A stretch of DNA of 64,000 bases from a virus (taxonomy: Duplodnaviria; Caudoviricetes), in IMG/VR virus record IMGVR_UViG_3300037439_000266, positions 269 through 64,268 of that record, one strand, 5' to 3'. Position 1 is the first letter of the stretch. Each line of letters begins with the position of its first letter. This document shows positions 1 through 64,000 of the stretch, piece after piece. A program made the translations under genes and the position numbers. A model generated the notes under the pieces. It worked only from the letters and a program-made list of their open reading frames with translations, searched no databases and was not told where the DNA came from.

Positions 1-7
1 GGGCGCT

Positions 8-23
8 TGTTTCACGTGAAACA
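8..23. promoter_or_regulatory. parS: parS palindrome TGTTTCACGTGAAACA (copy 1, intergenic)
   Basis: Exact 16-bp match to the canonical chromosomal ParB/Spo0J site. Confidence 0.9.
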
Positions 24-73
24 CGACCCCCGCCCCCCGAACCTCACCCGCCTCACGAACCTCAGGAGTCCCA

Positions 74-271
74 ATGTCCCGCACCGATTTCCCCGCCGAG
101 CCTGTTGTTTCACGTGAAACAGCCCGCGCCGAGGCTCGACTCGCCCAGGCCGACCTGCGCCTGGTCAACCGCGCCCACCAGCTGGGCCAGGCAACCGACT
201 CGGAGCGCCGCAGCGCGGTCACTGCCTACTTCGCGGCTGCCGCTCGCTTCATGGCGACGCGTCCCGCCTGA
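74..271 (+). CDS. Early microprotein, 65 aa; paralog of 349..732
   Basis: RBS caggag; C-ending codon bias; shared A(R/E)xRLAQxDL...GQATDxE motif. Confidence 0.75.
   Translation: MSRTDFPAEPVVSRETARAEARLAQADLRLVNRAHQLGQATDSERRSAVTAYFAAAARFMATRPA
106..121. promoter_or_regulatory. parS: parS copy 2, inside CDS (encodes VSRET)
   Basis: Exact TGTTTCACGTGAAACA. Confidence 0.9.
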
Positions 272-348
272 CCCCCCTGCCCCGGGGGGCGAACGCCCCC
301 CGGGCCCCCGACTCCCGCCTCACCAACCCCACCCGAAAGGCTCTTCTC

Positions 349-732
349 ATGAACACCATCGACCTGCGCCGCCTCGCCGCCGAGACCCGCCTCGCCCAGC
401 TCGATCTGAACGCCGCCCGCCGGGCCGCCGAGGTCGGGCAGGCCACGGACCGCGAGGTCTCGATGGCCGAGGCTGGCCGCGACTCCGCGCTCGAATTCTA
501 CGAGGAGGCCGAGGCGCTGGCCGACGAGGCGACGCCCCTGTTCTCCCCCCGCCCCTGGCTCACCGACCCCTACCTGCTCGCAGTCGCCGACCTCGCCGAG
601 GCGACCTGGGCAGCCCGCGAGGCCGATGTTTCACGTGAAACACTCGTCGGCCTCGCCGAGGACCTGCAGCTCGACCCCTGGCCCACCGAGGCCGAGCTGG
701 AGTGGGCCCACGAGATCCTGAACGAGGGCTGA
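349..732 (+). CDS. Early hypothetical protein, 127 aa
   Basis: RBS gaaagg; codon bias; paralogous N-terminus with 74..271. Confidence 0.8.
   Translation: MNTIDLRRLAAETRLAQLDLNAARRAAEVGQATDREVSMAEAGRDSALEFYEEAEALADEATPLFSPRPWLTDPYLLAVADLAEATWAAREADVSRETLVGLAEDLQLDPWPTEAELEWAHEILNEG
627..642. promoter_or_regulatory. parS: parS copy 3, inside CDS (encodes VSRET)
   Basis: Exact TGTTTCACGTGAAACA. Confidence 0.9.
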
Positions 733-800
733 CCGGCCCCCAACCCCCCGGGAGGCGTGACCCTGTGACAAAGATCACCGGGCTCGCCTCCCAACCCCCC

Positions 801-829
801 TTGTCGCTCTGACACGAACCTGGTAGACT
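801..829 (+). promoter_or_regulatory. SigA/HrdB-type promoter TTGTCG-17-TAGACT with TGTC-N5-GACA palindrome
   Basis: Hexamers with 17-nt spacer upstream of gene 888. Confidence 0.7.
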
Positions 830-887
830 TGTCTTAGACACACGGACGGGGCCCCCGCCCCGTCCCCAACCCGAAAGAAGGCCCGAA

Positions 888-1538
888 ATGGACGCCAACC
901 TCACCGCCCAGGCCCCCGCCCTCCCCACCGACGAGTCCGGCCGCCAGGTCGTCCTGATCGAGGACGGCAAGCAGCAGTGCAGCTGCTCCGACAACTGCCC
1001 CGGCCGCACCACCCGGTTCTTCTCCCAGGGCCACGACGCTCGCCTCGTCACCCGCCTCCGCAACGCCGTCACCGCCGGAGAGCTGCCGATCGCCGAGGCG
1101 TTCGCCGAGATCCTGAAGCGCGGCGGCACGGACCGCCTCCAGATCAAGCTCGACGCGGCCGTCGCCAACGCTCGCAAGCCCAAGGCCCCCAAGAAGGGTC
1201 GGAAGGCCGCGAAGGCGGAGCCCGTCGAGACCTTCGAGCTGGGCGAGTTCACTCTCGCCGTCACGCCCCTGGCGCAGAGCACCAACTTCACCGCCAAGGT
1301 CGGCCGGTGGGAGTACCGGGGCGAGCTGCTCACGTACCAGATCGTGGAGGACGGCCAGCCGTCCGAGGGCGACACGGTCCTGGTGTTCGGGTACGATGAC
1401 AAGAAGGGTGAGCGCCAGCTGACGACCTCCTTCTCCCGCGTCGCCGACGAGCCCGAGGTGGCGATCGAGGGCGACGAGGAGGAACTCGCTCGCATCGTGG
1501 GCGAAGTCCAGGCGGACACCTCCGACATCCCCTTCTAG
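888..1538 (+). CDS. Early protein with CxCxxxC..GHDA Zn-binding N-terminus, Lys-rich linker and SSB-like C-tail (DTSDIPF)
   Basis: RBS gaaagaagg; motifs seen in translation. Confidence 0.8.
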   Translation: MDANLTAQAPALPTDESGRQVVLIEDGKQQCSCSDNCPGRTTRFFSQGHDARLVTRLRNAVTAGELPIAEAFAEILKRGGTDRLQIKLDAAVANARKPKAPKKGRKAAKAEPVETFELGEFTLAVTPLAQSTNFTAKVGRWEYRGELLTYQIVEDGQPSEGDTVLVFGYDDKKGERQLTTSFSRVADEPEVAIEGDEEELARIVGEVQADTSDIPF

Positions 1539-1546
1539 CCGAGCCT

Positions 1547-1568
1547 GGGGCCCCCTTCGGGGGGCCCC
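1547..1568 (+). terminator. 9-bp GC hairpin with cUUCGg loop after gene 888..1538
   Basis: GGGGCCCCC-TTCG-GGGGGCCCC. Confidence 0.6.
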
Positions 1569-1597
1569 GCCCGCTCCCCCGTGAAGCCGCCCGGCAG

Positions 1598-1613
1598 CGT
1601 TTCACGTGAAACA
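1598..1613. promoter_or_regulatory. parS: parS copy 4, CGTTTCACGTGAAACA (intergenic)
   Basis: 15/16 match; 14-bp core GTTTCACGTGAAAC is perfect. Confidence 0.85.
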
Positions 1614-1642
1614 AAACCTCACCGTCCCGAAAGGACCCCCTG

Positions 1643-2386
1643 ATGACCCCCGACCAAGCCCTCCAGCGCCAGCTGAACCGAGGCTGCTCCGACGAGTGCC
1701 ACTGCCAGTTCTGCGTTTCGGACGACCTGGACGTCACCGCGGCGGCCCACGGCCTCGACACCGCCCGGCTCCAGCGAATCGCCCAGGAGTCCCGCGATGC
1801 CGCCAGGTCCCGATCGCCGAGGGGCGGGAACCGCGCGGGCCGCGCTGGCGGAGGGGCGCCCCGTCGCCGAATGAGGCTCCCCAGCCCCAAGCAGCTCGAC
1901 CTCATTGCCCGGCTGTTCCGGGAGCGGGACCTGGGCTCACCTCTGGAGGCCCAGGTCTGGGCCAGCCAGACCTACCCCGAGTGGTCCCGTTCCGCTCGGG
2001 ACTTCGATGGCAAGCGGGCTTCGGCGCTGATCGACGCCCTGATGAAGCTGCCCCGCCGGGGGCAGGCGGAGCGAGAGGCCGCGCGCGACGCCGTCGAGGC
2101 CCAGCTCCAGCAGGGGCGCCTCTACGCCCTGGGGGACGAGATTTACCGGGTCGAGCGCTCGAAGTCGTCGGGTCGGCTCTACGCCCTCCGCGTTTTGGAG
2201 GGAGGCGGCACCGAGTTTGCCCCGGGCCAAGTCACCAAGCTTGACCCCAAGGCGATTCTGACCCTGGAGGCGGCTAAGGCTTGGGGCCGTAAAACGGGCA
2301 CGTGCTGCAACTGCTACGCCCGTTTGACCAACCCGACGTCAGTCGAGCTGGGCATTGGCCCGGTGTGCAGGGCCGCCTTCGCCTGA
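1643..2386 (+). CDS. DUF6011-like Zn-finger protein (possible internal start at 1871)
   Basis: C-terminal CxxC..LTNPxSVELGIGPVC motif; RBS gaaagga. Confidence 0.75.
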   Translation: MTPDQALQRQLNRGCSDECHCQFCVSDDLDVTAAAHGLDTARLQRIAQESRDAARSRSPRGGNRAGRAGGGAPRRRMRLPSPKQLDLIARLFRERDLGSPLEAQVWASQTYPEWSRSARDFDGKRASALIDALMKLPRRGQAEREAARDAVEAQLQQGRLYALGDEIYRVERSKSSGRLYALRVLEGGGTEFAPGQVTKLDPKAILTLEAAKAWGRKTGTCCNCYARLTNPTSVELGIGPVCRAAFA

Positions 2387-2421
2387 CGCCACAACCCCCG
2401 GAGTCCGCCAGGACCCGGGGG

Positions 2422-2450
2422 TTGTGCGTGTCTGGGAGACATGGTAAGAT
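2422..2450 (+). promoter_or_regulatory. Promoter TTGTGC-17-TAAGAT with TGTC-N5-GACA in spacer
   Basis: Hexamer spacing of 17 nt. Confidence 0.65.
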
Positions 2451-2500
2451 CGGGGGGTCCTGGCGCTCCGCGCCTCCGCCTCCTTCGTTTGGGGTTCCTC

Positions 2501-2779
2501 ATGACCACTCCCTCCGCCCGTCCCGCCGCTGACGTGGCCGCCGAACTGCTCCAGTTCCACGCCCGCGACCACGGTGCCTTCCAGGTCCGCGTCCTGGTCT
2601 GCGAGCTGGGCGCATTCGCGCACTCCGGCGAGGCGCTGGCCGCCTACGACCTCCTCTGTTCCAGTTACACCTCTGGGCGACCGGTCTCGCGGCGCGTTCG
2701 AACCGAACGCATGGAGGCCCTGCGCGACGCAATTGCGGCCCAATCGGGCCCGGTCGAGCTGCGCGAGCCGATCTGGTAG
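2501..2779 (+). CDS. Hypothetical protein, 92 aa
   Basis: Follows a promoter; codon bias; ends before terminator hairpins. Confidence 0.65.
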   Translation: MTTPSARPAADVAAELLQFHARDHGAFQVRVLVCELGAFAHSGEALAAYDLLCSSYTSGRPVSRRVRTERMEALRDAIAAQSGPVELREPIW

Positions 2780-2791
2780 CCCCCCGCCGAC

Positions 2792-2880
2792 AGCCCCCGC
2801 AGCACCGCTGCGGGGGCTCTTCCTTGCCCGGGGACAAACTTAGAGCCCCAGATCCCCACTGCAATAGGGATCTGGGGCTC
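2792..2880. terminator. Two perfect hairpins (12 bp, 2792-2818; 14 bp, 2843-2880) between convergent operons
   Basis: Inverted repeats at the +/- strand switch. Confidence 0.7.
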
Positions 2881-2911
2881 CGAGCTTACGGGCGGCCTTC
2901 CGAGGCGGCTC

Positions 2912-3079
2912 CTAACGCCCCTCCGCCTGCAGCTCGTTGAGGTCGATTTCCTCCTCGTCGTGGACCTCTCCGCAGTCCTCGCACGGGGCTCCCTCGGCCT
3001 CGCGCTGACCCGCGTTCGAGGCGAGGTCCTCCATCAGGTCGTCGCAGAACTCGGGTTCGGGGGTCTCTTCGCGGTTCAT
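2912..3079 (-). CDS. Acidic 55-aa microprotein with CxxC...H (MNREETPEPEFCDDL...)
   Basis: Translated manually; ATGA overlap with upstream gene. Confidence 0.6.
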   Translation of the reverse strand: MNREETPEPEFCDDLMEDLASNAGQREAEGAPCEDCGEVHDEEEIDLNELQAEGR

Positions 3080-3288
3080 CGGTCCAGGTCCTCCTCAGGG
3101 ATGGAGCCGTAAAGGCTCGGGTTAGTGGGGTCACCCAGTTCATCGACCAGCTGGTCCCAGGTGCGCAGCGGGTTGAACTGGGGCTGGGGCTCTTCGGCCT
3201 CCGCCTCGGCAATGGCTTCCATTGCGTCGGGGTCCGCCAGAATCGCAGCGGTTTCGCTTTCCGAGGTCGGCTCGGGTTCATCGGCCAT
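3076..3288 (-). CDS. 70-aa acidic protein resembling the toxin-binding half of Phd/YefM antitoxins
   Basis: ETAAILADPDAMEAIAEAEAE segment; RBS ggag. Confidence 0.6.
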   Translation of the reverse strand: MADEPEPTSESETAAILADPDAMEAIAEAEAEEPQPQFNPLRTWDQLVDELGDPTNPSLYGSIPEEDLDR

Positions 3289-3601
3289 TGCGGCGCTCCT
3301 TCGATTTGAGATAGTTGATGTCGCTTTGGGCCCAGGCGATGGCCGCCACGGTGACCAAGGTGCCGATCACGGCCAGCCCGCCCCAGGCGGACAGGCCGCC
3401 CTGGAGCATCTGGGCCCAGGCGCCGAGCAGGGTGGCCAAGGCGCCGCTCGTGCCGACGATCAGGGGCGCGGCCAGCCATCGGCGGGGGTTCCACCAGCTG
3501 CGTTCGGACCAGTGGAGACTGCCGGGGCGGGGTCGCTTGGGGGGACGGCCCCCTGAACCCCCGCCTCCAGCTGTCACGGAGTAGCTTCGGTACTCGGTCA
3601 T
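3278..3601 (-). CDS. Membrane protein, 107 aa, 2 TM
   Basis: Two hydrophobic helices; ATGA coupling. Confidence 0.7.
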   Translation of the reverse strand: MTEYRSYSVTAGGGGSGGRPPKRPRPGSLHWSERSWWNPRRWLAAPLIVGTSGALATLLGAWAQMLQGGLSAWGGLAVIGTLVTVAAIAWAQSDINYLKSKERRNGR

Positions 3602-3768
3602 TTCGTTTTGGCGCAATCGGGACACGGCTCGGTCACGATGTCGTACTGCTGCCGGGTGTGGTTCCCTGAGGGGAACCGGCCCCGAGACACCCTGACGGAC
3701 CCGGTGCCTCCGCACCCCTTGCACGGCGGCTTGGGCGCCGCTGGCGGGTTCGAGTTCTTCTTGGCCAT
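3598..3768 (-). CDS. Zn-ribbon microprotein 1, 56 aa (CKGCGGTG...CPDC)
   Basis: DnaJ-type CxxCxGxG motif. Confidence 0.7.
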   Translation of the reverse strand: MAKKNSNPPAAPKPPCKGCGGTGSVRVSRGRFPSGNHTRQQYDIVTEPCPDCAKTK

Positions 3769-3883
3769 GATCAGATCTTCCCGGTTCCGACGCAGCGGGG
3801 GCACCTCATCCAGCGCCGCTCCTTGGTTTTGCAGTCTTCGGCCCAGTGGCCTCCGCTGCCGCGGCAGACGGGGCAGGTCGCCA

Positions 3884-4108
3884 CTAGCGGACCCCCCGGC
3901 CGCCGCAGGTGGGGCAGGTGATCCGCTCACCTTTCGTGACGGGCTTACCCTTGGAGTTGTAGCTGGTGACGGATTGGGTGATGGTCCGGTTTCCGTTGCA
4001 GTTGCTGCAGGTTCGGGTGGGCTCGCGCTCAGCCCGCTGCGACCGGTCGCCCCGGACGAGGTCCTGCTGGATGTAGTCGTCGAATTCATCTTTGTCCTTG
4101 CGGCCCAT
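3884..4108 (-). CDS. Zn-ribbon microprotein 2, 74 aa (CSNCNGNR...CPTCGGRG)
   Basis: Paired CxxCxG motifs; RBS gaggag. Confidence 0.8.
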   Translation of the reverse strand: MGRKDKDEFDDYIQQDLVRGDRSQRAEREPTRTCSNCNGNRTITQSVTSYNSKGKPVTKGERITCPTCGGRGVR

Positions 4109-4134
4109 TGCTAGCTCTCCTCTTCCTGAGCGGG

Positions 4135-4332
4135 TTACTGGAGGCCCGAGCCCTTGCAGCTGGGGCAGGTTACATCAACGATCTCGTAGGCCGGTTGGCC
4201 CTTGGCGTTGGTGCCCTTCTCTTGCGTCTCACTGACGGTACGGTCGCCTCGGCATTGGGGGCAGCTCCGGCGCGGCTCCGGCTTCGAACGGCCAGAGGAG
4301 TCGAAATTCTGGTAGTCCTTCTTGCGAGCCAA
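4135..4332 (-). CDS. Zn-ribbon microprotein 3, 65 aa (CPQCRGDR...CPSCKGSG)
   Basis: Paired motifs; RBS ggagga; TTG start. Confidence 0.8.
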   Translation of the reverse strand: MARKKDYQNFDSSGRSKPEPRRSCPQCRGDRTVSETQEKGTNAKGQPAYEIVDVTCPSCKGSGLQ

Positions 4333-4334
4333 GG

Positions 4335-4460
4335 CTAGTCCTCCTTCTTCGGCTCGGGCTCCTCGCGCTTGGGCTCTGGCCGAGGTGCGGGGCGTCGGGC
4401 CTCCCGCTTCACCCAGTCTTCGAACTCTTCCTTGTGGCCCCGGTACCGGTCACCGGCCAT
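4335..4460 (-). CDS. Charged 41-aa microprotein (MAGDRYRGHKEEFEDWVK...)
   Basis: Fills the gap in a tight operon; RBS present. Confidence 0.6.
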   Translation of the reverse strand: MAGDRYRGHKEEFEDWVKREARRPAPRPEPKREEPEPKKED

Positions 4461-4462
4461 TG

Positions 4463-4618
4463 CTATTTCCCTTTCTTTCCGGTGCCGCCGCAGGCGGTGC
4501 ATTCGATCCAGTTCTTGAGGACGTACTTGCCGCCGAACCCCTTGCAGGAGTCGCAGTCGGACTTGGCGGGCTGGGGGTCGCGGGGCTGCCCGGTTCCGGG
4601 GCGGGGCCACTTTCCCAT
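4463..4618 (-). CDS. Zn-ribbon microprotein 4, 51 aa (CDSCKGFG...CTACGGTG)
   Basis: Paired motifs. Confidence 0.75.
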   Translation of the reverse strand: MGKWPRPGTGQPRDPQPAKSDCDSCKGFGGKYVLKNWIECTACGGTGKKGK

Positions 4619-4623
4619 CGCAG

Positions 4624-4842
4624 CTACACCCAGCCCGTTCCGTCGCAGTTGCCGCACTTCTCGTTGGTGACTCCGGTGGTTTCACGGTAGCCGACGACAC
4701 CTTTACCGCCGGGTCCGCGAACGGCGACCTGCTTGGTGACCTTGAACTCGACCCAGCCGGTGCCCTTGCACCCGGTGCATCGCACTCCGGAGTCTCCGGA
4801 ACCGCCAGCGGGGCCTCCGGCCCGGCCTTTCTTCTTGGCCAT
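4624..4842 (-). CDS. Zn-ribbon microprotein 5, 72 aa (CTGCKGTG...CGNCDGTG)
   Basis: Paired motifs; RBS gaaagga. Confidence 0.8.
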   Translation of the reverse strand: MAKKKGRAGGPAGGSGDSGVRCTGCKGTGWVEFKVTKQVAVRGPGGKGVVGYRETTGVTNEKCGNCDGTGWV

Positions 4843-4945
4843 CGTTGCCATCCTTTCGTCGGGGTTTGCCGGGCAGGGCCAGCCCGAAGGCTCCGATCAG
4901 AACCATGGCCAGCCCTGCCACGAATGCGAATTCTAGGGCTTGCAT
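4703..4945 (-). CDS. Possible small membrane protein (N-terminal TM); 3' part overlaps next gene
   Basis: Hydrophobic N-terminus MQALEFAFVAGLAMVLIGAFG. Confidence 0.4.
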   Translation of the reverse strand: MQALEFAFVAGLAMVLIGAFGLALPGKPRRKDGNDGQEERPGRRPRWRFRRLRSAMHRVQGHRLGRVQGHQAGRRSRTRR

Positions 4946-4953
4946 TGCTTTAG

Positions 4954-5241
4954 CTAGTTGACTTTCTTCCTGCGGCCGTCCGGGCGGGGGCGGCCGTTGA
5001 TTCCGTCGAGAATCCGTTGAATGGACGTGCCCCCGGTTGGGCCGGGGCCGAGGTCCCCCGACCGCAGGTCGGTCTTGGTGCCGTCCGGGGTTCGGCGCTG
5101 GAGGGTCCAGCGGCCATCCTGGAGTTTCAGGCTACCCCAGTAGCGGTCTTGGGTTCGGGCGAAGTGGGCCACCTTGAAGTCGCCCGTCCGGGCGTCCTTG
5201 TAGATCGGGGCGAAGTGGGGTTGCGAGGTTTCAGTTTCCAC
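4954..5241 (-). CDS. Hypothetical protein, 95 aa
   Basis: RBS ggag; follows a promoter with -10 TACAAT at 5309-5314. Confidence 0.65.
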   Translation of the reverse strand: METETSQPHFAPIYKDARTGDFKVAHFARTQDRYWGSLKLQDGRWTLQRRTPDGTKTDLRSGDLGPGPTGGTSIQRILDGINGRPRPDGRRKKVN

Positions 5242-5323
5242 GGGGAACTCCAGGTTTCGGGTTTTGGGGGCTGGGAGGCCGGGCCAGGCGGTCCGTGCCT
5301 CCCAGACAATTGTACCATGCCCG

Positions 5324-5707
5324 CTAGGGGGCCGCCTCCGGGGGGTCGGCCGGGTGCAGGGTCCCGGGACGGTTGTCGTGGGGGTGCTTCAGGACGAACG
5401 AGTAGCTGCCCCCGCCTCCCTGCCAGGAGCGGCGGCAGGGCTGCCCCGCCGAGGCCCGGCAGGTCGGGCACGGCCCCCAGCTCACGTCGCCGTGGCGCTT
5501 CTCCCAAGCCCGCCACTTTGCGCAGTTGGCGCATTCGGGGTCGGGACAGGCGGCCCGCCGGGCGGCGCTGAGTTCGGACCGCAGCCGCCAGAGATCGGCA
5601 TGCGCCGAATCCAGCGCGTCCTGCAGCTTCTCGGTCGGCATTCGGTGGAGGTACATTGGGCCCTCCGTTCGGACCGGGTAGCGCTCCTGCTTTTCGTCGT
5701 CGGCCAT
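5324..5707 (-). CDS. Zn-finger protein, 127 aa (CPTCRASAGQPC...HPH)
   Basis: Actinophage-type CPxCxAxxGxxC motif; RBS gaaagga. Confidence 0.7.
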   Translation of the reverse strand: MADDEKQERYPVRTEGPMYLHRMPTEKLQDALDSAHADLWRLRSELSAARRAACPDPECANCAKWRAWEKRHGDVSWGPCPTCRASAGQPCRRSWQGGGGSYSFVLKHPHDNRPGTLHPADPPEAAP

Positions 5708-5721
5708 TGCGGATTTCCTTT

Positions 5722-5964
5722 CTACCAGTGGTAGGGGTTGCGGTTCAGCAAGTCTTGGACAGCCGCCTCGTTGCGGCGGTTCCATTCGATTTCCCACTGC
5801 TCCAGCAGGAACCCGAGCATTTCGACGTGCTCCTCCCGGAGGCGGACCTGGGCGTTGAGCCGAGGTGCCGCCTCCAGGGAGTTCAGATCCTGCAGGCTCT
5901 GGCGGATTCGATCGATCTTGCGGTCGATCTCCATCTGCACCTGCATCCACTGGGGGAGCTTCAC
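5722..5964 (-). CDS. Helical hypothetical protein, 80 aa
   Basis: GTGA overlap; coiled-coil pattern. Confidence 0.6.
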   Translation of the reverse strand: MKLPQWMQVQMEIDRKIDRIRQSLQDLNSLEAAPRLNAQVRLREEHVEMLGFLLEQWEIEWNRRNEAAVQDLLNRNPYHW

Positions 5965-6902
5965 TTCAGGAGGCCCCGCATCTGGTCCAGGAGCTCGGCC
6001 TTCTGGCGGGTCTCGTCGTCGACCAGCTCCCGGGGGAGGTCCTGCGCGAGCTGGACCAGGGCCGCCCCCACGGTCTGGGCGTGATTGGCGAGGCGCTGGG
6101 CCTCGAAGTGGAGGTCCAGGACCTGGTTGCCGAGGTCCTCCATTCGGGCCATTACGCCAGTCGGGGGGGCGGTCGGCACCGGTTCGGCCTTCGGGGCGGG
6201 CTCGGTTCGGATTGCAACGGGGACGCGGTCGGCCAGGATTTCCTCCTTGGTCGGCCCCGGGCGCGGCTCGACGGGGAGCACCCCGCCAAGGTCCCGCTCC
6301 GGGTGCATTCGGCTCTGGTGGGTGGGGAGACCCCGGGGGTTGTCGAAGGTGCGGTTGCAGATCTCGGCCTTGCCGTCTCGGAAACCGCCGGTGGGCTTCA
6401 GGCACTGGAATCGGACCGAGCCGTCCACCAGGAGCAGCTCGCGGGCGTCCTCCACGACGCGGGGTTCGCCGCCCCGGGAGGGCTGGTAGCGCGCCTGCGC
6501 CACCTCGGCGATCCCGAGTCGGATTCCCTCCACCTCGACGTAGCCGAGGCTCGGGTTGCTGGGTTCCATTTTCGCTTCTTTCTTGGGTTCGGGGGCCTGC
6601 TTCGCAGACTGCATCAGGTGCTCGGGGACCCCGTTCAATTGGCGGTCCTGGGCGATTCGTTCGAGGCGGTCCTTCTCGCGCTGGAGCTTCAACTTTTGTT
6701 CGAGGGCGTCCAGGCCCTTGTGGCGAGCCTTGCGCATCGCCATCTTGTAGCCGTTGGTGTCGCTGGGGGATTCGGCCCAGGACATCGTGGTGCCGTCTGG
6801 GAGGTCGGCCTTCCAGTGGCCGTTGGGCACCAGGCGGGCGTTCCAGCCCACGGCGTTGCAGCGGTCGGCCAGCTCCCGGGGCCAGTTCTTCCTACTGCCC
6901 AT
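5961..6902 (-). CDS. 313-aa protein with HicA-like N-domain, C2H2-like finger and coiled coil
   Basis: GWxxRxxxxGHWK..PDG...SPSD; C..C...H..H pattern. Confidence 0.7.
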   Translation of the reverse strand: MGSRKNWPRELADRCNAVGWNARLVPNGHWKADLPDGTTMSWAESPSDTNGYKMAMRKARHKGLDALEQKLKLQREKDRLERIAQDRQLNGVPEHLMQSAKQAPEPKKEAKMEPSNPSLGYVEVEGIRLGIAEVAQARYQPSRGGEPRVVEDARELLLVDGSVRFQCLKPTGGFRDGKAEICNRTFDNPRGLPTHQSRMHPERDLGGVLPVEPRPGPTKEEILADRVPVAIRTEPAPKAEPVPTAPPTGVMARMEDLGNQVLDLHFEAQRLANHAQTVGAALVQLAQDLPRELVDDETRQKAELLDQMRGLLK

Positions 6903-7450
6903 CAGAGTTCCACCTCCTGCCCCCGCCACAGCTCGCCGGTTTTGACCCTGGTGCCGTTTCGGAACCGGACCTCGATGTTGCCCAGGATTCCGAGCCGGGC
7001 GGCCCAGGTGAGGACCTCCGAGGGGGTCGTGTCGTAGAGGTTGCGGCGACCCTGCGGCTGGTCGGACTCCAGGGTCAGGACGTGGGCCATTGCCACGGTG
7101 ACGCGGTAGCCGGGGCCGGAGCGCCAGCGGGTGGCGCGGTAGCCCCAGTCGCCGCTGCCGTGAGCGGCCTGCCAGGTTTCGTTGCCCTCAGCGTCGAGTC
7201 CCTTCTGGGGGGTCGCGCCGAGGCGGTCGGCCAGCTTCCAGAGTTCGGCCCAGCGGGGGCCGGGAACGGCCCGGAGGGTTCGGCTGAGAGGCCGCGTGAG
7301 ATGGCTGTTCGTCCAGGGCCTGCTGTCGCTGGTCCAGCGGGGGTCGTACCAGTGGATCAGGTTCTGGTCATCCACGAGGACCCGACCGTTGGGTCCGCTG
7401 CTAAGCTCGGCGAAGATTTCCTCGGTGCGGCTAGGCTTTGCCCATCCCAT
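6902..7450 (-). CDS. Hypothetical protein, 182 aa
   Basis: Translationally coupled ORF. Confidence 0.7.
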   Translation of the reverse strand: MGWAKPSRTEEIFAELSSGPNGRVLVDDQNLIHWYDPRWTSDSRPWTNSHLTRPLSRTLRAVPGPRWAELWKLADRLGATPQKGLDAEGNETWQAAHGSGDWGYRATRWRSGPGYRVTVAMAHVLTLESDQPQGRRNLYDTTPSEVLTWAARLGILGNIEVRFRNGTRVKTGELWRGQEVEL

Positions 7451-8178
7451 CAGACCTCTCCCCCTCGAACTTCGTTCGGCGCGGCGGCCTGCTCGGCCCG
7501 GCGGCTGGGCTCATCCTCCAGGTCGGGTTCGGGCAGGGGTCGGACCTCGCGGATTTCGAGGCCAGCAATTCGGCCTGGGCCAACCAGGACCTCGAAGCGT
7601 TGGCCGAGGCTCAGGCGGGCGAAGACTTCGGCGGGGACGGCGAACCCGTCGTCGGTGCCGGAGTTGAGGCCGGTCATGTCGGGGAACATCTGGGCAACCT
7701 GGAAGTTCCGAAGCACGTTCCAGGAGAAAGTGCCCATGCCGTCGATTCGGAAGTGGATCGGAATGAGATCGTGTTGGGAGTAGGTCTTACGGGATTCGAA
7801 ATAGACCACCTCGCCCTCCAGCCAGCGGCCGTTGGCGCGGATGGCGTCCTCCCCCGGGCGGCCGAACGGGGACTTCACGGGGGAGTCGGGCATCGGCTCC
7901 ACGATGAGGTCCACTCGGACCTCTCCGCGCCTGGCCTCCGCTGATGTCGGCGGGGGCCAGTGGAGGGTTCGGTCGCAGACCCTGAACGGCGTTTCGTGGC
8001 CCGGCAAGGTGATCTGGTCTCCATTGTGGGGGAGGAGGCCGCCGTCGATCTCGCCGGGGGGCCAAGCGATGACCTCGAAGGTGAACTCGGGGTCCTCGAA
8101 GGGGTTCGACTCGATGAGGTCGGCGGGGGGAACGACTGATCTGCGCAGGACGCGGACCCTGGCGGTTTCGAATTTCAT
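7450..8178 (-). CDS. Hypothetical protein, 242 aa
   Basis: Coupled ORF; codon bias. Confidence 0.7.
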   Translation of the reverse strand: MKFETARVRVLRRSVVPPADLIESNPFEDPEFTFEVIAWPPGEIDGGLLPHNGDQITLPGHETPFRVCDRTLHWPPPTSAEARRGEVRVDLIVEPMPDSPVKSPFGRPGEDAIRANGRWLEGEVVYFESRKTYSQHDLIPIHFRIDGMGTFSWNVLRNFQVAQMFPDMTGLNSGTDDGFAVPAEVFARLSLGQRFEVLVGPGRIAGLEIREVRPLPEPDLEDEPSRRAEQAAAPNEVRGGEV

Positions 8179-8180
8179 GG

Positions 8181-8453
8181 CTAGAGCCCGCCGTTCTCGT
8201 TGATGATTTCGTAGGCCAGTTCGAGGGCCTCGTCCTGCTGCCGCTGGTACTCGACCTCGGTCATCTCGCCCTGGGCGTCGATTCCGGTCTCGCAGGTGAG
8301 GGTGGTCGCCTCGCTGCCGAGGCCCCTGTCGGCGGCCCACTCCTGGCATGAGTGGCGGGGGAGGTCGGCGGCCCAGATGAGGAGGGCCCCGAGGGCAAGG
8401 GCTGCCGCCCAGTTCAGGAGGCGCGTTATGCCTTCGCGATTGCCGTCTTGCAT
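8181..8453 (-). CDS. Membrane-anchored protein, 90 aa
   Basis: N-terminal TM; promoter -10 TACACT at 8512-8517. Confidence 0.65.
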   Translation of the reverse strand: MQDGNREGITRLLNWAAALALGALLIWAADLPRHSCQEWAADRGLGSEATTLTCETGIDAQGEMTEVEYQRQQDEALELAYEIINENGGL

Positions 8454-8601
8454 TGTGAGGTTCCGTTCTTGTTGGGAGGGAGCCGGGGGCTTGTCCCCCG
8501 GGCACCCCACCAGTGTACCACGGCGTGCCCAGGGGGCACAAGACACCCCCCGGTGCCGCTTGTCACATCTGGGGTTGCGGTCCCGGGGGGCGGTCATTGG
8601 G

Positions 8602-9147
8602 TTAGAAGCCCTTGCCGCTCTGCAGACTGCCCGTTTGCCAGGCCGAGCCCCGGCAGCGGTTGCGCGGGGGGCCGTGCGTTCGGAGACGGCCGGTGGAGTT
8701 GACTGCGAATTCCAGGCCGCAGTAGGGGCACCGGGCCGTCGTCTTGCTCGGCTGGTTGCGGTCGCGGACCCCCTCCGTTCGGATGGGGTCGGGCGTCGGA
8801 ACCTCCGTTCGCATTCGGCGGCGCAGCTCCCGCAGCGCCCCTCGGATGAGGGCGTCGGCCGCCCGGTAGTCGGCCCGCTCAAGGCAGTCGTCCTCGTCGA
8901 ACTCGCCGTCGACCAGTCCGGCTCGGACCAGGGCCGCCTCGACGTCGACCTGCCAGGAGCTGAAGCCGAAGGGGCGCTTGCCGCTGAAGTTCTCGCCCTG
9001 GACCCAGACCTCCTCCGCCAGAATGACGAGGTACTCGCCCACGGTTCGGGCCCCGGACTCGCCAAGGACGTCCATCGGCATTGGGCAGGCGAGGACCTCC
9101 GAGACGCTGGGGGGCCGCTTCTGGGGGATGTCAGTTCCGGTCGTCAT
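8602..9147 (-). CDS. Phage protein, 181 aa (FSGKRPFG motif; C-terminal CPYC..H..C finger)
   Basis: Motifs in translation; RBS gaggagg. Confidence 0.7.
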   Translation of the reverse strand: MTTGTDIPQKRPPSVSEVLACPMPMDVLGESGARTVGEYLVILAEEVWVQGENFSGKRPFGFSSWQVDVEAALVRAGLVDGEFDEDDCLERADYRAADALIRGALRELRRRMRTEVPTPDPIRTEGVRDRNQPSKTTARCPYCGLEFAVNSTGRLRTHGPPRNRCRGSAWQTGSLQSGKGF

Positions 9148-9973
9148 CGGCGTCCTCCTCTGGGGGTCGGGCGAGTTCGCGCTTCGTTTCCTCGACGCGA
9201 ACCTGCTTCTTGGCGTCCTTCTGGGCCGCGCGCCAGCCCGAGGCGACGTTGCTGGTCGGTTTGTTGCGGTGGTGCGCCACGGTGTGGCCTCGCCTTCGTC
9301 GGTTGAGGATGATCACTAAGTTTGGCCCCTTCAGGTTGTGGGTGGGGTCGGTGCAGTAGCAGTCAGGCTCGTGGCCGATCGGCCGCACGCAGGTGACCCA
9401 GCAGTTTCCGAAGTCGCAGACCAGGCCGCACGGCCCATCCTTCTTGGAGAACGGGGGGCGGTCCCCACCTTCGTGGAGGTGGCAGGCATGGTCACCCGAG
9501 TGCCCCAGGAGATCCCCGCAGTTCGACCAGCAGTCGACCCGTGCGCACAGCACCTTGCACGGAGTGAGAGCGGCCCAGGTGCAGGCCCTGTCGGCAGTTT
9601 CGTGCCAGCCGTCGTGGCCTTCTGGTTTGGCGCAGGTGTCGCTGCAGCCCTCGTCCTCGCCGTCGCCCTCCGGGTCCCGGGCGCGGCAGGTCTGGCCGCA
9701 AGGCTTGCGCTGGCCCGAGACCCGCACGGTGAAATTGTTGGGGGGAACCGAGGTGCCCATGAGGAGGCCCCCGTTGACCTCGTCGAACTTCACGTTGTTG
9801 ACTACCATTGAGTAGGAGCCAGGCTTCAACTTGGTCGGCTCGGGTTCGGGAGGGAGCGTGGCCTCGGCCATTCGGGCTGCCCGCTCGTAGGCCACTCGGG
9901 ACTCGGGGTGCTCGACCTCGGCGGCCCGAACATTGTCCTCGTTGTCCCAGATCTCGATTCGGACGCGGGCCAT
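9131..9973 (-). CDS. Cys/His-rich repeat protein, 280 aa
   Basis: Three C-x3-C...C-x3-C-x4-GH repeats. Confidence 0.7.
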   Translation of the reverse strand: MARVRIEIWDNEDNVRAAEVEHPESRVAYERAARMAEATLPPEPEPTKLKPGSYSMVVNNVKFDEVNGGLLMGTSVPPNNFTVRVSGQRKPCGQTCRARDPEGDGEDEGCSDTCAKPEGHDGWHETADRACTWAALTPCKVLCARVDCWSNCGDLLGHSGDHACHLHEGGDRPPFSKKDGPCGLVCDFGNCWVTCVRPIGHEPDCYCTDPTHNLKGPNLVIILNRRRRGHTVAHHRNKPTSNVASGWRAAQKDAKKQVRVEETKRELARPPEEDADDDRN

Positions 9974-10308
9974 CAGTCGTCTCCCTTCGGAGCGGGGTCG
10001 GACCAGGAGCGGCCCGACTGGAAGTTCTCGTGGGCGAACATGTGCTGGGGCTGCAGGTTGCAGTGGTAGCCAGTGTCGCCCAAGACTAGGACCTCGTTGC
10101 ACCACGGCCCCTCAGCGGATTGGACCTGGCGGTCCACAGCCCGCTGGGCGTCGCGTTCGGCGTTCAAGAAGCCCTGGACGGCGTCCGAGGTGCGCTCCCA
10201 GGCTGCGTCGGCCGCAAGGCCATCGACCTTGACTTGGAGGATGTGGGGGACTTCGTGTCCGTCTGCGGTTCGGTGGTCGACCTGAATGAGAACTTCGATG
10301 TGAGCCAT
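9973..10308 (-). CDS. 111-aa protein with a single C...C-x4-H-x3-H unit
   Basis: Coupled ORF; N-terminus resembles that of the neighbour. Confidence 0.65.
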   Translation of the reverse strand: MAHIEVLIQVDHRTADGHEVPHILQVKVDGLAADAAWERTSDAVQGFLNAERDAQRAVDRQVQSAEGPWCNEVLVLGDTGYHCNLQPQHMFAHENFQSGRSWSDPAPKGDD

Positions 10309-10484
10309 TAGAGGACCCGCTGCCAGATTTGGACGACCCAGCCCGCGCAAGCCGCGAGCATCAGGAGGCCCGCCAGCCAGAGCAGGACCAGGCAGCCCTG
10401 GCCGCCCCGGGCCTCCTTCTTCTGGCCCTGGCCGTCGTCGAACTGGCCATAGATAACGTCAGGTTCTTCGGGCTTGTCGGGCAT
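10308..10484 (-). CDS. Small membrane protein, 58 aa
   Basis: C-terminal TM. Confidence 0.6.
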   Translation of the reverse strand: MPDKPEEPDVIYGQFDDGQGQKKEARGGQGCLVLLWLAGLLMLAACAGWVVQIWQRVL

Positions 10485-10489
10485 TTTTG

Positions 10490-11002
10490 TCACACCTTTC
10501 CGTTGCGGACTTGCAGGACATCGAGTTGGTGGGACTGCCACATGTGGGCGCAATCCTCGTCGTCCTCGAACACACCCCGGACGTTCCAATTAGGTTTGAT
10601 CGACTTCTGGTAGACCATTTCCTTGTAGTCGAAGTCCAGAGGCTGGCGATCGCTGGTGCTGTCCCGCATGAACAGGTGGGGCACCTCTTTCGGGCCGTCC
10701 CCCCAGCGACTGAGGAGGTAGTGGTTCTGGAGCTGCTCGATCGTGGCCTCGCGGCAGTCGTCGAAGCGCGCCGTCACGAACAGGAGCTGCTGCCCGGCCC
10801 GCTTGAGGCACAGGGCGACGTCAAGGACGGCCTGAATGGGCTCGGCTTGTAGGAGGCGCTGGCGCGTCTCCCAGTCGGGGTCGATTTGGAAGAGCGTTCC
10901 GTCGAGGTCGAAGATCCAGGCCAGGGGGCGGGGGTCGGTGGTGAAGGTTTCGCCGTCGAGGCTCGCCGAGGCGATGGCCTCATCGATCAGTCTGTTGTCC
11001 AC
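10490..11002 (-). CDS. HAD-family phosphatase (PseT/PNKP 3'-phosphatase-like, no kinase domain)
   Basis: IFDLDGTL, VTAR, LFMR, FEDD motifs. Confidence 0.85.
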   Translation of the reverse strand: MDNRLIDEAIASASLDGETFTTDPRPLAWIFDLDGTLFQIDPDWETRQRLLQAEPIQAVLDVALCLKRAGQQLLFVTARFDDCREATIEQLQNHYLLSRWGDGPKEVPHLFMRDSTSDRQPLDFDYKEMVYQKSIKPNWNVRGVFEDDEDCAHMWQSHQLDVLQVRNGKV

Positions 11003-11160
11003 TACTTCATGCCGCCTTCCCAGTCCTGGCAGTTCAGGGCAATGAGCAGAGCGAAGAACAGCAGGCCGAGGTCCCCGGAGTCCGCGGTGCCCAGCACGAG
11101 CCCGACAGCGGTGGCAACGATGCCGAAGGCGATGAGAGTGGTTGCGAGTGCGTTAGGCAC
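11002..11160 (-). CDS. Small membrane protein, 52 aa
   Basis: Translated manually; two hydrophobic segments. Confidence 0.55.
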   Translation of the reverse strand: MPNALATTLIAFGIVATAVGLVLGTADSGDLGLLFFALLIALNCQDWEGGMK

Positions 11161-11431
11161 CTGGGAACAGCTCCTTCATGAAGTCGCGGCGGCCGATCTC
11201 GACCTCCGCCGGGGGGATGAGGCAGGCCATCATGACGACGATTGCCACGGTGCCGGGGGGGTCCGCCTGGCAGGCGTCATTGACCACCTGAACGAGACGG
11301 GCCATGTCGTCGTCGGACTGGGAGTGGGCGAGGCGGACCATCTCGCCGATTGCGTCGAACATCGCCATGGCTTCGGTCGGATCGCCTGAGACCTCATCGA
11401 GGGTTTTGTACTCGGGTTCTTTTTCGTTCAT
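11153..11431 (-). CDS. Hypothetical protein, 92 aa
   Basis: RBS ggcagga; codon bias. Confidence 0.65.
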   Translation of the reverse strand: MNEKEPEYKTLDEVSGDPTEAMAMFDAIGEMVRLAHSQSDDDMARLVQVVNDACQADPPGTVAIVVMMACLIPPAEVEIGRRDFMKELFPGA

Positions 11432-11489
11432 CGTTTCCTGCCTAGGGTTGGGTTGGGGCCCCGGTGCGGGCCGAGGCCCCGTTCGTGCG

Positions 11490-11597
11490 TTAATTGTCGT
11501 CGCGGTTACGGCGGGAGCCGCCCAGCATGAAATAGAGGATTCCGAGCGAGACGACCGCTCCTGCGATCACCGTTACAACTTCGACCAGCCAGCCCAT
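11490..11597 (-). CDS. 35-aa TM peptide (MGWLVEVVTVIAGAVVSLGILYFML...)
   Basis: TAATG coupling; single TM. Confidence 0.5.
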   Translation of the reverse strand: MGWLVEVVTVIAGAVVSLGILYFMLGGSRRNRDDN

Positions 11598-12040
11598 TAC
11601 TGGGGGGCCCCTTCAGTGGGTTCGGCGCGGAGGCGACGAATAGTTTCTTCCCAGATTTCCTGGAGGTCGGAGTAGGAGATGTCGTTGTCCTCGTCGTCGA
11701 GGAAGCCGTGGGACTGGGCCAGTTCGTCGCGGGTCTGGACCTGGGCGTCCTTCTGGAGCCGGGCCTCGTACTGCTCCTGGGAGCCGTGGCACGCATCGCA
11801 GCAGTAGGCGGAGCGGTAGCGGGAGGTGGGGGCGTCCGGCCACATCGCGGCGGTGCCGTCGTGGTAGCCATCGAACAGCTGCCCGAGGATGCAGTCGGAG
11901 CCGTCGTGGAGGCTGAGGTCATCGAGGTCGATGCGGCTGGGCCAGATGGGGCCGAGGTCCGCGTTGAGCTTCTCCACGCCCCGGTCGACGCGAGCCTGGG
12001 CCTCGACGCGGGTCGTTTCCTTGTGGTTTTCGGTTTCCAT
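11597..12040 (-). CDS. Hypothetical protein, 147 aa (LSLHDGSDCILGQLF motif)
   Basis: RBS aggat; codon bias. Confidence 0.7.
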   Translation of the reverse strand: METENHKETTRVEAQARVDRGVEKLNADLGPIWPSRIDLDDLSLHDGSDCILGQLFDGYHDGTAAMWPDAPTSRYRSAYCCDACHGSQEQYEARLQKDAQVQTRDELAQSHGFLDDEDNDISYSDLQEIWEETIRRLRAEPTEGAPQ

Positions 12041-12087
12041 TCGGGGAATCCTATTCTTTGCGGTTGGTGTTACTTGGGGATTGGATG

Positions 12088-12465
12088 CTAGGGGGCCTTC
12101 AGTTGGGGGCCCAGGTCCTTTCGTGTGTTGCAGGGATAGGGGGTTCGGCATTCGACGCAGATCCAGAGGCCTCCCCCTTCTTCGTCCATCTGATGGGGGG
12201 TGTGGCGGTTCTGGATTCGCTGGAGGACATCAGCGCGGACTTCGGCCCAGCGTTGGACGCGGTCGATCTCCTTGAAGGATTCGTTGAGCCAGGCCACACA
12301 GAGGCAGTCCAAGCGTGCGAGTGCCTGGGCCCTCTGGCTCTCGGTGTTGACCATCGCCATCTGATCGTCCGGGTGGGCTGCTGGGGCCAGGACTTTTCGC
12401 AAGGTCTGCTCGGCCTCCTGCCGCATTGCAGGGAAACCGCCGTTGCCGTGGCTGGTGGTCGTCAC
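12088..12465 (-). CDS. Hypothetical protein, 125 aa, C-terminal CVEC..YPC finger
   Basis: Coupled ORF; H...CxxC..PC motif. Confidence 0.65.
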   Translation of the reverse strand: MTTTSHGNGGFPAMRQEAEQTLRKVLAPAAHPDDQMAMVNTESQRAQALARLDCLCVAWLNESFKEIDRVQRWAEVRADVLQRIQNRHTPHQMDEEGGGLWICVECRTPYPCNTRKDLGPQLKAP

Positions 12466-12611
12466 CGCTTCTCGCCCTCGCCCCGGTTGCGAACCTCGCG
12501 CTCGGGTCGACGGGGCTCGCCCCGAGACTCGCGGTCGTCCTCGCGCTCCTTCCGCTGCTGACGGCGCTCCTCGTAGTAGTCGGACAGGGTCTGGTCGTCC
12601 TTAGACGGCAT
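12462..12611 (-). CDS. Highly charged 49-aa microprotein
   Basis: Coupled ORF. Confidence 0.55.
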   Translation of the reverse strand: MPSKDDQTLSDYYEERRQQRKEREDDRESRGEPRRPEREVRNRGEGEKR

Positions 12612-12891
12612 TTCGGGTCTCCAATTCTCGGCGGAGGGTGCTGGCGCGGCGGTCGAGGTCCGCAGCGGTGATTGCCTGGGGGCGGTTTCCCCTGGCGTCG
12701 CGGAACTCCTGGGCCCATCGTTCGAGGGCGTTGATCTCGATTTCGGGGCCGATGGCGGCGAGAACGGCTTTTGTGGCCTGGGCGTAGCTGGGCTCCGCGC
12801 CACAGCCCCCGCAGGGCTCGAAGTGGTCGACGAGGGCGGTCAGGAGCTTCTGTTCGAGGTCGGTGAGTTTGGGTTCGGTCTGGGTTTCCAC
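12601..12891 (-). CDS. Hypothetical protein, 96 aa
   Basis: RBS gaagga; GTG start. Confidence 0.65.
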   Translation of the reverse strand: METQTEPKLTDLEQKLLTALVDHFEPCGGCGAEPSYAQATKAVLAAIGPEIEINALERWAQEFRDARGNRPQAITAADLDRRASTLRRELETRNAV

Positions 12892-12927
12892 GGTCGGGGT
12901 CCTTCTTTCTACCTTGGTGGTCGGCGG

Positions 12928-13341
12928 CTAAAGGTCGGAGGTGGCGCAGCTGCTGCGAACGGCCCACAGCTCCGGCGGAGCCCAGGCGGCCCAGACCTCG
13001 CAGGGGGCATCGGCGCCAGGGTTCTGGACCAGGTAGTCCCGGAGGGCGAGCTCCTCCTCGTAGGCCTGCTGGAGGAGATCCGCCTGGTCCTGGGGGTCCT
13101 CGGCGGCCATCGCCTCGGCGAGTAGAGTCTGGATGGACTGGTCGCGGTTGTAGAGGTCGAGCCACTCCTCGGAGGGCTGCCAAGGCTCGGCCGCGGCTTC
13201 GACCGGGGCCGAGGTGCTGACGGGGGCTTGGGAGGGGTCGCGGTCGTCGGCGGGCTCGGCGGGCTCGGCGGGAAGAGCGCAGGCGCTAATTGCGAGCCCA
13301 AGGAGGCAAGTGGCCCAGGTCAGGCGCGATTTTCGAGTCAC
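12928..13341 (-). CDS. Putative lipoprotein, 137 aa
   Basis: Basic N-terminus, hydrophobic stretch, lipobox AISA-C, Pro-rich linker; RBS gaaagga. Confidence 0.65.
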   Translation of the reverse strand: MTRKSRLTWATCLLGLAISACALPAEPAEPADDRDPSQAPVSTSAPVEAAAEPWQPSEEWLDLYNRDQSIQTLLAEAMAAEDPQDQADLLQQAYEEELALRDYLVQNPGADAPCEVWAAWAPPELWAVRSSCATSDL

Positions 13342-13915
13342 GAGGGGAATTCCTTTCGGGAGAGTAGGCGTTGGCCGAGGTGCGAGAGAGCGACGCGTGG
13401 CCGGGAGCCCACCAGGGCGAGGAGGCGGGGCCGCCGACAAGCGCCAACGGAGCCTGGATAGACACTCGTGGAAGCTGAGCCGTGTCCGAGCCGCTGAGCC
13501 ATTGCACTGGGGAGTTCGACGCCCAGTGAGAAAGCCAGATCGGGGGCTGTTCGGAAACTGCTGGGGTCGACTGCGGCTCCTCCGGGGGCGGGACTGAGGG
13601 TGAGGTCTCCTCGACCTCCGAGGACCGCGTACCAGACGCTGGTAGGGGAACTGCGAGGTGCCGGATAGGCAACGAGGCAGGGGAGGTTCTGGAGGAGGGA
13701 CCAGTCGGTCGTCGCCATTCGATGGAGATTTGCCCGGGTGTCGTCAAGGTCAGGGGCTCGTTCTGGCGGTAGGGCTCGGCCTGCGGCGTCAGGGAGGGCG
13801 ACCCAGGTGAGACTGGCGGGCCCGAAGCCTGGGACTCCCGGCCCGCCAGAAAGAACGCAGCCGTACAGGCTACGGCTGTCGTCAAAGGGAGTAGGGCTGC
13901 GATCCATTCCATCAC
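13286..13915 (-). CDS. Possible Pro/Ser-rich membrane-anchored protein
   Basis: N-terminal TM, but atypical codon usage and overlap. Confidence 0.3.
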   Translation of the reverse strand: MMEWIAALLPLTTAVACTAAFFLAGRESQASGPPVSPGSPSLTPQAEPYRQNEPLTLTTPGQISIEWRRPTGPSSRTSPASLPIRHLAVPLPASGTRSSEVEETSPSVPPPEEPQSTPAVSEQPPIWLSHWASNSPVQWLSGSDTAQLPRVSIQAPLALVGGPASSPWWAPGHASLSRTSANAYSPERNSPRDSKIAPDLGHLPPWARN

Positions 13916-14045
13916 GTCTCCGATCTAGGGCCGGGGCTTGTCTCCGGGGTAGGCGTCCATCGTAGCACGGGCTGTGCCTGGCGGACAATGGGGGGTCGGA
14001 TGTGGGAGTGGTCACGCTGCCCGGAGCGCCAGCTCCGGCAGCGGA

Positions 14046-14909
14046 TTACAGCTGCGCCACGTAGGCCGAGGCGCCCAGGAAGAGGCCCGGGAGGGCAACG
14101 CGGCGAACGGAGCTGCAGCTTACGTCGCCCTCGGCCCACTGGTCGCCCGCCAACTCTGCCAACATGTTGGCGTAGCCCCGCATCAGGACCGGGAAGGGGC
14201 TGGGGCGATTGGAGGGGTCCGCGGGGCGGGTGGCGCTGAGGGTGGCGCACAGGCTGCCCGCGACGCCGGAATCGAGGCTGCGAGGATAGACCTGGCCGAC
14301 ACTGCGAAGGAGGGCGTAAGGGGGGAAGCCGAGGTGGGAGGCGACCTGGGCGTTCAGTTCTTCGAGGGCCTGTCGATTCCCATTGAAGAGCTGGAGCTGG
14401 TCGACTCCCGTTCCCACGGCGCCGACGATGCCCCGGAACTTCACCTTTCGGGCGAGGCGGGCAACATCGGCACTGACGGACTCCTCGCCACGCCGGGCCA
14501 GGTCGGCGGCGAGGTGCTCCAAGGAGCGGCGGGTGAGATAGAGTTCGAGATTGTCGTCGAGGTCGCGGCCGGTCATGCCGAGGTGGGCGAGCTGGTGGCC
14601 CGCGCGCTCGTTGAAGATTTCGAGTCGGGCCTTCACGTCGTGGTGGACGATGAGTTCGCGGTCGTGGATGGCGCGAAGATCCTCGATTGGGACGTCCAAG
14701 GCGGCACGGTAGTCCTCGATGGCGACGTCTGGGATGTCGAGGCCGAGGTCGCGCTGAGAGGTCATGACGGCCAGCCAGAGGAGGCGTTCGAGGCGGACCT
14801 TGGTGGGGAAGGCCCAGAGGTTGCGCAGCTCCTGTGAGGCGGCTCGGTTGACGAGGTCGAAGCCCCAGTCGGTCGTGGTGCGGTAGCTGGCGTCGTTGGG
14901 TTCGTTCAC
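14046..14909 (-). CDS. purB: Adenylosuccinate lyase (PurB)-derived protein with internal and C-terminal deletions, about 287 aa
   Basis: Collinear with actinobacterial PurB (HHDVKAR, GMTGRD, GAVGT, SVGQVYPRSLD, GDQWxEGDVSCSxVRRVALP) but lacks RSH and SSAMPHKxN. Confidence 0.85.
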   Translation of the reverse strand: MNEPNDASYRTTTDWGFDLVNRAASQELRNLWAFPTKVRLERLLWLAVMTSQRDLGLDIPDVAIEDYRAALDVPIEDLRAIHDRELIVHHDVKARLEIFNERAGHQLAHLGMTGRDLDDNLELYLTRRSLEHLAADLARRGEESVSADVARLARKVKFRGIVGAVGTGVDQLQLFNGNRQALEELNAQVASHLGFPPYALLRSVGQVYPRSLDSGVAGSLCATLSATRPADPSNRPSPFPVLMRGYANMLAELAGDQWAEGDVSCSSVRRVALPGLFLGASAYVAQL

Positions 14910-15094
14910 GGTTCGGGGCCCTTCAAACGAGTCTGGGCCCCTGATGGGCCCAGTCGTTGAGGCACCGCCCGGACTTGAACCGGGGTACACTCGCTTTGCA
15001 GGCGAGGACATAACCACTCTGTCACGGTGCCAAGGCGGCGGCCCGCGAGCACCCCGGCCATCCTCGGTGAATGATTCGGTTACGGGCCGCCTAG

Positions 15095-15184
15095 CGGAAA
15101 CTAGAGGAGTTGAACCCCCGCCCCCATCGCTGGGGACGTCCCGGTTTTCGAGACCAGGTGCACGCCCTGTGGTGCATAGCTTCC
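15095..15184 (-). tRNA. tRNA-Ser(CGA)
   Basis: Cloverleaf, long variable arm. Confidence 0.85.
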
Positions 15185-15195
15185 ATTGACTTGCG

Positions 15196-15278
15196 CGGAG
15201 AAAGGGGGAATCGAACCCCGGCCCGTTAGGACCACCAGATTAGCAATCCGGCTGCCGCTGCCTATCGGCACATTCTCC
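15196..15278 (-). tRNA. tRNA-Ser(GCT)
   Basis: Cloverleaf, long variable arm. Confidence 0.85.
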
Positions 15279-15407
15279 ATGTAGTCTCGGCACGGGCAGT
15301 TGAATCGTGTCCGCTCCGCCCGAGACACCCCGCCTGCTAGCGGACGAGGTCCAGTTGAGCACCCGCCCCCGCGTCCGGGGTTGGGCTCGAAGGTCGGTAT
15401 CACCTTG

Positions 15408-15488
15408 TTGCCACGGTGAGATTCGAACTCACTTAGCCTGGGCGACCGCTTTACAGGCGGCCCGACCTCTCCTGCGGTCAGCGTGGCA
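15408..15488 (-). tRNA. tRNA-Tyr(GTA)
   Basis: Cloverleaf, CTGTAAA loop. Confidence 0.8.
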
Positions 15489-15499
15489 CCAGCTCTGGG

Positions 15500-15913
15500 T
15501 TAGTTACCCTCCCCAGAAGTTTCGAGGTTGACGTCCGGGATGAGCACCTCGGGACGGATCATGATCTCGTGGTGGAAGGGGTCGACCTCGAGCGCGTCGA
15601 GCTGCTCGGCCAGGTACGTGGAGTTGTCGGAGAGGCCGTAGAAGTGCTTGAGGTAAGCGCCCGCGTCGTCACCCTCGGCGACCTTGCAGGTGATTTCGAG
15701 CTGGTTGCCCTCGTCCACGAGATTGCAGAAGCCCTCGATGGTGAGGACGGCCTGACCGGTGATCCCGTTGATGAACGTGATCTCACGGTAGACCTTGAAG
15801 TTGTCGGCGGCGGTGGAGAGGTTGTCCGAGGCGGTGGTGGCCTCGTCGGAGCAGGCGGTGAGAGCCGTTCCGGCCAGGGCCGCGACCAGGATGAGCTTCG
15901 CTACGTTTCGCAT
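15500..15913 (-). CDS. Phage lipoprotein, 137 aa, embedded in the tRNA array
   Basis: Lipobox LTA-C; ASDNLSxAADNF...ITFINGIT motif typical of a phage lipoprotein family. Confidence 0.8.
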   Translation of the reverse strand: MRNVAKLILVAALAGTALTACSDEATTASDNLSTAADNFKVYREITFINGITGQAVLTIEGFCNLVDEGNQLEITCKVAEGDDAGAYLKHFYGLSDNSTYLAEQLDALEVDPFHHEIMIRPEVLIPDVNLETSGEGN

Positions 15914-15940
15914 TGAGTCTTCCTTCTGTCGATTCGGGGG

Positions 15941-16029
15941 TGTAGGCAGTCCGGAATCGAACCGGTCCCCCTTGCAGGGGCGCAGCTTTCGCTGACTGGA
16001 CGCACCAATACCCAGCACTCCGTGCCTAC
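15941..16029 (-). ncRNA. Aberrant tRNA-like RNA (acceptor and T arm, extended D arm, GAAA hairpin, CTGCAAG hairpin)
   Basis: GTAGGCA/TGCCTAC stem; CCGG-TTCGATT-CCGG T arm. Confidence 0.65.
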
Positions 16030-16030
16030 G

Positions 16031-16105
16031 TAGTCCGTGCGGGACTTGAACCCGCAAATGCCCAGATTGAAAGTCTGGTGGCTCTACCTATTCGCCCAAC
16101 GGACC
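16031..16105 (-). tRNA. tRNA-Glu(TTC)
   Basis: Cloverleaf. Confidence 0.9.
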
Positions 16106-16210
16106 TTAAACACCCGCGAGTGGCGCTCGATGGCAGTCTAACGCCAACGCAGGTGCGACCTCTGCCAAGGTCTTGAAGCCAATTCAGGTTTACAAGCCTG
16201 ACCGCTCCCG

Positions 16211-16283
16211 CTCCCCGGGGATGGCTCGAACATCCAACCTCGCGGTCCAGAGCCGCGCGTTCTTCCAGTTGAACTACCGGGGA
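16211..16283 (-). tRNA. tRNA-Gln(CTG)
   Basis: Cloverleaf. Confidence 0.9.
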
Positions 16284-16295
16284 CTAACTGTTGCG

Positions 16296-16368
16296 CTGTC
16301 CATCGAGGGGTCGAACCTCGCACCTCCCGAGCCAAAATCGGGCGTTCTTCCAACTGAACTAATGGACA
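16296..16368 (-). tRNA. tRNA-Gln(TTG)
   Basis: Cloverleaf. Confidence 0.9.
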
Positions 16369-16489
16369 AGGACCTCGGGGCGGGACCGATGGCTGTCAGT
16401 TCCGGGATCCGAGGTTCGACCCCCAGCCAGGGGTCTGGGGCCGACAGCGGGGTTAAGGGCGTGGTGTCCCCGGCCTGCTGCGGACCTTG

Positions 16490-16562
16490 CTGCCTGGGGA
16501 GGGCTCGAACCTCCGACCTCGCGGTTAACAACCGCTCGCTCTGCCAACTGAGCTACCAGACA
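16490..16562 (-). tRNA. tRNA-Asn(GTT)
   Basis: Cloverleaf. Confidence 0.9.
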
Positions 16563-16773
16563 CTGTGTAGGGGCCCCGGCCCACTCCTGCCACAGGCAGG
16601 TCGGGACCCCGTTAGACCGCGTTTCTCGTCCAGGTGCGTGGTCCATGCCTGGTGTTCGCAGGTAGGCAGTGTTGCCCAGGTCCCTCTTCAACGGGTGGCC
16701 ACCCTCCAAGGTTCGGGCCTCTGACGGCTCCTGCGGCTCACGACACCTTCGGTACCAAGGTGCCTATCTTGCG

Positions 16774-16846
16774 TACACCGAGCGGGATTCGAACCCGCGT
16801 TCTCCTCATTGAGAGTGAGGTGAGATTACCGCTACTCTACCGGTGC
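16774..16846 (-). tRNA. tRNA-Glu(CTC)
   Basis: Cloverleaf. Confidence 0.9.
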
Positions 16847-16999
16847 TCGGACCGGCCGGTGCAGACGACCGGTCCCCGGGCCTCCGCTTCCAACAGAACG
16901 CCCGGCTATGAAGGCCGCCTGCGGAATCAGGTGGGCCGTTGTTGTTCGAGCTGGTCTATCTGAAGGCCACGGTGGCTCCGTGTCGATGCGCCTTCATTG

Positions 17000-17071
17000 C
17001 AGGGCAGGAGGGGTTCGAACCCCCGACCTTCGGTTTTGGAGACCGCTGCTCTTCCACTGAGCTACTACCCA
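17000..17071 (-). tRNA. tRNA-Trp(CCA)
   Basis: Cloverleaf. Confidence 0.9.
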
Positions 17072-17245
17072 TCGTATTTTGTTAGTGCGACCCCGGGCCG
17101 TTTTCAGCCGACCCGGGGTCGCTCCCCCATCCCTCAACCCCTGAAGGAAGTCGGGCGGGGCGGTGCAAGGTCCTGACGCTCGGCAAGCGGAAATCTCAGA
17201 GAGATCTCGCTCGGCATCCCGTGTCGGTGTCAATGACCGCCCCTG

Positions 17246-17318
17246 TGGCCCTCCAGGGACTCGAACCCCGGACCCTCTGATCCGTAATCAGATGCTCTAT
17301 CCTCTGAGCTAGAGAGCC
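17246..17318 (-). tRNA. tRNA-Arg(ACG)
   Basis: Cloverleaf. Confidence 0.9.
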
Positions 17319-17445
17319 GTACCTTTTTTCGCTGCCCCCGCCCCGTCCCCACGAACCGGGGGCAGCTACCCGTAGATCTATGCAGTTATTCGCGGCTCCT
17401 CATCGAGGAGGCCCCGAGCCGGTCTCTCTCCGGCGGTACCCCATA

Positions 17446-17474
17446 ATCGTACCATACCGGTGCCTATAGGACAA
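17446..17474 (-). promoter_or_regulatory. Promoter TTGTCC-17-TACGAT driving the minus-strand tRNA array; TGTC-N5-GGCA over -35
   Basis: Hexamers with 17-nt spacer. Confidence 0.65.
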
Positions 17475-17504
17475 GAGGGGGTCCCTGTGGGCTGTGTCTC
17501 ATAG

Positions 17505-17873
17505 TCACTGGGGCGGCGACAGTTCGGGGAAGCGGAGGTCCTCGATGCAATAGACGAACCCGTTGACACCGGGGTGGCTGTCCAGCTCAAACCAGGCCCG
17601 GGTAGCCACGGTGCGGGACGTGGGACCTCGGTACAGGACGATCAGGAGGGCGTCCCGACCGGTCTCGATCCGGGCCTCGGGCGGGGCGGCGTCGTTGAGA
17701 TAGGCGCTGATGGGGTCGTTGCCCTGCATCAGGGGCTCTCCGCGCACGGGATAAGAAAAGAGGTGTGCGGCGGCGGCCTCGTAGCCGCCCTCCTGGATGA
17801 GGTTCTCCAGGAAATCGAGATGGGCGAAGACTGGGACGAGGTCCACGACTGTGAGGTCTGGTGCGCGTGTCAT
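17505..17873 (-). CDS. Hypothetical protein, 122 aa
   Basis: Codon bias; short or leaderless 5' end. Confidence 0.65.
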   Translation of the reverse strand: MTRAPDLTVVDLVPVFAHLDFLENLIQEGGYEAAAAHLFSYPVRGEPLMQGNDPISAYLNDAAPPEARIETGRDALLIVLYRGPTSRTVATRAWFELDSHPGVNGFVYCIEDLRFPELSPPQ

Positions 17874-17990
17874 GAGGACAGTGTAGCAGAGGAGCGTGTC
17901 CGAGAGGAAAGAAGATCTATTACTCGCTGGTAATAGGCGATTGGGCCTCCAGGGGGCGGATTCCGGACCGGCTCGCGCCAGCGAGTCGCG

Positions 17991-18043
17991 CCCCCCGCCC
18001 CCTGTTACGCGATGACTCCGTCAGCGTAACAGGGGGCGGGGGG
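17991..18043. repeat. Perfect 20-bp inverted repeat next to an AT-richer tract; candidate replication origin
   Basis: CCCCCCGCCCCCTGTTACGC/GCGTAACAGGGGGCGGGGGG; noncoding, upstream of primase. Confidence 0.6.
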
Positions 18044-18442
18044 CGGGCGTCCGGCAATCCCCCCCGGGGCCCGATAACGGGGAGTAGTTGCGTACCCCCG
18101 GTGGGGTAACGAATCATAACCCAGAGTAGCGATATTGTCTACAGATTGTTTATATACTCAGTATGGCAGTTACGACGTCGTTACTACTGTCTGGTAGGCT
18201 AGGGGATATGGTGCACTTCCTATTGGTGGTTTCCAACACACTTTCCACAGGAAGTATGTGACATAGACGGTCATCTATGGCACTGCTCCCACGCACCGCG
18301 TACCGGTAGTTGCGCAGCCACGAGGAGTCACTGTGTGACCAACGACACGGTACAGATGGGGCTGCTGGGGCTCCTGTGACTCCTGGGCACGGCCCGTGCT
18401 AGACTGGTCTCCTCTAACTCCACGCACGAGGAGGTCCCCACC

Positions 18443-20221
18443 TTGGCTCAACTGATGATGCCTGACTTCGACGGGTCCGAGACGCCCGAAGAGGCGGCCC
18501 TGGCCTACGCCGAGGCGGGCTGGTACGTGATCCCGGTGGACCGGGAGTTCGAGACGGGCAAGAACCCGGGCTCGATCCTTGGCAAGGACTGGCCGACCCA
18601 ATCGAGTCGGGACCCCGACCAGATCCGCGACTGGTTCTCGGGGGCCTGGCGCGAGCGCAACATCGCCCTCCACGTCGGCCGATCGGGCGCCGTGGCGTTC
18701 GACCACGACCAAGGTGCCCTGCCTGACCCACTGGTCGACGCCCTGGTCGCCTACGCCCCGCCCCAGCAGTTCACTCCCTCCGGCGGGGAGCACTACATCT
18801 TTGCCCAGCCGCCGGGCCGGTCAATCGGCAACTCCGGTGGGAAGCTCGGCTCGGAGTGGGGGGAGGTCCGGGGCCACAACGGCGTCATCGTCGTCTACCC
18901 CTCAGCGCTGCCCGAGAAGGGTAAGTACGAATGGTCCGAGGGGACCCTGCTTGCCCCCCGCCTCGCGGTCCCGGTACTGCCCACCTCGGTGGCGGAGCTG
19001 CTGCCGGACGCGGGCCTGCGGGACCGATCGGCCACGGCAGACCAGCGGCAGGAATTCCTGGACCGATACACCGAGGGCACTCGGCCCGAGATGCTGCGGC
19101 CCGTCCTGGACTACTACGAGAAGAAGGCGCACGCGGGTTCGCGGCACGAGACCCTGGTGCACTGCGCGTGCTGGGCCATGCGGGAGGCGCGGGCGGGCTT
19201 CTACGCCGCCCGGACGGCCTGGGAGGCCCTCTGGCAGACGTTCCTGGACACCGCCGGGCAGGAGCGCTTCATCGACTCCGAGTTCGACGGGATCATGGAC
19301 TGGGCGATCGGGCAGGCTCGGGCGCTGTCGGACACCCAGCTCGCCCAGGCCGTGGCCGAGTACCAGATCGCCGTCACCGATGAGGAGGTCGCCGAGCTGG
19401 AGGCGAAGCTGCTCGACACCGAGGCCCTGGATGACCTGCCCGACCCCCGCTGGCTGGTGGCGGGCTGGCTCGAGATGGATACGATCGCCCGCATGACCGG
19501 AAAGTCCCGCCACGGCAAATCGTTCGTGGCGCTGGACCTCGCCGCTGCAATCGGGGGCGGTTTGGACTGGCACGGCTCCAAGGTGCTGCAGGGGGAGGTC
19601 ATCTACATGGCCGCCGAGGGCGCGTACGGCATGAAGAAGCGCGTCCGGGCCTGGGAGACCACCTACGGACGCCGCATGCGGGGCGTCTACCTGCTGCCGG
19701 AGGCGCTGCAGGTCAGGTCCCGAGACTGGGACGTCCTGTGTGAGCTGGTGAAGAGGCGCAAACCCGCGCTGATCATCCTCGACACCCAGGCGCGCGTCAC
19801 CGTGGGCCTGGACGAGAACGACGCCAGCGAGATGGGCCATCTGGTCAACCAGATGGAGAAGATGCGCCAGGTCTCGGGGGCCTGCGTGATGGCGGTCCAC
19901 CACCTCGGTCACAACGGGCGCGAGGGCCGAGGCTCCACGGCCGTCATCGGCGCGCTCACCTCGGAGATCCTGGTGGCGCGTGAGGACTCGAATTCCGAGT
20001 CGGACGGCGGCAGCCCCGGGGAGGAAGGCCCCCGCGTCATTCGCGTGGAGTGCATGAAGCAGAAGAATGCCGAGGACGGCGAGGTCCGGCTGTTCGAGAT
20101 GCGCCAGGTCGAACTGGGCCACGACGTCGACGGGAACCCCGTCACCTCGGCGGTCATCCGGGAGACCATTCAACTTGAGCAGGTGCTGCGCAACTGGGGA
20201 CAACACTACGTGCCCGGCTAG
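18443..20221 (+). CDS. Bifunctional primase-polymerase fused to AAA (RepA-like) helicase
   Basis: A..YA..GW.VIP, NI, FDHD, GGEHY motifs; Walker A GKSRHGKS; IILDT. Confidence 0.9.
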   Translation: MAQLMMPDFDGSETPEEAALAYAEAGWYVIPVDREFETGKNPGSILGKDWPTQSSRDPDQIRDWFSGAWRERNIALHVGRSGAVAFDHDQGALPDPLVDALVAYAPPQQFTPSGGEHYIFAQPPGRSIGNSGGKLGSEWGEVRGHNGVIVVYPSALPEKGKYEWSEGTLLAPRLAVPVLPTSVAELLPDAGLRDRSATADQRQEFLDRYTEGTRPEMLRPVLDYYEKKAHAGSRHETLVHCACWAMREARAGFYAARTAWEALWQTFLDTAGQERFIDSEFDGIMDWAIGQARALSDTQLAQAVAEYQIAVTDEEVAELEAKLLDTEALDDLPDPRWLVAGWLEMDTIARMTGKSRHGKSFVALDLAAAIGGGLDWHGSKVLQGEVIYMAAEGAYGMKKRVRAWETTYGRRMRGVYLLPEALQVRSRDWDVLCELVKRRKPALIILDTQARVTVGLDENDASEMGHLVNQMEKMRQVSGACVMAVHHLGHNGREGRGSTAVIGALTSEILVAREDSNSESDGGSPGEEGPRVIRVECMKQKNAEDGEVRLFEMRQVELGHDVDGNPVTSAVIRETIQLEQVLRNWGQHYVPG

Positions 20222-20246
20222 CATGCTGGTATGCTATAATAGAGAC

Positions 20247-20516
20247 ATGGCACAGATGACCAACACGCAATTCGCGGCAGAGACGGGGTACCACCACACC
20301 TCGGTGTCGCGTCTGCGCAACGGGCATCGCCTGCCGAGCACCCAACAGCTGGTCCACATCTGCGACACGTACGGTCTGGACCTGGCCAAGTTCACTCGGG
20401 CCCACGCTGAGGGGGCGGACGTCTTCTCGGCTCTGCTCCGCGAGGCGGTCCTGGGTGAAGAGGAGCCGCTCTGGCAGGGAGAGCTTCCGGAAGAGGCAGC
20501 TGGCTTCGAGGGGTAG
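20247..20516 (+). CDS. XRE-family HTH DNA-binding protein, leaderless (TGC-TATAAT at 20232-20240)
   Basis: FAAETGYHHTSVSRLRNG.RLP HTH. Confidence 0.85.
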   Translation: MAQMTNTQFAAETGYHHTSVSRLRNGHRLPSTQQLVHICDTYGLDLAKFTRAHAEGADVFSALLREAVLGEEEPLWQGELPEEAAGFEG

Positions 20517-20618
20517 CCAGCTGCCCAACCCGCCTCGTCCCCGAGAATGTAGGGGAACAAACGAGGCGGTCGGGGAGGGCCGTTGTGAGGTTCGGCCCTC
20601 CCCAATTCCCCCTCGGGA

Positions 20619-20690
20619 CGCGGAATAGCTTAACGGCAGAGCACCAGCCTCATAAGCTGGAAAGTCTCGGTTCAAATCCGAGTTCCGCTA
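20619..20690 (+). tRNA. tRNA-Met/Ile2(CAT)
   Basis: Cloverleaf; C1 mismatched, but no 3 G-C initiator anticodon stem. Confidence 0.85.
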
Positions 20691-20821
20691 CGAAACGATG
20701 CAATACCTAAGTAGTCAGACTGAGTGGGCCCCGGCGAGGGTCGTGTCAGACATTCGAACGGTGCGCTAGTTTCGGTGCCCCCCGGCGCAAGTGCTGAGCA
20801 CGCGAGGCCGGGGGGACCCAA

Positions 20822-20898
20822 GCTCGCTTAGCCTAGAGGCCGAGGGCGTCCCCCTGTCGAGGGGAAGAACACGGGTTCGAATCCCGTAGCGAGTGCCA
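20822..20898 (+). tRNA. tRNA-Asp(GTC), CCA encoded
   Basis: Cloverleaf. Confidence 0.9.
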
Positions 20899-20969
20899 TT
20901 GTGTCGGGCCCCAAGCGTCTGCAGCGTTGTTGGAGCCTCCCGGGAGGTGCGCCCGGCACGGTGAAATAG

Positions 20970-21044
20970 CGGGATGTAGCCAAGCTTGGTAAGGCGCTTG
21001 CTTTGGGAGCAAGAGACGCGGGGGTTCAAATCCTCCCATCCCGA
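20970..21044 (+). tRNA. tRNA-Pro(TGG)
   Basis: Cloverleaf. Confidence 0.9.
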
Positions 21045-21046
21045 CT

Positions 21047-21118
21047 GTGGCCGTAGCTCAACGGAAGAGCGCGCGGATGTGGCCCGCGTGGTTGTGGGTT
21101 CAACTCCCATCGGTCACC
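21047..21118 (+). tRNA. tRNA-His(GTG)
   Basis: Cloverleaf. Confidence 0.9.
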
Positions 21119-21120
21119 CC

Positions 21121-21193
21121 GCCTTGGTAGCTCAACGGATAGAGCGCCCGGTTCCGGACCGGGAGGCTGCAGGTTCGAATCCTGCCTGGGGCA
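21121..21193 (+). tRNA. tRNA-Arg(CCG)
   Basis: Cloverleaf. Confidence 0.9.
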
Positions 21194-21202
21194 CGTGAGA
21201 GT

Positions 21203-21273
21203 GGGCCGGTAGCTTAATTGGTAAAGCAGGCCGGGGACGGCTATTTTGTGCGGGTTCGAGTCCCGCCCGGAAG
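21203..21273 (+). ncRNA. tRNA-like RNA with GGGA tetraloop in place of the anticodon loop
   Basis: Canonical D and T arms; GGCCG-GGGA-CGGCT; acceptor stem only 4 bp. Confidence 0.65.
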
Positions 21274-21303
21274 TGCACACCCACTCCCACACTAACTTAA
21301 CAA

Positions 21304-21377
21304 GCCCGGGTGGCCCAATTGGCAGAGGCGTCCGCTTCAGGAGCGGAAAGTTGGGGGTTCGAGTCCCTCTTCGGGTA
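21304..21377 (+). tRNA. tRNA-Leu(CAG), short variable arm
   Basis: Cloverleaf. Confidence 0.85.
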
Positions 21378-21445
21378 CGGGGCACGCTGGGGTGCCCTTG
21401 CAGCGATGTCGGTCATGAACGGCAGAGTGTAAAACCCCAGCACAA

Positions 21446-21518
21446 GCTCGTCTAGTCCAATGGCAGAGACACCGGCCTCAAAAACCGGCAAGTCCCGGTT
21501 CGAGTCCGGGGGCGAGTA
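21446..21518 (+). tRNA. tRNA-Leu(CAA), short variable arm
   Basis: Cloverleaf. Confidence 0.85.
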
Positions 21519-21580
21519 CTAGCCAGGTAGTTCTAGATAAGCCTGGCCGAATGGAGATGGGCGTCGCGCAAGCGCCCCCT

Positions 21581-21652
21581 CAGCACGTAGCTCAGATGGT
21601 AGAGCGCCGCCCTCGCGGGTGGAGGTCAGGGGTTCAAATCCTGCTCGTGCAC
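21581..21652 (+). tRNA. Degenerate tRNA-Ala(CGC)-like (6-nt anticodon loop, weak T and acceptor stems)
   Basis: D arm canonical; CCGCC-CTCGCG-GGTGG. Confidence 0.55.
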
Positions 21653-21654
21653 CC

Positions 21655-21726
21655 GCCGCAGTCGGTTAATTGGCAAACTCACTGACTTCCAATCAGTTAC
21701 TGGGGGTTCGAATCCCCTCTGCGGCT
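21655..21726 (+). tRNA. tRNA-Gly(TCC)
   Basis: Cloverleaf. Confidence 0.85.
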
Positions 21727-21731
21727 CTGAA

Positions 21732-21790
21732 GGGACGTCATCTGGACAGCAGGTGCGCGCACCGGGGAGGCTCGAAACCTCCGGCGTCCC
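21732..21790 (+). ncRNA. Short tRNA-like RNA lacking an anticodon arm
   Basis: GGGACGT/GCGTCCC acceptor stem; GGAGG-..TCGAAA-CCTCC T-like arm. Confidence 0.5.
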
Positions 21791-21796
21791 TTCTCC

Positions 21797-21869
21797 GCCC
21801 TTGTAGCTCAGTGGTCAGAGCAGCTGTTTAGTAATCAGCTGGTCCGGGGTTCGAATCCTCGCGGGGGCT
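21797..21869 (+). tRNA. tRNA-Thr(AGT)
   Basis: Cloverleaf, TTAGTAA loop. Confidence 0.8.
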
Positions 21870-21870
21870 C

Positions 21871-21942
21871 GGCTTGTTAGCTCAGTTGGAAGAGTACCGG
21901 AGTGAAGTCCCGGGAGCGGCGGTTCGAATCCGTCACGAGCCA
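21871..21942 (+). tRNA. tRNA-Phe(GAA), atypical 31-39/32-38 positions
   Basis: Cloverleaf. Confidence 0.8.
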
Positions 21943-21943
21943 C

Positions 21944-22016
21944 GCGTCGTTAGCTCAGTTGGTAGAGCTTCGTCCTCTTAAGTCGAAGGTCCTAGGTTCG
22001 ATCCCTAGACGGCGCA
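21944..22016 (+). tRNA. tRNA-Lys(CTT)
   Basis: Cloverleaf. Confidence 0.9.
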
Positions 22017-22017
22017 C

Positions 22018-22090
22018 GCCTCGCTAGCTCAGTGGTAAGAGCAGCTTCCTTTTAAGTAGCGGGTCCGGGGTTCGACTCCCTGGCGGGGCA
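22018..22090 (+). tRNA. tRNA-Lys(TTT)
   Basis: Cloverleaf. Confidence 0.9.
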
Positions 22091-22091
22091 C

Positions 22092-22164
22092 AGCTGACTA
22101 GCTCAACGGTTAGAGTACCACTCTGATAAGGTGGGGGTTCTCGGTTCGAATCCGAGGTTAGCTA
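22092..22164 (+). tRNA. tRNA-Ile(GAT)
   Basis: Cloverleaf. Confidence 0.9.
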
Positions 22165-22165
22165 C

Positions 22166-22238
22166 GCACCGTTAGCTCAGTGGAACGAGCGGCTGTCTTA
22201 CAAGCAGCGGGTCGGGGGTTCGACTCCTCCACGGTGTA
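22166..22238 (+). tRNA. tRNA-Val(TAC)
   Basis: Cloverleaf. Confidence 0.9.
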
Positions 22239-22322
22239 CAAGGTTCCAGAGGACGTAGTCGCTAAGTCGGTTGGCGCGGGGTCAACAAACGCGGGCGTGG
22301 CGCACCGCCTGGAACCGAGCAA

Positions 22323-22396
22323 GGGCTGTTAGCTCCAATTGGTAGAGCGTCTGTTTTGCATACAGAGGGTTGTCGGTTCGAATCCGTCACGGTCCA
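22323..22396 (+). tRNA. tRNA-Ala(TGC)
   Basis: Cloverleaf, G3:U70. Confidence 0.9.
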
Positions 22397-22457
22397 CTCG
22401 GGGTGTTCGCCGAGCTGTCCTCTTTAGGGTCTTACCGCCTGAATCAGCTCGGATCTA

Positions 22458-22530
22458 GGGCGCGTAGCTCAGCGGATAGAGCTGGACTTTCCTAAAGTCT
22501 GCGGCGAGGGTTCGAATCCTTCCGCGCCCA
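22458..22530 (+). tRNA. tRNA-Arg(CCT)
   Basis: Cloverleaf. Confidence 0.9.
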
Positions 22531-22553
22531 CGGGTCCATTCGGGGGTCCTTCA

Positions 22554-22589
22554 AGGCCCGCACCTCACGTCTCACCGAGGTGCGGGCCT
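22554..22589 (+). terminator. 13-bp hairpin closing the plus-strand tRNA array
   Basis: AGGCCCGCACCTC/GAGGTGCGGGCCT. Confidence 0.6.
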
Positions 22590-22714
22590 CTCGCTGTGCG
22601 AAGTTTGAGGTGCCTGTGATGGCTGGGGCGGGGGGATACTGCTGTGCCTGGGGGGCACGCGTGTGGTACGATAGTCCTACAACGCCACGGCACAGCGAGA
22701 GAGACGAGAGCCCC

Positions 22715-23734
22715 TTGCACTATCTGCAGCCCGAGCTTCCCCCGATCACAGCTCCGATCGTCGTCTCCAACTCCGAGGTGGAATCCGCCGCCCGTTGCGA
22801 CTTCCAGCATCAGCTGGGCTACCGCGAGCGCTGGACCAAGGGCCCCTTCAATCCCGAGTCGGCCGCCGGTCAGGGCATCGCCTGGCACGAGATCCTCGAA
22901 GTCCACTACCGCGCCATCCAGGACTGGCAAAAAGAGGCCGAGGCCGCCGGTCGACCGTGGTGGGACTTCAACCACGAGCAGGCCCTGGACACCGCACGCC
23001 TCCGCATCCAGTATCTCCTCGATCGCTTCACGGAGATGTCTGAGGACCTTGGGCAGTTGATGTCCTGGATGTACGCGGGCCACGTCAACCACTGGGGCGT
23101 GGACCCCGAGTGGCGAATCATCGACGTCGAGCGGGCCGGGCAGGTCCCACTCAACCCCCCCGCCTCCCTGCTGGAGACCTCGCTGGTGCGCCGCCCCCGC
23201 TACAAGCGCATCGGAGCCACCCTCGACTTCCAGTTCAAGTACCGCGCCGACCTGATCGTGGAGGAGCGCGGCAAGCTCTGGCTGGTCGACCACAAGAGCG
23301 TCGGCAACTTCCCCTCCCAGCTCGACCTCGACTTCGACCCCCAGATCGACCGCTACACCTGGGCGCTGCGCCAGGAGGGCGTGCCGATCTACGGGCAGCT
23401 GTTCAACCAGGCCCGGCGCAAGATGCTGAAGCGCGCCCAGACCCTGGAGGAGCGGCACCGCAGGCCCCGCACCCACCGCACCGACCGCGAGCTGGACTCC
23501 ATCGCCGCCGACTTGTTCCAGGTCATCTACGCCCGCTACGAGCAGCAGATCCGGCTTGAGGGCCGCAACGCCCTCCCGGAAGCTCCGCCCGTCGACGCCC
23601 CGCGCCAGGCCAGCTCCCGCCACTGCTCGTTCCTCTGTGACTTCACCGAGGCGTGCCTCAGTGGCCGGAAAGGGAACGACAGCCGCCAGTACCTGGTCGA
23701 GCTCGGGATGACCCAAAACTTTACTCGCCATTAA
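22715..23734 (+). CDS. Cas4-like / PD-(D/E)XK exonuclease (TTG start inferred)
   Basis: S.S.....RC, G...HE.LE, RADL...LVDHKS, Q...Y motifs; C-terminal Cys. Confidence 0.85.
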   Translation: MHYLQPELPPITAPIVVSNSEVESAARCDFQHQLGYRERWTKGPFNPESAAGQGIAWHEILEVHYRAIQDWQKEAEAAGRPWWDFNHEQALDTARLRIQYLLDRFTEMSEDLGQLMSWMYAGHVNHWGVDPEWRIIDVERAGQVPLNPPASLLETSLVRRPRYKRIGATLDFQFKYRADLIVEERGKLWLVDHKSVGNFPSQLDLDFDPQIDRYTWALRQEGVPIYGQLFNQARRKMLKRAQTLEERHRRPRTHRTDRELDSIAADLFQVIYARYEQQIRLEGRNALPEAPPVDAPRQASSRHCSFLCDFTEACLSGRKGNDSRQYLVELGMTQNFTRH

Positions 23735-23758
23735 GCACCCCCGAAAGGAAAGGAATCA

Positions 23759-24595
23759 ATGCAATCACTCGATGAAGGGGACGACTTCGTCCGCGTGGCA
23801 ATGTACGGGGACCCCGGCAGCGGCAAGACCACGGCCGTCGCAGGGGCCGCCCGCCTTGGCCCCGTGGCCGTGGCGGCAGCCGAGGAGGGCCTGTACGCTC
23901 GCCCGCTGAAGAAGCTCGGAATTCCGGTGGACAAGGTTGTTCCATTCCGGAACACCAGCTTCGACGGCCTGATCGGCCTGGCCGAGGCGCTGCGAGACGA
24001 CCTGGACACCAAGTCCGACGCCTGGGCGGCGTTCGCCTTGGACACCGTGACCGAGCTGGCCTCCCAGTGGGTGTCCGCCGAGGTGGACCGTCGCATTGCG
24101 AAAGAGATGCGCAACATCTCCTCGATGGAGGAGTACAAGAAGAAGCCTTTCAACACGGAGCGAGACGACTACGGCGTCGCGACGCAACAGTTCCGTCGCG
24201 TGCTCCGAGCCTTCGCCGACCTCCCGCTGCACGTGGCCTACACGGCTCACGTCCGCCGGGACGTCGACGAGGACTCCGGGATGGTGGCCTACGGGCCATC
24301 GCTGTTCCCGGCAATGCAGGCCGACCTGATGGGGCACGTCTCCATCCTGATCTGGACCCGCGTAGCCGGGGAGTACGATGATGGGCGCCCGATCCACGTC
24401 GGCCAGACGCGGAACACCGGCAAATACAAGTCCAAGGATCGGCTGAACGCCCTACCTCGGACCATGGTGAACCCCTCCCTCGATCGAGTGGTGGGGTACG
24501 TCAACGGGGAACTCGAAGAGGACTCGGATCCCCTGCAGAAGGAATTCCTGGACTGGAAGGCCAGCCAGGCGGAGAACAGCAAGAAGGAGAACTAA
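23759..24595 (+). CDS. AAA_24 / Sak4-like ATPase (recombinase)
   Basis: YGDPGSGKT Walker A; LDTVTE; sits between exonuclease and SSB. Confidence 0.85.
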   Translation: MQSLDEGDDFVRVAMYGDPGSGKTTAVAGAARLGPVAVAAAEEGLYARPLKKLGIPVDKVVPFRNTSFDGLIGLAEALRDDLDTKSDAWAAFALDTVTELASQWVSAEVDRRIAKEMRNISSMEEYKKKPFNTERDDYGVATQQFRRVLRAFADLPLHVAYTAHVRRDVDEDSGMVAYGPSLFPAMQADLMGHVSILIWTRVAGEYDDGRPIHVGQTRNTGKYKSKDRLNALPRTMVNPSLDRVVGYVNGELEEDSDPLQKEFLDWKASQAENSKKEN

Positions 24596-24596
24596 C

Positions 24597-25049
24597 ATGC
24601 CCAAACTCTCGAATGAGGCCGCCAAGCAGGTCAACGAAGCCGAGGGCAGCTCGTCCCGCGAGCCGCTGCCGGAGGGCAAGTACCGCGTCCGCCTGATCGA
24701 CGTGGAGTCGACCAAGTCGCAAGCCGGGAACCCCATGTGGGTCTGGAAGTTCGAGGCCGAGGTTCCCTCGGAGCACGCGGGCCGCTGGCTCTGGGAGCGT
24801 ACCGCCATCCAGGACAACACCATGTGGAAGATCCGCCAGGTCTTCGACGCCTTCGGGGTTCCGGCCGACACCGACACCGACGACCTCATCGGCGCGCGCG
24901 TCGACCTGATGGTCGGCCAGACCGTGGCCCAGCGCGGCAAGATGCAGGGCAAGATCGTCAACGAGATCACCGAGTTCCTCCCCGCCTCGGCCCCCGCGAC
25001 GCTCGCCGCTCCCGCCACTCCCAAGGCCGATGAGGTCATCCCGTTCTAG
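24597..25049 (+). CDS. ssDNA-binding protein (DUF669-like)
   Basis: PLPEGKY.V..., SQAGNPM, acidic ..EVIPF tail. Confidence 0.8.
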   Translation: MPKLSNEAAKQVNEAEGSSSREPLPEGKYRVRLIDVESTKSQAGNPMWVWKFEAEVPSEHAGRWLWERTAIQDNTMWKIRQVFDAFGVPADTDTDDLIGARVDLMVGQTVAQRGKMQGKIVNEITEFLPASAPATLAAPATPKADEVIPF

Positions 25050-25104
25050 CTCCTTGAGCCCCGGCCCTCGCGGGCCGGGGCTCCTCTTCCGAAGGACCCC
25101 GAAG

Positions 25105-25470
25105 ATGGACCCACTGACCGAAATGATGATCCTGGACACGCTGCCCGTGGCGCGCGCGGTGCTGGGACTGCCCGACGACCTCGCAGAGCTGGCCGTCCGG
25201 CACGCCTACACCTGCCCTGAAAGGCCGTGCCTGGTGGAGCGCTACCTCACCAGCAAGATGCTGGAGGCCGCTGCCGAGAGCAACGGCGTTCCGATCGAGC
25301 AGGTCACCGACCTGACCCTGGCCGTCTCAAAGGGACTGGCCGACACCCTCCGAATCCGGAAGGAGCAGCAGGGGGAGCTTGCCCCCGGCGAGGCTGAGGC
25401 GGCCTACCGCCAGAGCGCCGAGGCGCTGCACGCCACGATGGAACTCCTGCGGGGAGGCTCCCGTGACTAG
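25105..25470 (+). CDS. Hypothetical protein, 121 aa
   Basis: RBS gaagga; codon bias. Confidence 0.7.
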   Translation: MDPLTEMMILDTLPVARAVLGLPDDLAELAVRHAYTCPERPCLVERYLTSKMLEAAAESNGVPIEQVTDLTLAVSKGLADTLRIRKEQQGELAPGEAEAAYRQSAEALHATMELLRGGSRD

Positions 25471-27481
25471 GCTCAATGAACTTCCCCCGGGACATCCTGT
25501 CACCGTGGACATCGAGGGCAGCGGCCTCCATCCCGACGACGGGGCCACGGTCTCCGTGGTCAGCTTCGCCTACCGTGACCCGACGGACGGCTCCATGGTC
25601 TCCCAGGCGGTGCCGTTCGACCAGGGCCTGCATTCCCCGCTGGGGGAGAAGGTCCTGACGGCCGCAACGCAACGCCGCCTCAAGAAGTGGCCCGAGTGGG
25701 CTCTCGCCGAGGTGGCCCCCAACCGCCCGCCGGAGGACTTCGACCGCCTCCTGCAGCTCTTGGAACCGATGGACCTGGTCTTCCACAACGCCAAGTTCGA
25801 CCTGATGTTCCTGGAGGCCGGTCTGCGGGGGCACCCCGGCCGGAACCTGCAGCCCCGTCTCGCCTGGGACACTATGGTTGCGCAGTGGGTCCGGGAGCCG
25901 CAGATGCCGAAGGGTCTCAAGCCCTCGGCGGTCCGGCTGGAGTTGACCGACTCCGGCGCGGAGGACGCCGAGGCCGAGGCTCTCAAGCCGTGGCTCGGCC
26001 CCAAGTCCGGCAAGAACTCCGACCCTCGCTTCGACCTGGTGCCGTGGTCCGTGATGGAGCCCTACGCCCGAGTCGACGCCGAGCTGACCCTGCTGCTGTG
26101 GGAGTACCAGAACGACCGCCTCGACCCCGAGACCGACGTCGGGTTCTGGAAGTACTTCGATGAGGAGATGGAGTTCATCCACGTCCTGCGCAATATGGAG
26201 CGCCGGGGCGTGGGATTCGACGCCGAAGGCTGCCGGGCCGCCGCCGAGGTGCTGCGCGCCGAGCAGGCCGCCTCGGCGAAGCTCCTGCCTTTCAAGGGCA
26301 GCACGGGCGGCCCCACTCCCAACGCGGCCCGCAAATTCTTCTTCCAAGGCCCCCCGCAGTTCCAGCCGTCCTACGACACCGGCGGCAACGAGATCGAGCT
26401 GGAGGTCCCTGTTGAGGAGCCGGTGCGGCCCGGAACCGAAGACTTCCGGGGGATTCCGCCGTTCCCGGACAAGCTCACCGCCGGGGGCCAGCCCCAGGTG
26501 GATGAAGAGACGGTCACCCGGCTCGTCGCCCAGGGCATTCCGTGGGCGGAGGAGTATGCCAACCACGAAGGCCTGAAGTCGGCCCTGTCGAAGTGGTACG
26601 ACCCGTGGCCCCTGGCCTGCGGGCCGGACGGTCGCCTGCGGACCTCCTACAGGCAGGGCGGCACGATCTCGGGGCGGCTCGCCGTGGGCCGGGTGCAGCT
26701 GCAGGCGATTCCGCACGACTACCTGATGCCCTCGAAGTCGGTGCCCTCGGTCCGAAACTTCTTCCAGCCCCGGCCCGGGTTCCAGCTCTGGGAGTTCGAC
26801 GTCTCGCAGGCCGAGATCCGGCTGGCCACGGCCCTGGCCCGCTGCCGTCCGATGCTGGAGGGCATCGAGCGCGGGGACGACTCCCACTCGATCGCTTGCA
26901 AGCTCATGTTCGGGATCGACGAGTCGGATCCGCTCTGGGACCAGCGACGCCAGATCGCCAAGCGGTGCAACCTCGGAATCCTGTACGGGGCCGGGGCCAA
27001 GGTGATTCGGGAGCAGCTGCTGAAGTTCGCCAACATGGACGTCAGCCTCAAGCAGGTGCGCGAGTGGATTAACGACTGGAAACAGGCGTTCTCCCCGTTC
27101 ACCGTGGCGCTGGAGCGCGCGCAGGACCAGGCCGAACGGATGGGCTACGTGCGGCTGTACAACGGGCGGCAGCGCTGGTTCTCGGACTATGAGCCCTCCC
27201 ACAAGGCGTTCAATCAGATCGTGCAGGGGTCGCTGGCGGAGATCATGAAGACCGCGATGATCGATATCGATCGGCTCTTTCCGGGCGAGTTGCTCCTGCA
27301 GATTCACGACAGCGTTGTGCTGGAGGTTCCGCAGGAACTGGCCCAGGAGCGCGGGCAGCAGGTCTGCGACATCCTGCGGGACCGCTTCGAGCGGGCCGTC
27401 TGGACCCCGTGGGAGACGGGCGGGGAGCCGATCCGCGTCCCGTTCGCCTCGGACGCCAAGGAATGGGTGCGTGCCGCATGA
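25463..27481 (+). CDS. polA: Family A DNA polymerase with 3'-5' exonuclease
   Basis: ExoI DIE, ExoII HNAKFD, ExoIII YARVD; motifs A (DVSQAEIR), B (RQIAKRCNLGILYG), C (IHDS). Confidence 0.95.
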   Translation: MTRLNELPPGHPVTVDIEGSGLHPDDGATVSVVSFAYRDPTDGSMVSQAVPFDQGLHSPLGEKVLTAATQRRLKKWPEWALAEVAPNRPPEDFDRLLQLLEPMDLVFHNAKFDLMFLEAGLRGHPGRNLQPRLAWDTMVAQWVREPQMPKGLKPSAVRLELTDSGAEDAEAEALKPWLGPKSGKNSDPRFDLVPWSVMEPYARVDAELTLLLWEYQNDRLDPETDVGFWKYFDEEMEFIHVLRNMERRGVGFDAEGCRAAAEVLRAEQAASAKLLPFKGSTGGPTPNAARKFFFQGPPQFQPSYDTGGNEIELEVPVEEPVRPGTEDFRGIPPFPDKLTAGGQPQVDEETVTRLVAQGIPWAEEYANHEGLKSALSKWYDPWPLACGPDGRLRTSYRQGGTISGRLAVGRVQLQAIPHDYLMPSKSVPSVRNFFQPRPGFQLWEFDVSQAEIRLATALARCRPMLEGIERGDDSHSIACKLMFGIDESDPLWDQRRQIAKRCNLGILYGAGAKVIREQLLKFANMDVSLKQVREWINDWKQAFSPFTVALERAQDQAERMGYVRLYNGRQRWFSDYEPSHKAFNQIVQGSLAEIMKTAMIDIDRLFPGELLLQIHDSVVLEVPQELAQERGQQVCDILRDRFERAVWTPWETGGEPIRVPFASDAKEWVRAA

Positions 27482-27843
27482 GTGAAGAGTTGGCATGGCC
27501 CAACCTGGTCCTGATTGACCTGCGATCCGCCAAGGCGCTGTCCGAGGATGAGTCGCCCGACGCCGACGAGATTTACGCGTCCGCCATCGACGTGCCGGAC
27601 CTCCTCACCGAGGTCAAACGCCTGCGGCAGGAGAACCTGAACCTCCGTGAGATGATCGAGGCAGGGGGCGATCGAGCCCGACGTCTGGAAGGGGCCAACA
27701 CCAAACTGACCAGCGACGCCAAGTGGCTGTTCGGGGAGTTCGGATGGGAGCATTGGCGCGAATGCGACATTCCCGACGAAGAGGATGGCGGATGCGGGTC
27801 CTGCGCCGCCCTAAAGAAAATGAGGCCTGAGTATGGAAATTGA
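27478..27843 (+). CDS. Hypothetical protein, 121 aa
   Basis: ATGA coupling. Confidence 0.7.
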   Translation: MSEELAWPNLVLIDLRSAKALSEDESPDADEIYASAIDVPDLLTEVKRLRQENLNLREMIEAGGDRARRLEGANTKLTSDAKWLFGEFGWEHWRECDIPDEEDGGCGSCAALKKMRPEYGN

Positions 27844-28042
27844 CCTGGAGCGCATCAAGGCCGACATCGCGGACGAGTTCGACATGCCGGACTGGGTCAA
27901 GGCGCACGTTGCGGACCTGATTCTCGAAGTTGAGCGGCTGACTCAGCGCGAGCACAAGCTCAACGCTCTGGAGACGTACGGCGTCGACAATTGGGAGGGC
28001 TACGAGCCCGCCATGAATGACGAAGAGGGGGAGTTCGATTGA
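27833..28042 (+). CDS. Hypothetical protein, 69 aa (LNALETYGVDNWEGY motif)
   Basis: Common phage microprotein motif. Confidence 0.75.
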   Translation: MEIDLERIKADIADEFDMPDWVKAHVADLILEVERLTQREHKLNALETYGVDNWEGYEPAMNDEEGEFD

Positions 28043-28217
28043 AGCGAGACTTCCACGCCCGACTCACTCCAGACGGCTATACTCTGCACTGTCGGCGATG
28101 CGGCACCTACGAGCCACTCGCACGGGACACCCTCCTGCACGACGTGGCCGCCATCCACGCCCGGTGGTTCCACCAGTGGGGCAAGCCCCAAATCCCGCCG
28201 ATGGGAAGGATCGTCTG

Positions 28218-28463
28218 ATGCGGATTAATTATCGGATCAGTTTCGTGGACGCCGCCGGGAACAAGATCCCAGGGCCCGTGATGCAAGCTCCTGAGGACGC
28301 CGTGGAGGTGGCGGGCATGGAGATCTGGATCGTCCCCGAAGTCAACAACCCGTTCTACCCTAACACCGGTCGTCCGGAGGCGGGGGACGTTCGAATCGTG
28401 GGCAACCAGGTTGAAGCGTTCGATGGAACCGAGTGGGCCGAGTATCGGAAGGAGACCATGTGA
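28218..28463 (+). CDS. Hypothetical protein, 81 aa
   Basis: RBS ggaagga. Confidence 0.65.
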   Translation: MRINYRISFVDAAGNKIPGPVMQAPEDAVEVAGMEIWIVPEVNNPFYPNTGRPEAGDVRIVGNQVEAFDGTEWAEYRKETM

Positions 28464-28474
28464 GGCAGGACGAT

Positions 28475-28502
28475 CCCCGAGACTGGCCGCAGCACGTGGT
28501 GG
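28475..28502 (+). repeat. 28-bp direct repeat, copy 1 (orphan 5' end of resolvase gene)
   Basis: CCCCGAGACTGGCCGCAGCACGTGGTGG, identical at 29035-29062. Confidence 0.9.
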
Positions 28503-28514
28503 TAGGCTGTACCC

Positions 28515-29033
28515 GTGGACAAGAGATGCTCTAAGTGCCAAGAAATTAAGCCGCTCGACGCTTTCGGGCTGGACAAACGAGCCGCGACGGGCCGCCAGTC
28601 GCAGTGCAGGGCCTGTCAGTACGCCTACGATCTCGAACGATATCGTAACAACCCGGACCGCCAGGCCAAGGCTCAGCACCGAAATCGGGAAGGAGCCAAG
28701 CGCCGCTGGCGTGCTGGCGGCCCTGATAAGGCCCGAGAATACCGAACCAAGCTGCGAGCTGACGCCATCTCCGCCTATGGCGGGGTCTGCCAGTGCTGCG
28801 GCGAGAGCTGGGAGCCGTTCCTTCAAATAGACCACATAAAGGGGAACGGCAACCAACACCGCAAAGAGATCGGACAGTCCAACATTTACCAATGGCTAAG
28901 GTCTAATGATTACCCCCCGGGGTTTCAAGTCCTGTGCGCCAACTGCAACTCCGTCAAGGAGCGCGGGCAGTGCCCGCCCGAACACAAGAGTGGAGGTGAT
29001 TTGACAAGTGAAAAACTCTATGAAAATGGATGA
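28515..29033 (+). CDS. HNH-type endonuclease 1
   Basis: CSKC...CRAC; CQCCGE...IDH...LCANCN. Confidence 0.85.
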   Translation: MDKRCSKCQEIKPLDAFGLDKRAATGRQSQCRACQYAYDLERYRNNPDRQAKAQHRNREGAKRRWRAGGPDKAREYRTKLRADAISAYGGVCQCCGESWEPFLQIDHIKGNGNQHRKEIGQSNIYQWLRSNDYPPGFQVLCANCNSVKERGQCPPEHKSGGDLTSEKLYENG

Positions 29034-29668
29034 CCCCCGAGACTGGCCGCAGCACGTGGTGGCGATCGACCCGGGCGCGCCCCATCACGGCGTGGTGATG
29101 GCCAAGGTGACCCCCGAGGGTTGCCTGCTCACGGGAGCCTGGGAGCTGAGCGGGGAGGACGAGCTTTACGACCGGTTCTCCCTCTGGGCTCGCAGCGGCG
29201 GCCTCGCCAACCTGGTGCTGGAAGAGTATCGCTTGTATTTATCCCTGGATGGCGCGGCAGCAGGGGTTCTCGGACTTCCCGGTGCCGCAAGCGATCGGCG
29301 CGCTGCGCTATATCGCCAGGCAGCACAACATCCCGGTGACGATGCAGAAGGCGGCCGATAAGAAGATCGCCCGCAAGCTGGCCGAGGTGCGCGGGGTGCC
29401 GATGGCGCTCCGGTCGCTGGGGTCGGGGAAGGGAGCGTACAAGGGTCCCGACTTCGACGCGAAGTGGCTCCGGGACTTGTACGGCGTGAAATCGTCGCAG
29501 CACGTCCGCGATGCCTTGGCGCACCTGGTACATTGGGTCTGGACGAACAAAGAGGCCCCGGCGCTGCGGTACACAGGAGCCCCACACGCCCCACCCACCC
29601 CAGAGAGAACAGCGCTGGGCTGGGTGTTACGATTGTCAGGTACGCACACAACGCAGGGAAGGAGCCCG
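29008..29668 (+). pseudogene. RuvC-like Holliday junction resolvase, frameshifted at about 29235-29243, C-half in frame with HNH 2
   Basis: AIDPG, VLEEYRLY|(Y)PW, QAIGALRY, QHVRDALAH motifs split across two frames. Confidence 0.75.
29035..29062 (+). repeat. 28-bp direct repeat, copy 2
   Basis: Identical to 28475-28502. Confidence 0.9.
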
Positions 29669-30103
29669 ATGGACTGTATTAACGGACACAAGAACCCCGA
29701 ACGCTACGCCAACGGCACCTGCAAGCAGTGCACCAAGGACAAAGCTGAGGAGTGGAGGCGCGACCCCGTCAACTGGGAGAAGCGCCGGGAAACAGAGCGA
29801 CTCCGGGCCCAGCGCCAGCGTCAATCCGACCGAGAAGCAGCCCTGACCAAATACGGCCCCGGCTGCCGCTGCTGTGGCGAATCGATCGAGACCTTCCTTA
29901 CGATTGACCACGTAGACGGGGGCGGGGCCGCACATCGAAAAGAGATTTTCGGCCCCAACTACTCGGGACGTCGTCCGGCGGGTAGCCGCACCTACCGCTG
30001 GCTGCGCCTTAACAACTACCCCTCAGGATTTCAGGTCCTGTGCTTCAACTGCAATTATGCCAAGCACGCTCTCGGAGCGTGTCCTCACCAGAAGGGCAAG
30101 TAA
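29669..30103 (+). CDS. HNH-type endonuclease 2 (same family as HNH 1)
   Basis: RBS aaggag; CRCCGE...IDH...LCFNCN. Confidence 0.85.
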   Translation: MDCINGHKNPERYANGTCKQCTKDKAEEWRRDPVNWEKRRETERLRAQRQRQSDREAALTKYGPGCRCCGESIETFLTIDHVDGGGAAHRKEIFGPNYSGRRPAGSRTYRWLRLNNYPSGFQVLCFNCNYAKHALGACPHQKGK

Positions 30104-30104
30104 G

Positions 30105-31286
30105 ATGGAACGTGGCAGGATCTCCGTCGTAGTCGGAGGGCAATTCGGGTCCGAGGGTAAGGGGGCCGTTGCCGCCTGGATCGGACGAACGGCAGTCAAT
30201 GAGGGTCGAGAGGTGTTGGGGGTGCGCGTGGGGGGGCCGAATGCTGGCCATACTACGTACGGCCGCTGCCCCTACGAGATCGATAAGCAGGACAACCCTC
30301 AAGCGAGCTGCGCCAAGTGCAACGAGTTCGGACACCCGTGGGCGCTGCGCCAGGTGCCGGTCGTGGCAGTCACGAACCCCGAGGCGGGGCTGGTCATCGC
30401 GGCCGGTTCCGAGGTGGACCCCGAGGTCCTGGCCACCGAACTGGCCCTGCTCGACCGGGCCGGTTACCGGGCCACGGAGCGCTTGGTCCTGGACGGCAAC
30501 GCGACCCTCCTGATGGAGTCGCACCGTTCGGCCGAGGCCGGGAAGGAGCTGCAGAAGCGGCTCGGCTCCACGGCCAAGGGAATCGGCGGGGCCCGGGTCG
30601 ACCGGCTCTGGCGCGAGGCCCGCACCGTGGCCCTCCACGACGGTTTCCCGCCAGAGCTCTACGGGGACCCGGACATCTCGATGGACACGGCCGACCTGAT
30701 GGAGCGTGTCCTGGCCGAGGGCGGCCACGTCATCATCGAGGGGACCCAGGGCTACGGGCTCGGTCTCCACACCGAGTACTACCCCTTCACGACCTCGGGT
30801 GACTGCCGCGCCATCGACTTCCTGGCGCAGGCCGGGCTCAGCCCTTGGCTCCCCGAAACAGAACTCAAGGTCGTCGTCTGCTTCCGGCCGTTCCCGATCC
30901 GCGTCGCCGGGAACTCCGGGCCGATGGGGGTCGAGACCACCTGGGACAACCTGGGGCTCCCGCAGGAGCTGACCACGGTGACCCAGAAGGTCCGTCGCGT
31001 CGCCGAGTGGGACCCCGCCCTGGTCGAGACCGCAATCCGCGCCAACGGCGGCCTCGGCCCCCACATGGTCCTGGCCCTCACCATGGCCGACCACGTCATC
31101 CCGGAGCTGAAAGGCATGTCCCGGTTCATCGAGGTCGGGGCCGACAATGAGGCGGCCATCCAGAAGTGGGTCGAATCCTCGGGGCTGTCCCCCGAGGTTC
31201 GGGGGGCGCTGTGGGGCCAACTGGGCTACGGCCGCACCCTGCTGGGAACCGGGCCGACTACGATGTTGGGAGACCTTCCCGAATAA
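30105..31286 (+). CDS. purZ: Diaminopurine synthetase, PurZ/PurZ0-type (adenylosuccinate synthetase homolog)
   Basis: GQFGSEGKG (Ser for PurA catalytic Asp), GPNAGHT, EGTQG, TTVT..RR, TMAD. Confidence 0.85.
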   Translation: MERGRISVVVGGQFGSEGKGAVAAWIGRTAVNEGREVLGVRVGGPNAGHTTYGRCPYEIDKQDNPQASCAKCNEFGHPWALRQVPVVAVTNPEAGLVIAAGSEVDPEVLATELALLDRAGYRATERLVLDGNATLLMESHRSAEAGKELQKRLGSTAKGIGGARVDRLWREARTVALHDGFPPELYGDPDISMDTADLMERVLAEGGHVIIEGTQGYGLGLHTEYYPFTTSGDCRAIDFLAQAGLSPWLPETELKVVVCFRPFPIRVAGNSGPMGVETTWDNLGLPQELTTVTQKVRRVAEWDPALVETAIRANGGLGPHMVLALTMADHVIPELKGMSRFIEVGADNEAAIQKWVESSGLSPEVRGALWGQLGYGRTLLGTGPTTMLGDLPE

Positions 31287-31391
31287 AGCTCGGGGCTAGA
31301 GGCTATGGCAATAGCCCCCCGGCCCTGATAATTTGAAGACGGGCAAGGGAGGCCCCATCGCGGGGCCTCCCCGAGCAAGAAGGAGCTAGCC

Positions 31392-31733
31392 GTGGCGGAC
31401 AAGACCGACAAGATCGGGGACCTGCGACCCAACTTCCACCGTTGGTGGGCCGAGATGGTCGACAAGGAAGCCCCTACGATTCAGGCCAAGGCTCAGGAGT
31501 ACGGATCGAACTCGCTGGCTCAGATGGGCCACATGTTCGCCCGAGCCCAGGGACGAGGCGTCACCGAGGCCGAGGCCCTGGAGATCGGCAGCTTCATCTA
31601 CGCCTACGGCAAGCTCCAGCGCGTGGGGGACGCTCTTCTCCACGGCAAACTCCCGTCCACCGACACCTGGACGGACTTGGCCGTGTACTCGACGATGTCC
31701 CTCTACATTCGCGAAACCGGCCAGTGGCCCTAA
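31392..31733 (+). CDS. All-alpha nucleotide-modification-associated protein (DUF1599/MazG-like)
   Basis: K..EYG...K..R...DT..DL..Y pattern; lies between purZ and dut. Confidence 0.6.
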   Translation: MADKTDKIGDLRPNFHRWWAEMVDKEAPTIQAKAQEYGSNSLAQMGHMFARAQGRGVTEAEALEIGSFIYAYGKLQRVGDALLHGKLPSTDTWTDLAVYSTMSLYIRETGQWP

Positions 31734-31753
31734 CGAAAGGTAAAGCCTCACCA

Positions 31754-32323
31754 ATGAGCAATCCGATTGAGATCCCCGAATACCTGAAGGACCCCGACCC
31801 GCACGAGTTCCGCGAGGTCCGAATCGACCTGGACGGGTTCGCCGTTCCGGACCCGCCCTTCACCGGGAAGCTGCGCTACGAGGCCAGCGACCCCGACTTC
31901 GAGCTGAAGCAGGGCTACCCCGGCGACGCCGGGTTCGACCTCGCCGCCAGCGAGGACTGGACCGTGGACGCCCACGACCACGGCCTGATCCCGACCGGGG
32001 TCAAGCTCGAAATCCCCGAGGGGCTGTTCGTCTGGATCGTGGCCCGATCCTCCACGATGAAGAACTGGGGATTCATGGTCCTGCCGGGCATCATCGACAC
32101 CGGATTCCGAGGTGAGCTGTACGCCTCGGTCTACAACACCCGAGGCTACTCGGTTTCGGTGAAGAAGGGCGACCGCATCGCGCAGGTCGTGCCGCTGCCG
32201 AACGTCGCGCCTCTCCTGGAGCCCCAGCGCGTCGACTTCGTGGACGCCGACACCTCCCGAGGTGCGGCCGGTTTCGGCTCGACCGGGGTCGGGGGCAGCG
32301 GCTGCCTGGCCGGTTGCCCCTAG
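31754..32323 (+). CDS. dut: Trimeric dUTPase-family pyrophosphatase
   Basis: AGFDL, ARSS, GIIDTGFRGE, GDRIAQ, RG..GFGSTG. Confidence 0.9.
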   Translation: MSNPIEIPEYLKDPDPHEFREVRIDLDGFAVPDPPFTGKLRYEASDPDFELKQGYPGDAGFDLAASEDWTVDAHDHGLIPTGVKLEIPEGLFVWIVARSSTMKNWGFMVLPGIIDTGFRGELYASVYNTRGYSVSVKKGDRIAQVVPLPNVAPLLEPQRVDFVDADTSRGAAGFGSTGVGGSGCLAGCP

Positions 32324-32330
32324 CAGCAAC

Positions 32331-32360
32331 GAGCCCCGCCCCCAAAAGGGGGCGGGGCTC
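32331..32360. terminator. 13-bp hairpin between convergent early/middle and late operons
   Basis: GAGCCCCGCCCCC-AAAA-GGGGGCGGGGCTC. Confidence 0.8.
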
Positions 32361-32371
32361 CGCTGTGTTCG

Positions 32372-32590
32372 CTAGGAGTTGGGGTCCAACGGGTCAATTT
32401 CCCGAGGCTCGGGGCCCGGGGGCGACAGGAACGCCCGAGCCAGGAGATTTCCTGCCGCCGTGGCAGCCAGGGCCACCGCAACCAGCAGGTCGCCGAGGTC
32501 CTCAACTCGCGTCGCTCCGAAAACGACTAGCGCCAGACCCGCCAGGAACAGGCCCACATAGAGCCCGCCGCGAAGATTCCGATTCTTCAT
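32372..32590 (-). CDS. Holin-like 2-TM membrane protein
   Basis: Two TMs; lysis module position. Confidence 0.6.
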   Translation of the reverse strand: MKNRNLRGGLYVGLFLAGLALVVFGATRVEDLGDLLVAVALAATAAGNLLARAFLSPPGPEPREIDPLDPNS

Positions 32591-32603
32591 CCAATTCACC
32601 CCC

Positions 32604-32879
32604 TCAGTTGAACGCAACGTAGGCAGAAACCAAGAGGGCCATCATGGCGATTGCAGTGGCTGCGGAGGGGATGGCCCACGCCCTACGTTCCACTGCCCTC
32701 AACCGGGTTTCGTGGTCCTCCACGTCCCTAGCGATCTTGTCCACGGTGCTCTTCAAGTCCCGCAGGTCGCCTCGGATTTCCCCGCTCTGACTTCGAAGTT
32801 CTACGCAAAGGTTGTAGATCTCCTGGGCTCCAATCACAACGTGCCCGAGTCCTCCCCCGGGATCAGGCACGGAACTCAT
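32604..32879 (-). CDS. Coiled-coil protein with C-terminal TM (lysis accessory)
   Basis: DHETRLRAVE..W + TM. Confidence 0.7.
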   Translation of the reverse strand: MSSVPDPGGGLGHVVIGAQEIYNLCVELRSQSGEIRGDLRDLKSTVDKIARDVEDHETRLRAVERRAWAIPSAATAIAMMALLVSAYVAFN

Positions 32880-32881
32880 GG

Positions 32882-33739
32882 TCACTTCTCGCCCAGCAGG
32901 TAGGTCCAGCTCCAGCGTCCGCAAATGCGGTCACCCTTGCCGTTCACCACGGAGTTGGGGACCCGCTTGGCCTCCTGGAACGCCTCCAGGGCGTCCCCAG
33001 TGCCGTCGCCGAAGCTGTCGTCCGGCTCGCCCTTCGAGTTGAACGAACGGGCGGGTGGGAACCCGTTCGCGGCGAGCAGCGACTGGAGGCGGCCGACGTC
33101 CGCACCTCGGTCGCCCTGTTCCAAAGTTGGCAGTGCCATGATGACCTCCGAGGTCCAGTCGTTGCCCGAGGCGGGCGGGTTGGAAGGCTTGGGCGGGGCG
33201 GACCCCCCGCCTCGGACCAGCTGCAACAGGTAGTCCATCGGGAAGTTCGGTCCCGGGTCCGTGTGGGTCGTGTCGCCCCAGGCTCGGCGGCACTGGTCGT
33301 GGGTCACAATCCCGGACTTCCCGGCCCGCATCTCGGCAATCGAGAGTGTCCGGGCGGCGATGCCGTGGACGTCCATGTCGGCTCGGATCTGGGCCGCCAG
33401 TCCGCGCCAGTAGACGTTGCTGATCCACCAGCTCCGGGACTTCCCATTCGAGCCGGTGATCTCGTAGGAGATGCCCGTTCCGTTGCCCTCGGGCGACCCG
33501 ACGTGCCAGGCTCGCCAGTCGGTGTCCAGGCTCTGGCGGATGGAGTTGTCGTCCACGTAGTAGTGGGAGCTGACGCCGTCCGTCCGCCGCTTGGCGTACG
33601 ACGCCTCGGCCGAGTCGGATGCGTCGTTGCTGGTGTTGTGGATGACGATGATCCGCTTCGCGGTACGAAGCGGTCGACCTTTCGAATCCTTGCTGTAGTT
33701 CCGACCTGGGCCGTCCCAGATCGACGCGTATTTGGCCAT
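32882..33739 (-). CDS. Endolysin: Amidase_2 plus peptidoglycan-binding domain
   Basis: IVIHNT, SSHY, AWH, E, H.DPG; GxxVxxLQ...DG..G..T. Confidence 0.9.
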   Translation of the reverse strand: MAKYASIWDGPGRNYSKDSKGRPLRTAKRIIVIHNTSNDASDSAEASYAKRRTDGVSSHYYVDDNSIRQSLDTDWRAWHVGSPEGNGTGISYEITGSNGKSRSWWISNVYWRGLAAQIRADMDVHGIAARTLSIAEMRAGKSGIVTHDQCRRAWGDTTHTDPGPNFPMDYLLQLVRGGGSAPPKPSNPPASGNDWTSEVIMALPTLEQGDRGADVGRLQSLLAANGFPPARSFNSKGEPDDSFGDGTGDALEAFQEAKRVPNSVVNGKGDRICGRWSWTYLLGEK

Positions 33740-33755
33740 TCCTGCCCTTCTTTCC

Positions 33756-34712
33756 CTAGCTGTAGAACTCCTGGACCATGACGACCCCGGCGGCCCCGGC
33801 CCCGCCCGCAGTAGCAGCTACCCCCCCAGAGTTGCAGGCCCCGCTGCCCCCTCCCCCGTACAGACGGCCAGCGAAACCGGCAAGAGCCTGCCCGGCCGAG
33901 TTAGTGCGCCGCGGCGCAGCCCCCCCGCCGAGATGCGCCGACCCTCCCACACCGGAGATGCCGAGGCCGTTGGCCGCGCCCCACCCGGCGGCTCCGCCGC
34001 TGCCGCCGTGGATCACCCCGGTAAGAGTGCCTCCGATCGTAGCCCCGCCGTTGCCGCCGTCGACGCCGAAGTCCACAGCCGCCGCATTCCTGAACGCACC
34101 ACCCGAGCCCCCGTTGGCGGTGAACAACCCACCAAAACTGGTGGTACCCCCGCTGTTCCCGTTGCCTCCCGCCACGCCCCCGCCTCCGGCCCCAACGGTC
34201 ACCGTGGTGGTGTGAGCAAAGTCGTCAGCCGCGAGCAGGAACTCCACGGCGCAGCCCCCCCCGCCGCCGCCCCCCACCGAGGATTGGCCCGCTGCCGTGG
34301 TTGCGGCTCCGCCCCCGGCCCCGCCACCGCCGCTGGCTACCCCCCGAATGAAGGTCAGCCCCCGGGGCTGGACGTAATCGCCCGAGGCGGTGACGAGTTC
34401 CGTAGTAGCGGCCGACCTGGAGACTCCGATGATTCCCAGGACGTAGACCCCGGCGGGCGGAATCTGGACGCACCAGACTCGTTGGCTCGGCATGACTGAC
34501 CCGACCATCGAGCGGGCGTAGATTGTGGAGCTGTCCCCGTCGAGCCGCACCGGCACGCTCTCGGGCTGGGCCGGGAGGCTCCCGCCCACGGTGCCGGGGC
34601 GCAGCCGCCACAGGATGCCGAGGCGAACGGCGTCGTTGACGGCCGCCCGCACGGCGTGCACCGCCGAGGCCGTGATGAGCCTCGGAACCCGAACGTTCGG
34701 GAGTTTCGCCAT
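33756..34712 (-). CDS. Minor tail protein with glycine-rich C-domain
   Basis: LRPGTV; GGGGxGG repeats; G.V.V.E.Y end. Confidence 0.8.
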   Translation of the reverse strand: MAKLPNVRVPRLITASAVHAVRAAVNDAVRLGILWRLRPGTVGGSLPAQPESVPVRLDGDSSTIYARSMVGSVMPSQRVWCVQIPPAGVYVLGIIGVSRSAATTELVTASGDYVQPRGLTFIRGVASGGGGAGGGAATTAAGQSSVGGGGGGGCAVEFLLAADDFAHTTTVTVGAGGGGVAGGNGNSGGTTSFGGLFTANGGSGGAFRNAAAVDFGVDGGNGGATIGGTLTGVIHGGSGGAAGWGAANGLGISGVGGSAHLGGGAAPRRTNSAGQALAGFAGRLYGGGGSGACNSGGVAATAGGAGAAGVVMVQEFYS

Positions 34713-35860
34713 CAAGCACCTCCTGCCAGGACTTGGTCGACGGTTCCGCTGAGCACCTGGGGGCTCGGCGGGTAGGACCGCTGGAGCGAATGTTGCATCT
34801 CGCCTCCGGCCGCCAGCTGCATCGACCAACCGGTCTCAAGCCAGCGCTTTTCCTGAAAGTCTACAGTATTCCAGCCGTCGTGCCTAGGGTCGAGCGCAGT
34901 CGACAAATCGACCTCCTCCGCCACGGTCTGGGTCAGGCAGTACAGGTCGGCCACGGCCTGGCACTGAGCCACCGAGGTGGCCTGGATCTCCATGATCTCG
35001 GGCCGCGCAAATCCGAGGTTCATGATCGAGTGGGGAGCCGTGGACGGCACGTCGCAGAACGCCATCATCGGGCCGGGGTCGATCGGGTCCACCGGGTTCT
35101 TCTCCGAGGACGAGCCACCGTAGGTGTTGCCGCCGTTGGAGACGACCACGATCCGGTTGGGCGCGTAGATGGTCGAGTCGGACCGGGTTACGCTCTCGGC
35201 AAACACACTCTGCTGCTCATCGAAGTCGAAGTCGGCCACGCCAGTGGTCGGGTCGAACTGCCGCCGGACCTGCAGCACCCCCTCGTGGTCGAACCACGGC
35301 GCGAGGTACCCGCCCAGCTCGGCAATCGATTCCAGCACGGCCTTGCGGGAGGTCCCGGCCATCCAGGAGTTGCTGATGAGCTGCCCCGAGTCCTCGATCT
35401 GCATCTCGATGTCGAGGTCCGCCAGCAGCCGCTCGATCGCCGCACGGGCGGGCTCCAGAACTGCGGTAAACGAGGTCTCCAGCTGGGCGTCCACAATTGA
35501 CATGTAGTCCGAGAGCTGACAGGAGGTCAGCGACCGGACCTCCCCGGCCTCTTCGTCGGAGTAGTCCTGCTGGGTGGCGTCGGCGAACCGGAACCGGCCT
35601 AGGGGGCGGGCCTCGCCGTCGACCAGCATCGAGGCGTAGACCCGCTCCGAGACGAAGTTCACCTCGGCCGACTCCGTCTCGCCCACCTCGAAGGTGAGGG
35701 TCCGCATGACCGACCGCCCGGCGGTGTGAGTGAGGGTGCCCCCCCAGATCGGGTGCAATAGGCCCAGCGGCCGGAGGCTGGAACCTTCCCGCCGCTCGAA
35801 TCGGAAGCTAGACGCCCGCTGGCCCCGACCGTTGGAGAAATCGTAGAACTCAAGCGCCAT
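34712..35860 (-). CDS. Minor tail (hub/Tal-like) protein, 382 aa
   Basis: Position after large tail gene; coupled. Confidence 0.7.
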   Translation of the reverse strand: MALEFYDFSNGRGQRASSFRFERREGSSLRPLGLLHPIWGGTLTHTAGRSVMRTLTFEVGETESAEVNFVSERVYASMLVDGEARPLGRFRFADATQQDYSDEEAGEVRSLTSCQLSDYMSIVDAQLETSFTAVLEPARAAIERLLADLDIEMQIEDSGQLISNSWMAGTSRKAVLESIAELGGYLAPWFDHEGVLQVRRQFDPTTGVADFDFDEQQSVFAESVTRSDSTIYAPNRIVVVSNGGNTYGGSSSEKNPVDPIDPGPMMAFCDVPSTAPHSIMNLGFARPEIMEIQATSVAQCQAVADLYCLTQTVAEEVDLSTALDPRHDGWNTVDFQEKRWLETGWSMQLAAGGEMQHSLQRSYPPSPQVLSGTVDQVLAGGA

Positions 35861-38800
35861 CAGAGCCTCCGGTCCACGGTGCAGATGCCGTTCGCGACGT
35901 TCCACTGGTTGCCCTGGTCGTCGGTGAACTCCACGGTGTCCCCATCCTGGGCGCTGAAGTCTGGGTTCGCCAGAATGGTGTCGCTCGCTGGGTCGGCGGT
36001 GATGGCGGCCGTCCCATGGAGGGTCCAGGTCTTGCCGACCGAGTCCACGAAAACAGTGGTGCCCGGAGCCTGCGCCTGGAAGTCGGGGTTGCCCACCAAG
36101 GTTCCGGCGATCCCGCTGTAGACCTGGGCCGCGTAGACGGTACCCGTGAATTGCTCCTGGGTTCCCGCGTCAGCGGAGCCCACCTCGACAGGTGCGGTCC
36201 CGCTGAACATCGTGACCACTCCGCCGCTGGTGATCGGGGTTCCGAGCTGCGTCCACGGCCCGTCGATGTCGGGGCCGTAGTAGAACGTGATGGTGCGCCC
36301 GGCCGCACCGTTGTCGGCGTCGAGAGTCACTCGCAGTGCGCGGGGAAGGTCTCCCGGGTCGGGGAGGGGCACCGTGGAGGCCGACGAGGCTGTGGCGAGG
36401 CCGTCCTGCGAGAACCTGAAGCGGAGAGTACCAGCCGCGTCCAGCATGAACTTCCAGGAGCGCTGGTCACCGGCCTGAGCGAATTTGCCCACAAGGGTCT
36501 GGGCCCCGGCGGGAGTCCAGTCGTCGGCCAGGACCTGGACTCGAACGTCGATGTCACCAGTGATGTCGAAATCGGCGTGGTCGGGGCTGTCGGCGTAGGC
36601 TCCGGAGCTGCCGTCCAGCACCATTCCCTCGGTACCCCCCGCGTCGAGATCGCGCACCTCGGCCTGCACGATGACGCCGTTCCAGCCGCCTGCCCCGCCG
36701 AAGTTCTCGCCGCTACTCCAGTCGGAGGTGCCGTCCGCCACCGCCCCGATGGTCAGCGGCTGGTCGTCGGCGAAGGTCAACGGGGTGGGCGCGTTGAGCA
36801 CCATGGTGGTGGCTAGTGGGTTCCAGGTAACCCCGTCTGGGCTGGTGTAGAACTGTCCCAAGGAGACCAGACCGCCCCCGTTGGAGTCGTAGTCGAACCG
36901 CACCCAGTACAGATCCCCGGGCCCGAACGGCACCGGATCCGACACGAATTCGACCGGGAACACCGCGAACGCATCGAACCGCAGGACTCCATTGTCATAG
37001 GTGAATGCCCAACCCTCCGACAGGGGGTTGAGGCGGGCGATCAACGGGATGAACTGGTCGAAACGATCGAGCCGGAGCTGAACCCGCAGCGACGCGTCGT
37101 CAGAGGACAGAGCGGCCGAGGCCGGAGTCGTGGCGAACCGGGGCTCGTAGACCGTGGACGGCAGCGAGCCGCGAGCGGTCATACCCTCGCAGTGAGTCAG
37201 GTCGGGGGCGTAAGGCTCTGCCGCGACCTCGTTGATCTCCACCTCGGCCACGTAGAGCTTGCGCCGGTTTCGGATGCTGCCGCCGGGCACGTTCACGTTG
37301 GAGAGCCAGCGGTCCCCTCGGTCGGAGCGAACGCAGACGTAGGGCAGATCAGCCCAGGCCATGTCCCGCAAGGAGGTGAATCCTTCCCGCAGCGTCTCCA
37401 CCGGCACCTGGGCCGCGTTGACCAGGATCGTCCGGGTGAACCGCACCCCGCCGCGCTCCAGCGGCCGGAACGCGACCTGGAAGTCGCGGCCGTACATGCG
37501 CTGCAGCTCGCGGGTTCCGGCCTCCACGAATTCGAAGTCCTCGTTGGCGGCCCCGCCCCAGACCTGTACGTAGGCGAGGTTGTGGGACGGGTCGACGTTG
37601 GAGCTGAAGATCAGCACGCCCTTGTTGGTCTGGACTCCGCTCACGCCGGGAGCCGGGACTTCGCCCGTCGCCTGGGTGGACCAGGCTCCGAACATGCCGT
37701 TCTGGTGAACGTAGCGGATGCGGTATCGGGTCTCGACGTCGACTCGGACCTCGTAGTCATCGAACTGGTCGACCAATGGGTGGATCGCTTGAGCTACGAT
37801 CTCCCACTCGTCGGGGTCCATGGTGGCGTCCTGGCGCTGCAGCTCGTAGGAGCCCAGGCCGACGAACTCGTAGCCCTCGTCCTGAGGCGCCCAGGTGACG
37901 CTCAGGTAGTACAGGCCGTCCGCGATGCAGGCCGCCGGAATCGGACACTCAGAGTCCACGATTTCGAGCGGCTGGGTCTCGAGGGTTACGGTCAGTCCCT
38001 CCAGGGTCGGCAGTGCCTGGCCCCAGACCACCGCCACGTCGATGTCGTCGGTGCTAGGGTTGTTCCCTTCCTGGCTGCCCTCGACCAGTTCGTCGCCGTA
38101 GGTGGCGCGGCCGGTGGTGCCGGAAATCAGCGGGTTAATGGGCATGGTCCAGGAGCTGTCCCAGTTCTCGCGGCGAACGCGTGCAGCCAAGATCTCCCAA
38201 GCTTTGAACTCGGAGGTGTCGGACTCCCACCGAGGCGCGCCGGGGGAGAGAATCCCGCCGTCATCGTCGACCAACAGCGCGGTGTCGACCGGAATGGTGA
38301 TCTGCCGCCAGCCGTCCGCAATCTCAGGGAAGGTCTCGAAGTCGCTGGTGGACACGTAGGCCACGGTGATGGGTCCCTGCTCCGAGGTCTCGATCGAGAC
38401 TTGGAGGGCGGCCGTGGCCGCGTTGTGCCGGGCCCAGAACCTGAGCTGCGGGTAGGGCACGTCGGTGCCGTTGGCGGTCTCCAGGACCTCCTGCACGACC
38501 GGCTGGCCGCCGAACACGGCCAGTGGCTCCTGCACCCCGTAAGGGTGAATCCACGGAACGGCCGGAGCCTGCCAGTCCGCCTCGGCTCCCTCTGGCTCGG
38601 TGTGCAGGATGATCTGCGGAATCAGGTCGGTCTGCGACACGGTGTTGAATGCGCCGGGCTCGAGGGTGTTGTTGATGACCACGCCGGGGTGGCCGGGGAA
38701 GACGTCCACGGTCCGCAGCGCACGCAGCTCGGGCAGAGGGCCCTGGTTGTTGTAGGCCCCGTAGTCGGCACGTTTCAGGGTGAGGGTCAGGTCGTTGACC

Positions 38801-39819
38801 TGGGTGTTCCCCGAGCTGAAGAACGAAGACCCGGTCCCGCAGTTGTAGTTGTACCCCTGGGGGTTGATCATCCCGACGCTGAAGCTGTTGGGGGTATTCC
38901 GTCCGGGCAGATAGCCGGAGAACGGCTCGCCCGTGGTGACGTCGCCGTTGATGTAGTCTGACCCGGCCACCATTCCGGCCACGGCTTGACGGTTCTCTTC
39001 GCAGTAGGTGATTCGCATGCGGGCGTGGTGCAGGCGGATCTCGCGGGGGAGGTCCTGAGCAGCCGAGGCGGTGCGGAACTCGACCCCCCAGTTGGAGGAC
39101 ACGCCGCCGAAGTTCTGCAGCTGGAGGCTGTTCCAAGGGTACCTGGCGGTGCTCTCGGTAAGAGAGTTGCCGGTCCAGTTCCAGGTTCCGATCTCGCCCC
39201 AACGGCTGCGCTGCAGGTCGGCGATGAGCGACTCCCGGAGCGCCACCGTGGCGTTGCCGTAGGGGACCCGCTGGGAGGTACAGAAGTTGTAATGGTTGAT
39301 CTCCAGCGGGACCGGGTCGTCGTTCCCGGGCTCGGCCGAGGCGGCGTACATGATGGACACGTCTACGATGCGCTTGTTCTCGACCGCGAAGAACGGAGTT
39401 GCGGCGGCCGAGTCCACGGCGAGTCGGATGTAGGATTCGCCCGTGCCGCCGGTCCGGAACCGGATGTAGTTGCCGTCCGTCTGGAACTCGATGTCGTTGG
39501 TGCCGGGGGCCGCCCCGTCCTGGTCGAGGGAGTTGGTGGAGGCCCTCACGGTGGTGAAGGGCAGGTCGAACGTCTTCATCGGCCCCGTGCTGACCTCCTG
39601 CCCCCGGCGGTACAGGGTCCACAGGTAGGCGTGACCCGGAACGGCCCAGGCGGGCAGCTTGTCGACGAACATCGACACCCACCCGTTGAGGAATTCGGAG
39701 TCGTCGTGGCGGAAGGAGTAGCCCCGCTCCACGAACAGGTCGGGCTGGTAGTTGGCTTGCAGGACGGGCGCGTATTCGTTGCCTACCATGAGCGGAGCGC
39801 TCGGGTTGTACTGCCCCAC
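35860..39819 (-). CDS. Large minor tail protein, 1319 aa, with two LamG/ConA-like domains
   Basis: Follows tape measure; DITGDIDVRV..W..L..K, W..VRVT motifs. Confidence 0.8.
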   Translation of the reverse strand: MGQYNPSAPLMVGNEYAPVLQANYQPDLFVERGYSFRHDDSEFLNGWVSMFVDKLPAWAVPGHAYLWTLYRRGQEVSTGPMKTFDLPFTTVRASTNSLDQDGAAPGTNDIEFQTDGNYIRFRTGGTGESYIRLAVDSAAATPFFAVENKRIVDVSIMYAASAEPGNDDPVPLEINHYNFCTSQRVPYGNATVALRESLIADLQRSRWGEIGTWNWTGNSLTESTARYPWNSLQLQNFGGVSSNWGVEFRTASAAQDLPREIRLHHARMRITYCEENRQAVAGMVAGSDYINGDVTTGEPFSGYLPGRNTPNSFSVGMINPQGYNYNCGTGSSFFSSGNTQVNDLTLTLKRADYGAYNNQGPLPELRALRTVDVFPGHPGVVINNTLEPGAFNTVSQTDLIPQIILHTEPEGAEADWQAPAVPWIHPYGVQEPLAVFGGQPVVQEVLETANGTDVPYPQLRFWARHNAATAALQVSIETSEQGPITVAYVSTSDFETFPEIADGWRQITIPVDTALLVDDDGGILSPGAPRWESDTSEFKAWEILAARVRRENWDSSWTMPINPLISGTTGRATYGDELVEGSQEGNNPSTDDIDVAVVWGQALPTLEGLTVTLETQPLEIVDSECPIPAACIADGLYYLSVTWAPQDEGYEFVGLGSYELQRQDATMDPDEWEIVAQAIHPLVDQFDDYEVRVDVETRYRIRYVHQNGMFGAWSTQATGEVPAPGVSGVQTNKGVLIFSSNVDPSHNLAYVQVWGGAANEDFEFVEAGTRELQRMYGRDFQVAFRPLERGGVRFTRTILVNAAQVPVETLREGFTSLRDMAWADLPYVCVRSDRGDRWLSNVNVPGGSIRNRRKLYVAEVEINEVAAEPYAPDLTHCEGMTARGSLPSTVYEPRFATTPASAALSSDDASLRVQLRLDRFDQFIPLIARLNPLSEGWAFTYDNGVLRFDAFAVFPVEFVSDPVPFGPGDLYWVRFDYDSNGGGLVSLGQFYTSPDGVTWNPLATTMVLNAPTPLTFADDQPLTIGAVADGTSDWSSGENFGGAGGWNGVIVQAEVRDLDAGGTEGMVLDGSSGAYADSPDHADFDITGDIDVRVQVLADDWTPAGAQTLVGKFAQAGDQRSWKFMLDAAGTLRFRFSQDGLATASSASTVPLPDPGDLPRALRVTLDADNGAAGRTITFYYGPDIDGPWTQLGTPITSGGVVTMFSGTAPVEVGSADAGTQEQFTGTVYAAQVYSGIAGTLVGNPDFQAQAPGTTVFVDSVGKTWTLHGTAAITADPASDTILANPDFSAQDGDTVEFTDDQGNQWNVANGICTVDRRL

Positions 39820-42530
39820 TAGATCCCCCTGATCGCGAGTCGAACGTTGCGGGCTGCGAGGGTGTTGAGCAGGCCCTCGCCAGCGGCGTTTCCGACGCGG
39901 CGGGCCTGCTGCTCGTCAGGCACCCCTCCACTGAATTGAATCACGACAGCGCCTTCTTCCACCACCACGGTCGGCTCTCCGCGCGAGCCGCTGGCGCTGC
40001 GGCCGACGCTGCGAGCCGTGGTCATGCTGGAGCTGCCGGACAGGAGCACGTCCATCAGGCCCGACTGCATCGCCAGTTCGCGCGCTCGGGCGGGTTGGCT
40101 GAGCGGCAGCACGACCTCGGGCCCGGCCTCGCCGATAATGGCGGCCGTGGCGCGGTTGACGATGCCGCCGTCAGCGAAGAAGTTAAATAGTCCCCCGCCG
40201 AGGCCCGAGGGCAGGGAGGGGATGTCGGAGATCGCCGAGGCCAGCCTACGGGCTGCGCTCCGCATGTTTTCGAAGAGGCTGGCTACTCGCAGACCCCGGT
40301 CGATGATGCCCTTGATGGTGCCGATAAGGTCGATGCCCGACTTCCGTAGGACCTGAATCGACTCCCGCAGGGCCCTCACTCCGGCGGCTGCCCTCTGCAT
40401 CGCCTTGACCCAGGGCTTGACGATCTCGATGAGGATGCGGATGATGATGATCAGCAGGTTGATCCAGCTCCGCAGCACGGCGACGGCCACGCGAACGGCG
40501 AGTACCGCCAGCTCGGCGGTGCCCATCTCGGGGTCGACGTCCTCAACCAGGACCAGGACCAGCTTTGCCAGCTCCCTCGCGAGGTTAACGATCTCATCCC
40601 ACAGGTCCTCGAACTCGTCCCGCAGATCGGCCAGAGCCGGGATCAGCTCGTTCTGGATCAGCGGCCACAGCTGGTCACGGATGATGGGGACAACGTTGTC
40701 CTTGATCCAGGTCCAGATGACCCTCAGGATGCCGACGAGTCGGTCGTTGTGCTGAATCCACAGGTCGATCAGGAAGATGATGCCCTCGACCACAAACATC
40801 GTGGCCTGGATGGCGAACGGCAGCAGCTCCAGCATCAGGTCCATGAACACCCCGCCGAGCTGCTCGATCAGCGGCACCATGGCTTCAGTCAGCCGCCGGA
40901 AGGCGTCGATCAGGGGCGGCAGCGCCGCCTCCGCGATGGCGAGCCACGCTTGGAAGACGGGCAGCAGGACGGCGGCGATTCCGGTTGCCTGTGCCTCGAT
41001 CGCCGGGACCAGCAGTTCCACGATGGCGGAGGCTAGGTTAAGCACCATGCCGATCAGGGCGGCCACGGGCTCCAGCAGGGGCGACACGGCCTTGAGCAGC
41101 GAGCCGAGGGCCCCGCCCAGGATCGCGAGGTGGGGAGAGAGGAGGATGAGGGCGTCGGACAGGTCCTCCATGAACTCCCGACCGCCGGAGTCCACCAAGG
41201 CGATGAGGGCGTCGGCGATTCCGTCGAACGCGGCCTTGGCGCCGGGGGCCAGGGCTTCGACCAGGTCGGCCAGCGGTGCGGTCAGGCGGCCGATTGCGAC
41301 GGCGGCGGCACCGAGGACGGGCAGCAGCGCTTGAATAACCCGGTCGACGGAGACGAAGAAGTCCTGAATTCCCGCCTGAGCTTCGAAAGCCTCAGAGAGG
41401 TCGGCGGCCTGTTCGATCAGATCGGCCACGGTGTCGAACAGGTCGACCCCGGCAGCGTGCGACGCGTCCACGCCCGCGGCCACGAGCCGGAATGCTCCAG
41501 CCACGATGCGACCGAGAGTGTCCATGAACTGGGCGGCCTGCTCGAACCGTTCCAGGGCCTCCCCGGACTCTTGCGCGGCCTCGGCCCAGTCGCGGAAGCT
41601 CTCGGCCGAGCGCTCCAGGTCCTCGGTCATGGCTTCGATCTGTGGGGCGAACACCTCAACCAGAGTTCGAAGTCCCTGCAGGAAGGGGACCGTGGCGTCG
41701 GCAATGTTGTCGAAGGCGGCAGCGGTGTGCTGGAACACGAGGTTCAGGGCCTCGACGGTGTCTCGCTGAGCCAGGAATTTGGCGAACTCCAGTACCACGC
41801 TGCCCATGGCGGTGGAGACCAGTACCATTCCGGCGCGCATCGGCCCGGCCAGAACCGAGGCCACCTTGGTGAGAACGGTTTCAAGCTGCTCCCAGAATGC
41901 CTGCTGCACGTCGATCCGGATCGACTGGAACAGGGGCAGCAATGCCCGGAATTCACGGACCACGGCCTGGGCGGCGGGGGCCAGGTTGGCAATCGCCTCC
42001 TCGAACTTCTCGCTGTCCTCCCCGGCCGCTGCGAAGGCGTCGCTCATGCCGAACATTGCTACGCTCAGAGTGGCGGCAGCGACCCCCACCCCGGCGAGCA
42101 GCGCGGGAACGGGCAGCAGGAGGCCTAGGAGTTCGTCGGTGGCGGCCACCGCCGCGGCGAGGGCGATGGTGATGGCCCCGCCGAACAACAGGATTCGGGA
42201 CCGGAAGGTGAACAGGACGTTCGATAGGCGCGAGACGACGCTGCGCACCTTCTTATAGGCGTCCTGGAACTCGTCGCCGATCTTGCGACCGACCCGGCGG
42301 GCGGTGTCGCCGGACTCTTCTAGACTCTGGGTGGCGGACCCTGCGAGGTCCTTGATCGACTTGGCGGCTCGCTTCGCGCCACCTGCGACGCCGTCCCCGA
42401 TCCCGTCACCCAGGCCGGACGAGTTAACCTTGACCTTGTCAACGGCCTTCTGCAGGTCCTTCTGGAGTTGCTTGCCAAACCGGGACAGGTCAGCAACAAT
42501 CTCGACCTCTGCGCGTCCAACGTTTGGCAC
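39819..42530 (-). CDS. Tape measure protein
   Basis: Ala-rich helical; FADGGIV...IGEAGPEVVLPL; RBS ggagg. Confidence 0.9.
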   Translation of the reverse strand: MPNVGRAEVEIVADLSRFGKQLQKDLQKAVDKVKVNSSGLGDGIGDGVAGGAKRAAKSIKDLAGSATQSLEESGDTARRVGRKIGDEFQDAYKKVRSVVSRLSNVLFTFRSRILLFGGAITIALAAAVAATDELLGLLLPVPALLAGVGVAAATLSVAMFGMSDAFAAAGEDSEKFEEAIANLAPAAQAVVREFRALLPLFQSIRIDVQQAFWEQLETVLTKVASVLAGPMRAGMVLVSTAMGSVVLEFAKFLAQRDTVEALNLVFQHTAAAFDNIADATVPFLQGLRTLVEVFAPQIEAMTEDLERSAESFRDWAEAAQESGEALERFEQAAQFMDTLGRIVAGAFRLVAAGVDASHAAGVDLFDTVADLIEQAADLSEAFEAQAGIQDFFVSVDRVIQALLPVLGAAAVAIGRLTAPLADLVEALAPGAKAAFDGIADALIALVDSGGREFMEDLSDALILLSPHLAILGGALGSLLKAVSPLLEPVAALIGMVLNLASAIVELLVPAIEAQATGIAAVLLPVFQAWLAIAEAALPPLIDAFRRLTEAMVPLIEQLGGVFMDLMLELLPFAIQATMFVVEGIIFLIDLWIQHNDRLVGILRVIWTWIKDNVVPIIRDQLWPLIQNELIPALADLRDEFEDLWDEIVNLARELAKLVLVLVEDVDPEMGTAELAVLAVRVAVAVLRSWINLLIIIIRILIEIVKPWVKAMQRAAAGVRALRESIQVLRKSGIDLIGTIKGIIDRGLRVASLFENMRSAARRLASAISDIPSLPSGLGGGLFNFFADGGIVNRATAAIIGEAGPEVVLPLSQPARARELAMQSGLMDVLLSGSSSMTTARSVGRSASGSRGEPTVVVEEGAVVIQFSGGVPDEQQARRVGNAAGEGLLNTLAARNVRLAIRGI

Positions 42531-42578
42531 GGCACACCTCCACCCCAATTATCCCACAGGGAAAGCGTGTGCGCCAGT

Positions 42579-43103
42579 TCAATCAGACGGGATGGAGCCC
42601 CAAGCCTTCATGTTGGCCGCGTCATCAATGACCGCTTCGTAGTCGACGCCGGGCGGGGGCTTCTCGATCTCGTGCAGGATTCGGTTTCGGTCTTTCTCCT
42701 CCGCGTTGCGGGTAGCGATTCGCCAGGTGGCCACGCAGGTCTGGGCCAGCGAGCGCTCTTCGAGCCTGAAGCCTTGCAGGAGCAGCTCGCCTCCGAGTCC
42801 GTCCCAGTCCAGGGCCAGGGCCAGCAGCCGCTGCGCCTCCCACCATTTTACGCCTGAGGCGGCCTCGATGGCGTCCCGGTGGGCGGTTTCCAGGTCGAGC
42901 CAGCTGAGGGCTCTGTCGAACAGGGCGTCCTCCACGGCGGAGGTGTCCTCGGCAATCATTTCCAGAAGCAGCTCGGGCTGATCGCCCAAGACCATGAACA
43001 CCCATTCCGAGGCTGGAGCGGCCGGGATGGTCCAGGTCTTCCCAGCCAGCTCCACCTCGCAGTCCCAGTTGCCGACCGGGGCCAGGGGGTCGAAGTTGGG
43101 CAC
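42579..43103 (-). CDS. Tail assembly chaperone 2
   Basis: Directly upstream of tape measure. Confidence 0.65.
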   Translation of the reverse strand: MPNFDPLAPVGNWDCEVELAGKTWTIPAAPASEWVFMVLGDQPELLLEMIAEDTSAVEDALFDRALSWLDLETAHRDAIEAASGVKWWEAQRLLALALDWDGLGGELLLQGFRLEERSLAQTCVATWRIATRNAEEKDRNRILHEIEKPPPGVDYEAVIDDAANMKAWGSIPSD

Positions 43104-43106
43104 CGC

Positions 43107-43505
43107 TTACTTCTTGCCCGCTGGGGCCTTCTTGCGGCTGGCCTTGGCGCGACGCTGCTCGCGGTTGCCCGCCTTGCCCCACTCAGCGGTGGCCTGCTCC
43201 ATGACCTCGGTGGCCTCCTCCAGATTCATTTCCTTCTGCAGGAGGAGGTCCTCGATCCAGTCGCGATCGTCGCGGTTGACCAGAATGGAGGTCACGATCT
43301 GGATGACCTTCTCGTAGACCCGCAGCGCCTCCTCGTTGGAGGTGTTCGCGGGATCGAGCCGAGCCAGCCGGTTGGCGGTCAGCCGCATCATGGCGAGCTG
43401 GGTGGGTTCCGAGGGCCCGATCTCGATCTCCTGCCCCCGGACCTGGATGAAGTGCTTCTTGGGCGCGGTCTCTTCGACCGACTGTTCGGGTTTCTCCTCA
43501 GTCAT
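43107..43505 (-). CDS. Tail assembly chaperone 1 (leaderless, -10 TAAAAT at 43512-43517)
   Basis: GNREQRR tail; position. Confidence 0.65.
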   Translation of the reverse strand: MTEEKPEQSVEETAPKKHFIQVRGQEIEIGPSEPTQLAMMRLTANRLARLDPANTSNEEALRVYEKVIQIVTSILVNRDDRDWIEDLLLQKEMNLEEATEVMEQATAEWGKAGNREQRRAKASRKKAPAGKK

Positions 43506-43523
43506 GGTCCAATTTTACCATGC

Positions 43524-43952
43524 CTACACGACACCCGCCGGGGTCCCACTGATGCGGAACCCGAGCGGCCTGCACTCGTCCGCCAGGGCGTGCGCCAGCC
43601 ACGGCCGGGCCCGAACTCCGGGGTGGTTGACCGACTTGCGGTACAGTACCTGGCCTCCGGCCTCGAATCGGAGATAGCCGTCGCCCCGGGCTCGAATTAC
43701 GTGCGGTCGGGCTCCCGCGTGCACGGCCATGGAGTAGTTGGCGTCGCTGATGACGCGGCCAACGACCCTACGCTTCCCCGCTCGCTTGTTCATCCGGTGC
43801 AGGGCCCGCAGGTTTCCCGTGTCCACTGGCGCTGTCACTGACGCTCGGCTGAACGTCCTGACCATCCCCAGCGTTACGAGTCGGTCGCCGTGGCGCCGTG
43901 CTACGGCGTCGGCTTGCTGCTGGTTTACTTTTACCTTGACCAGACTTGCCAT
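43524..43952 (-). CDS. HK97 gp10-like tail completion/neck protein
   Basis: APVDTGNLR, YA/S..VH.G, HPG..A.PWL. Confidence 0.8.
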   Translation of the reverse strand: MASLVKVKVNQQQADAVARRHGDRLVTLGMVRTFSRASVTAPVDTGNLRALHRMNKRAGKRRVVGRVISDANYSMAVHAGARPHVIRARGDGYLRFEAGGQVLYRKSVNHPGVRARPWLAHALADECRPLGFRISGTPAGVV

Positions 43953-44202
43953 TGTCGACCTCCTCAGGGTCGGGGGCCGGTTCTACCCAGCCACTGGAGC
44001 CGTCCTTCGCCGCCGGAAGGTCAGGCAAGTTCGGGTAGACGAGAGGCGCGACCGGAACGGGGTCGGGGAGATACTCAACCACCTGCAGGTAGCCTGCGTT
44101 GATCATGGCGTCGACGTGGGTCGTTCCGAGCTCGACGTCCCCCTCGTCGCCTCGGCGCAGCCCCATCACGTTAGCCACGGCGCGCACGCGCACTTGTCCC
44201 AC
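43768..44202 (-). CDS. Small virion-associated protein with disordered tail overlapping the next gene
   Basis: Strong RBS gaaaggagg. Confidence 0.55.
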   Translation of the reverse strand: MGQVRVRAVANVMGLRRGDEGDVELGTTHVDAMINAGYLQVVEYLPDPVPVAPLVYPNLPDLPAAKDGSSGWVEPAPDPEEVDNGKSGQGKSKPAASRRRSTAPRRPTRNAGDGQDVQPSVSDSASGHGKPAGPAPDEQASGEA

Positions 44203-44929
44203 GGCGGCCTCCTTTCAGTTCGTTGGTCTCGTACGGGCTGGGCGTCGGGAAGCGCACCCGCAAGGCCGCGCCAGTCGAGCCGGACCACGCTTGGTCCGAG
44301 GTCGACAGGAACGAGCCCCGCAGGGTGGCGTTTCCCCACTTCGAGTGTACCTTGCAGTCCTGGCTCCGCTGGCCTCCGAGCTGCGCCCAGTTGCCCACCC
44401 AGGTGCGCTTCATATAGAACCGAGGCTCCAGCTCCCGCACCCCGTGCAGTGCCTCCAGGGCTCCAGTGAGCTGGGGTCGCTGGAGGGGAAGCGGAAGATG
44501 AAGCTCGTAGGTGAGCAGGCTGGGCACGTCGAAACCGAGCCGCTCGAAAGCCCGCCGAGTGTGGCGGCCTCGCGCGGCCCAGGCGCGGAGGCCGGGCTTG
44601 CGCTCGTAGTAGGCGATTCGCTCATCGAGACTCCCTCGGTGGAACAGCGGGACCTCGCGCATCGGGTGCAGGAGGAAGTAGTCGTCGTTGAACAGGTAGA
44701 ACGACTCGGGGCCGTTCTTCGCCAGCTCCTCGAAATTGCGCCAGGTGTTGGAGTGCTTGGGTCCTCGTTGGGCCACGGGCAGAAACTGCACGTCCTTGAC
44801 CCACTCGGGCTTGTGGCCCACAATCCAGACCCGGTCATGCCGCAGGTTTACCAGGCTCCGGAGGCTGTAACGCAGCTGGTCGTTGTGCTCCCCGGGCCCC
44901 ACCAGGTACACGATGTCGCGCCTAGGCAC
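44171..44929 (-). CDS. Stealth-like sugar-1-phosphate transferase / glycosyltransferase
   Basis: DIVY, LRYSLRS, V.IVG..P.W, FYLFNDD. Confidence 0.7.
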   Translation of the reverse strand: MPRRDIVYLVGPGEHNDQLRYSLRSLVNLRHDRVWIVGHKPEWVKDVQFLPVAQRGPKHSNTWRNFEELAKNGPESFYLFNDDYFLLHPMREVPLFHRGSLDERIAYYERKPGLRAWAARGRHTRRAFERLGFDVPSLLTYELHLPLPLQRPQLTGALEALHGVRELEPRFYMKRTWVGNWAQLGGQRSQDCKVHSKWGNATLRGSFLSTSDQAWSGSTGAALRVRFPTPSPYETNELKGGRRGTSARARRG

Positions 44930-45644
44930 GCCGGACCGCCTGACGGGCCCGGCCCCGGGAGCGCCCAATTGCCGCCGCGGGTGGCGAGACGGGCACCACG
45001 GGGCCGTTCCAGTTCAGCCCAGAGGCGGAGGCGTGCTCGCCGATGAACCGGTAGGCGTAGCGCCCCCGCCAGCCTCGGCCCTCCACCAGGGACGGCGCTT
45101 GGCGGTGCGACACCAGCGACGGCCACGGGTAGTAGACCGGAATGCCGAGCTTCATGCAGGCGGCCGAGATCCGGGAGTCATAGTTGGGGATATCCTCGAA
45201 CTCGTCGCCGATCGCCACGATCTCCTCGATCCGGGCGGTCGGCACTACGACACCCACCCCCCACATCAGTTCGTTCATCCGTACCCAGCGCAGCGCGGGC
45301 TGGGTGCGCTGGACCCTGAGCCAGATAGGCTTCCACGCCCGGGTGCGCCCCAGGTACAGCCCCAGAATCGAGTTCCGGGGAGCCGCGGCTAGAGCCTTCT
45401 CGACCCCGGCGGGCAGGTCCCGGCAGACCACGGCGTCATCCTGAATCACCATGTGGTGGGTCTTGCGGGCGTCGTAGGCCAGCAGGGAGCGGCGGCCGGT
45501 GTCCCAGCGGTCGTTGATCTGGTCCCAGACCACCTGGACCGGGCGGCCGATCCGGGCCCGCAAGCCGGGGATGTAGGATTCGCGCCTCGGGTGGGCCATG
45601 ATGGCGACGGACACCGAGAACTTCGAGTTGCGCCTAGTTGCCAC
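44922..45644 (-). CDS. GT-A fold glycosyltransferase
   Basis: IMAHPRR, HMVIQDDAVVC, PSLVSH. Confidence 0.7.
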   Translation of the reverse strand: MATRRNSKFSVSVAIMAHPRRESYIPGLRARIGRPVQVVWDQINDRWDTGRRSLLAYDARKTHHMVIQDDAVVCRDLPAGVEKALAAAPRNSILGLYLGRTRAWKPIWLRVQRTQPALRWVRMNELMWGVGVVVPTARIEEIVAIGDEFEDIPNYDSRISAACMKLGIPVYYPWPSLVSHRQAPSLVEGRGWRGRYAYRFIGEHASASGLNWNGPVVPVSPPAAAIGRSRGRARQAVRRA

Positions 45645-46335
45645 TGGGAGCCCCCCAGCCTGCACCCTTGCTGCGGGCGAACCCGAAGGTTGGCGTCTTG
45701 CCGAATTGACCGAAGCACTTCCACTTCGGACCGAGGAACCCCTGGATCTCCGCACGCTCGCCTTCGACGTAGAGCAGCGGCCGGTCCCGTTCCAGGGTCT
45801 CGACCGCCCCGGCCAGGACGTCCATGGCCGACCCCTCCACGTCGATTTTGATGAGCGCGGCTCGGCGTTCTGGGTTGAACATCCGGGCGGTCTCGGCGAT
45901 CGAGTCCAAGGTGACCACAGCGACGGAGCCGCCCTCGTCCGGCACGATTCGACCCATCCCGGAGTTGCCGGGGGGCCCAGGCTCGACGCGGCCCCGCCCC
46001 TCGGCGGCACCCAGGGCTACGTTGTAGATTTCGACCTGGTCGGCCTTGGCGTTCATGCGCACGTGCGAGTGCAGGTGCACGGCCGACTCCAGGTTGGGCT
46101 CCACGGCGACGACCGACAGACCGCACACCTTGGCGAACCAGAGAGTGTGGTTGCCGATGTGCGCGCCGACGTCAATGACGTAGCCGCCCTGGCCCCGGAG
46201 TCGTTGGTAAGCGTCTTCCAGGAGGTCCTGCTCGTACCAACGTCGGGACTTCAGGATCACGCGACCGATATGGTCGTCCTCGCTGACGTTCATAACCGCC
46301 GACCGGCGATGGGCAGTCAAATTAACTTGTGTCAT
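45634..46335 (-). CDS. FkbM-family SAM methyltransferase
   Basis: VIDVGAHIGNHT, VEPN, IKIDVEG. Confidence 0.9.
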   Translation of the reverse strand: MTQVNLTAHRRSAVMNVSEDDHIGRVILKSRRWYEQDLLEDAYQRLRGQGGYVIDVGAHIGNHTLWFAKVCGLSVVAVEPNLESAVHLHSHVRMNAKADQVEIYNVALGAAEGRGRVEPGPPGNSGMGRIVPDEGGSVAVVTLDSIAETARMFNPERRAALIKIDVEGSAMDVLAGAVETLERDRPLLYVEGERAEIQGFLGPKWKCFGQFGKTPTFGFARSKGAGWGAPSGN

Positions 46336-46961
46336 CAGTACCCCAGCTCCTCGGCCATGGCCATCGTTTTCCTCTTGGTGGGGCCCGTTGGGAGTTCGTC
46401 CCACTCCAGTCGCCGGGGCTGCCCGCCCTTGGTGTTCCAGTTGGGCGGGACGTTGGTGGGCAGCATCGCCCGGTAGAGGGCCCCTTCCAGCCGAGGCCGA
46501 CCGGAGTCTTGCAAGGCCAGCCCCAGCTGGGCCTCGTCGATCTCCTCGATCCGGATCCGGAGGGCCGCCAACCGCTCCACTCGTCGGTTCCACTGCAGCC
46601 AGTACCGCATGGCCGCGATGCGCGGGTCAAGTTCTTGGAGCAGCTCCGGGCACCAGAACCGCATGTACCGCCGGATGTTGGGGTAGCGGCTCACTCGCGA
46701 CCGGAGCCACGAATCGACCCAGGTCCGAGGGTCCCGCACCAGGTGCACCACCAGGACCTCGGCCAAGGTGCTGCCCTCCAGGAATGGGGCGGCGAACCAC
46801 GAGGACTCTACGGTTGCAGGCTCCAGCCGCCCCTGCTCCTCGGGCGTCGCCCGCCCTCGGAAGATCCGCTCATGGCCGCAGTCGACCCCGGCCAGGGTCA
46901 GGACCTGGGCGACGTACCCGGTTCCGGACCGCCCGCATCCGGTGAACACTAGGGGCTTCAT
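46335..46961 (-). CDS. Sulfotransferase-family protein
   Basis: TGCGRSGT (5'-PSB), HLVRDP..VDS, IRIEE. Confidence 0.8.
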   Translation of the reverse strand: MKPLVFTGCGRSGTGYVAQVLTLAGVDCGHERIFRGRATPEEQGRLEPATVESSWFAAPFLEGSTLAEVLVVHLVRDPRTWVDSWLRSRVSRYPNIRRYMRFWCPELLQELDPRIAAMRYWLQWNRRVERLAALRIRIEEIDEAQLGLALQDSGRPRLEGALYRAMLPTNVPPNWNTKGGQPRRLEWDELPTGPTKRKTMAMAEELGY

Positions 46962-47626
46962 TGCCAACGCCCCGTCCGGCTCCGCTTTCCATTCCAGTGG
47001 TGGACCGCCACGCACTCGGGCGGCCACGGCGGACGCGACTTCGGCTTACCGAGGTCTGACCACAGGTAGGGGTAGAACCTCTCTGGGCCGAGAAACTGCA
47101 TCGGCTCGCCGTTTTCGAAGTGCAGCTCCGTCATGAACTGCGGCCCCGACAGTCGGGTCGGGGTCTCGCCCCGGCGGCTGTGCGCCACCTCGGGTAGCCG
47201 CCGAATCAGAGTGTCCATGAACCAGTGACCCTGGGGGGACCCCATCAGGCCGTTGGCGGCCCACTTGCCGGGCACCTCCCAGGCGGCGAATGGTCGGTCC
47301 TGGTCGATTTCGCCGAACCACGAGTCCAGGGGCTTGAGGGGCTCGAAGTCCATGTCGATCCATACGCCGCCGAAGTTGCGCAGCAGCTCGTACCGCACTA
47401 CGTCCGACTTGAACTGTTCGGCGCGGTCGCGGCCGACGTACTCGCGGGGGTTGTGCCACTGGTGGGCGTTGTCGAGGTCGAACTGGCCGAGGCTCGTGGG
47501 GGTGTCGCCCCACAGGTAGAGAGTCCAATCGGGGTTCATCTCGGCCCAGGCGTTGCTGTACTCTTGGTACTGCCGGGGGACGGGGCTGCCGCCCCAGTAC
47601 TGGTGAATCACGCGCGGAATCGTCAC
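46958..47626 (-). CDS. GT32 / DXD sugar-binding glycosyltransferase
   Basis: IPRVIHQYW, KSDVVRYELL..FGGVWIDMD. Confidence 0.9.
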   Translation of the reverse strand: MTIPRVIHQYWGGSPVPRQYQEYSNAWAEMNPDWTLYLWGDTPTSLGQFDLDNAHQWHNPREYVGRDRAEQFKSDVVRYELLRNFGGVWIDMDFEPLKPLDSWFGEIDQDRPFAAWEVPGKWAANGLMGSPQGHWFMDTLIRRLPEVAHSRRGETPTRLSGPQFMTELHFENGEPMQFLGPERFYPYLWSDLGKPKSRPPWPPECVAVHHWNGKRSRTGRWQ

Positions 47627-48168
47627 GAGGTATCGCCTACCCACTCCGGGGGCATGGGCCAGCCAAGGGCCACGGCTCCGCCCAACAGTTCAATGTTGAA
47701 AGATTTCCGGAAGTGCGCGAGGTCGGGCTGCCGGATCGAGGGGTTGACGAAGCAGTGCTTCAGGCCCTCCGCCTCGGCCGCCAGGAGAATCCGATCAGCC
47801 GCGAAGGCCATGTCGAGGTAGGGCATGAAGTCGATCTCGCCGGGGGCCTTGTACGCCTCGGGGTCGACGTGCAGCAGCAGGATCACAGGAGATCGGTGAA
47901 TCCATCCCACACCTCCGACCAGAAGCCCCCCGAGTCGGGCCCGGTCGTCGCGCGCCCGGACCTCGGCGACTTGGACCGCTTGGCGGTTGCACGAGCTGGG
48001 CGCGGTTTTCGCCGCCACCAGAATCCGTTCAAGCGTTTCATCGCTGACCTCCGCCGAGTCGAAAATTCGGTCCGAGTGACAACGCGTCATCAGGTCCCGG
48101 AGCACCTCGGCCTTCCGCGCTTGGTGCTCTAGGTACCTTCGCTGGTAGATGTCATCGTCCTGCCCCAC
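47623..48168 (-). CDS. Nitroreductase-family flavoprotein (leaderless, -10 TAAAAT at 48175-48180)
   Basis: R.S.R.F, APSSCNRQ, AEAEGL..C, ALGWP. Confidence 0.85.
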   Translation of the reverse strand: MGQDDDIYQRRYLEHQARKAEVLRDLMTRCHSDRIFDSAEVSDETLERILVAAKTAPSSCNRQAVQVAEVRARDDRARLGGLLVGGVGWIHRSPVILLLHVDPEAYKAPGEIDFMPYLDMAFAADRILLAAEAEGLKHCFVNPSIRQPDLAHFRKSFNIELLGGAVALGWPMPPEWVGDTS

Positions 48169-48188
48169 CAGTCAATTTTACCTCACGG

Positions 48189-48767
48189 TCAAGGCGAGGG
48201 TGACTCACCAGGACTGTCGGAGGGGCTCTCGTCGGGCAGCTCCTCACAGCAATCGACGTACTCGGCGGCCACGGTGACCATCTGCGTTCCGCCCGAGCAG
48301 CGGCCCGAGACGGGCAGCGGGTTCCAGTCTCCGAGCAGGTAGGTGATGTCGAGGTCCCCGAAGCAGCAGATCACGGCTCGGCGCATCGCGGCGGCGTCCT
48401 GCATCTGCTTCTCGACCAAGGCTCCCCAGTCGTCGTTGCTGGGGATGGCGGTGGCGTCCGGGGTCGGGGCGCAGCGGACCGCGCCCATCTCCATCTCCAC
48501 GGCCCACGCGCGCGGGGCCGGGCAGCCGATGGCGACCTGGTCCTGCGTCGGGAAGTCGTCGATCGAGGAGGGGAAGATTCGGTTGATTCGGACCCAGGCC
48601 AGGCCCGAGCAGCACTCGTCGTCGTAGATCGACAGCAGCGGGTCGACCTGCTGGCCGGGCCGGAGGCCGACCGAGGCGGGAGGGTCGAGCACCAGGCTGA
48701 TCTGGTCTTCCAGACAGGCCACCAGAGCCTGCGCCATTGGGAACGCTACGAGGTCTGGATAGGACAT
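48189..48767 (-). CDS. Virion protein (possible tail terminator), ends DESPSDSPGESPSP
   Basis: Position after adaptor; typical of mycobacteriophage cluster-B-like layouts. Confidence 0.6.
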   Translation of the reverse strand: MSYPDLVAFPMAQALVACLEDQISLVLDPPASVGLRPGQQVDPLLSIYDDECCSGLAWVRINRIFPSSIDDFPTQDQVAIGCPAPRAWAVEMEMGAVRCAPTPDATAIPSNDDWGALVEKQMQDAAAMRRAVICCFGDLDITYLLGDWNPLPVSGRCSGGTQMVTVAAEYVDCCEELPDESPSDSPGESPSP

Positions 48768-48768
48768 T

Positions 48769-49557
48769 CTAAGTCACCCTCCGGGCGCGTCGGCGGTCTG
48801 GGCTCCACACCCGGGGCCGGGCTTGCAGAGCAAAGGGGTTCTCGGTCTGGATGACCATGTCGATCTCCTCGATTCCGGTCAAGAATCGGGAGGAGTTGCG
48901 GTCGACGTCCTCGACTTCGATCTCGACGCCCTGGCGGGTCATCCGGCGCAGGCGCTGCGGCAGGCGGCACGGCCCCCCGGCGCAGGCGCGGCCGAACTCG
49001 CAGGCGAGGATCGAGGCGGCGTCCAGGACCGTGGGCGGCACCGGCAGGCCGCGAAGATAAACGACCTCGAAGTCCGGTGGGTCCTGGTTGCCGAAGTTCA
49101 CGCAGGTGGGCCAGCACTCCCCGTCCGTGCGGACCAGGATCGACCCGTTCATGACGACGTACGAGGCTGGCGGCACGACCACCCCGGCCTGGGTGACCGA
49201 GGTGATGGCCGAGGTCCGCGTGGGGCCCTGCAGCACGAGTTCGCAGTGGGATCCGCAGCACCCGCAGCCGCCCGCGCCGGGGTTGAACCACTGGCCGTTG
49301 ACGATGTAGGGGTAGAGGCTCCAGCCTCCACCCGCCCAGCGCCCCCAACGCTCAGGGTAGACCTGGTACAGGGGAGCTTCGCTCCGGGGCATGCAGGGCT
49401 GAATGGTCACTTCGCAGGGGCCGTAGCGGCGCCCCGTGGCGGCCCACATCATTCGAGTGGCCAGCCGGATGGCCCTGGCCTGCACGTCCTGCCCGAGCTG
49501 GGGCCAGTCGGCGCAGCACAGCTCAGGCTCTAGGGTCCAATCGCAGGGAGCTACCAT
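48769..49557 (-). CDS. Head-to-tail adaptor
   Basis: A...W.ATGRRYG.C; C.LP..V....RQGV. Confidence 0.75.
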   Translation of the reverse strand: MVAPCDWTLEPELCCADWPQLGQDVQARAIRLATRMMWAATGRRYGPCEVTIQPCMPRSEAPLYQVYPERWGRWAGGGWSLYPYIVNGQWFNPGAGGCGCCGSHCELVLQGPTRTSAITSVTQAGVVVPPASYVVMNGSILVRTDGECWPTCVNFGNQDPPDFEVVYLRGLPVPPTVLDAASILACEFGRACAGGPCRLPQRLRRMTRQGVEIEVEDVDRNSSRFLTGIEEIDMVIQTENPFALQARPRVWSPDRRRARRVT

Positions 49558-49628
49558 TGCCTACCTCCAGGGCTCGGAATTTGAAGACCCCCGCCAGACC
49601 GGGCAGGTCGGCCTGGCGGGGGCGTCGA

Positions 49629-50327
49629 TCACGGCGACTCGATGGTCAGCGGCTGGCAGCCGCACAGAGGCTCCGGCGGAGCCACCTGGGTGAACATGAA
49701 CCGTCGTGGAGTCGAAGGTGCGATGGGCGTGATCATCGGCCCGGCGACGCCGAGGGCGTCGAGTTCGACGTCGTACGGCCCGGTTCCCCACGGGGTGCCG
49801 CGGTTGGAGGTGGCGCTGACCGTGAAGTTGATGCCCGCGTTCTCGATCGTGAGGTCCCCGAAGGAACCGCGCGCCAGGAACGGCATCAGGAAGTAGCCCC
49901 AGCGCTGCCCGCCCGGAGGGCAGGCGGCCGAGTTGGTGGCCGGAACCCGGCTCCACAGCTCCAGCGCGAAGAACGCCGAGGCGTAGGTCTCGTGGTCGGT
50001 GTCGAAGCCCGAGGTGTCGCCGTTGGCGTCGAGCACCAGGGGCGAGCCGGTCATCATCTCGTACAGGTCAGGGTCGACCTCGCAGAGCTGCACCTCGGCG
50101 TTGACGAAGTTCAGCAGCGGCTTGGTCTGGTCGTAGTAGCAGTAGTCCCCGTCCGCGTTCATCTGGTTGAGGACCGTGGGGGCCTCGACGTCGTCGGACA
50201 TGCCGACCGAGATGAAGCCCTTGGAGACGACTTGCGAGCATTCGCCCTCGACGGGCTCGCCGCACTCATCCAGGCGGGTGACCCGGATCCGGGTCCCTCG
50301 CACCAGCGGGTGACAGATGGTGGCCAT
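49629..50327 (-). CDS. Major tail (tube) protein, ends CGCQPLTIESP
   Basis: RG..IRVTRLD.CG motif. Confidence 0.85.
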   Translation of the reverse strand: MATICHPLVRGTRIRVTRLDECGEPVEGECSQVVSKGFISVGMSDDVEAPTVLNQMNADGDYCYYDQTKPLLNFVNAEVQLCEVDPDLYEMMTGSPLVLDANGDTSGFDTDHETYASAFFALELWSRVPATNSAACPPGGQRWGYFLMPFLARGSFGDLTIENAGINFTVSATSNRGTPWGTGPYDVELDALGVAGPMITPIAPSTPRRFMFTQVAPPEPLCGCQPLTIESP

Positions 50328-50329
50328 GG

Positions 50330-50836
50330 TCAGCCCTCCTCAGTGGTGTCAGCCAGGGCCTGGAATTGGGCCTTGGTAAAGGTTTCTACCTGCTCGGCGT
50401 CCAGCCCGATTTCCCGAGCCCACTCCGCCCAGGCGTCGCGGTTGGCCTTCTTGCCGGGGGGCTTGGGCCGCGAGACGACCGCCACGGTGACCTGACCCGG
50501 GTCGGGGAACTCGGTCTGCTCGAATTCGGGCAGGACCTCCTCCTCGTCGGGCTCATTGAGGTACAGGTACAGTTCGCGCAGGGCGGCGTCCGAGGCGCGG
50601 CGACCGACCAGGTCCTCCAGCTTCGGGTCGACCCGAATCAAGCTCTCCAGGAACTCGGGGCTCGGCGCGGTCGTCAGGGTCAGCCACATCAGGGCCAGCT
50701 CGTCGTCCACGATTGCGCCCGAGCCGTGAACGGCTCGGCGCACCCGGTGGGGGGCCCCGCCGTCCAGGAGCTGCAGGTCTCGGATCAGGGACAGGAGGTC
50801 GTGGCTGTTCTGGCTGGTGTGAATCGTAACGGTCAT
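50330..50836 (-). CDS. Virion-associated hypothetical protein, 168 aa
   Basis: Position; small helical C-domain. Confidence 0.7.
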   Translation of the reverse strand: MTVTIHTSQNSHDLLSLIRDLQLLDGGAPHRVRRAVHGSGAIVDDELALMWLTLTTAPSPEFLESLIRVDPKLEDLVGRRASDAALRELYLYLNEPDEEEVLPEFEQTEFPDPGQVTVAVVSRPKPPGKKANRDAWAEWAREIGLDAEQVETFTKAQFQALADTTEEG

Positions 50837-50839
50837 GGT

Positions 50840-51610
50840 TCAGGCCCCCAAGGTGACGCTGGCTACGGCGCACTCGACCGCCACGGCATAGACCCGCTCG
50901 GCGACCGTGAACCACTGGTTGGTGGCGCGGTCGAAGGTCTGGACCGGGTCCGGCACCTCGATGTCGGAGCGCCACACCCGGGCCTCGCCCGAGATGAAGA
51001 TGGTGCCCTCGGGGTAGCCCCCGCCCACGGACCAGATGGTACCGTAGGGCGTGCGGTAGCGGCTGCCGTCGCGTTCCCACTGCATTTCGGCGGCGGCCAA
51101 GGCCGCAACCCCGGGGCTGGCGTGAATGAAGCCCTCGCGGCCGTAGGCGGCAGTGCCGTAGAGCCACTGCTCCAGCTCGGCCACGGCTCCCGCCACGAGG
51201 ACCTCGTTGCCCAGCGCCACGTCCTGGGAGGCGAGGACGGCCGCCATGGCGGACTCGACCTCGAACTGCTCCCCGTTCTCCAGGTTCTGGCGGGCCCGCC
51301 GCTCAGACTTCGCGGCCGAGGTGCCCAGCGACCCGCAGGTGCTGGAGCCGTAGACTACGAACGGCTCCGCCTCCACGAACGCGGGGATCTCGTCGAAGAC
51401 CTTCTCGGCGGGCGACTCGTCGGCGGGCGAATCGTCCTCGCAGTCCATCGGCCAGGAGTGCGCGATCCCGCAGGTGTTGGGCTCGTAGATGAGCCCTCCG
51501 CCTGACTGGTGGTCGGTGAGTGGGAGCAGGGCCCCCACGGCGGCGAACAGCCCGTACCGCAACGGCCGGGGCATCGGCGGTTCGATGACGTCGGGTGGCA
51601 TGATTGCCAT
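50840..51610 (-). CDS. Second capsid protein (putative pentamer/vertex capsomer)
   Basis: Follows major capsid; YGLF, PFVVYG..C, T..G..V/W.GGGY. Confidence 0.65.
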   Translation of the reverse strand: MAIMPPDVIEPPMPRPLRYGLFAAVGALLPLTDHQSGGGLIYEPNTCGIAHSWPMDCEDDSPADESPAEKVFDEIPAFVEAEPFVVYGSSTCGSLGTSAAKSERRARQNLENGEQFEVESAMAAVLASQDVALGNEVLVAGAVAELEQWLYGTAAYGREGFIHASPGVAALAAAEMQWERDGSRYRTPYGTIWSVGGGYPEGTIFISGEARVWRSDIEVPDPVQTFDRATNQWFTVAERVYAVAVECAVASVTLGA

Positions 51611-51651
51611 GGCCCTGCTCCCTTCTCAGAGTTAGTTCGGTCAGATCAGGG

Positions 51652-53505
51652 TTACGGCGACTCGATGACCGACGACGCCTCGCAGAGGCAGCCGCATGGG
51701 TCGAGACGAACAGTGAACACCCGGCTGATCGGGCACATCTGCATGACCGCCCAGCCGTCCTCCACGAAGATCGCGGTGTACTGGTTGGTGGTCAGCAGGG
51801 TGCTGTCGTAGATGGTGTCGAGGTTGACGACGTCGGCCGTTGCCTTCAGCCAGGTACCCGCCGGGTACATGATGAAGCGGACCTCGGTCGGCAGCGCGGT
51901 CCGGGGGACCAGGCCACCCATTCCGCCGACTCCGCCGTCGCTGAACGCGTCCTGCCAGTCGTAGACGAAGCGCGGAACGAGGCGGCGAGCGGTGAAGAAC
52001 GACAGCAGCTCGGCGTCCGAGACCATCATCTCGAAGACCCCGCGCCGACGAGCGGCGGCAGCACGCAGCTGGGGGATCACCCAGTGCGGCAGGATCATCT
52101 CCATGGAAGTCGCGAATGGCATGCGGGCCCGGTAGAGGATGTCCTCGCGAGCTGCCTCCGCTGCGCTCAGCAGCGAGCCGAGGGCGTCGTCGCCGCCCGC
52201 ACCCAGGCAGTCCTCCATGGTGCCGCCGTCGACGGAACCGGCTTCGATTCCGGCGATGACACCCTGGTTGATCTTGTGGGCGAGGGCGATCATCGCACCT
52301 CGGCTGAACCGCTGCACGACCTCGGGGTAGCCGCGGCGCTGCAGCAGCCCTCCGGTGATGCAGACGTAGTCGACGCCGAGCCGGATGTCCTCGAATGGAG
52401 GACACGGGATCTCGGTGCAGACCTTCTCGGTCGGGATCGCGACCTCGGCCTCGGTCAGGTGGGTGTCACCTGCGTTGCCGATGCTGGTGAAGATGGTGCT
52501 GAAGTCGATGCCGCCGTCGATCGGGATGTTGAACCCGCCTCGGTCGGCCGTGACCTCAGGGACCGCCAGGAGGCCGTCCAGCGACTCCTGCTCGCACAGG
52601 TCGTAGATGGTCTCCGAAGGCGCACACCAGCCGGTGGCGGCGACGAGGTTTCCGGTCTGCTTGACCTCGGCCTCCAGAGCCGCGACCAGCGAGCCGCCCG
52701 TGAGGCGCTTCTCCGATACGGCCGACTCCATCGCCCGGAGGTTGAACTCCGCGCCGTTCTCCGAGGAGAGCCGCAGCTCGTCCGGGTACTCGCGCTTGAA
52801 GTTCACCGCCTGGTGACGGCTGAAGGTCTTCATCTTGTGGCGGTCGACGTTGCGGAAGCGACCGGCGCGGTCCACGTCCTCGACCGAGGTGACATCGACG
52901 TCGATGACCTTGGACGCCCGAGGAGCCTTGCGGATGGTCTTGTTCTTGCCGGTCATCGAGTAGGCGTCGAGGCGGTTCTGAACCACCCGGGCGGCCTGGC
53001 CGAAGCTGGTCAGCGGCGTCTGGGCGGGAACGCCCGGGACGTCCACGGCGGCGACCATCGAGGCCCGCAGGCGCGGGCTCTGAGGCTGTCCCTCGCGGAC
53101 GGGGGCCTGCGGCTGAGTGGAGCTGGCGACGTCGGCCACGCGAGGTGCGGCCGCCACGACGCCGGGGGCGACGGGCTCGACTGCTGCGGGGTCCGCGGCA
53201 GGCGGCTCGGCCACCTCGGGCTCGACGGGAGCCTGCGGCTCGGTGGGGGCCTCGGGCTCAGCCGGAGCGCTCAGCTCAGTCAGGCGGGCCTGGGAAGCGG
53301 CGAACCGGTCGCGGCGCTCGCGCTCGGCGACCACCGGCCCGGACAGCTCAGCGAGCTGGTCCATCTGCTCCACGACCTCTTCGGTCAGGGCGTCTCCCGT
53401 GAGGGCCGCGAATTCGGCTCCCACGGTGGCGAACTGTCCGATCAGCTCCTGGAGAGCCTGGTCCGACAGGCCCCGGAGGTTATCCGGAACGATTGGGAAA
53501 GTCAT
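51652..53505 (-). CDS. Major capsid protein with N-terminal scaffold-like domain, ends CGCLCEASSVIESP
   Basis: GWCAPSETIYD; HK97-type C-half. Confidence 0.9.
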   Translation of the reverse strand: MTFPIVPDNLRGLSDQALQELIGQFATVGAEFAALTGDALTEEVVEQMDQLAELSGPVVAERERRDRFAASQARLTELSAPAEPEAPTEPQAPVEPEVAEPPAADPAAVEPVAPGVVAAAPRVADVASSTQPQAPVREGQPQSPRLRASMVAAVDVPGVPAQTPLTSFGQAARVVQNRLDAYSMTGKNKTIRKAPRASKVIDVDVTSVEDVDRAGRFRNVDRHKMKTFSRHQAVNFKREYPDELRLSSENGAEFNLRAMESAVSEKRLTGGSLVAALEAEVKQTGNLVAATGWCAPSETIYDLCEQESLDGLLAVPEVTADRGGFNIPIDGGIDFSTIFTSIGNAGDTHLTEAEVAIPTEKVCTEIPCPPFEDIRLGVDYVCITGGLLQRRGYPEVVQRFSRGAMIALAHKINQGVIAGIEAGSVDGGTMEDCLGAGGDDALGSLLSAAEAAREDILYRARMPFATSMEMILPHWVIPQLRAAAARRRGVFEMMVSDAELLSFFTARRLVPRFVYDWQDAFSDGGVGGMGGLVPRTALPTEVRFIMYPAGTWLKATADVVNLDTIYDSTLLTTNQYTAIFVEDGWAVMQMCPISRVFTVRLDPCGCLCEASSVIESP

Positions 53506-53602
53506 GACTGCACATCCTCTCAGATGTCTCTGTCCCGGCCGGACCAAGGCCGACGCTGAATTTTCTTCCGGGCAAGCCTACCACGAAAGCGGTTTCGAAT
53601 TG

Positions 53603-53770
53603 TTACGACTCGATCGGTTCGATCGTGGCCTTGGGGTCCCGGGAGGCCCGGATGCGGGCCGCCGCGAGGGAGCTGCGCTCCTCGGTCTTGCCGTCCGAGT
53701 ATCGGATCAGGAACCTCTGGGGGGTCTTGGCACTCTTGCCGCAGCACGCCCCGGGAGTCTTAGTAGTCAT
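53603..53770 (-). CDS. 55-aa head-module microprotein (GACCGK...)
   Basis: Translated manually; RBS gaaagg. Confidence 0.65.
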   Translation of the reverse strand: MTTKTPGACCGKSAKTPQRFLIRYSDGKTEERSSLAAARIRASRDPKATIEPIES

Positions 53771-53783
53771 TTTCTCTGCCTTT

Positions 53784-55586
53784 CTACTTGAACTTCTTGA
53801 GCTGCAGGTTCAGCATCGCAACCCGCGCGCGAGCGCGACGGGCGGCGATCTGCCGAGCCTCGTTGCCGGGCGTAATGGCCTCCGAGGCGACCATGGTTCC
53901 GGCCGACAACTCCACAGTGCGCTCCGCCCCCGGCTCCACGGTCGGAGCCTGAGGCTCGGGAACCGGGACCGGTCGAGGGCAGACCTGGGAGGCGGCGACC
54001 AGGGAGACCTGGCGGCCGTCGCGGTAGCCCACGGCGACCCGAGGCACCTCGAAGCCAGGCTCCTCGCGGGCCAGTGCCAGGACCTCGCACAGTTCGCGCG
54101 TGGCCCCGAGGTCCCGCCAGTCGCCCGAGACGCGGCGGCGAGCCAGAACGGCCCGCTCCGCCTCGCCGAGGCCGGGGGCCTCGACGCCCGAGAACCAGAT
54201 CGCACCGGGGATTCGTTCGGTGTCGATGCCGACCCGGACCCAGGCAAGGGTTTTCAGGCCGTCGTGGTGCTTCACGGCATCCAGGAATTCGAAGTCCACG
54301 CAGGCGTGGTCGTCGAGGCCCTTGCAACCGAGGTGCGAACAGCTGTTGCCGACCTGGCCGAGGCCCGAGGTGATTCGGCCGACCGTGATCGCCCCCTCGG
54401 CGGTGTCGAACGGGTAGCGGTGGAACAGGCCGTAGTCGGTCTGCGACTCCGGCGGGGTCATGCACTGGTCCCGGAACCCCCGGTGGCAGCTGTTGGGGTC
54501 GGTCAGGTGACCGAACACCCGAACGGTGCCGTCCGGCTGAACCTCCCGCACCAGGGCGGTCAGCTGATCCAGCTTGGGGTCCATGAACAGCCCCACTGGA
54601 GGAAGTGCAGCTCGAAGCCGGTCGGCGGCCACGGCGCTTTTCCGGGCAGCCTCGGCGGTGGCCTCGACGTCGTTTTGGCCGAACGGGCAGGTGGGCCAGT
54701 CCTCGAACTCGCGCCGGACCCGGTCGTAGAGCGCGCAGACCCGAGACTCGACCTTCGCCCGGTCCGAATCGGGAATCGAGGCGGCACTCACCCCCCGGCC
54801 TCCGGCGGTCGCGGCGACCCCGGCGGGGATGATCTCCAGGCCGCCGTTCAGGACATCCGCGAACGGCAGCTTGTACGAGCCCCGGTCCTGGGGGTCCCCC
54901 TCGGAGTCGCGCCACAGGAAGGCCCGAGCCACCCCGCTGACGTCGACGTTGCCCGCATCGTCGGTGAACAGGTCGAACACCCGGCTGGCTGCGGCGTCGC
55001 CATCCCAACTCCGGTCGCGTCCGGCAACGGGCAGGTCGGTGGAGCCGATGACGGCGGCAACCAGCGTGGCAGCCTCGGCGTCCTCGTCCAGTTCGAGCTC
55101 GAAGGTGACCCCCGAGAAGGCGGGGGTCGCGACCAGGGTCGCGCCTGCGATCTCGTAGTGAGTGAACAGCAGCTCCACATCCGGGAACTCGCCCGCCTCC
55201 TCGTCCAGGGCGGCCTCGAACATCTCCCAGGTGAGGGGCTCGTCCGTTCCCGCGAGGACCTCTACGGCCTGAACAGCGCCAGGATCGACACTCGGCCCCA
55301 CGACGCCCTGCCGGATCAGCTCCATGACGTGCTGGACGTCGGCCCGCAGCGACTCGGACTCGGCGTCGTCGAACATGACCCCGGAGCCGTCGACCCACTC
55401 GTCGCTGATCTCCAGCTCCTGGATGGAGCCCACGGTGACCGAGGTCAGGTGGCCCTCCGAGGACTGGCGCTGCCAGTTGATCGGCTGGGGCAGAGCCCGA
55501 TTGGAGACGCCCCCGGCCTTGAAGCGGCGACCATCCCCGGTGGGCTGGTTGACCAGGGCCAGCCGCCCTTTCCACTTAGTTGCCAT
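53784..55586 (-). CDS. Capsid maturation protease/scaffold
   Basis: TGDGR.F, GPSVD, GATLV..PAF; position. Confidence 0.8.
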   Translation of the reverse strand: MATKWKGRLALVNQPTGDGRRFKAGGVSNRALPQPINWQRQSSEGHLTSVTVGSIQELEISDEWVDGSGVMFDDAESESLRADVQHVMELIRQGVVGPSVDPGAVQAVEVLAGTDEPLTWEMFEAALDEEAGEFPDVELLFTHYEIAGATLVATPAFSGVTFELELDEDAEAATLVAAVIGSTDLPVAGRDRSWDGDAAASRVFDLFTDDAGNVDVSGVARAFLWRDSEGDPQDRGSYKLPFADVLNGGLEIIPAGVAATAGGRGVSAASIPDSDRAKVESRVCALYDRVRREFEDWPTCPFGQNDVEATAEAARKSAVAADRLRAALPPVGLFMDPKLDQLTALVREVQPDGTVRVFGHLTDPNSCHRGFRDQCMTPPESQTDYGLFHRYPFDTAEGAITVGRITSGLGQVGNSCSHLGCKGLDDHACVDFEFLDAVKHHDGLKTLAWVRVGIDTERIPGAIWFSGVEAPGLGEAERAVLARRRVSGDWRDLGATRELCEVLALAREEPGFEVPRVAVGYRDGRQVSLVAASQVCPRPVPVPEPQAPTVEPGAERTVELSAGTMVASEAITPGNEARQIAARRARARVAMLNLQLKKFK

Positions 55587-55615
55587 AGGGCACCTCCATT
55601 TCGAATTCTATCTCG

Positions 55616-55855
55616 CTAAGGGGACTCGTCGGGGTCGGGAAGGGGCTCGGGTGCCCCCTCCACCGGAATCCGGATGTGGTGAATGATGTCGTCGTCGTTG
55701 CTTCGCACCAGCACGCCGTTGGGGTCCAGCTTCACGCACTGGGCGGTTACCTCGCTGGCGGTGAGCTGCACAGCGATGGTCAGCTTGGGGTTGAGACCCA
55801 AGGAGTTCAGAATCGCCGCCAAGGTGGCAGGCGTGATCGAGGCCGGGATCGCCAT
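55616..55855 (-). CDS. 79-aa head-module protein, ends PDPDESP
   Basis: RBS gaggag. Confidence 0.65.
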   Translation of the reverse strand: MAIPASITPATLAAILNSLGLNPKLTIAVQLTASEVTAQCVKLDPNGVLVRSNDDDIIHHIRIPVEGAPEPLPDPDESP

Positions 55856-55857
55856 TG

Positions 55858-56112
55858 TTACTCCTCGGTCTTGTTCATGTGGATGGCGACGGCGGCGTTG
55901 GCCGCCCACATGGCCTTCTGAATCGTGGTGAGGGCGATGGACTTCTCGCGGCTGGCAGGCAGCCAGGCGTTCATCAGCTGTGCGGTGTAGTTGAACTGGT
56001 CCCGGATGCGTTCGTGCAGCTGCCCTACCTCGGGGGACTTCGGCGGGTGGTAGGCGAACAGCTCGCCGAGGTCCTTGTCGTAGTCGATCGGTTCGAATTC
56101 GGGCTTCTTCAT
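55858..56112 (-). CDS. Acb2/Tad1-like helical hairpin protein, 84 aa
   Basis: F.YHPP...HERIR...P.SREKSIALT.IQ.AMW.ANAA. Confidence 0.7.
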   Translation of the reverse strand: MKKPEFEPIDYDKDLGELFAYHPPKSPEVGQLHERIRDQFNYTAQLMNAWLPASREKSIALTTIQKAMWAANAAVAIHMNKTEE

Positions 56113-56128
56113 TTCCTGCCTCTTTCTG

Positions 56129-56977
56129 TTAGAGAATTCCCCGGAACCCTCGGTTGCTGAAATTGACTTCCCGGCCCTCTTCGACCAGAATTGTGGTGCA
56201 CCGGCACTGAATGGTCTCGTCCGCCGGGCCCAGGGGGTCCCCCGGGAACCGCAGCTCGGAGCTTCCCACTTGGAACCTTGCACCGACTGCGATTCGTTGG
56301 CCGTCCGCCGCCCGGTGGGTGGGGCGCGTTCGCAGGTCGTCCGTGGCGAGCCACTGCTGCTCGAACCTGAGCTCCGGCACCTCAGTGGCAATTGCCTGGA
56401 AGCTGTCGGTGCGGCCCGCGTTGAGGGCCCCGATGGTCTCGGTTCGAGCGACCACGGTGGCCCGGTTGCGCCACAGCGGGTTGTTCTGGTCCAGCAGCTC
56501 CGAGAGTGCCTCGGCGGTCTGGGGGATTGACCAGCCCTCCTGGGTGCCTTGGGCCACGCGGGCGGCAACCCTCGTGTAGACCTCGTTGTCGACGTCGCGC
56601 ATCCGGCTCTCGACCTGCGCCAGGTAGGCCACCACGGCGGGGCGCGAGTCGAATTGGACGTCCGGGCCGAAGATCGCTTGGAAAACGCTCTCGATCACGT
56701 CCCGAATCGCCGTCGCCACGAAGTCGGCCATGGCGCGGTGCCAACTGCCCTCGACGCTGAACACGCTCTGGGGGTCGGGAACTTGCGAAGCAAGCACTGC
56801 CCGCAGGACCTCGACCAGGAACGTCGACAGGTACGACCAGAAGCTCTCGTAGACCCGCTGCTCCGCCGCCGCAATTTGGGCCGAGGCGCGCAGCCGCGAG
56901 GGCAGCCACGGGTCGAACCCCTCGCCGCCCCAAACCGGCGGGGGGAAGTCCTCCTCGCCGTTGCCTCGGTCGCTCAC
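56129..56977 (-). CDS. MuF-like minor head protein
   Basis: RA..VARTE, W.AT.D.RTRPTH..ADGQ, FPGDP, I.CRC. Confidence 0.9.
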   Translation of the reverse strand: MSDRGNGEEDFPPPVWGGEGFDPWLPSRLRASAQIAAAEQRVYESFWSYLSTFLVEVLRAVLASQVPDPQSVFSVEGSWHRAMADFVATAIRDVIESVFQAIFGPDVQFDSRPAVVAYLAQVESRMRDVDNEVYTRVAARVAQGTQEGWSIPQTAEALSELLDQNNPLWRNRATVVARTETIGALNAGRTDSFQAIATEVPELRFEQQWLATDDLRTRPTHRAADGQRIAVGARFQVGSSELRFPGDPLGPADETIQCRCTTILVEEGREVNFSNRGFRGIL

Positions 56978-59160
56978 GGCAGCTCCCGCGCCGGAGGCTG
57001 AGCCCCCGCCAAGGCCCGCGCCAGCACCTGCTCCAGAAGGTCGGAGTGGTGCGCAACGCCCCGCATGATGAGTTCGACGCAGTACTGGTGCAGGAGCGTT
57101 TCGAGCCCTGCGACGTCTCGAACGCCGAGACTCCGCACGACCGGGGCCAGGTGCGTCCAGGAGCCCTTCAGGGCCCACTCGGCGCGGTCCCGGGTGACCC
57201 CCTCGGCCCAGGTGTGCAGTTCGTGGCGGGCGGCGTCGCGGGGCCGGTTCGGAACGAGTCGGCCCCCAGCCAGCTCCAGCGCCCGCAGCACTGCCAGGTT
57301 GCAGCAGGCAACGAGTCCGGAGGGAATGGTCTGCCCATCGTCGTCCTCCCGCGCGGGCCTCTCGGGCAGCTCCCGCTCGGGGTCGGGAACCTCCCGTCCC
57401 TCTTCGACGTTCTCGGTGTTGCCCGATGGCGGTGGCGGTTTGCGCCCCTCGTCCGTGGGCCGCCCCCGGTCGTCGGTGTCGATCGACGGGTTGAGCAGGT
57501 ACGCGATCTCGGGGTTCAGGCCCAGAATCCGCCGCACGTCCGGGTCCATCATCATGGTGGACGGAGCAACGCGGATGGCGTCCTCGACCATTCGGCGCAG
57601 GCGCTCGTCCGCCGCCGGGGCGAGGGCGTCATCGAAGTCGGTGATCTCCCGCAGCGCGGCGTCGCTGATGATGCGCCTCTCGTGCAGCTCAAGCGCCGTA
57701 GTGGTCTTGTCCCCCCGAACCTGCAGGCTCGAAGTGTTGAACTTGTAGGCGAACCGCTTGGGGTCCCGCCCGATCCTCCGGAGAACCGGCATCAGCCACG
57801 GCCGAGTGAGGCCGTCCGCAATCAGGCCCAGCAGCGGCTCGATGTGGGTGCTGATGGTGTTCTCGTCCAGCAGCCAGGCCGACCAGTGGTTGGTCTGCCC
57901 CATCCCCTGCATCATCTCGACCGGGGCGTCGAGGCTCATGGCCGTCATCTTCAGCGCGGAGTCCTTCATCGGAAGGATCGCCTCGGACAGCTCGGTCCAG
58001 AACGTGATGTGCCGGATCTCTTTGAGGGCCTCGGCCGGACCCTGAATCCCAATGGGAACCATGGCGGCGGCCGAGCTTCGGTCCTGGAGGGACTCGCTCA
58101 TGGCGTTGCCGAGGTCCGCCAGGAAGCCGTCGAGGCCGCTCTCGCTCTCGGTGTCGTCGTCGGCGTCCCCCCGGGGGAAGTCCATGTTGTCCGGAACGGC
58201 GAAGATTCCCGCGCCCGCAAGCCTTGAGTCCAGCTCGGCGAACTCGCGCTTCCGGAGGGCCTCCAGTTCGCGCAGATCGGGAATTGCGGACCTCACCGGG
58301 CTGTCGGGCTCGTCGATGTCGACCGGGTGCGGCACCCAGATCCGCATCAGGATGTCCTTCTCATCGACCGGGGTGAAGTAGCCCCCGCCCATGAGGGTGG
58401 GCCGCCGGATGATGACCTGGTCACCCTGGAGGGTCAGTTGCTCGGCGCTGACCACGTACCAGCGGTCGGCGTCGTCGCCGTCCGGGCCGACCAAGGTGGG
58501 GGGGCGGTCGTTGCCGTTCTCGTCAACGTTCTGGAACCCGCCGACACTCTGTCCGCCGCCCGGCAACGGCTCGTTCAGAGTCTGGTCGAAGCCCTCCGCA
58601 ATGACGTAAGCCTCACCCGCCACCTGCAGGTTGATACACATGAGCCGAATCGCCTCGGCCCGGGACTCGCCCGAGCCCAGCGGCCCCTTCGCCAGCTCGG
58701 CGACTTCGAGGTCCTGGGTCTCGACGTGGATGTCGCCGGAGTCGTCGACCTCCCCCACGAACAGCTTGGCCTTGGAGGCCGTTTTGGCGATGCTGTTGAC
58801 CACGAACCGCAAGGGCCCGGTGATGTCGTAGAGTCGCCACGCCTCCCGCTGCCACTCGCGGCTGTTGATCGGCCAGTTCCTCCACGAGGCCCCGCCGAAC
58901 TGAATCCTGGCCACGGCGGCTACGGTTCCGCGCGTTCGCGCGTTCGCTCCGCCCCGGTTGCTGGCCTCGCCGAGGTTCGCCCGCTCGACTTCGGGCCGCT
59001 GGGGGGTGTGGGCCTTGCAGTAGCCGCCGTGCGTGGGAACTCCCCAGAGGCGGCACGGCTGGCCGGACTTCGTTTTGCCCAGGCACTGACGGCCCTCGGT
59101 GGGCGACGGGAACGCGGGGGCAACGGTCGGCTGGCGGCGATTGAGACGGAGTCGGCTCAT
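56974..59160 (-). CDS. Portal protein
   Basis: Position between terminase and MuF; WQREAW..YD...LRF motif. Confidence 0.8.
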   Translation of the reverse strand: MSRLRLNRRQPTVAPAFPSPTEGRQCLGKTKSGQPCRLWGVPTHGGYCKAHTPQRPEVERANLGEASNRGGANARTRGTVAAVARIQFGGASWRNWPINSREWQREAWRLYDITGPLRFVVNSIAKTASKAKLFVGEVDDSGDIHVETQDLEVAELAKGPLGSGESRAEAIRLMCINLQVAGEAYVIAEGFDQTLNEPLPGGGQSVGGFQNVDENGNDRPPTLVGPDGDDADRWYVVSAEQLTLQGDQVIIRRPTLMGGGYFTPVDEKDILMRIWVPHPVDIDEPDSPVRSAIPDLRELEALRKREFAELDSRLAGAGIFAVPDNMDFPRGDADDDTESESGLDGFLADLGNAMSESLQDRSSAAAMVPIGIQGPAEALKEIRHITFWTELSEAILPMKDSALKMTAMSLDAPVEMMQGMGQTNHWSAWLLDENTISTHIEPLLGLIADGLTRPWLMPVLRRIGRDPKRFAYKFNTSSLQVRGDKTTTALELHERRIISDAALREITDFDDALAPAADERLRRMVEDAIRVAPSTMMMDPDVRRILGLNPEIAYLLNPSIDTDDRGRPTDEGRKPPPPSGNTENVEEGREVPDPERELPERPAREDDDGQTIPSGLVACCNLAVLRALELAGGRLVPNRPRDAARHELHTWAEGVTRDRAEWALKGSWTHLAPVVRSLGVRDVAGLETLLHQYCVELIMRGVAHHSDLLEQVLARALAGAQPPARELP

Positions 59161-59179
59161 GCCCGACCTCCCTTATTCC

Positions 59180-59533
59180 CTAATCATTTTCGGTTGAGCG
59201 CGGGCGGTTTCTCAAATAGAATCTTAGATCCCCAAGCATACCAGCCACCTGACTCAGGGCCATGATTGAAAGCGCTGCCCACAGCACTGGCGACTCCAGC
59301 CAGAGCCACCCGGCCGCCACCATTGCCGCCGCCCACCACACCGAGGCGCACCAGCCGCACTCCAGAAGGTAGGCCACCTTGAGGTCGAACGCTCGATCTG
59401 GGTCAAGCCGCCGTAGGACGGCCCGCCGCGCGCCCGCGAAAATCTCGTCCACGGTTACCAGTCGCGTGAGGCGGGCGTTAGCCAGCCCCGCCACAACTGC
59501 AGCCAGAACTGCCCAGCCCAGTTCCACGGTCAC
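59180..59533 (-). CDS. DUF1360-like membrane protein
   Basis: RLTRLV..D.I; LL.C.WC.SVW. Confidence 0.75.
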   Translation of the reverse strand: MTVELGWAVLAAVVAGLANARLTRLVTVDEIFAGARRAVLRRLDPDRAFDLKVAYLLECGWCASVWWAAAMVAAGWLWLESPVLWAALSIMALSQVAGMLGDLRFYLRNRPRSTEND

Positions 59534-61350
59534 AGCCCGCCCTTCGTTCGCCCGGCCGTGCGACCCTCGCCCAGGGGGCTCAAGCTGGTGGCGGCCGTCT
59601 TTCCTCGGCCCTGCCCTCGGCCCTGCGCCACCCGAGCCCGGTTCTTCACGCTCTGCGCCACGGGGCCCATGGTGGTGGTGCCCTGGATCGGGGCACCCTG
59701 GGAGCCCGCCTTGGCGACTGCGACCGGCCGCCGGGCGGCCCCTGCCCAGTAGGCCATTGCCACGGCGTCCCCGAAGTCGGGGCTGCGCCCGAGCTTGAGC
59801 TTGACGTCCGCCTTGGGCTCGACCTTGATCAGAGGGGGCTTGCCGGTTTGGTTGATGCTCCAAGTGGGGGCGGTCAGGTCGGCCACCAGCTCCTCATCCG
59901 GGGGGAGCATTGCGCCCGTTTCGTTCTGGGGGTCGAGGGCCTCCCGAACCATCCACCACGCCGCCGACCTACTGTTGGTAAAGCCGTACTCCCGGGTGAG
60001 GTTCGTCAGTTTGGTGCTGGCCGCACCGACGAAGGCGATGGGGCGATGGACCACCTTTTTCTCCTCCCACAGCTGCTTCAATCGACTGGTCACGCCCTGC
60101 CCGATGCCCAAGGTGTCGATCACGTAGCGGTAGTCCCGGACGCGGCTGATTTCGCGGGCGATCTTCATCAAGTCGGTGTCCCGGGGGTACTCAAGCCGGG
60201 TGATGTGCCAGCCGGTTCGCCTGGCCATCACGGTGTGGTCGGCCCCGCCTCCGGCGACGTCCACGCCCAGCCACTTCGCCCCCTCCAGGGCTGGCCTTCC
60301 CGCTGCCTTCCAGTCCTGCCAGCGCGCCTGGGCCGCCTCGACCCAACTGAGGGGAATCAGGGCGTCGGGGTCGTCCAGGAAGAACTCGCCCAGGACGCGC
60401 ATCTGGTAAACCGAGCTTCCCTCGCCCCACTGCTTTTTTCGCTGATCGGCCCACTTCGCGCTCATTCGGCCCGCGTCCAGGACCTCCTGCTTGTCGACCT
60501 TGCGGACCGTCCAGTCCTCGTAGCCGGGCTTGCCGGTGGCAATCTGGTAGAACCGGCCCGTCGCTGGACCCGGGGTGCTCATTGCCACGGCGATGATGTT
60601 CTTGATTTGGGGCCTTGTGTCCTCGGCCCCCTCACCTTGGCTTTCTGGGTTCCCTTCTGCCCCCTCGCCGTCGTGGGCCTGGAAACCGTCCAGGTCCTCG
60701 GTGCTGAACGCGCCTTCGATGGCGTCCCAGGTGCCGGGCCCGATCGCCTTGGCCTCATCGAGAACGTACATCAGGTGGGTGGCGTGTGCCCCCTCCATCT
60801 TGGCGGGATCGGTGCTCGCGGCTGCGCTCGCGGCCCCCCAGGGCCACTTGAGGGCGAGGCCGAGGAGGTCCTGGCCGAGCTGGGGCTCGGGAATTCCCAG
60901 TCGCTCCCAGTTGACGAACTTGGCCCACTTGTGCACCTCGGGCCAGAGGAAGTCGTTCAGCTGCTTCCAGCTCGATGCGGTCGTGATGATCTTCCAGTCG
61001 ATTCCGGCGAGCTCCCTCGTGGTGGCGAACCACCAAACGAGGAGAGCCATGGTGGTCGACTTGCCGAGGCCGTGCGGCCCGAACATCAAGAGTCGGCCCT
61101 GTTGCGCCGCCTGCCTCATTGCGCCGCCCTGGTAGGGGGCGAGCCCCTGCTTGCGGACGCGGTAAGCCTTGGGAGGCTCTGGAAATTTTACGATGTCGGC
61201 CACCCAGGAGACGGGGTCGGCCATCCAGTCCCAGGCGCGCTGCTTGGCCGCCTGCCGGGCCTTCTCCTCCAGCCGGGCCTTCTTTTCCTGCAGCTCCATG
61301 AGGAGGTCGTTCTTGAGGCGGAGGTAGCCGCCCTGGCCGAGGTCCGTCAT
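59530..61350 (-). CDS. terL: Terminase large subunit
   Basis: GPHGLGKS, VLDEA, GVDVA, SPD.GDA. Confidence 0.95.
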   Translation of the reverse strand: MTDLGQGGYLRLKNDLLMELQEKKARLEEKARQAAKQRAWDWMADPVSWVADIVKFPEPPKAYRVRKQGLAPYQGGAMRQAAQQGRLLMFGPHGLGKSTTMALLVWWFATTRELAGIDWKIITTASSWKQLNDFLWPEVHKWAKFVNWERLGIPEPQLGQDLLGLALKWPWGAASAAASTDPAKMEGAHATHLMYVLDEAKAIGPGTWDAIEGAFSTEDLDGFQAHDGEGAEGNPESQGEGAEDTRPQIKNIIAVAMSTPGPATGRFYQIATGKPGYEDWTVRKVDKQEVLDAGRMSAKWADQRKKQWGEGSSVYQMRVLGEFFLDDPDALIPLSWVEAAQARWQDWKAAGRPALEGAKWLGVDVAGGGADHTVMARRTGWHITRLEYPRDTDLMKIAREISRVRDYRYVIDTLGIGQGVTSRLKQLWEEKKVVHRPIAFVGAASTKLTNLTREYGFTNSRSAAWWMVREALDPQNETGAMLPPDEELVADLTAPTWSINQTGKPPLIKVEPKADVKLKLGRSPDFGDAVAMAYWAGAARRPVAVAKAGSQGAPIQGTTTMGPVAQSVKNRARVAQGRGQGRGKTAATSLSPLGEGRTAGRTKGGL

Positions 61351-61361
61351 TGTCCCATCAC

Positions 61362-61859
61362 CTACCGATTCGCGTGTCGATGGCCGGGCTCAAGCTCAAG
61401 TTGGAGAGCGTTTTCGTCCTCGATGACCTCGCCATCGACCCAGGTGGGGCGGTCGGCGACCTCCAACTGGCGGTTGATTCGGCGGAGTTCGGCCTCGATT
61501 GCGCCGACGCTGATCACTTCGAGTTGGGCGGGGGCGTCCAACCCGAGCAACTTGCAACGTCGATCGACTGCGGCCATGCAAATTTTGAGGGAGTCGATGT
61601 GGCCCGCCTGCGCCTGGGGCCAGGCGGCAGCCTGCAATGCATCGAGGCGGTCCAATTCTTGCTGGCGGAGGACATCGGCCTCGGCGTCCCTCAGCCTGAT
61701 GGTTTGGACGAGGCGGTTGTTGATGATCTGGGAGATTGTTTGGGAGGTGAGATCGAACTGCTCGGCAATGTCGTGGATCGAGTGCCCAGCCTGGCGGGCC
61801 CGGATGATGCGCCGGTCACGAATCGCCCGCTCAACCTCGGAAGCCTTTAGTTTGGACAT
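61362..61859 (-). CDS. terS: Terminase small subunit (HTH), leaderless (TG-n-TAAACT at 61866-61871)
   Basis: R.AG.S...IA; EL.RLD.L; R..LLGLDAP. Confidence 0.8.
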   Translation of the reverse strand: MSKLKASEVERAIRDRRIIRARQAGHSIHDIAEQFDLTSQTISQIINNRLVQTIRLRDAEADVLRQQELDRLDALQAAAWPQAQAGHIDSLKICMAAVDRRCKLLGLDAPAQLEVISVGAIEAELRRINRQLEVADRPTWVDGEVIEDENALQLELEPGHRHANR

Positions 61860-62009
61860 GAGTCAAGTTTATCACGCATGGGGTGTCTCAGAGGCAAATA
61901 GTTTCCGTCCGAAACGACTCGTACCCAGAAAAACCAATACCGCCCAAACCAACCCTCCGCGAGAAAACGCTTCCCAGCGCGCAGTCACTCCCCGTGACGG
62001 CATTGTCAC

Positions 62010-62112
62010 CATACCCAGTATGGCATACCAGGTAAGTACGTACTAAGTATGGCATACTGGGTAGGTACTAGCATACTGGGTAGGTACTGGCATACTCAGT
62101 ATGCCATACCAC
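62010..62112. repeat. Nested direct/inverted repeats (GCATACTGGGTAGGTACT x2, AGTATGGCATAC x2); candidate packaging site
   Basis: AT-richer tract between terS and the early region. Confidence 0.6.
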
Positions 62113-62560
62113 CTACCCCACCCGCCTCGTCCGTCCCACGGGCCTCAGGAACCTCGTTCGTCTCGCGAACAACAACCGCCCCACCCACCTCACCCACCCC
62201 AGGAATGCCCCCCTACCCCACCTACCCCAGGTACCCCACCCATACCACCCACCTCACGCGTCGCTTTCGCACCACGGTGCCCATCCGTCACACCCGCCCC
62301 CCGGACCCCACCTGACCCAGGGGCACCCCCCGCCCCGGGGACCCCCCTCGCCCCAGGGACAACGTGTGACCCACGCAACTCACAAGCCTCGTCCGCCCCA
62401 CGCGAAACAGGGGTCTCAGGGGGCACGGAGACGGTTTTCCGACCCACCTGCCACTCCCATCCCACCAGCCTCACGCACCTCCCGAACCCCACCTGTCCCA
62501 GGCGTCGCCAGCCGCCCTGCCCATGTGACAAACCTCACATCGAGGAAACCGCTTACCAAT

Positions 62561-62589
62561 TTGTCGCCCGGTCACGGGGCGGGTAAGAT
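62561..62589 (+). promoter_or_regulatory. Promoter TTGTCG-17-TAAGAT
   Basis: Spacing; module duplicated at 63376. Confidence 0.75.
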
Positions 62590-62655
62590 TGGGGGGCGGG
62601 GGCCGGTCGGCCCCCGCCCCGGGGCCCCGGCCCCACGAACCTCAGGAGTCACACG

Positions 62656-62934
62656 ATGCACGCGGACCTCACCCCCCTCACCGGCCCCGCCCGCCCCACC
62701 GACACCACCCTCCTCGTGGCCATCGCCGCGACCCACGCGTACCACGTGTCCCAGGGATGGCACGCGACCTGGTCCGTCACGTCCGTCATCCGGAACCTCA
62801 TCGACACCATGAGCGACATCGACCTCAAGGACCTCACCGACCTCAACGCCCTCGCGATCCTCAAGGACCCCACCCGCGCCATGCGCCTCGCCCGTCACAT
62901 CGATGCCATGGCGGCCCAGACGGACCAGGAGTAA
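62656..62934 (+). CDS. Early protein, 92 aa; paralog of 63468..63725
   Basis: RBS caggag; W...WS....NLI.TM.DID...D..A motif. Confidence 0.8.
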   Translation: MHADLTPLTGPARPTDTTLLVAIAATHAYHVSQGWHATWSVTSVIRNLIDTMSDIDLKDLTDLNALAILKDPTRAMRLARHIDAMAAQTDQE

Positions 62935-63063
62935 CACCCGCCCCACCCGCCCCACCCGCCCCGGGAGCCTCGCGGCTCCCGGGGCTCTCGCATGCCCCAC
63001 CCACCTCACCAGCCCCACGTGCCCCTGTGACAAGCCTCACATTGAGGAAATCGCTTACCATAC

Positions 63064-63092
63064 TTGACAGGCGGTCACGCGGCTGGTAAACT
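63064..63092 (+). promoter_or_regulatory. Consensus promoter TTGACA-17-TAAACT
   Basis: Near-perfect SigA consensus. Confidence 0.85.
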
Positions 63093-63144
63093 TGTCGTAA
63101 GACACCTCACCGGGGCCCCGCCCCATGACCGCACGGAGATCACG

Positions 63145-63300
63145 ATGAGTAACGACACCGTCACTGCCCCCGGCACCCCCGCCACCCGCGCCGAGCGGGC
63201 CCAGGCGCGCGCCATGGCCGGGCCGGGCGCCACCCGCGAGGAGATCCGCACCGCGCTCGCGTGCGTCGTCGTCGCCCGGTGGTTGCGCGAGGCCGAGTAG
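63145..63300 (+). CDS. Early microprotein, 51 aa
   Basis: RBS ggag. Confidence 0.7.
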   Translation: MSNDTVTAPGTPATRAERAQARAMAGPGATREEIRTALACVVVARWLREAE

Positions 63301-63375
63301 CCGCCCGCCCCGGGGGGCCCTCGGGCCCCCCGCCAAAATGTGGCGAACGTCACCCCCCGGCAAACCTTTGCTGAT

Positions 63376-63404
63376 TTGTCGCCCGGTCACGGCGGGGGTA
63401 TGCT
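63376..63404 (+). promoter_or_regulatory. Promoter TTGTCG-17-TATGCT
   Basis: Spacing; paralogous module. Confidence 0.75.
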
Positions 63405-63467
63405 TGGGGGGAACGGCCCCGCCGGGGCCCCGGTCCCGCAAACCTCACGAACCACAAGGAGCACACG

Positions 63468-63725
63468 ATGAACACGAACCTCACCGGCCTCGCGAACCTC
63501 ACCGACCACGAGGTCATCGCCGCCATCAAGGATATCCACGCGACCCACCAGACCCAGGAGTGGCGTCCCGAATGGTCCGCCACACAGACCACCGAGAACC
63601 TCATCGCCACCATGGGCGACATCGACCCCACCGACATCGACGACCTCGCCGTCCTCATCGTCCTCGCCGACCCCGCCCGCGCCATGGACCTCGCCCGTCG
63701 CGTCGACCACGACCGCAACGCCTGA
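63468..63725 (+). CDS. Early protein, 85 aa; paralog of 62656..62934
   Basis: RBS aaggag. Confidence 0.8.
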   Translation: MNTNLTGLANLTDHEVIAAIKDIHATHQTQEWRPEWSATQTTENLIATMGDIDPTDIDDLAVLIVLADPARAMDLARRVDHDRNA

Positions 63726-63828
63726 CCCACCGACCCCGGGGCCCTCACGGGCCCCGGGGGGCCCGCCCGCCTCACGGACGCCATCCCGGCACGGACAGCC
63801 CGTGAACCTCACCCGAAAGAAGGACCTC

Positions 63829-63999
63829 ATGACCACCACCAGCCCCGCCCGCCCCCGGTTCGGCCACGGCCCGATGGCCCCCGCCCCCGCCAAGGCCGCC
63901 GCCCAGAACGCCCGTCGCGAGGCGGCCCAGGCACGGTGCGCCGCCGCCGGTCACGTCGTCCCCGCCGATCGCCTGGCCTGCGCCGCCTGTGGGGGGTAA
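63829..63999 (+). CDS. Early microprotein, 56 aa (C...H...CAAC)
   Basis: RBS gaagga. Confidence 0.7.
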   Translation: MTTTSPARPRFGHGPMAPAPAKAAAQNARREAAQARCAAAGHVVPADRLACAACGG

Positions 64000-64000
64000 C

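What the first reader, a model, noticed from the sequence alone, without database searches (positions are those of the whole stretch)
48189..55855. Shared (Cys)...acidic-ESP tag on unrelated virion proteins: a candidate glycosylation sequon
Seen: major capsid ends CGCLCEASSVIESP; major tail ends LCGCQPLTIESP; 48189..48767 ends DCCEELPDESPSDSPGESPSP; 55616..55855 ends PDPDESP; the second capsid protein has an internal CEDDSPADESP. These are different folds, so the motif is convergent. None of the non-virion proteins I read ends this way. Inference: ESP (Ser acceptor) is the recognition tag for the adjacent cassette, giving hundreds of modified sites per particle. The nearby Cys clusters could be redox-handled by the nitroreductase (speculative). 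A portable tag would be useful for engineering.
Basis: partly seen in the sequence, partly recalled or inferred. Interest (0 to 1): 0.88.

Follow-up and report, generated by a model that had tools for sequence, protein, structure and literature searches.

The report
Shared Ser-Pro tails on virion proteins
Four or five unrelated virion proteins of this uncultured actinobacterial phage carry the same short acidic-Ser-Pro tag, most likely the attachment site for sugars added by the phage's own glycosyltransferases, which would be a new variant of the virion glycosylation already shown in mycobacteriophages.

Summary
Major capsid protein and tail tube both end in IESP. The tail terminator ends in a three-fold [DE]SP tail. 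A small head-module protein ends in DESP, and the penton protein has an internal DSPADESP loop. The chance of at least 3 of 71 genes ending in ESP is about 1e-6, and the codons differ, so the conservation is at protein level.

Relatives with the same gene cassette (L003, L099, L004/L007) keep ESP or x-S-P tails.

The cassette's GT-A gene is homologous to Che8 gp110 and Corndog gp38. Papers read here report glycosylated virion proteins in those two phages and glycans at the C-termini of mycobacteriophage capsid and tail-tube subunits. In four cultured phages with such a transferase (Che8, Corndog, Fryberger, GMA2), capsid and tail tube end in Ser in 8 of 8 cases. In three phages without one (L5, TM4, Rosebush) the figure is 1 of 6.

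So the glycosylation-tag reading is well supported by comparison, but no chemistry has been done. Three things differ here:
- the Ser is next to last and followed by Pro;
- more proteins carry the tag;
- the cassette adds nitroreductase, GT32, sulfotransferase-like and Stealth-like genes.

The idea that the nitroreductase handles the nearby Cys clusters is not supported: the Cys motifs are kept in 20-30 relatives that have no nitroreductase.

Verdict: a new variant of a known kind, of moderate interest.

The parts
51652..53547 (-). Major capsid (hexamer-type) protein. The likely start is the ATG at 53505. The C-terminal tail is CGCLC-EASSVI-ESP, and the ESP codons lie at 51655-51663.
   Evidence: phrog_777, E 1e-123. 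52% identical to the phiAsp2 major head protein. Tail read. Tail kept as VIESP in L003 and L099 and as PTSP in L007.
49629..50327 (-). Tail tube protein. The tail is CGC-QPLTI-ESP, and the ESP codons lie at 49632-49640.
   Evidence: phrog_792. AlphaFold2 mean pLDDT 82.5; the block of the last two residues (231-232) averages pLDDT 47. Tail-tube fold. The closest public homologues end IESP, IDSP, ITSP, LESP or IPSP. About half of the family carries a PKD domain after the CGC motif.
48189..48767 (-). Tail terminator (lambda gpU-like). It has an unstructured 22-residue tail, DCC-EELP-DESP-SDSP-GESP-SP, at 48192-48257.
   Evidence: phrog_810. AlphaFold2 pLDDT 90 for the body; residues 171-192 score 60-71 with no secondary structure. 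Foldseek best matches are lambda gpU, E 3e-5. L003 ends ESPAESPSESP and L007 ends ETSP.
50840..51610 (-). Penton-type capsid protein. It has an internal tag DSPADESP (residues 60-67, about 51410-51433) right after a conserved Cys. Its C-terminus is untagged (TLGA).
   Evidence: phrog_779. The loop is kept in L003 (DDSPAEESP) and in shorter form in L007 (DESP). It is absent in L005, phiAsp2, L033 and L051.
55616..55855 (-). 79-aa protein of unknown role between the MuF-like gene and the protease/scaffold gene. It ends PDPDESP.
   Evidence: The homologue in L003 ends DPAESP with different codons. No family hit. Only unnamed clusters in the ESM Atlas.
44922..45617 (-). GT-A glycosyltransferase of the Che8 gp110 / Corndog gp38 type, GT25-like. 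It is the core of the ORF 44922-46010.
   Evidence: BLASTP E 4.6e-12 to Che8 gp110 and 9e-8 to Corndog gp38. phrog_854 'glucosyltransferase', E 6.6e-30. gp110 and gp38 hit PF01755. 254 phage records hold a homologue.
46958..47644 (-). Glycosyltransferase with a DXD sugar-binding region (GT32-like).
   Evidence: PF04488, E 1.5e-10. Homologues in L003, L007, L099 and the L032 record.
47623..48168 (-). Nitroreductase-family flavoprotein, first gene of the cassette.
   Evidence: PF00881, E 1.4e-15. Found in L003, L004/L007, L099 and L100, but in only 1 of 38 whole records searched.
46335..47027 (-). 230-aa protein, possibly sulfotransferase-like.
   Evidence: No Pfam, NCBIfam or PHROG hit here. 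Its L099 homologue carries a 'faint' PF13469 mark.
45634..46593 (-). FkbM-family methyltransferase. The true start is probably downstream of 46593.
   Evidence: PF05050, E 7.6e-12. TIGR01444, E 2.7e-25.
44171..44968 (-). Stealth-like protein, a possible hexose-1-phosphate transferase.
   Evidence: phrog_7999, E 1.7e-57. A weak PF11380 hit here. PF11380 is recorded for its L100 homologue.

Best explanation
The short tails and the one loop ending in or containing x-Ser-Pro are flexible, surface-exposed acceptor tags. In this phage they read [Asp/Glu]-Ser-Pro. After translation, and in the host cytoplasm, a phage glycosyltransferase puts the first sugar on the Ser hydroxyl. The best candidate is the gp110-like GT-A enzyme at 44922-45617. 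The other cassette enzymes then extend and decorate the glycan: the GT32-like transferase, the FkbM methyltransferase, and the sulfotransferase-like and Stealth-like proteins. Because capsid and tail-tube subunits carry the tag, hundreds of sites per particle would be coated.

Shown here: the tags exist, are non-random, are conserved at protein level and travel with the cassette. The transferase is homologous to the one called essential in Che8 and Corndog. The tails are disordered in the models.

Inferred: that Ser is modified, which enzyme starts the glycan, and what the glycan is.

The conserved Cys just upstream belong to a family-wide structural Cys network. They probably only pin the chain at the surface before the free tail.
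For: 1. The tags are real and non-random.
2. Protein-level conservation with synonymous codon changes. The linker between Cys and Ser-Pro varies while Ser-Pro stays.
3. Every relative found with ESP or x-S-P tails on capsid and tail tube carries the nitroreductase and GT32-like genes next to the terminator gene, and wherever the contig reaches far enough also the gp110-like gene: L003, L099 and L007. L004, a near-identical shorter contig, ends after the nitroreductase.
4. The GT-A gene is homologous to Che8 gp110 and Corndog gp38. PMC12363180 calls these essential for capsid glycosylation. PMC12619734 states that glycans sit at the C-termini of capsid and tail tube.
5. Capsid and tail-tube termini in cultured phages with this transferase:
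- Che8: TGS and DGS.
- Corndog: VGS and GDS.
- Fryberger: AGS and PAS.
- GMA2: TGS on head, penton-like protein and tail, with its methyltransferase and two transferases at the same genome position as here.
That is Ser in 8 of 8, against 1 of 6 in L5, TM4 and Rosebush, which lack such genes. My own Fisher calculation on those counts gives p = 0.003.
6. Across 74 non-redundant relatives, 61% of the termini of five structural families are S or SP, against 12.8% of background ORFs.
7. Exposure. The terminator tail is unstructured. The block of the last two tail-tube residues averages pLDDT 47. 59 of 120 tail-tube homologues continue at exactly this point into a PKD or Ig-like domain, and those rarely end in Ser: 8 of 59 against 29 of 61.
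Against: - No chemistry of any kind. This is a metagenomic record.
- In every experimentally studied or cultured case the Ser is the last residue. Here it is followed by Pro, so the acceptor geometry differs. A free C-terminal carboxylate on the Ser itself cannot be part of recognition.
- Within this phage family the link between transferase and Ser tails rests on only about 3 evolutionary changes. There are just 2-3 independent pairs, and the sign test is not significant. The family-wide Fisher value is therefore inflated.
- Some relatives with GT2-family transferases have no Ser or Thr termini (L074, L082).
- Phage glycosyltransferases can serve other ends, such as DNA or host envelope modification.
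- The primary paper (Freeman 2023) could not be read here. What it says about the exact residue is taken from secondary summaries and from the sequences themselves.
Confidence: 0.7

Rival explanations
1. The Ser-Pro tags are acceptors for a different modification made by the same cassette. One version is a sugar-1-phosphate joined to Ser by the Stealth-like protein (phosphoglycosylation). Another is a modification that needs the nitroreductase-fold flavoprotein. In both, the gp110-like enzyme acts later or elsewhere.
For: The nitroreductase is found only in the clade whose tail tubes carry a next-to-last Ser: window, L003, L004/L007, L099 (ESP or VSP) and L100 (PSV). It is in 1 of 38 other records. 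The Stealth-like gene is likewise seen in the window, L003, L007 and L100, not in the part of L099 examined, and in 1 of 38 other records. L100 keeps the nitroreductase and the Stealth-like gene, and no GT32-like or gp110-like gene was found nearby.
Against: The Stealth assignment is weak for the window's own protein (PF11380 E 0.0055, below the cut-off). No known pathway links a nitroreductase to protein Ser modification. The gp110-like transferase is the only component with a published genetic link to virion glycosylation.
Confidence: 0.12
2. The tails are not modified. They are structural or protective features, for example a C-terminal Pro that blocks carboxypeptidases or degradation signals, or a short arm used in assembly. 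Their co-occurrence with glycosyltransferases would then reflect shared ancestry.
For: Inside the family, transferase and tail type change together only about 3 times, which fits inheritance by clade. The adaptor and terminator, which also end in Ser in many relatives, are partly buried parts of the neck.
Against: The same pattern recurs in unrelated structural modules: Che8, Corndog and Fryberger. It is absent in L5, TM4 and Rosebush. The linkers vary freely while only the Ser or Ser-Pro is kept. A tripled tag on the terminator and an internal copy in the penton loop are hard to explain as end protection.
Confidence: 0.12
3. The Cys clusters plus the nitroreductase form a peptide-chemistry system, such as redox handling or thiazole-type chemistry at Cys, and ESP is only a neighbour.
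For: Cys pairs lie 4-9 residues upstream of each terminal tag. Nitroreductase-fold enzymes act as dehydrogenases in some peptide natural-product pathways (my own knowledge, not tested here).
Against: The same Cys motifs are conserved in 20-30 of the 36 searched relatives with no nitroreductase anywhere in the record. The Cys are part of protein-wide conserved sets: C5, C22, C136 and C222 in the tail tube, and nine in the terminator. No cyclodehydratase-like gene is seen in the cassette.
Confidence: 0.03
4. The motif is a chance or compositional effect of a high-GC proteome rich in Glu, Ser and Pro, or a nucleotide motif at gene ends.
For: Ser and Pro each make up 6-7% of residues, and Asp plus Glu 12%.
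Against: P is about 1e-6 for three ESP ends in 71 genes. The tags are conserved in relatives at 55-69% identity with different codons.
Confidence: 0.01

Closest known systems
Virion O-glycosylation of mycobacteriophages Che8 (cluster F), Corndog (O) and Myrna (C): Freeman et al. 2023, Cell Host Microbe 31:1216. The paper could not be read here. It is summarised in PMC12619734, PMC12363180 and PMC11600133.
   Same: - The phage carries its own transferases plus a methyltransferase.
- One transferase is homologous to gp110 and gp38.
- Capsid and tail-tube subunits of unrelated fold carry a matching short C-terminal tail with Ser.
- Hundreds of sites per particle are expected.
   Different: - Che8 and Corndog end in G/D-Ser with Ser as the very last residue. 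Here Ser is next to last and followed by Pro.
- Tags also sit on the tail terminator (tripled), on an internal penton loop and on a small head-module protein.
- The methyltransferase is FkbM-type, not TylF-type.
- The cassette adds nitroreductase, GT32-like, sulfotransferase-like and Stealth-like genes.
- The cassette lies inside the virion operon.
Gordonia phage GMA2 (NC_070761), a cultured phage whose head and tail genes lie in the same order as in the window.
   Same: - The gene order is head, penton-like protein, tail tube, adaptor, then a methyltransferase and transferase cassette before the tail-completion genes.
- Three virion proteins share one C-terminal tag.
   Different: - The tag is TGS with a terminal Ser.
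- The cassette has only a methyltransferase and two transferases.
- No nitroreductase, GT32-like or Stealth-like gene is annotated in the cassette or the first 50 kb.
- To my knowledge no glycosylation data exist for GMA2.
Actinoplanes phage phiAsp2, the closest cultured relative (capsid 52% identical).
   Same: - The same structural module and the same Cys motifs.
- It carries pas33 (GT2 family), pas34 (methyltransferase) and pas35 (gp110-like).
- Four of its five structural termini end in Ser or Ser-Pro: tail tube LSS, adaptor AGS, terminator ASS, penton VSP. The capsid ends GCCP.
   Different: - The transferase genes lie about 18-20 kb downstream of the capsid gene, not next to the terminator gene.
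- No nitroreductase or Stealth-like gene.
- The tags are mostly a terminal Ser.

Membership tests
Che8/Corndog-type phage virion glycosylation system | A phage-encoded glycosyltransferase homologous to Che8 gp110 / Corndog gp38 | tested here: met
   Window 44922-45617: BLASTP E 4.6e-12 to gp110 and 9e-8 to gp38. phrog_854, E 6.6e-30.
Che8/Corndog-type phage virion glycosylation system | Further glycosyltransferase(s) and a methyltransferase encoded together with it | tested here: met
   PF04488 transferase. FkbM methyltransferase. The methyltransferase family differs from Che8 gp108 and Corndog gp35, which are TylF / Methyltransf_24.
Che8/Corndog-type phage virion glycosylation system | Capsid and tail-tube subunits both end in a short tail whose last residue is Ser | tested here: not met
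   Che8, Corndog, Fryberger and GMA2 all end in Ser. Here both end in Ser-Pro. A shared Ser-bearing C-terminal tail is present, but the Ser is next to last.
Che8/Corndog-type phage virion glycosylation system | Glycans demonstrably attached to the virion proteins | not testable with these tools
   Metagenomic record, no particles. Needs mass spectrometry or glycan staining.
Stealth hexose-1-phosphate transferases (for the gene at 44171-44968) | Match to the conserved Stealth regions above the family threshold | tested here: inconclusive
   PF11380 E 0.0055, 17.3 bits against a cut-off of 39.4. PF11380 is recorded for the L100 homologue.
Peptide natural-product dehydrogenases of the nitroreductase fold, acting on Cys-derived rings | A partner cyclodehydratase, and co-occurrence of the enzyme with the Cys-bearing substrate | tested here: not met
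   No such partner in the cassette. The Cys motifs persist in relatives without any nitroreductase.

The most novel reading that the evidence does not exclude
This clade has changed the chemistry as well as the tag. A next-to-last Ser, followed by Pro (or Val/Ile in a sister group), is recognised at chain ends and in an internal loop. It receives a glycan that is phosphodiester-linked or otherwise unusually decorated (methylated, perhaps sulfated), built with the Stealth-like, sulfotransferase-like and nitroreductase-fold enzymes. That would make [D/E]-S-P a minimal, fold-independent, cytoplasmic O-glycosylation tag that can be moved between proteins.
Probability: 0.12. Interest if true: 0.75.

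Novelty: new variant of a known kind. Interest (0 to 1): 0.48.

Why it matters
If the tags are glycan acceptors, glycosylated virion proteins could be read straight from sequence: a matching Ser-bearing tail on unrelated structural proteins, together with a gp110-like transferase. That would extend virion glycosylation from a few mycobacteriophages to a large group of soil actinophages.

The Ser-Pro variant shows three things that would interest people who want a short tag for cytoplasmic protein glycosylation or for coating phage particles:
- the acceptor need not be the last residue;
- it can be repeated;
- it can sit in a loop.

It does not open a new field. The principle was published in 2023.

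Tried and rejected
- **Nucleotide motif at gene ends.** Rejected, because the codons differ.
- **Chance.** Rejected.
- **Nitroreductase acting on the Cys clusters.** Rejected on distribution.
- **Relatives with Ser tails but no transferase.** The complete record behind L032 looked like one (no PF00535 or PF01755 hit). A Pfam scan of 64 of its ORFs then found PF04488 and a methyltransferase, and a protein search found a gp110-like gene.
- **Family-wide statistics.** The Fisher test (70/90 against 29/77) does not survive a phylogeny-aware check, which leaves only 2-3 independent pairs. I rest the argument on unrelated lineages instead.
- **Primary paper.** Freeman 2023 is not held. Several citing papers gave only general statements.
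- **Other searches.**
  - The scan of genome contigs with the capsid protein found nothing.
  - The PDB sequence search found no solved homologue of capsid or tail tube.
  - The function of the 79-aa protein could not be assigned.
- **Not attempted.** No coordinates were available from the models, so Cys-Cys distances and solvent exposure of the tails could not be measured.

Full report
**What the window is**

The window is nearly the whole of a 64,268-base IMG/VR virus record that CheckV rates as complete. GC content is 63-71%.

The structural genes lie on the minus strand:
- terminase 59530-61350
- portal 56974-59160
- MuF-like gene 56129-57178
- a 79-aa gene 55616-55855
- a 600-aa protease/scaffold-like gene 53784-55586
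- major capsid protein 51652-53547
- a penton-type capsid protein 50840-51610
- tail tube 49629-50327
- head-tail adaptor 48769-49557
- a 192-aa gene 48189-48767
- a six-gene enzyme cassette 44171-48168
- tail-completion genes
- tape measure 39819-42548

The closest cultured phage is Actinoplanes phage phiAsp2, whose capsid protein is 52% identical. The capsid family also covers cluster B mycobacteriophages and many Microbacterium, Gordonia and Arthrobacter phages.

- With the window's own residue frequencies, three or more of 71 genes ending in ESP has a probability of 1.1e-6.
- [DE]SP is 17 times denser in the tagged proteins than in the rest of the proteome.
- No credible non-virion gene ends in Ser-Pro.
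- The tag is spelled with different codons in different genes and genomes, so it is kept at protein level.
- The tail tube was confirmed by fold.
- The 192-aa protein folds as a lambda gpU-type tail terminator. Its last 22 residues are unstructured.
- The 79-aa protein remains unassigned.

**Relatives**

Searches of IMG/VR with the capsid protein, alone and as an alignment, gave 81 loci in all. Two more came from the protein collection.

| Relative | Capsid identity | Tags | Cassette genes found |
|---|---|---|---|
| L003 | 69% | ESP on all four proteins; penton loop kept | whole cassette |
| L099 | 69% (partial gene) | VIESP on capsid and tail tube | nitroreductase, GT32-like, sulfotransferase-like, FkbM, gp110-like |
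| L004/L007 | 55% | TSP, VSP, GSP, TSP; a shorter DESP loop | nitroreductase, GT32-like, two gp110-like, Stealth-like |

These rows rest. The acidic residue is therefore optional. The constant part is Ser-Pro at the end.

A sister group of tail tubes ends in Pro-Ser-Val or Pro-Ser-Ile. One of them, L100, has the nitroreductase and the Stealth-like gene nearby.

**The wider pattern**

Most other relatives, the phiAsp2-like ones, end these proteins in Ser:
- capsid: usually GCCP, or a tail ending in Ser
- penton: EVTSP or GGVS
- tail tube: CGCQSLSS
- adaptor: AGS
- terminator: GPTSS

Over 74 non-redundant loci, 200 of 326 such termini are S or SP, against 203 of 1589 background ORFs.

I then searched 37 relatives' whole records:

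| Gene sought | Records with a hit |
|---|---|
| GT2-family transferase (PF00535) | 29 |
| gp110-like transferase | 20 |
| GT32-like transferase (PF04488) | 2 |

- In all, 34 of the 37 records had at least one of these three. No transferase was found in L051, L077 or L080.
- L077 and L080 have Ser or Ser-Pro at 1 of 8 termini. L051 has it at 2 of 5, with Thr at 2 more.
- One apparent exception was the complete L032 record. A closer look showed that it carries a GT32-like and a gp110-like gene.
- On an MCP tree the two traits change only about three times each, so the within-family association is not statistically independent.

**Independent lineages**

The gp110-like gene links this phage to published work. 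PMC12363180 names Che8 gp110 and Corndog gp38 as the two transferases essential for capsid glycosylation. It lists Che8, Corndog and Myrna as phages with glycosylated proteins. PMC12619734 states that glycans were observed at the C-termini of capsid and tail tube.

I read the termini directly:

| Phage | Transferase status | Capsid end | Tail-tube end |
|---|---|---|---|
| Che8 | gp110 | TGS | DGS |
| Corndog | gp38 | VGS | GDS |
| Gordonia phage Fryberger | gp110-like hit | AGS | PAS |
| Gordonia phage GMA2 | gp110-like hit | TGS | TGS |
| L5 | no PF00535 hit; not among the 254 records matched (all Mycobacterium, Gordonia, Actinoplanes or Mycolicibacterium by name) | TEA | PEG |
| TM4 | not checked for gp110-like; no PF00535 hit | PAA | ISV |
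| Rosebush | no gp110-like, PF00535, PF01755 or PF04488 hit | TLA | AAS |

Fryberger and GMA2 were picked only because the window's transferase matched them. GMA2 also ends its penton-like protein in TGS. Its methyltransferase and two transferases sit at the same place in the operon as the cassette here.

That is 8 of 8 against 1 of 6. My own Fisher calculation on those counts gives p = 0.003. The sample is small, but the lineages are unrelated in their structural genes.

**Exposure**

- Half of the public tail-tube homologues (59 of 120) continue right after the CGC motif into a PKD or Ig-like domain, a typical surface decoration.
- Those forms rarely end in Ser: 8 of 59, against 29 of 61 for the short forms.
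- The short Ser tail and the PKD domain therefore look like alternative decorations at the same outward-facing point.

**The Cys clusters**

They are not special to the tags.
- The tail tube has 3.4% Cys, the adaptor 5.3% and the terminator 5.2%.
- Conserved positions are spread along the chains.
- The motifs persist in relatives that have no nitroreductase.
- They most likely form a structural network, disulfide or metal, that anchors the chain just before the free tail. This is inference; no coordinates were available to test it.

**What is new, and what is not**

C-terminal glycosylation of capsid and tail tube by phage enzymes is known. Three things differ here:
- the form of the tag (a next-to-last Ser followed by Pro, repeated three times on the terminator, and placed once in an internal loop);
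- the number of tagged proteins;
- the cassette. The nitroreductase and the Stealth-like gene occur only in this clade.

The nitroreductase's role is unexplained.

**Verdict**

The glycosylation-tag reading is the best explanation, at about 0.7. The nitroreductase-Cys idea is rejected. This is a new variant of a known kind and of moderate interest.

Noticed in passing
window 48189-50327 and 48769-49557; alignments A3 and A4: The tail tube, adaptor and terminator are unusually rich in Cys: 3.4%, 5.3% and 5.2%. Positions are conserved across relatives, for example C5, C22, C136 and C222 in the tail tube and nine in the terminator. This suggests disulfide or metal cross-bracing of the virion.
   Followed up: partly
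proteins P0034-P0120, homologues of window 49629-50327: About half of the tail-tube homologues are about 315 aa long, with a PKD or Ig-like domain fused directly after the CGC motif. The short forms instead end in Ser, Ser-Pro or Thr. These look like two alternative surface decorations at one site.
   Followed up: partly
window 53603-53770 (minus strand): A 55-aa ORF lies between the protease/scaffold gene and the capsid gene. It is conserved in L003 and L007, with a Cys-Cys-Gly motif near the N-terminus. It ends IES here, IDA in L003 and IDS in L007. Its function is unknown.
   Followed up: partly
L103 (Gordonia phage GMA2) 15295-21652: In this cultured phage the head, penton-like and tail proteins all end in TGS. 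A methyltransferase and two glycosyltransferases sit between the neck genes and the tail-completion genes, as in the window. It is a ready experimental model for this structural family.
   Followed up: partly
window 47623-48168 and 44171-44968: The nitroreductase-family gene and the Stealth-like gene are each found in only 1 of 38 other records searched. They occur only in the clade whose tail tubes carry a next-to-last Ser (SP, SV, SI). The nitroreductase's role is unexplained.
   Followed up: partly
window 53784-55586 (minus strand): This 600-aa protein matches PHROG families annotated as portal protein (phrog_859) and head maturation protease (phrog_18402, residues 333-547). It may be a fused protease/scaffold of the Rosebush gp13 type.
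   Followed up: no
L100 3353-3823: A relative's contig carries an SsgA-family gene (PF04686). To my knowledge this family is typical of sporulating actinomycetes, which hints at a Streptomyces-like host for this phage group.
   Followed up: no
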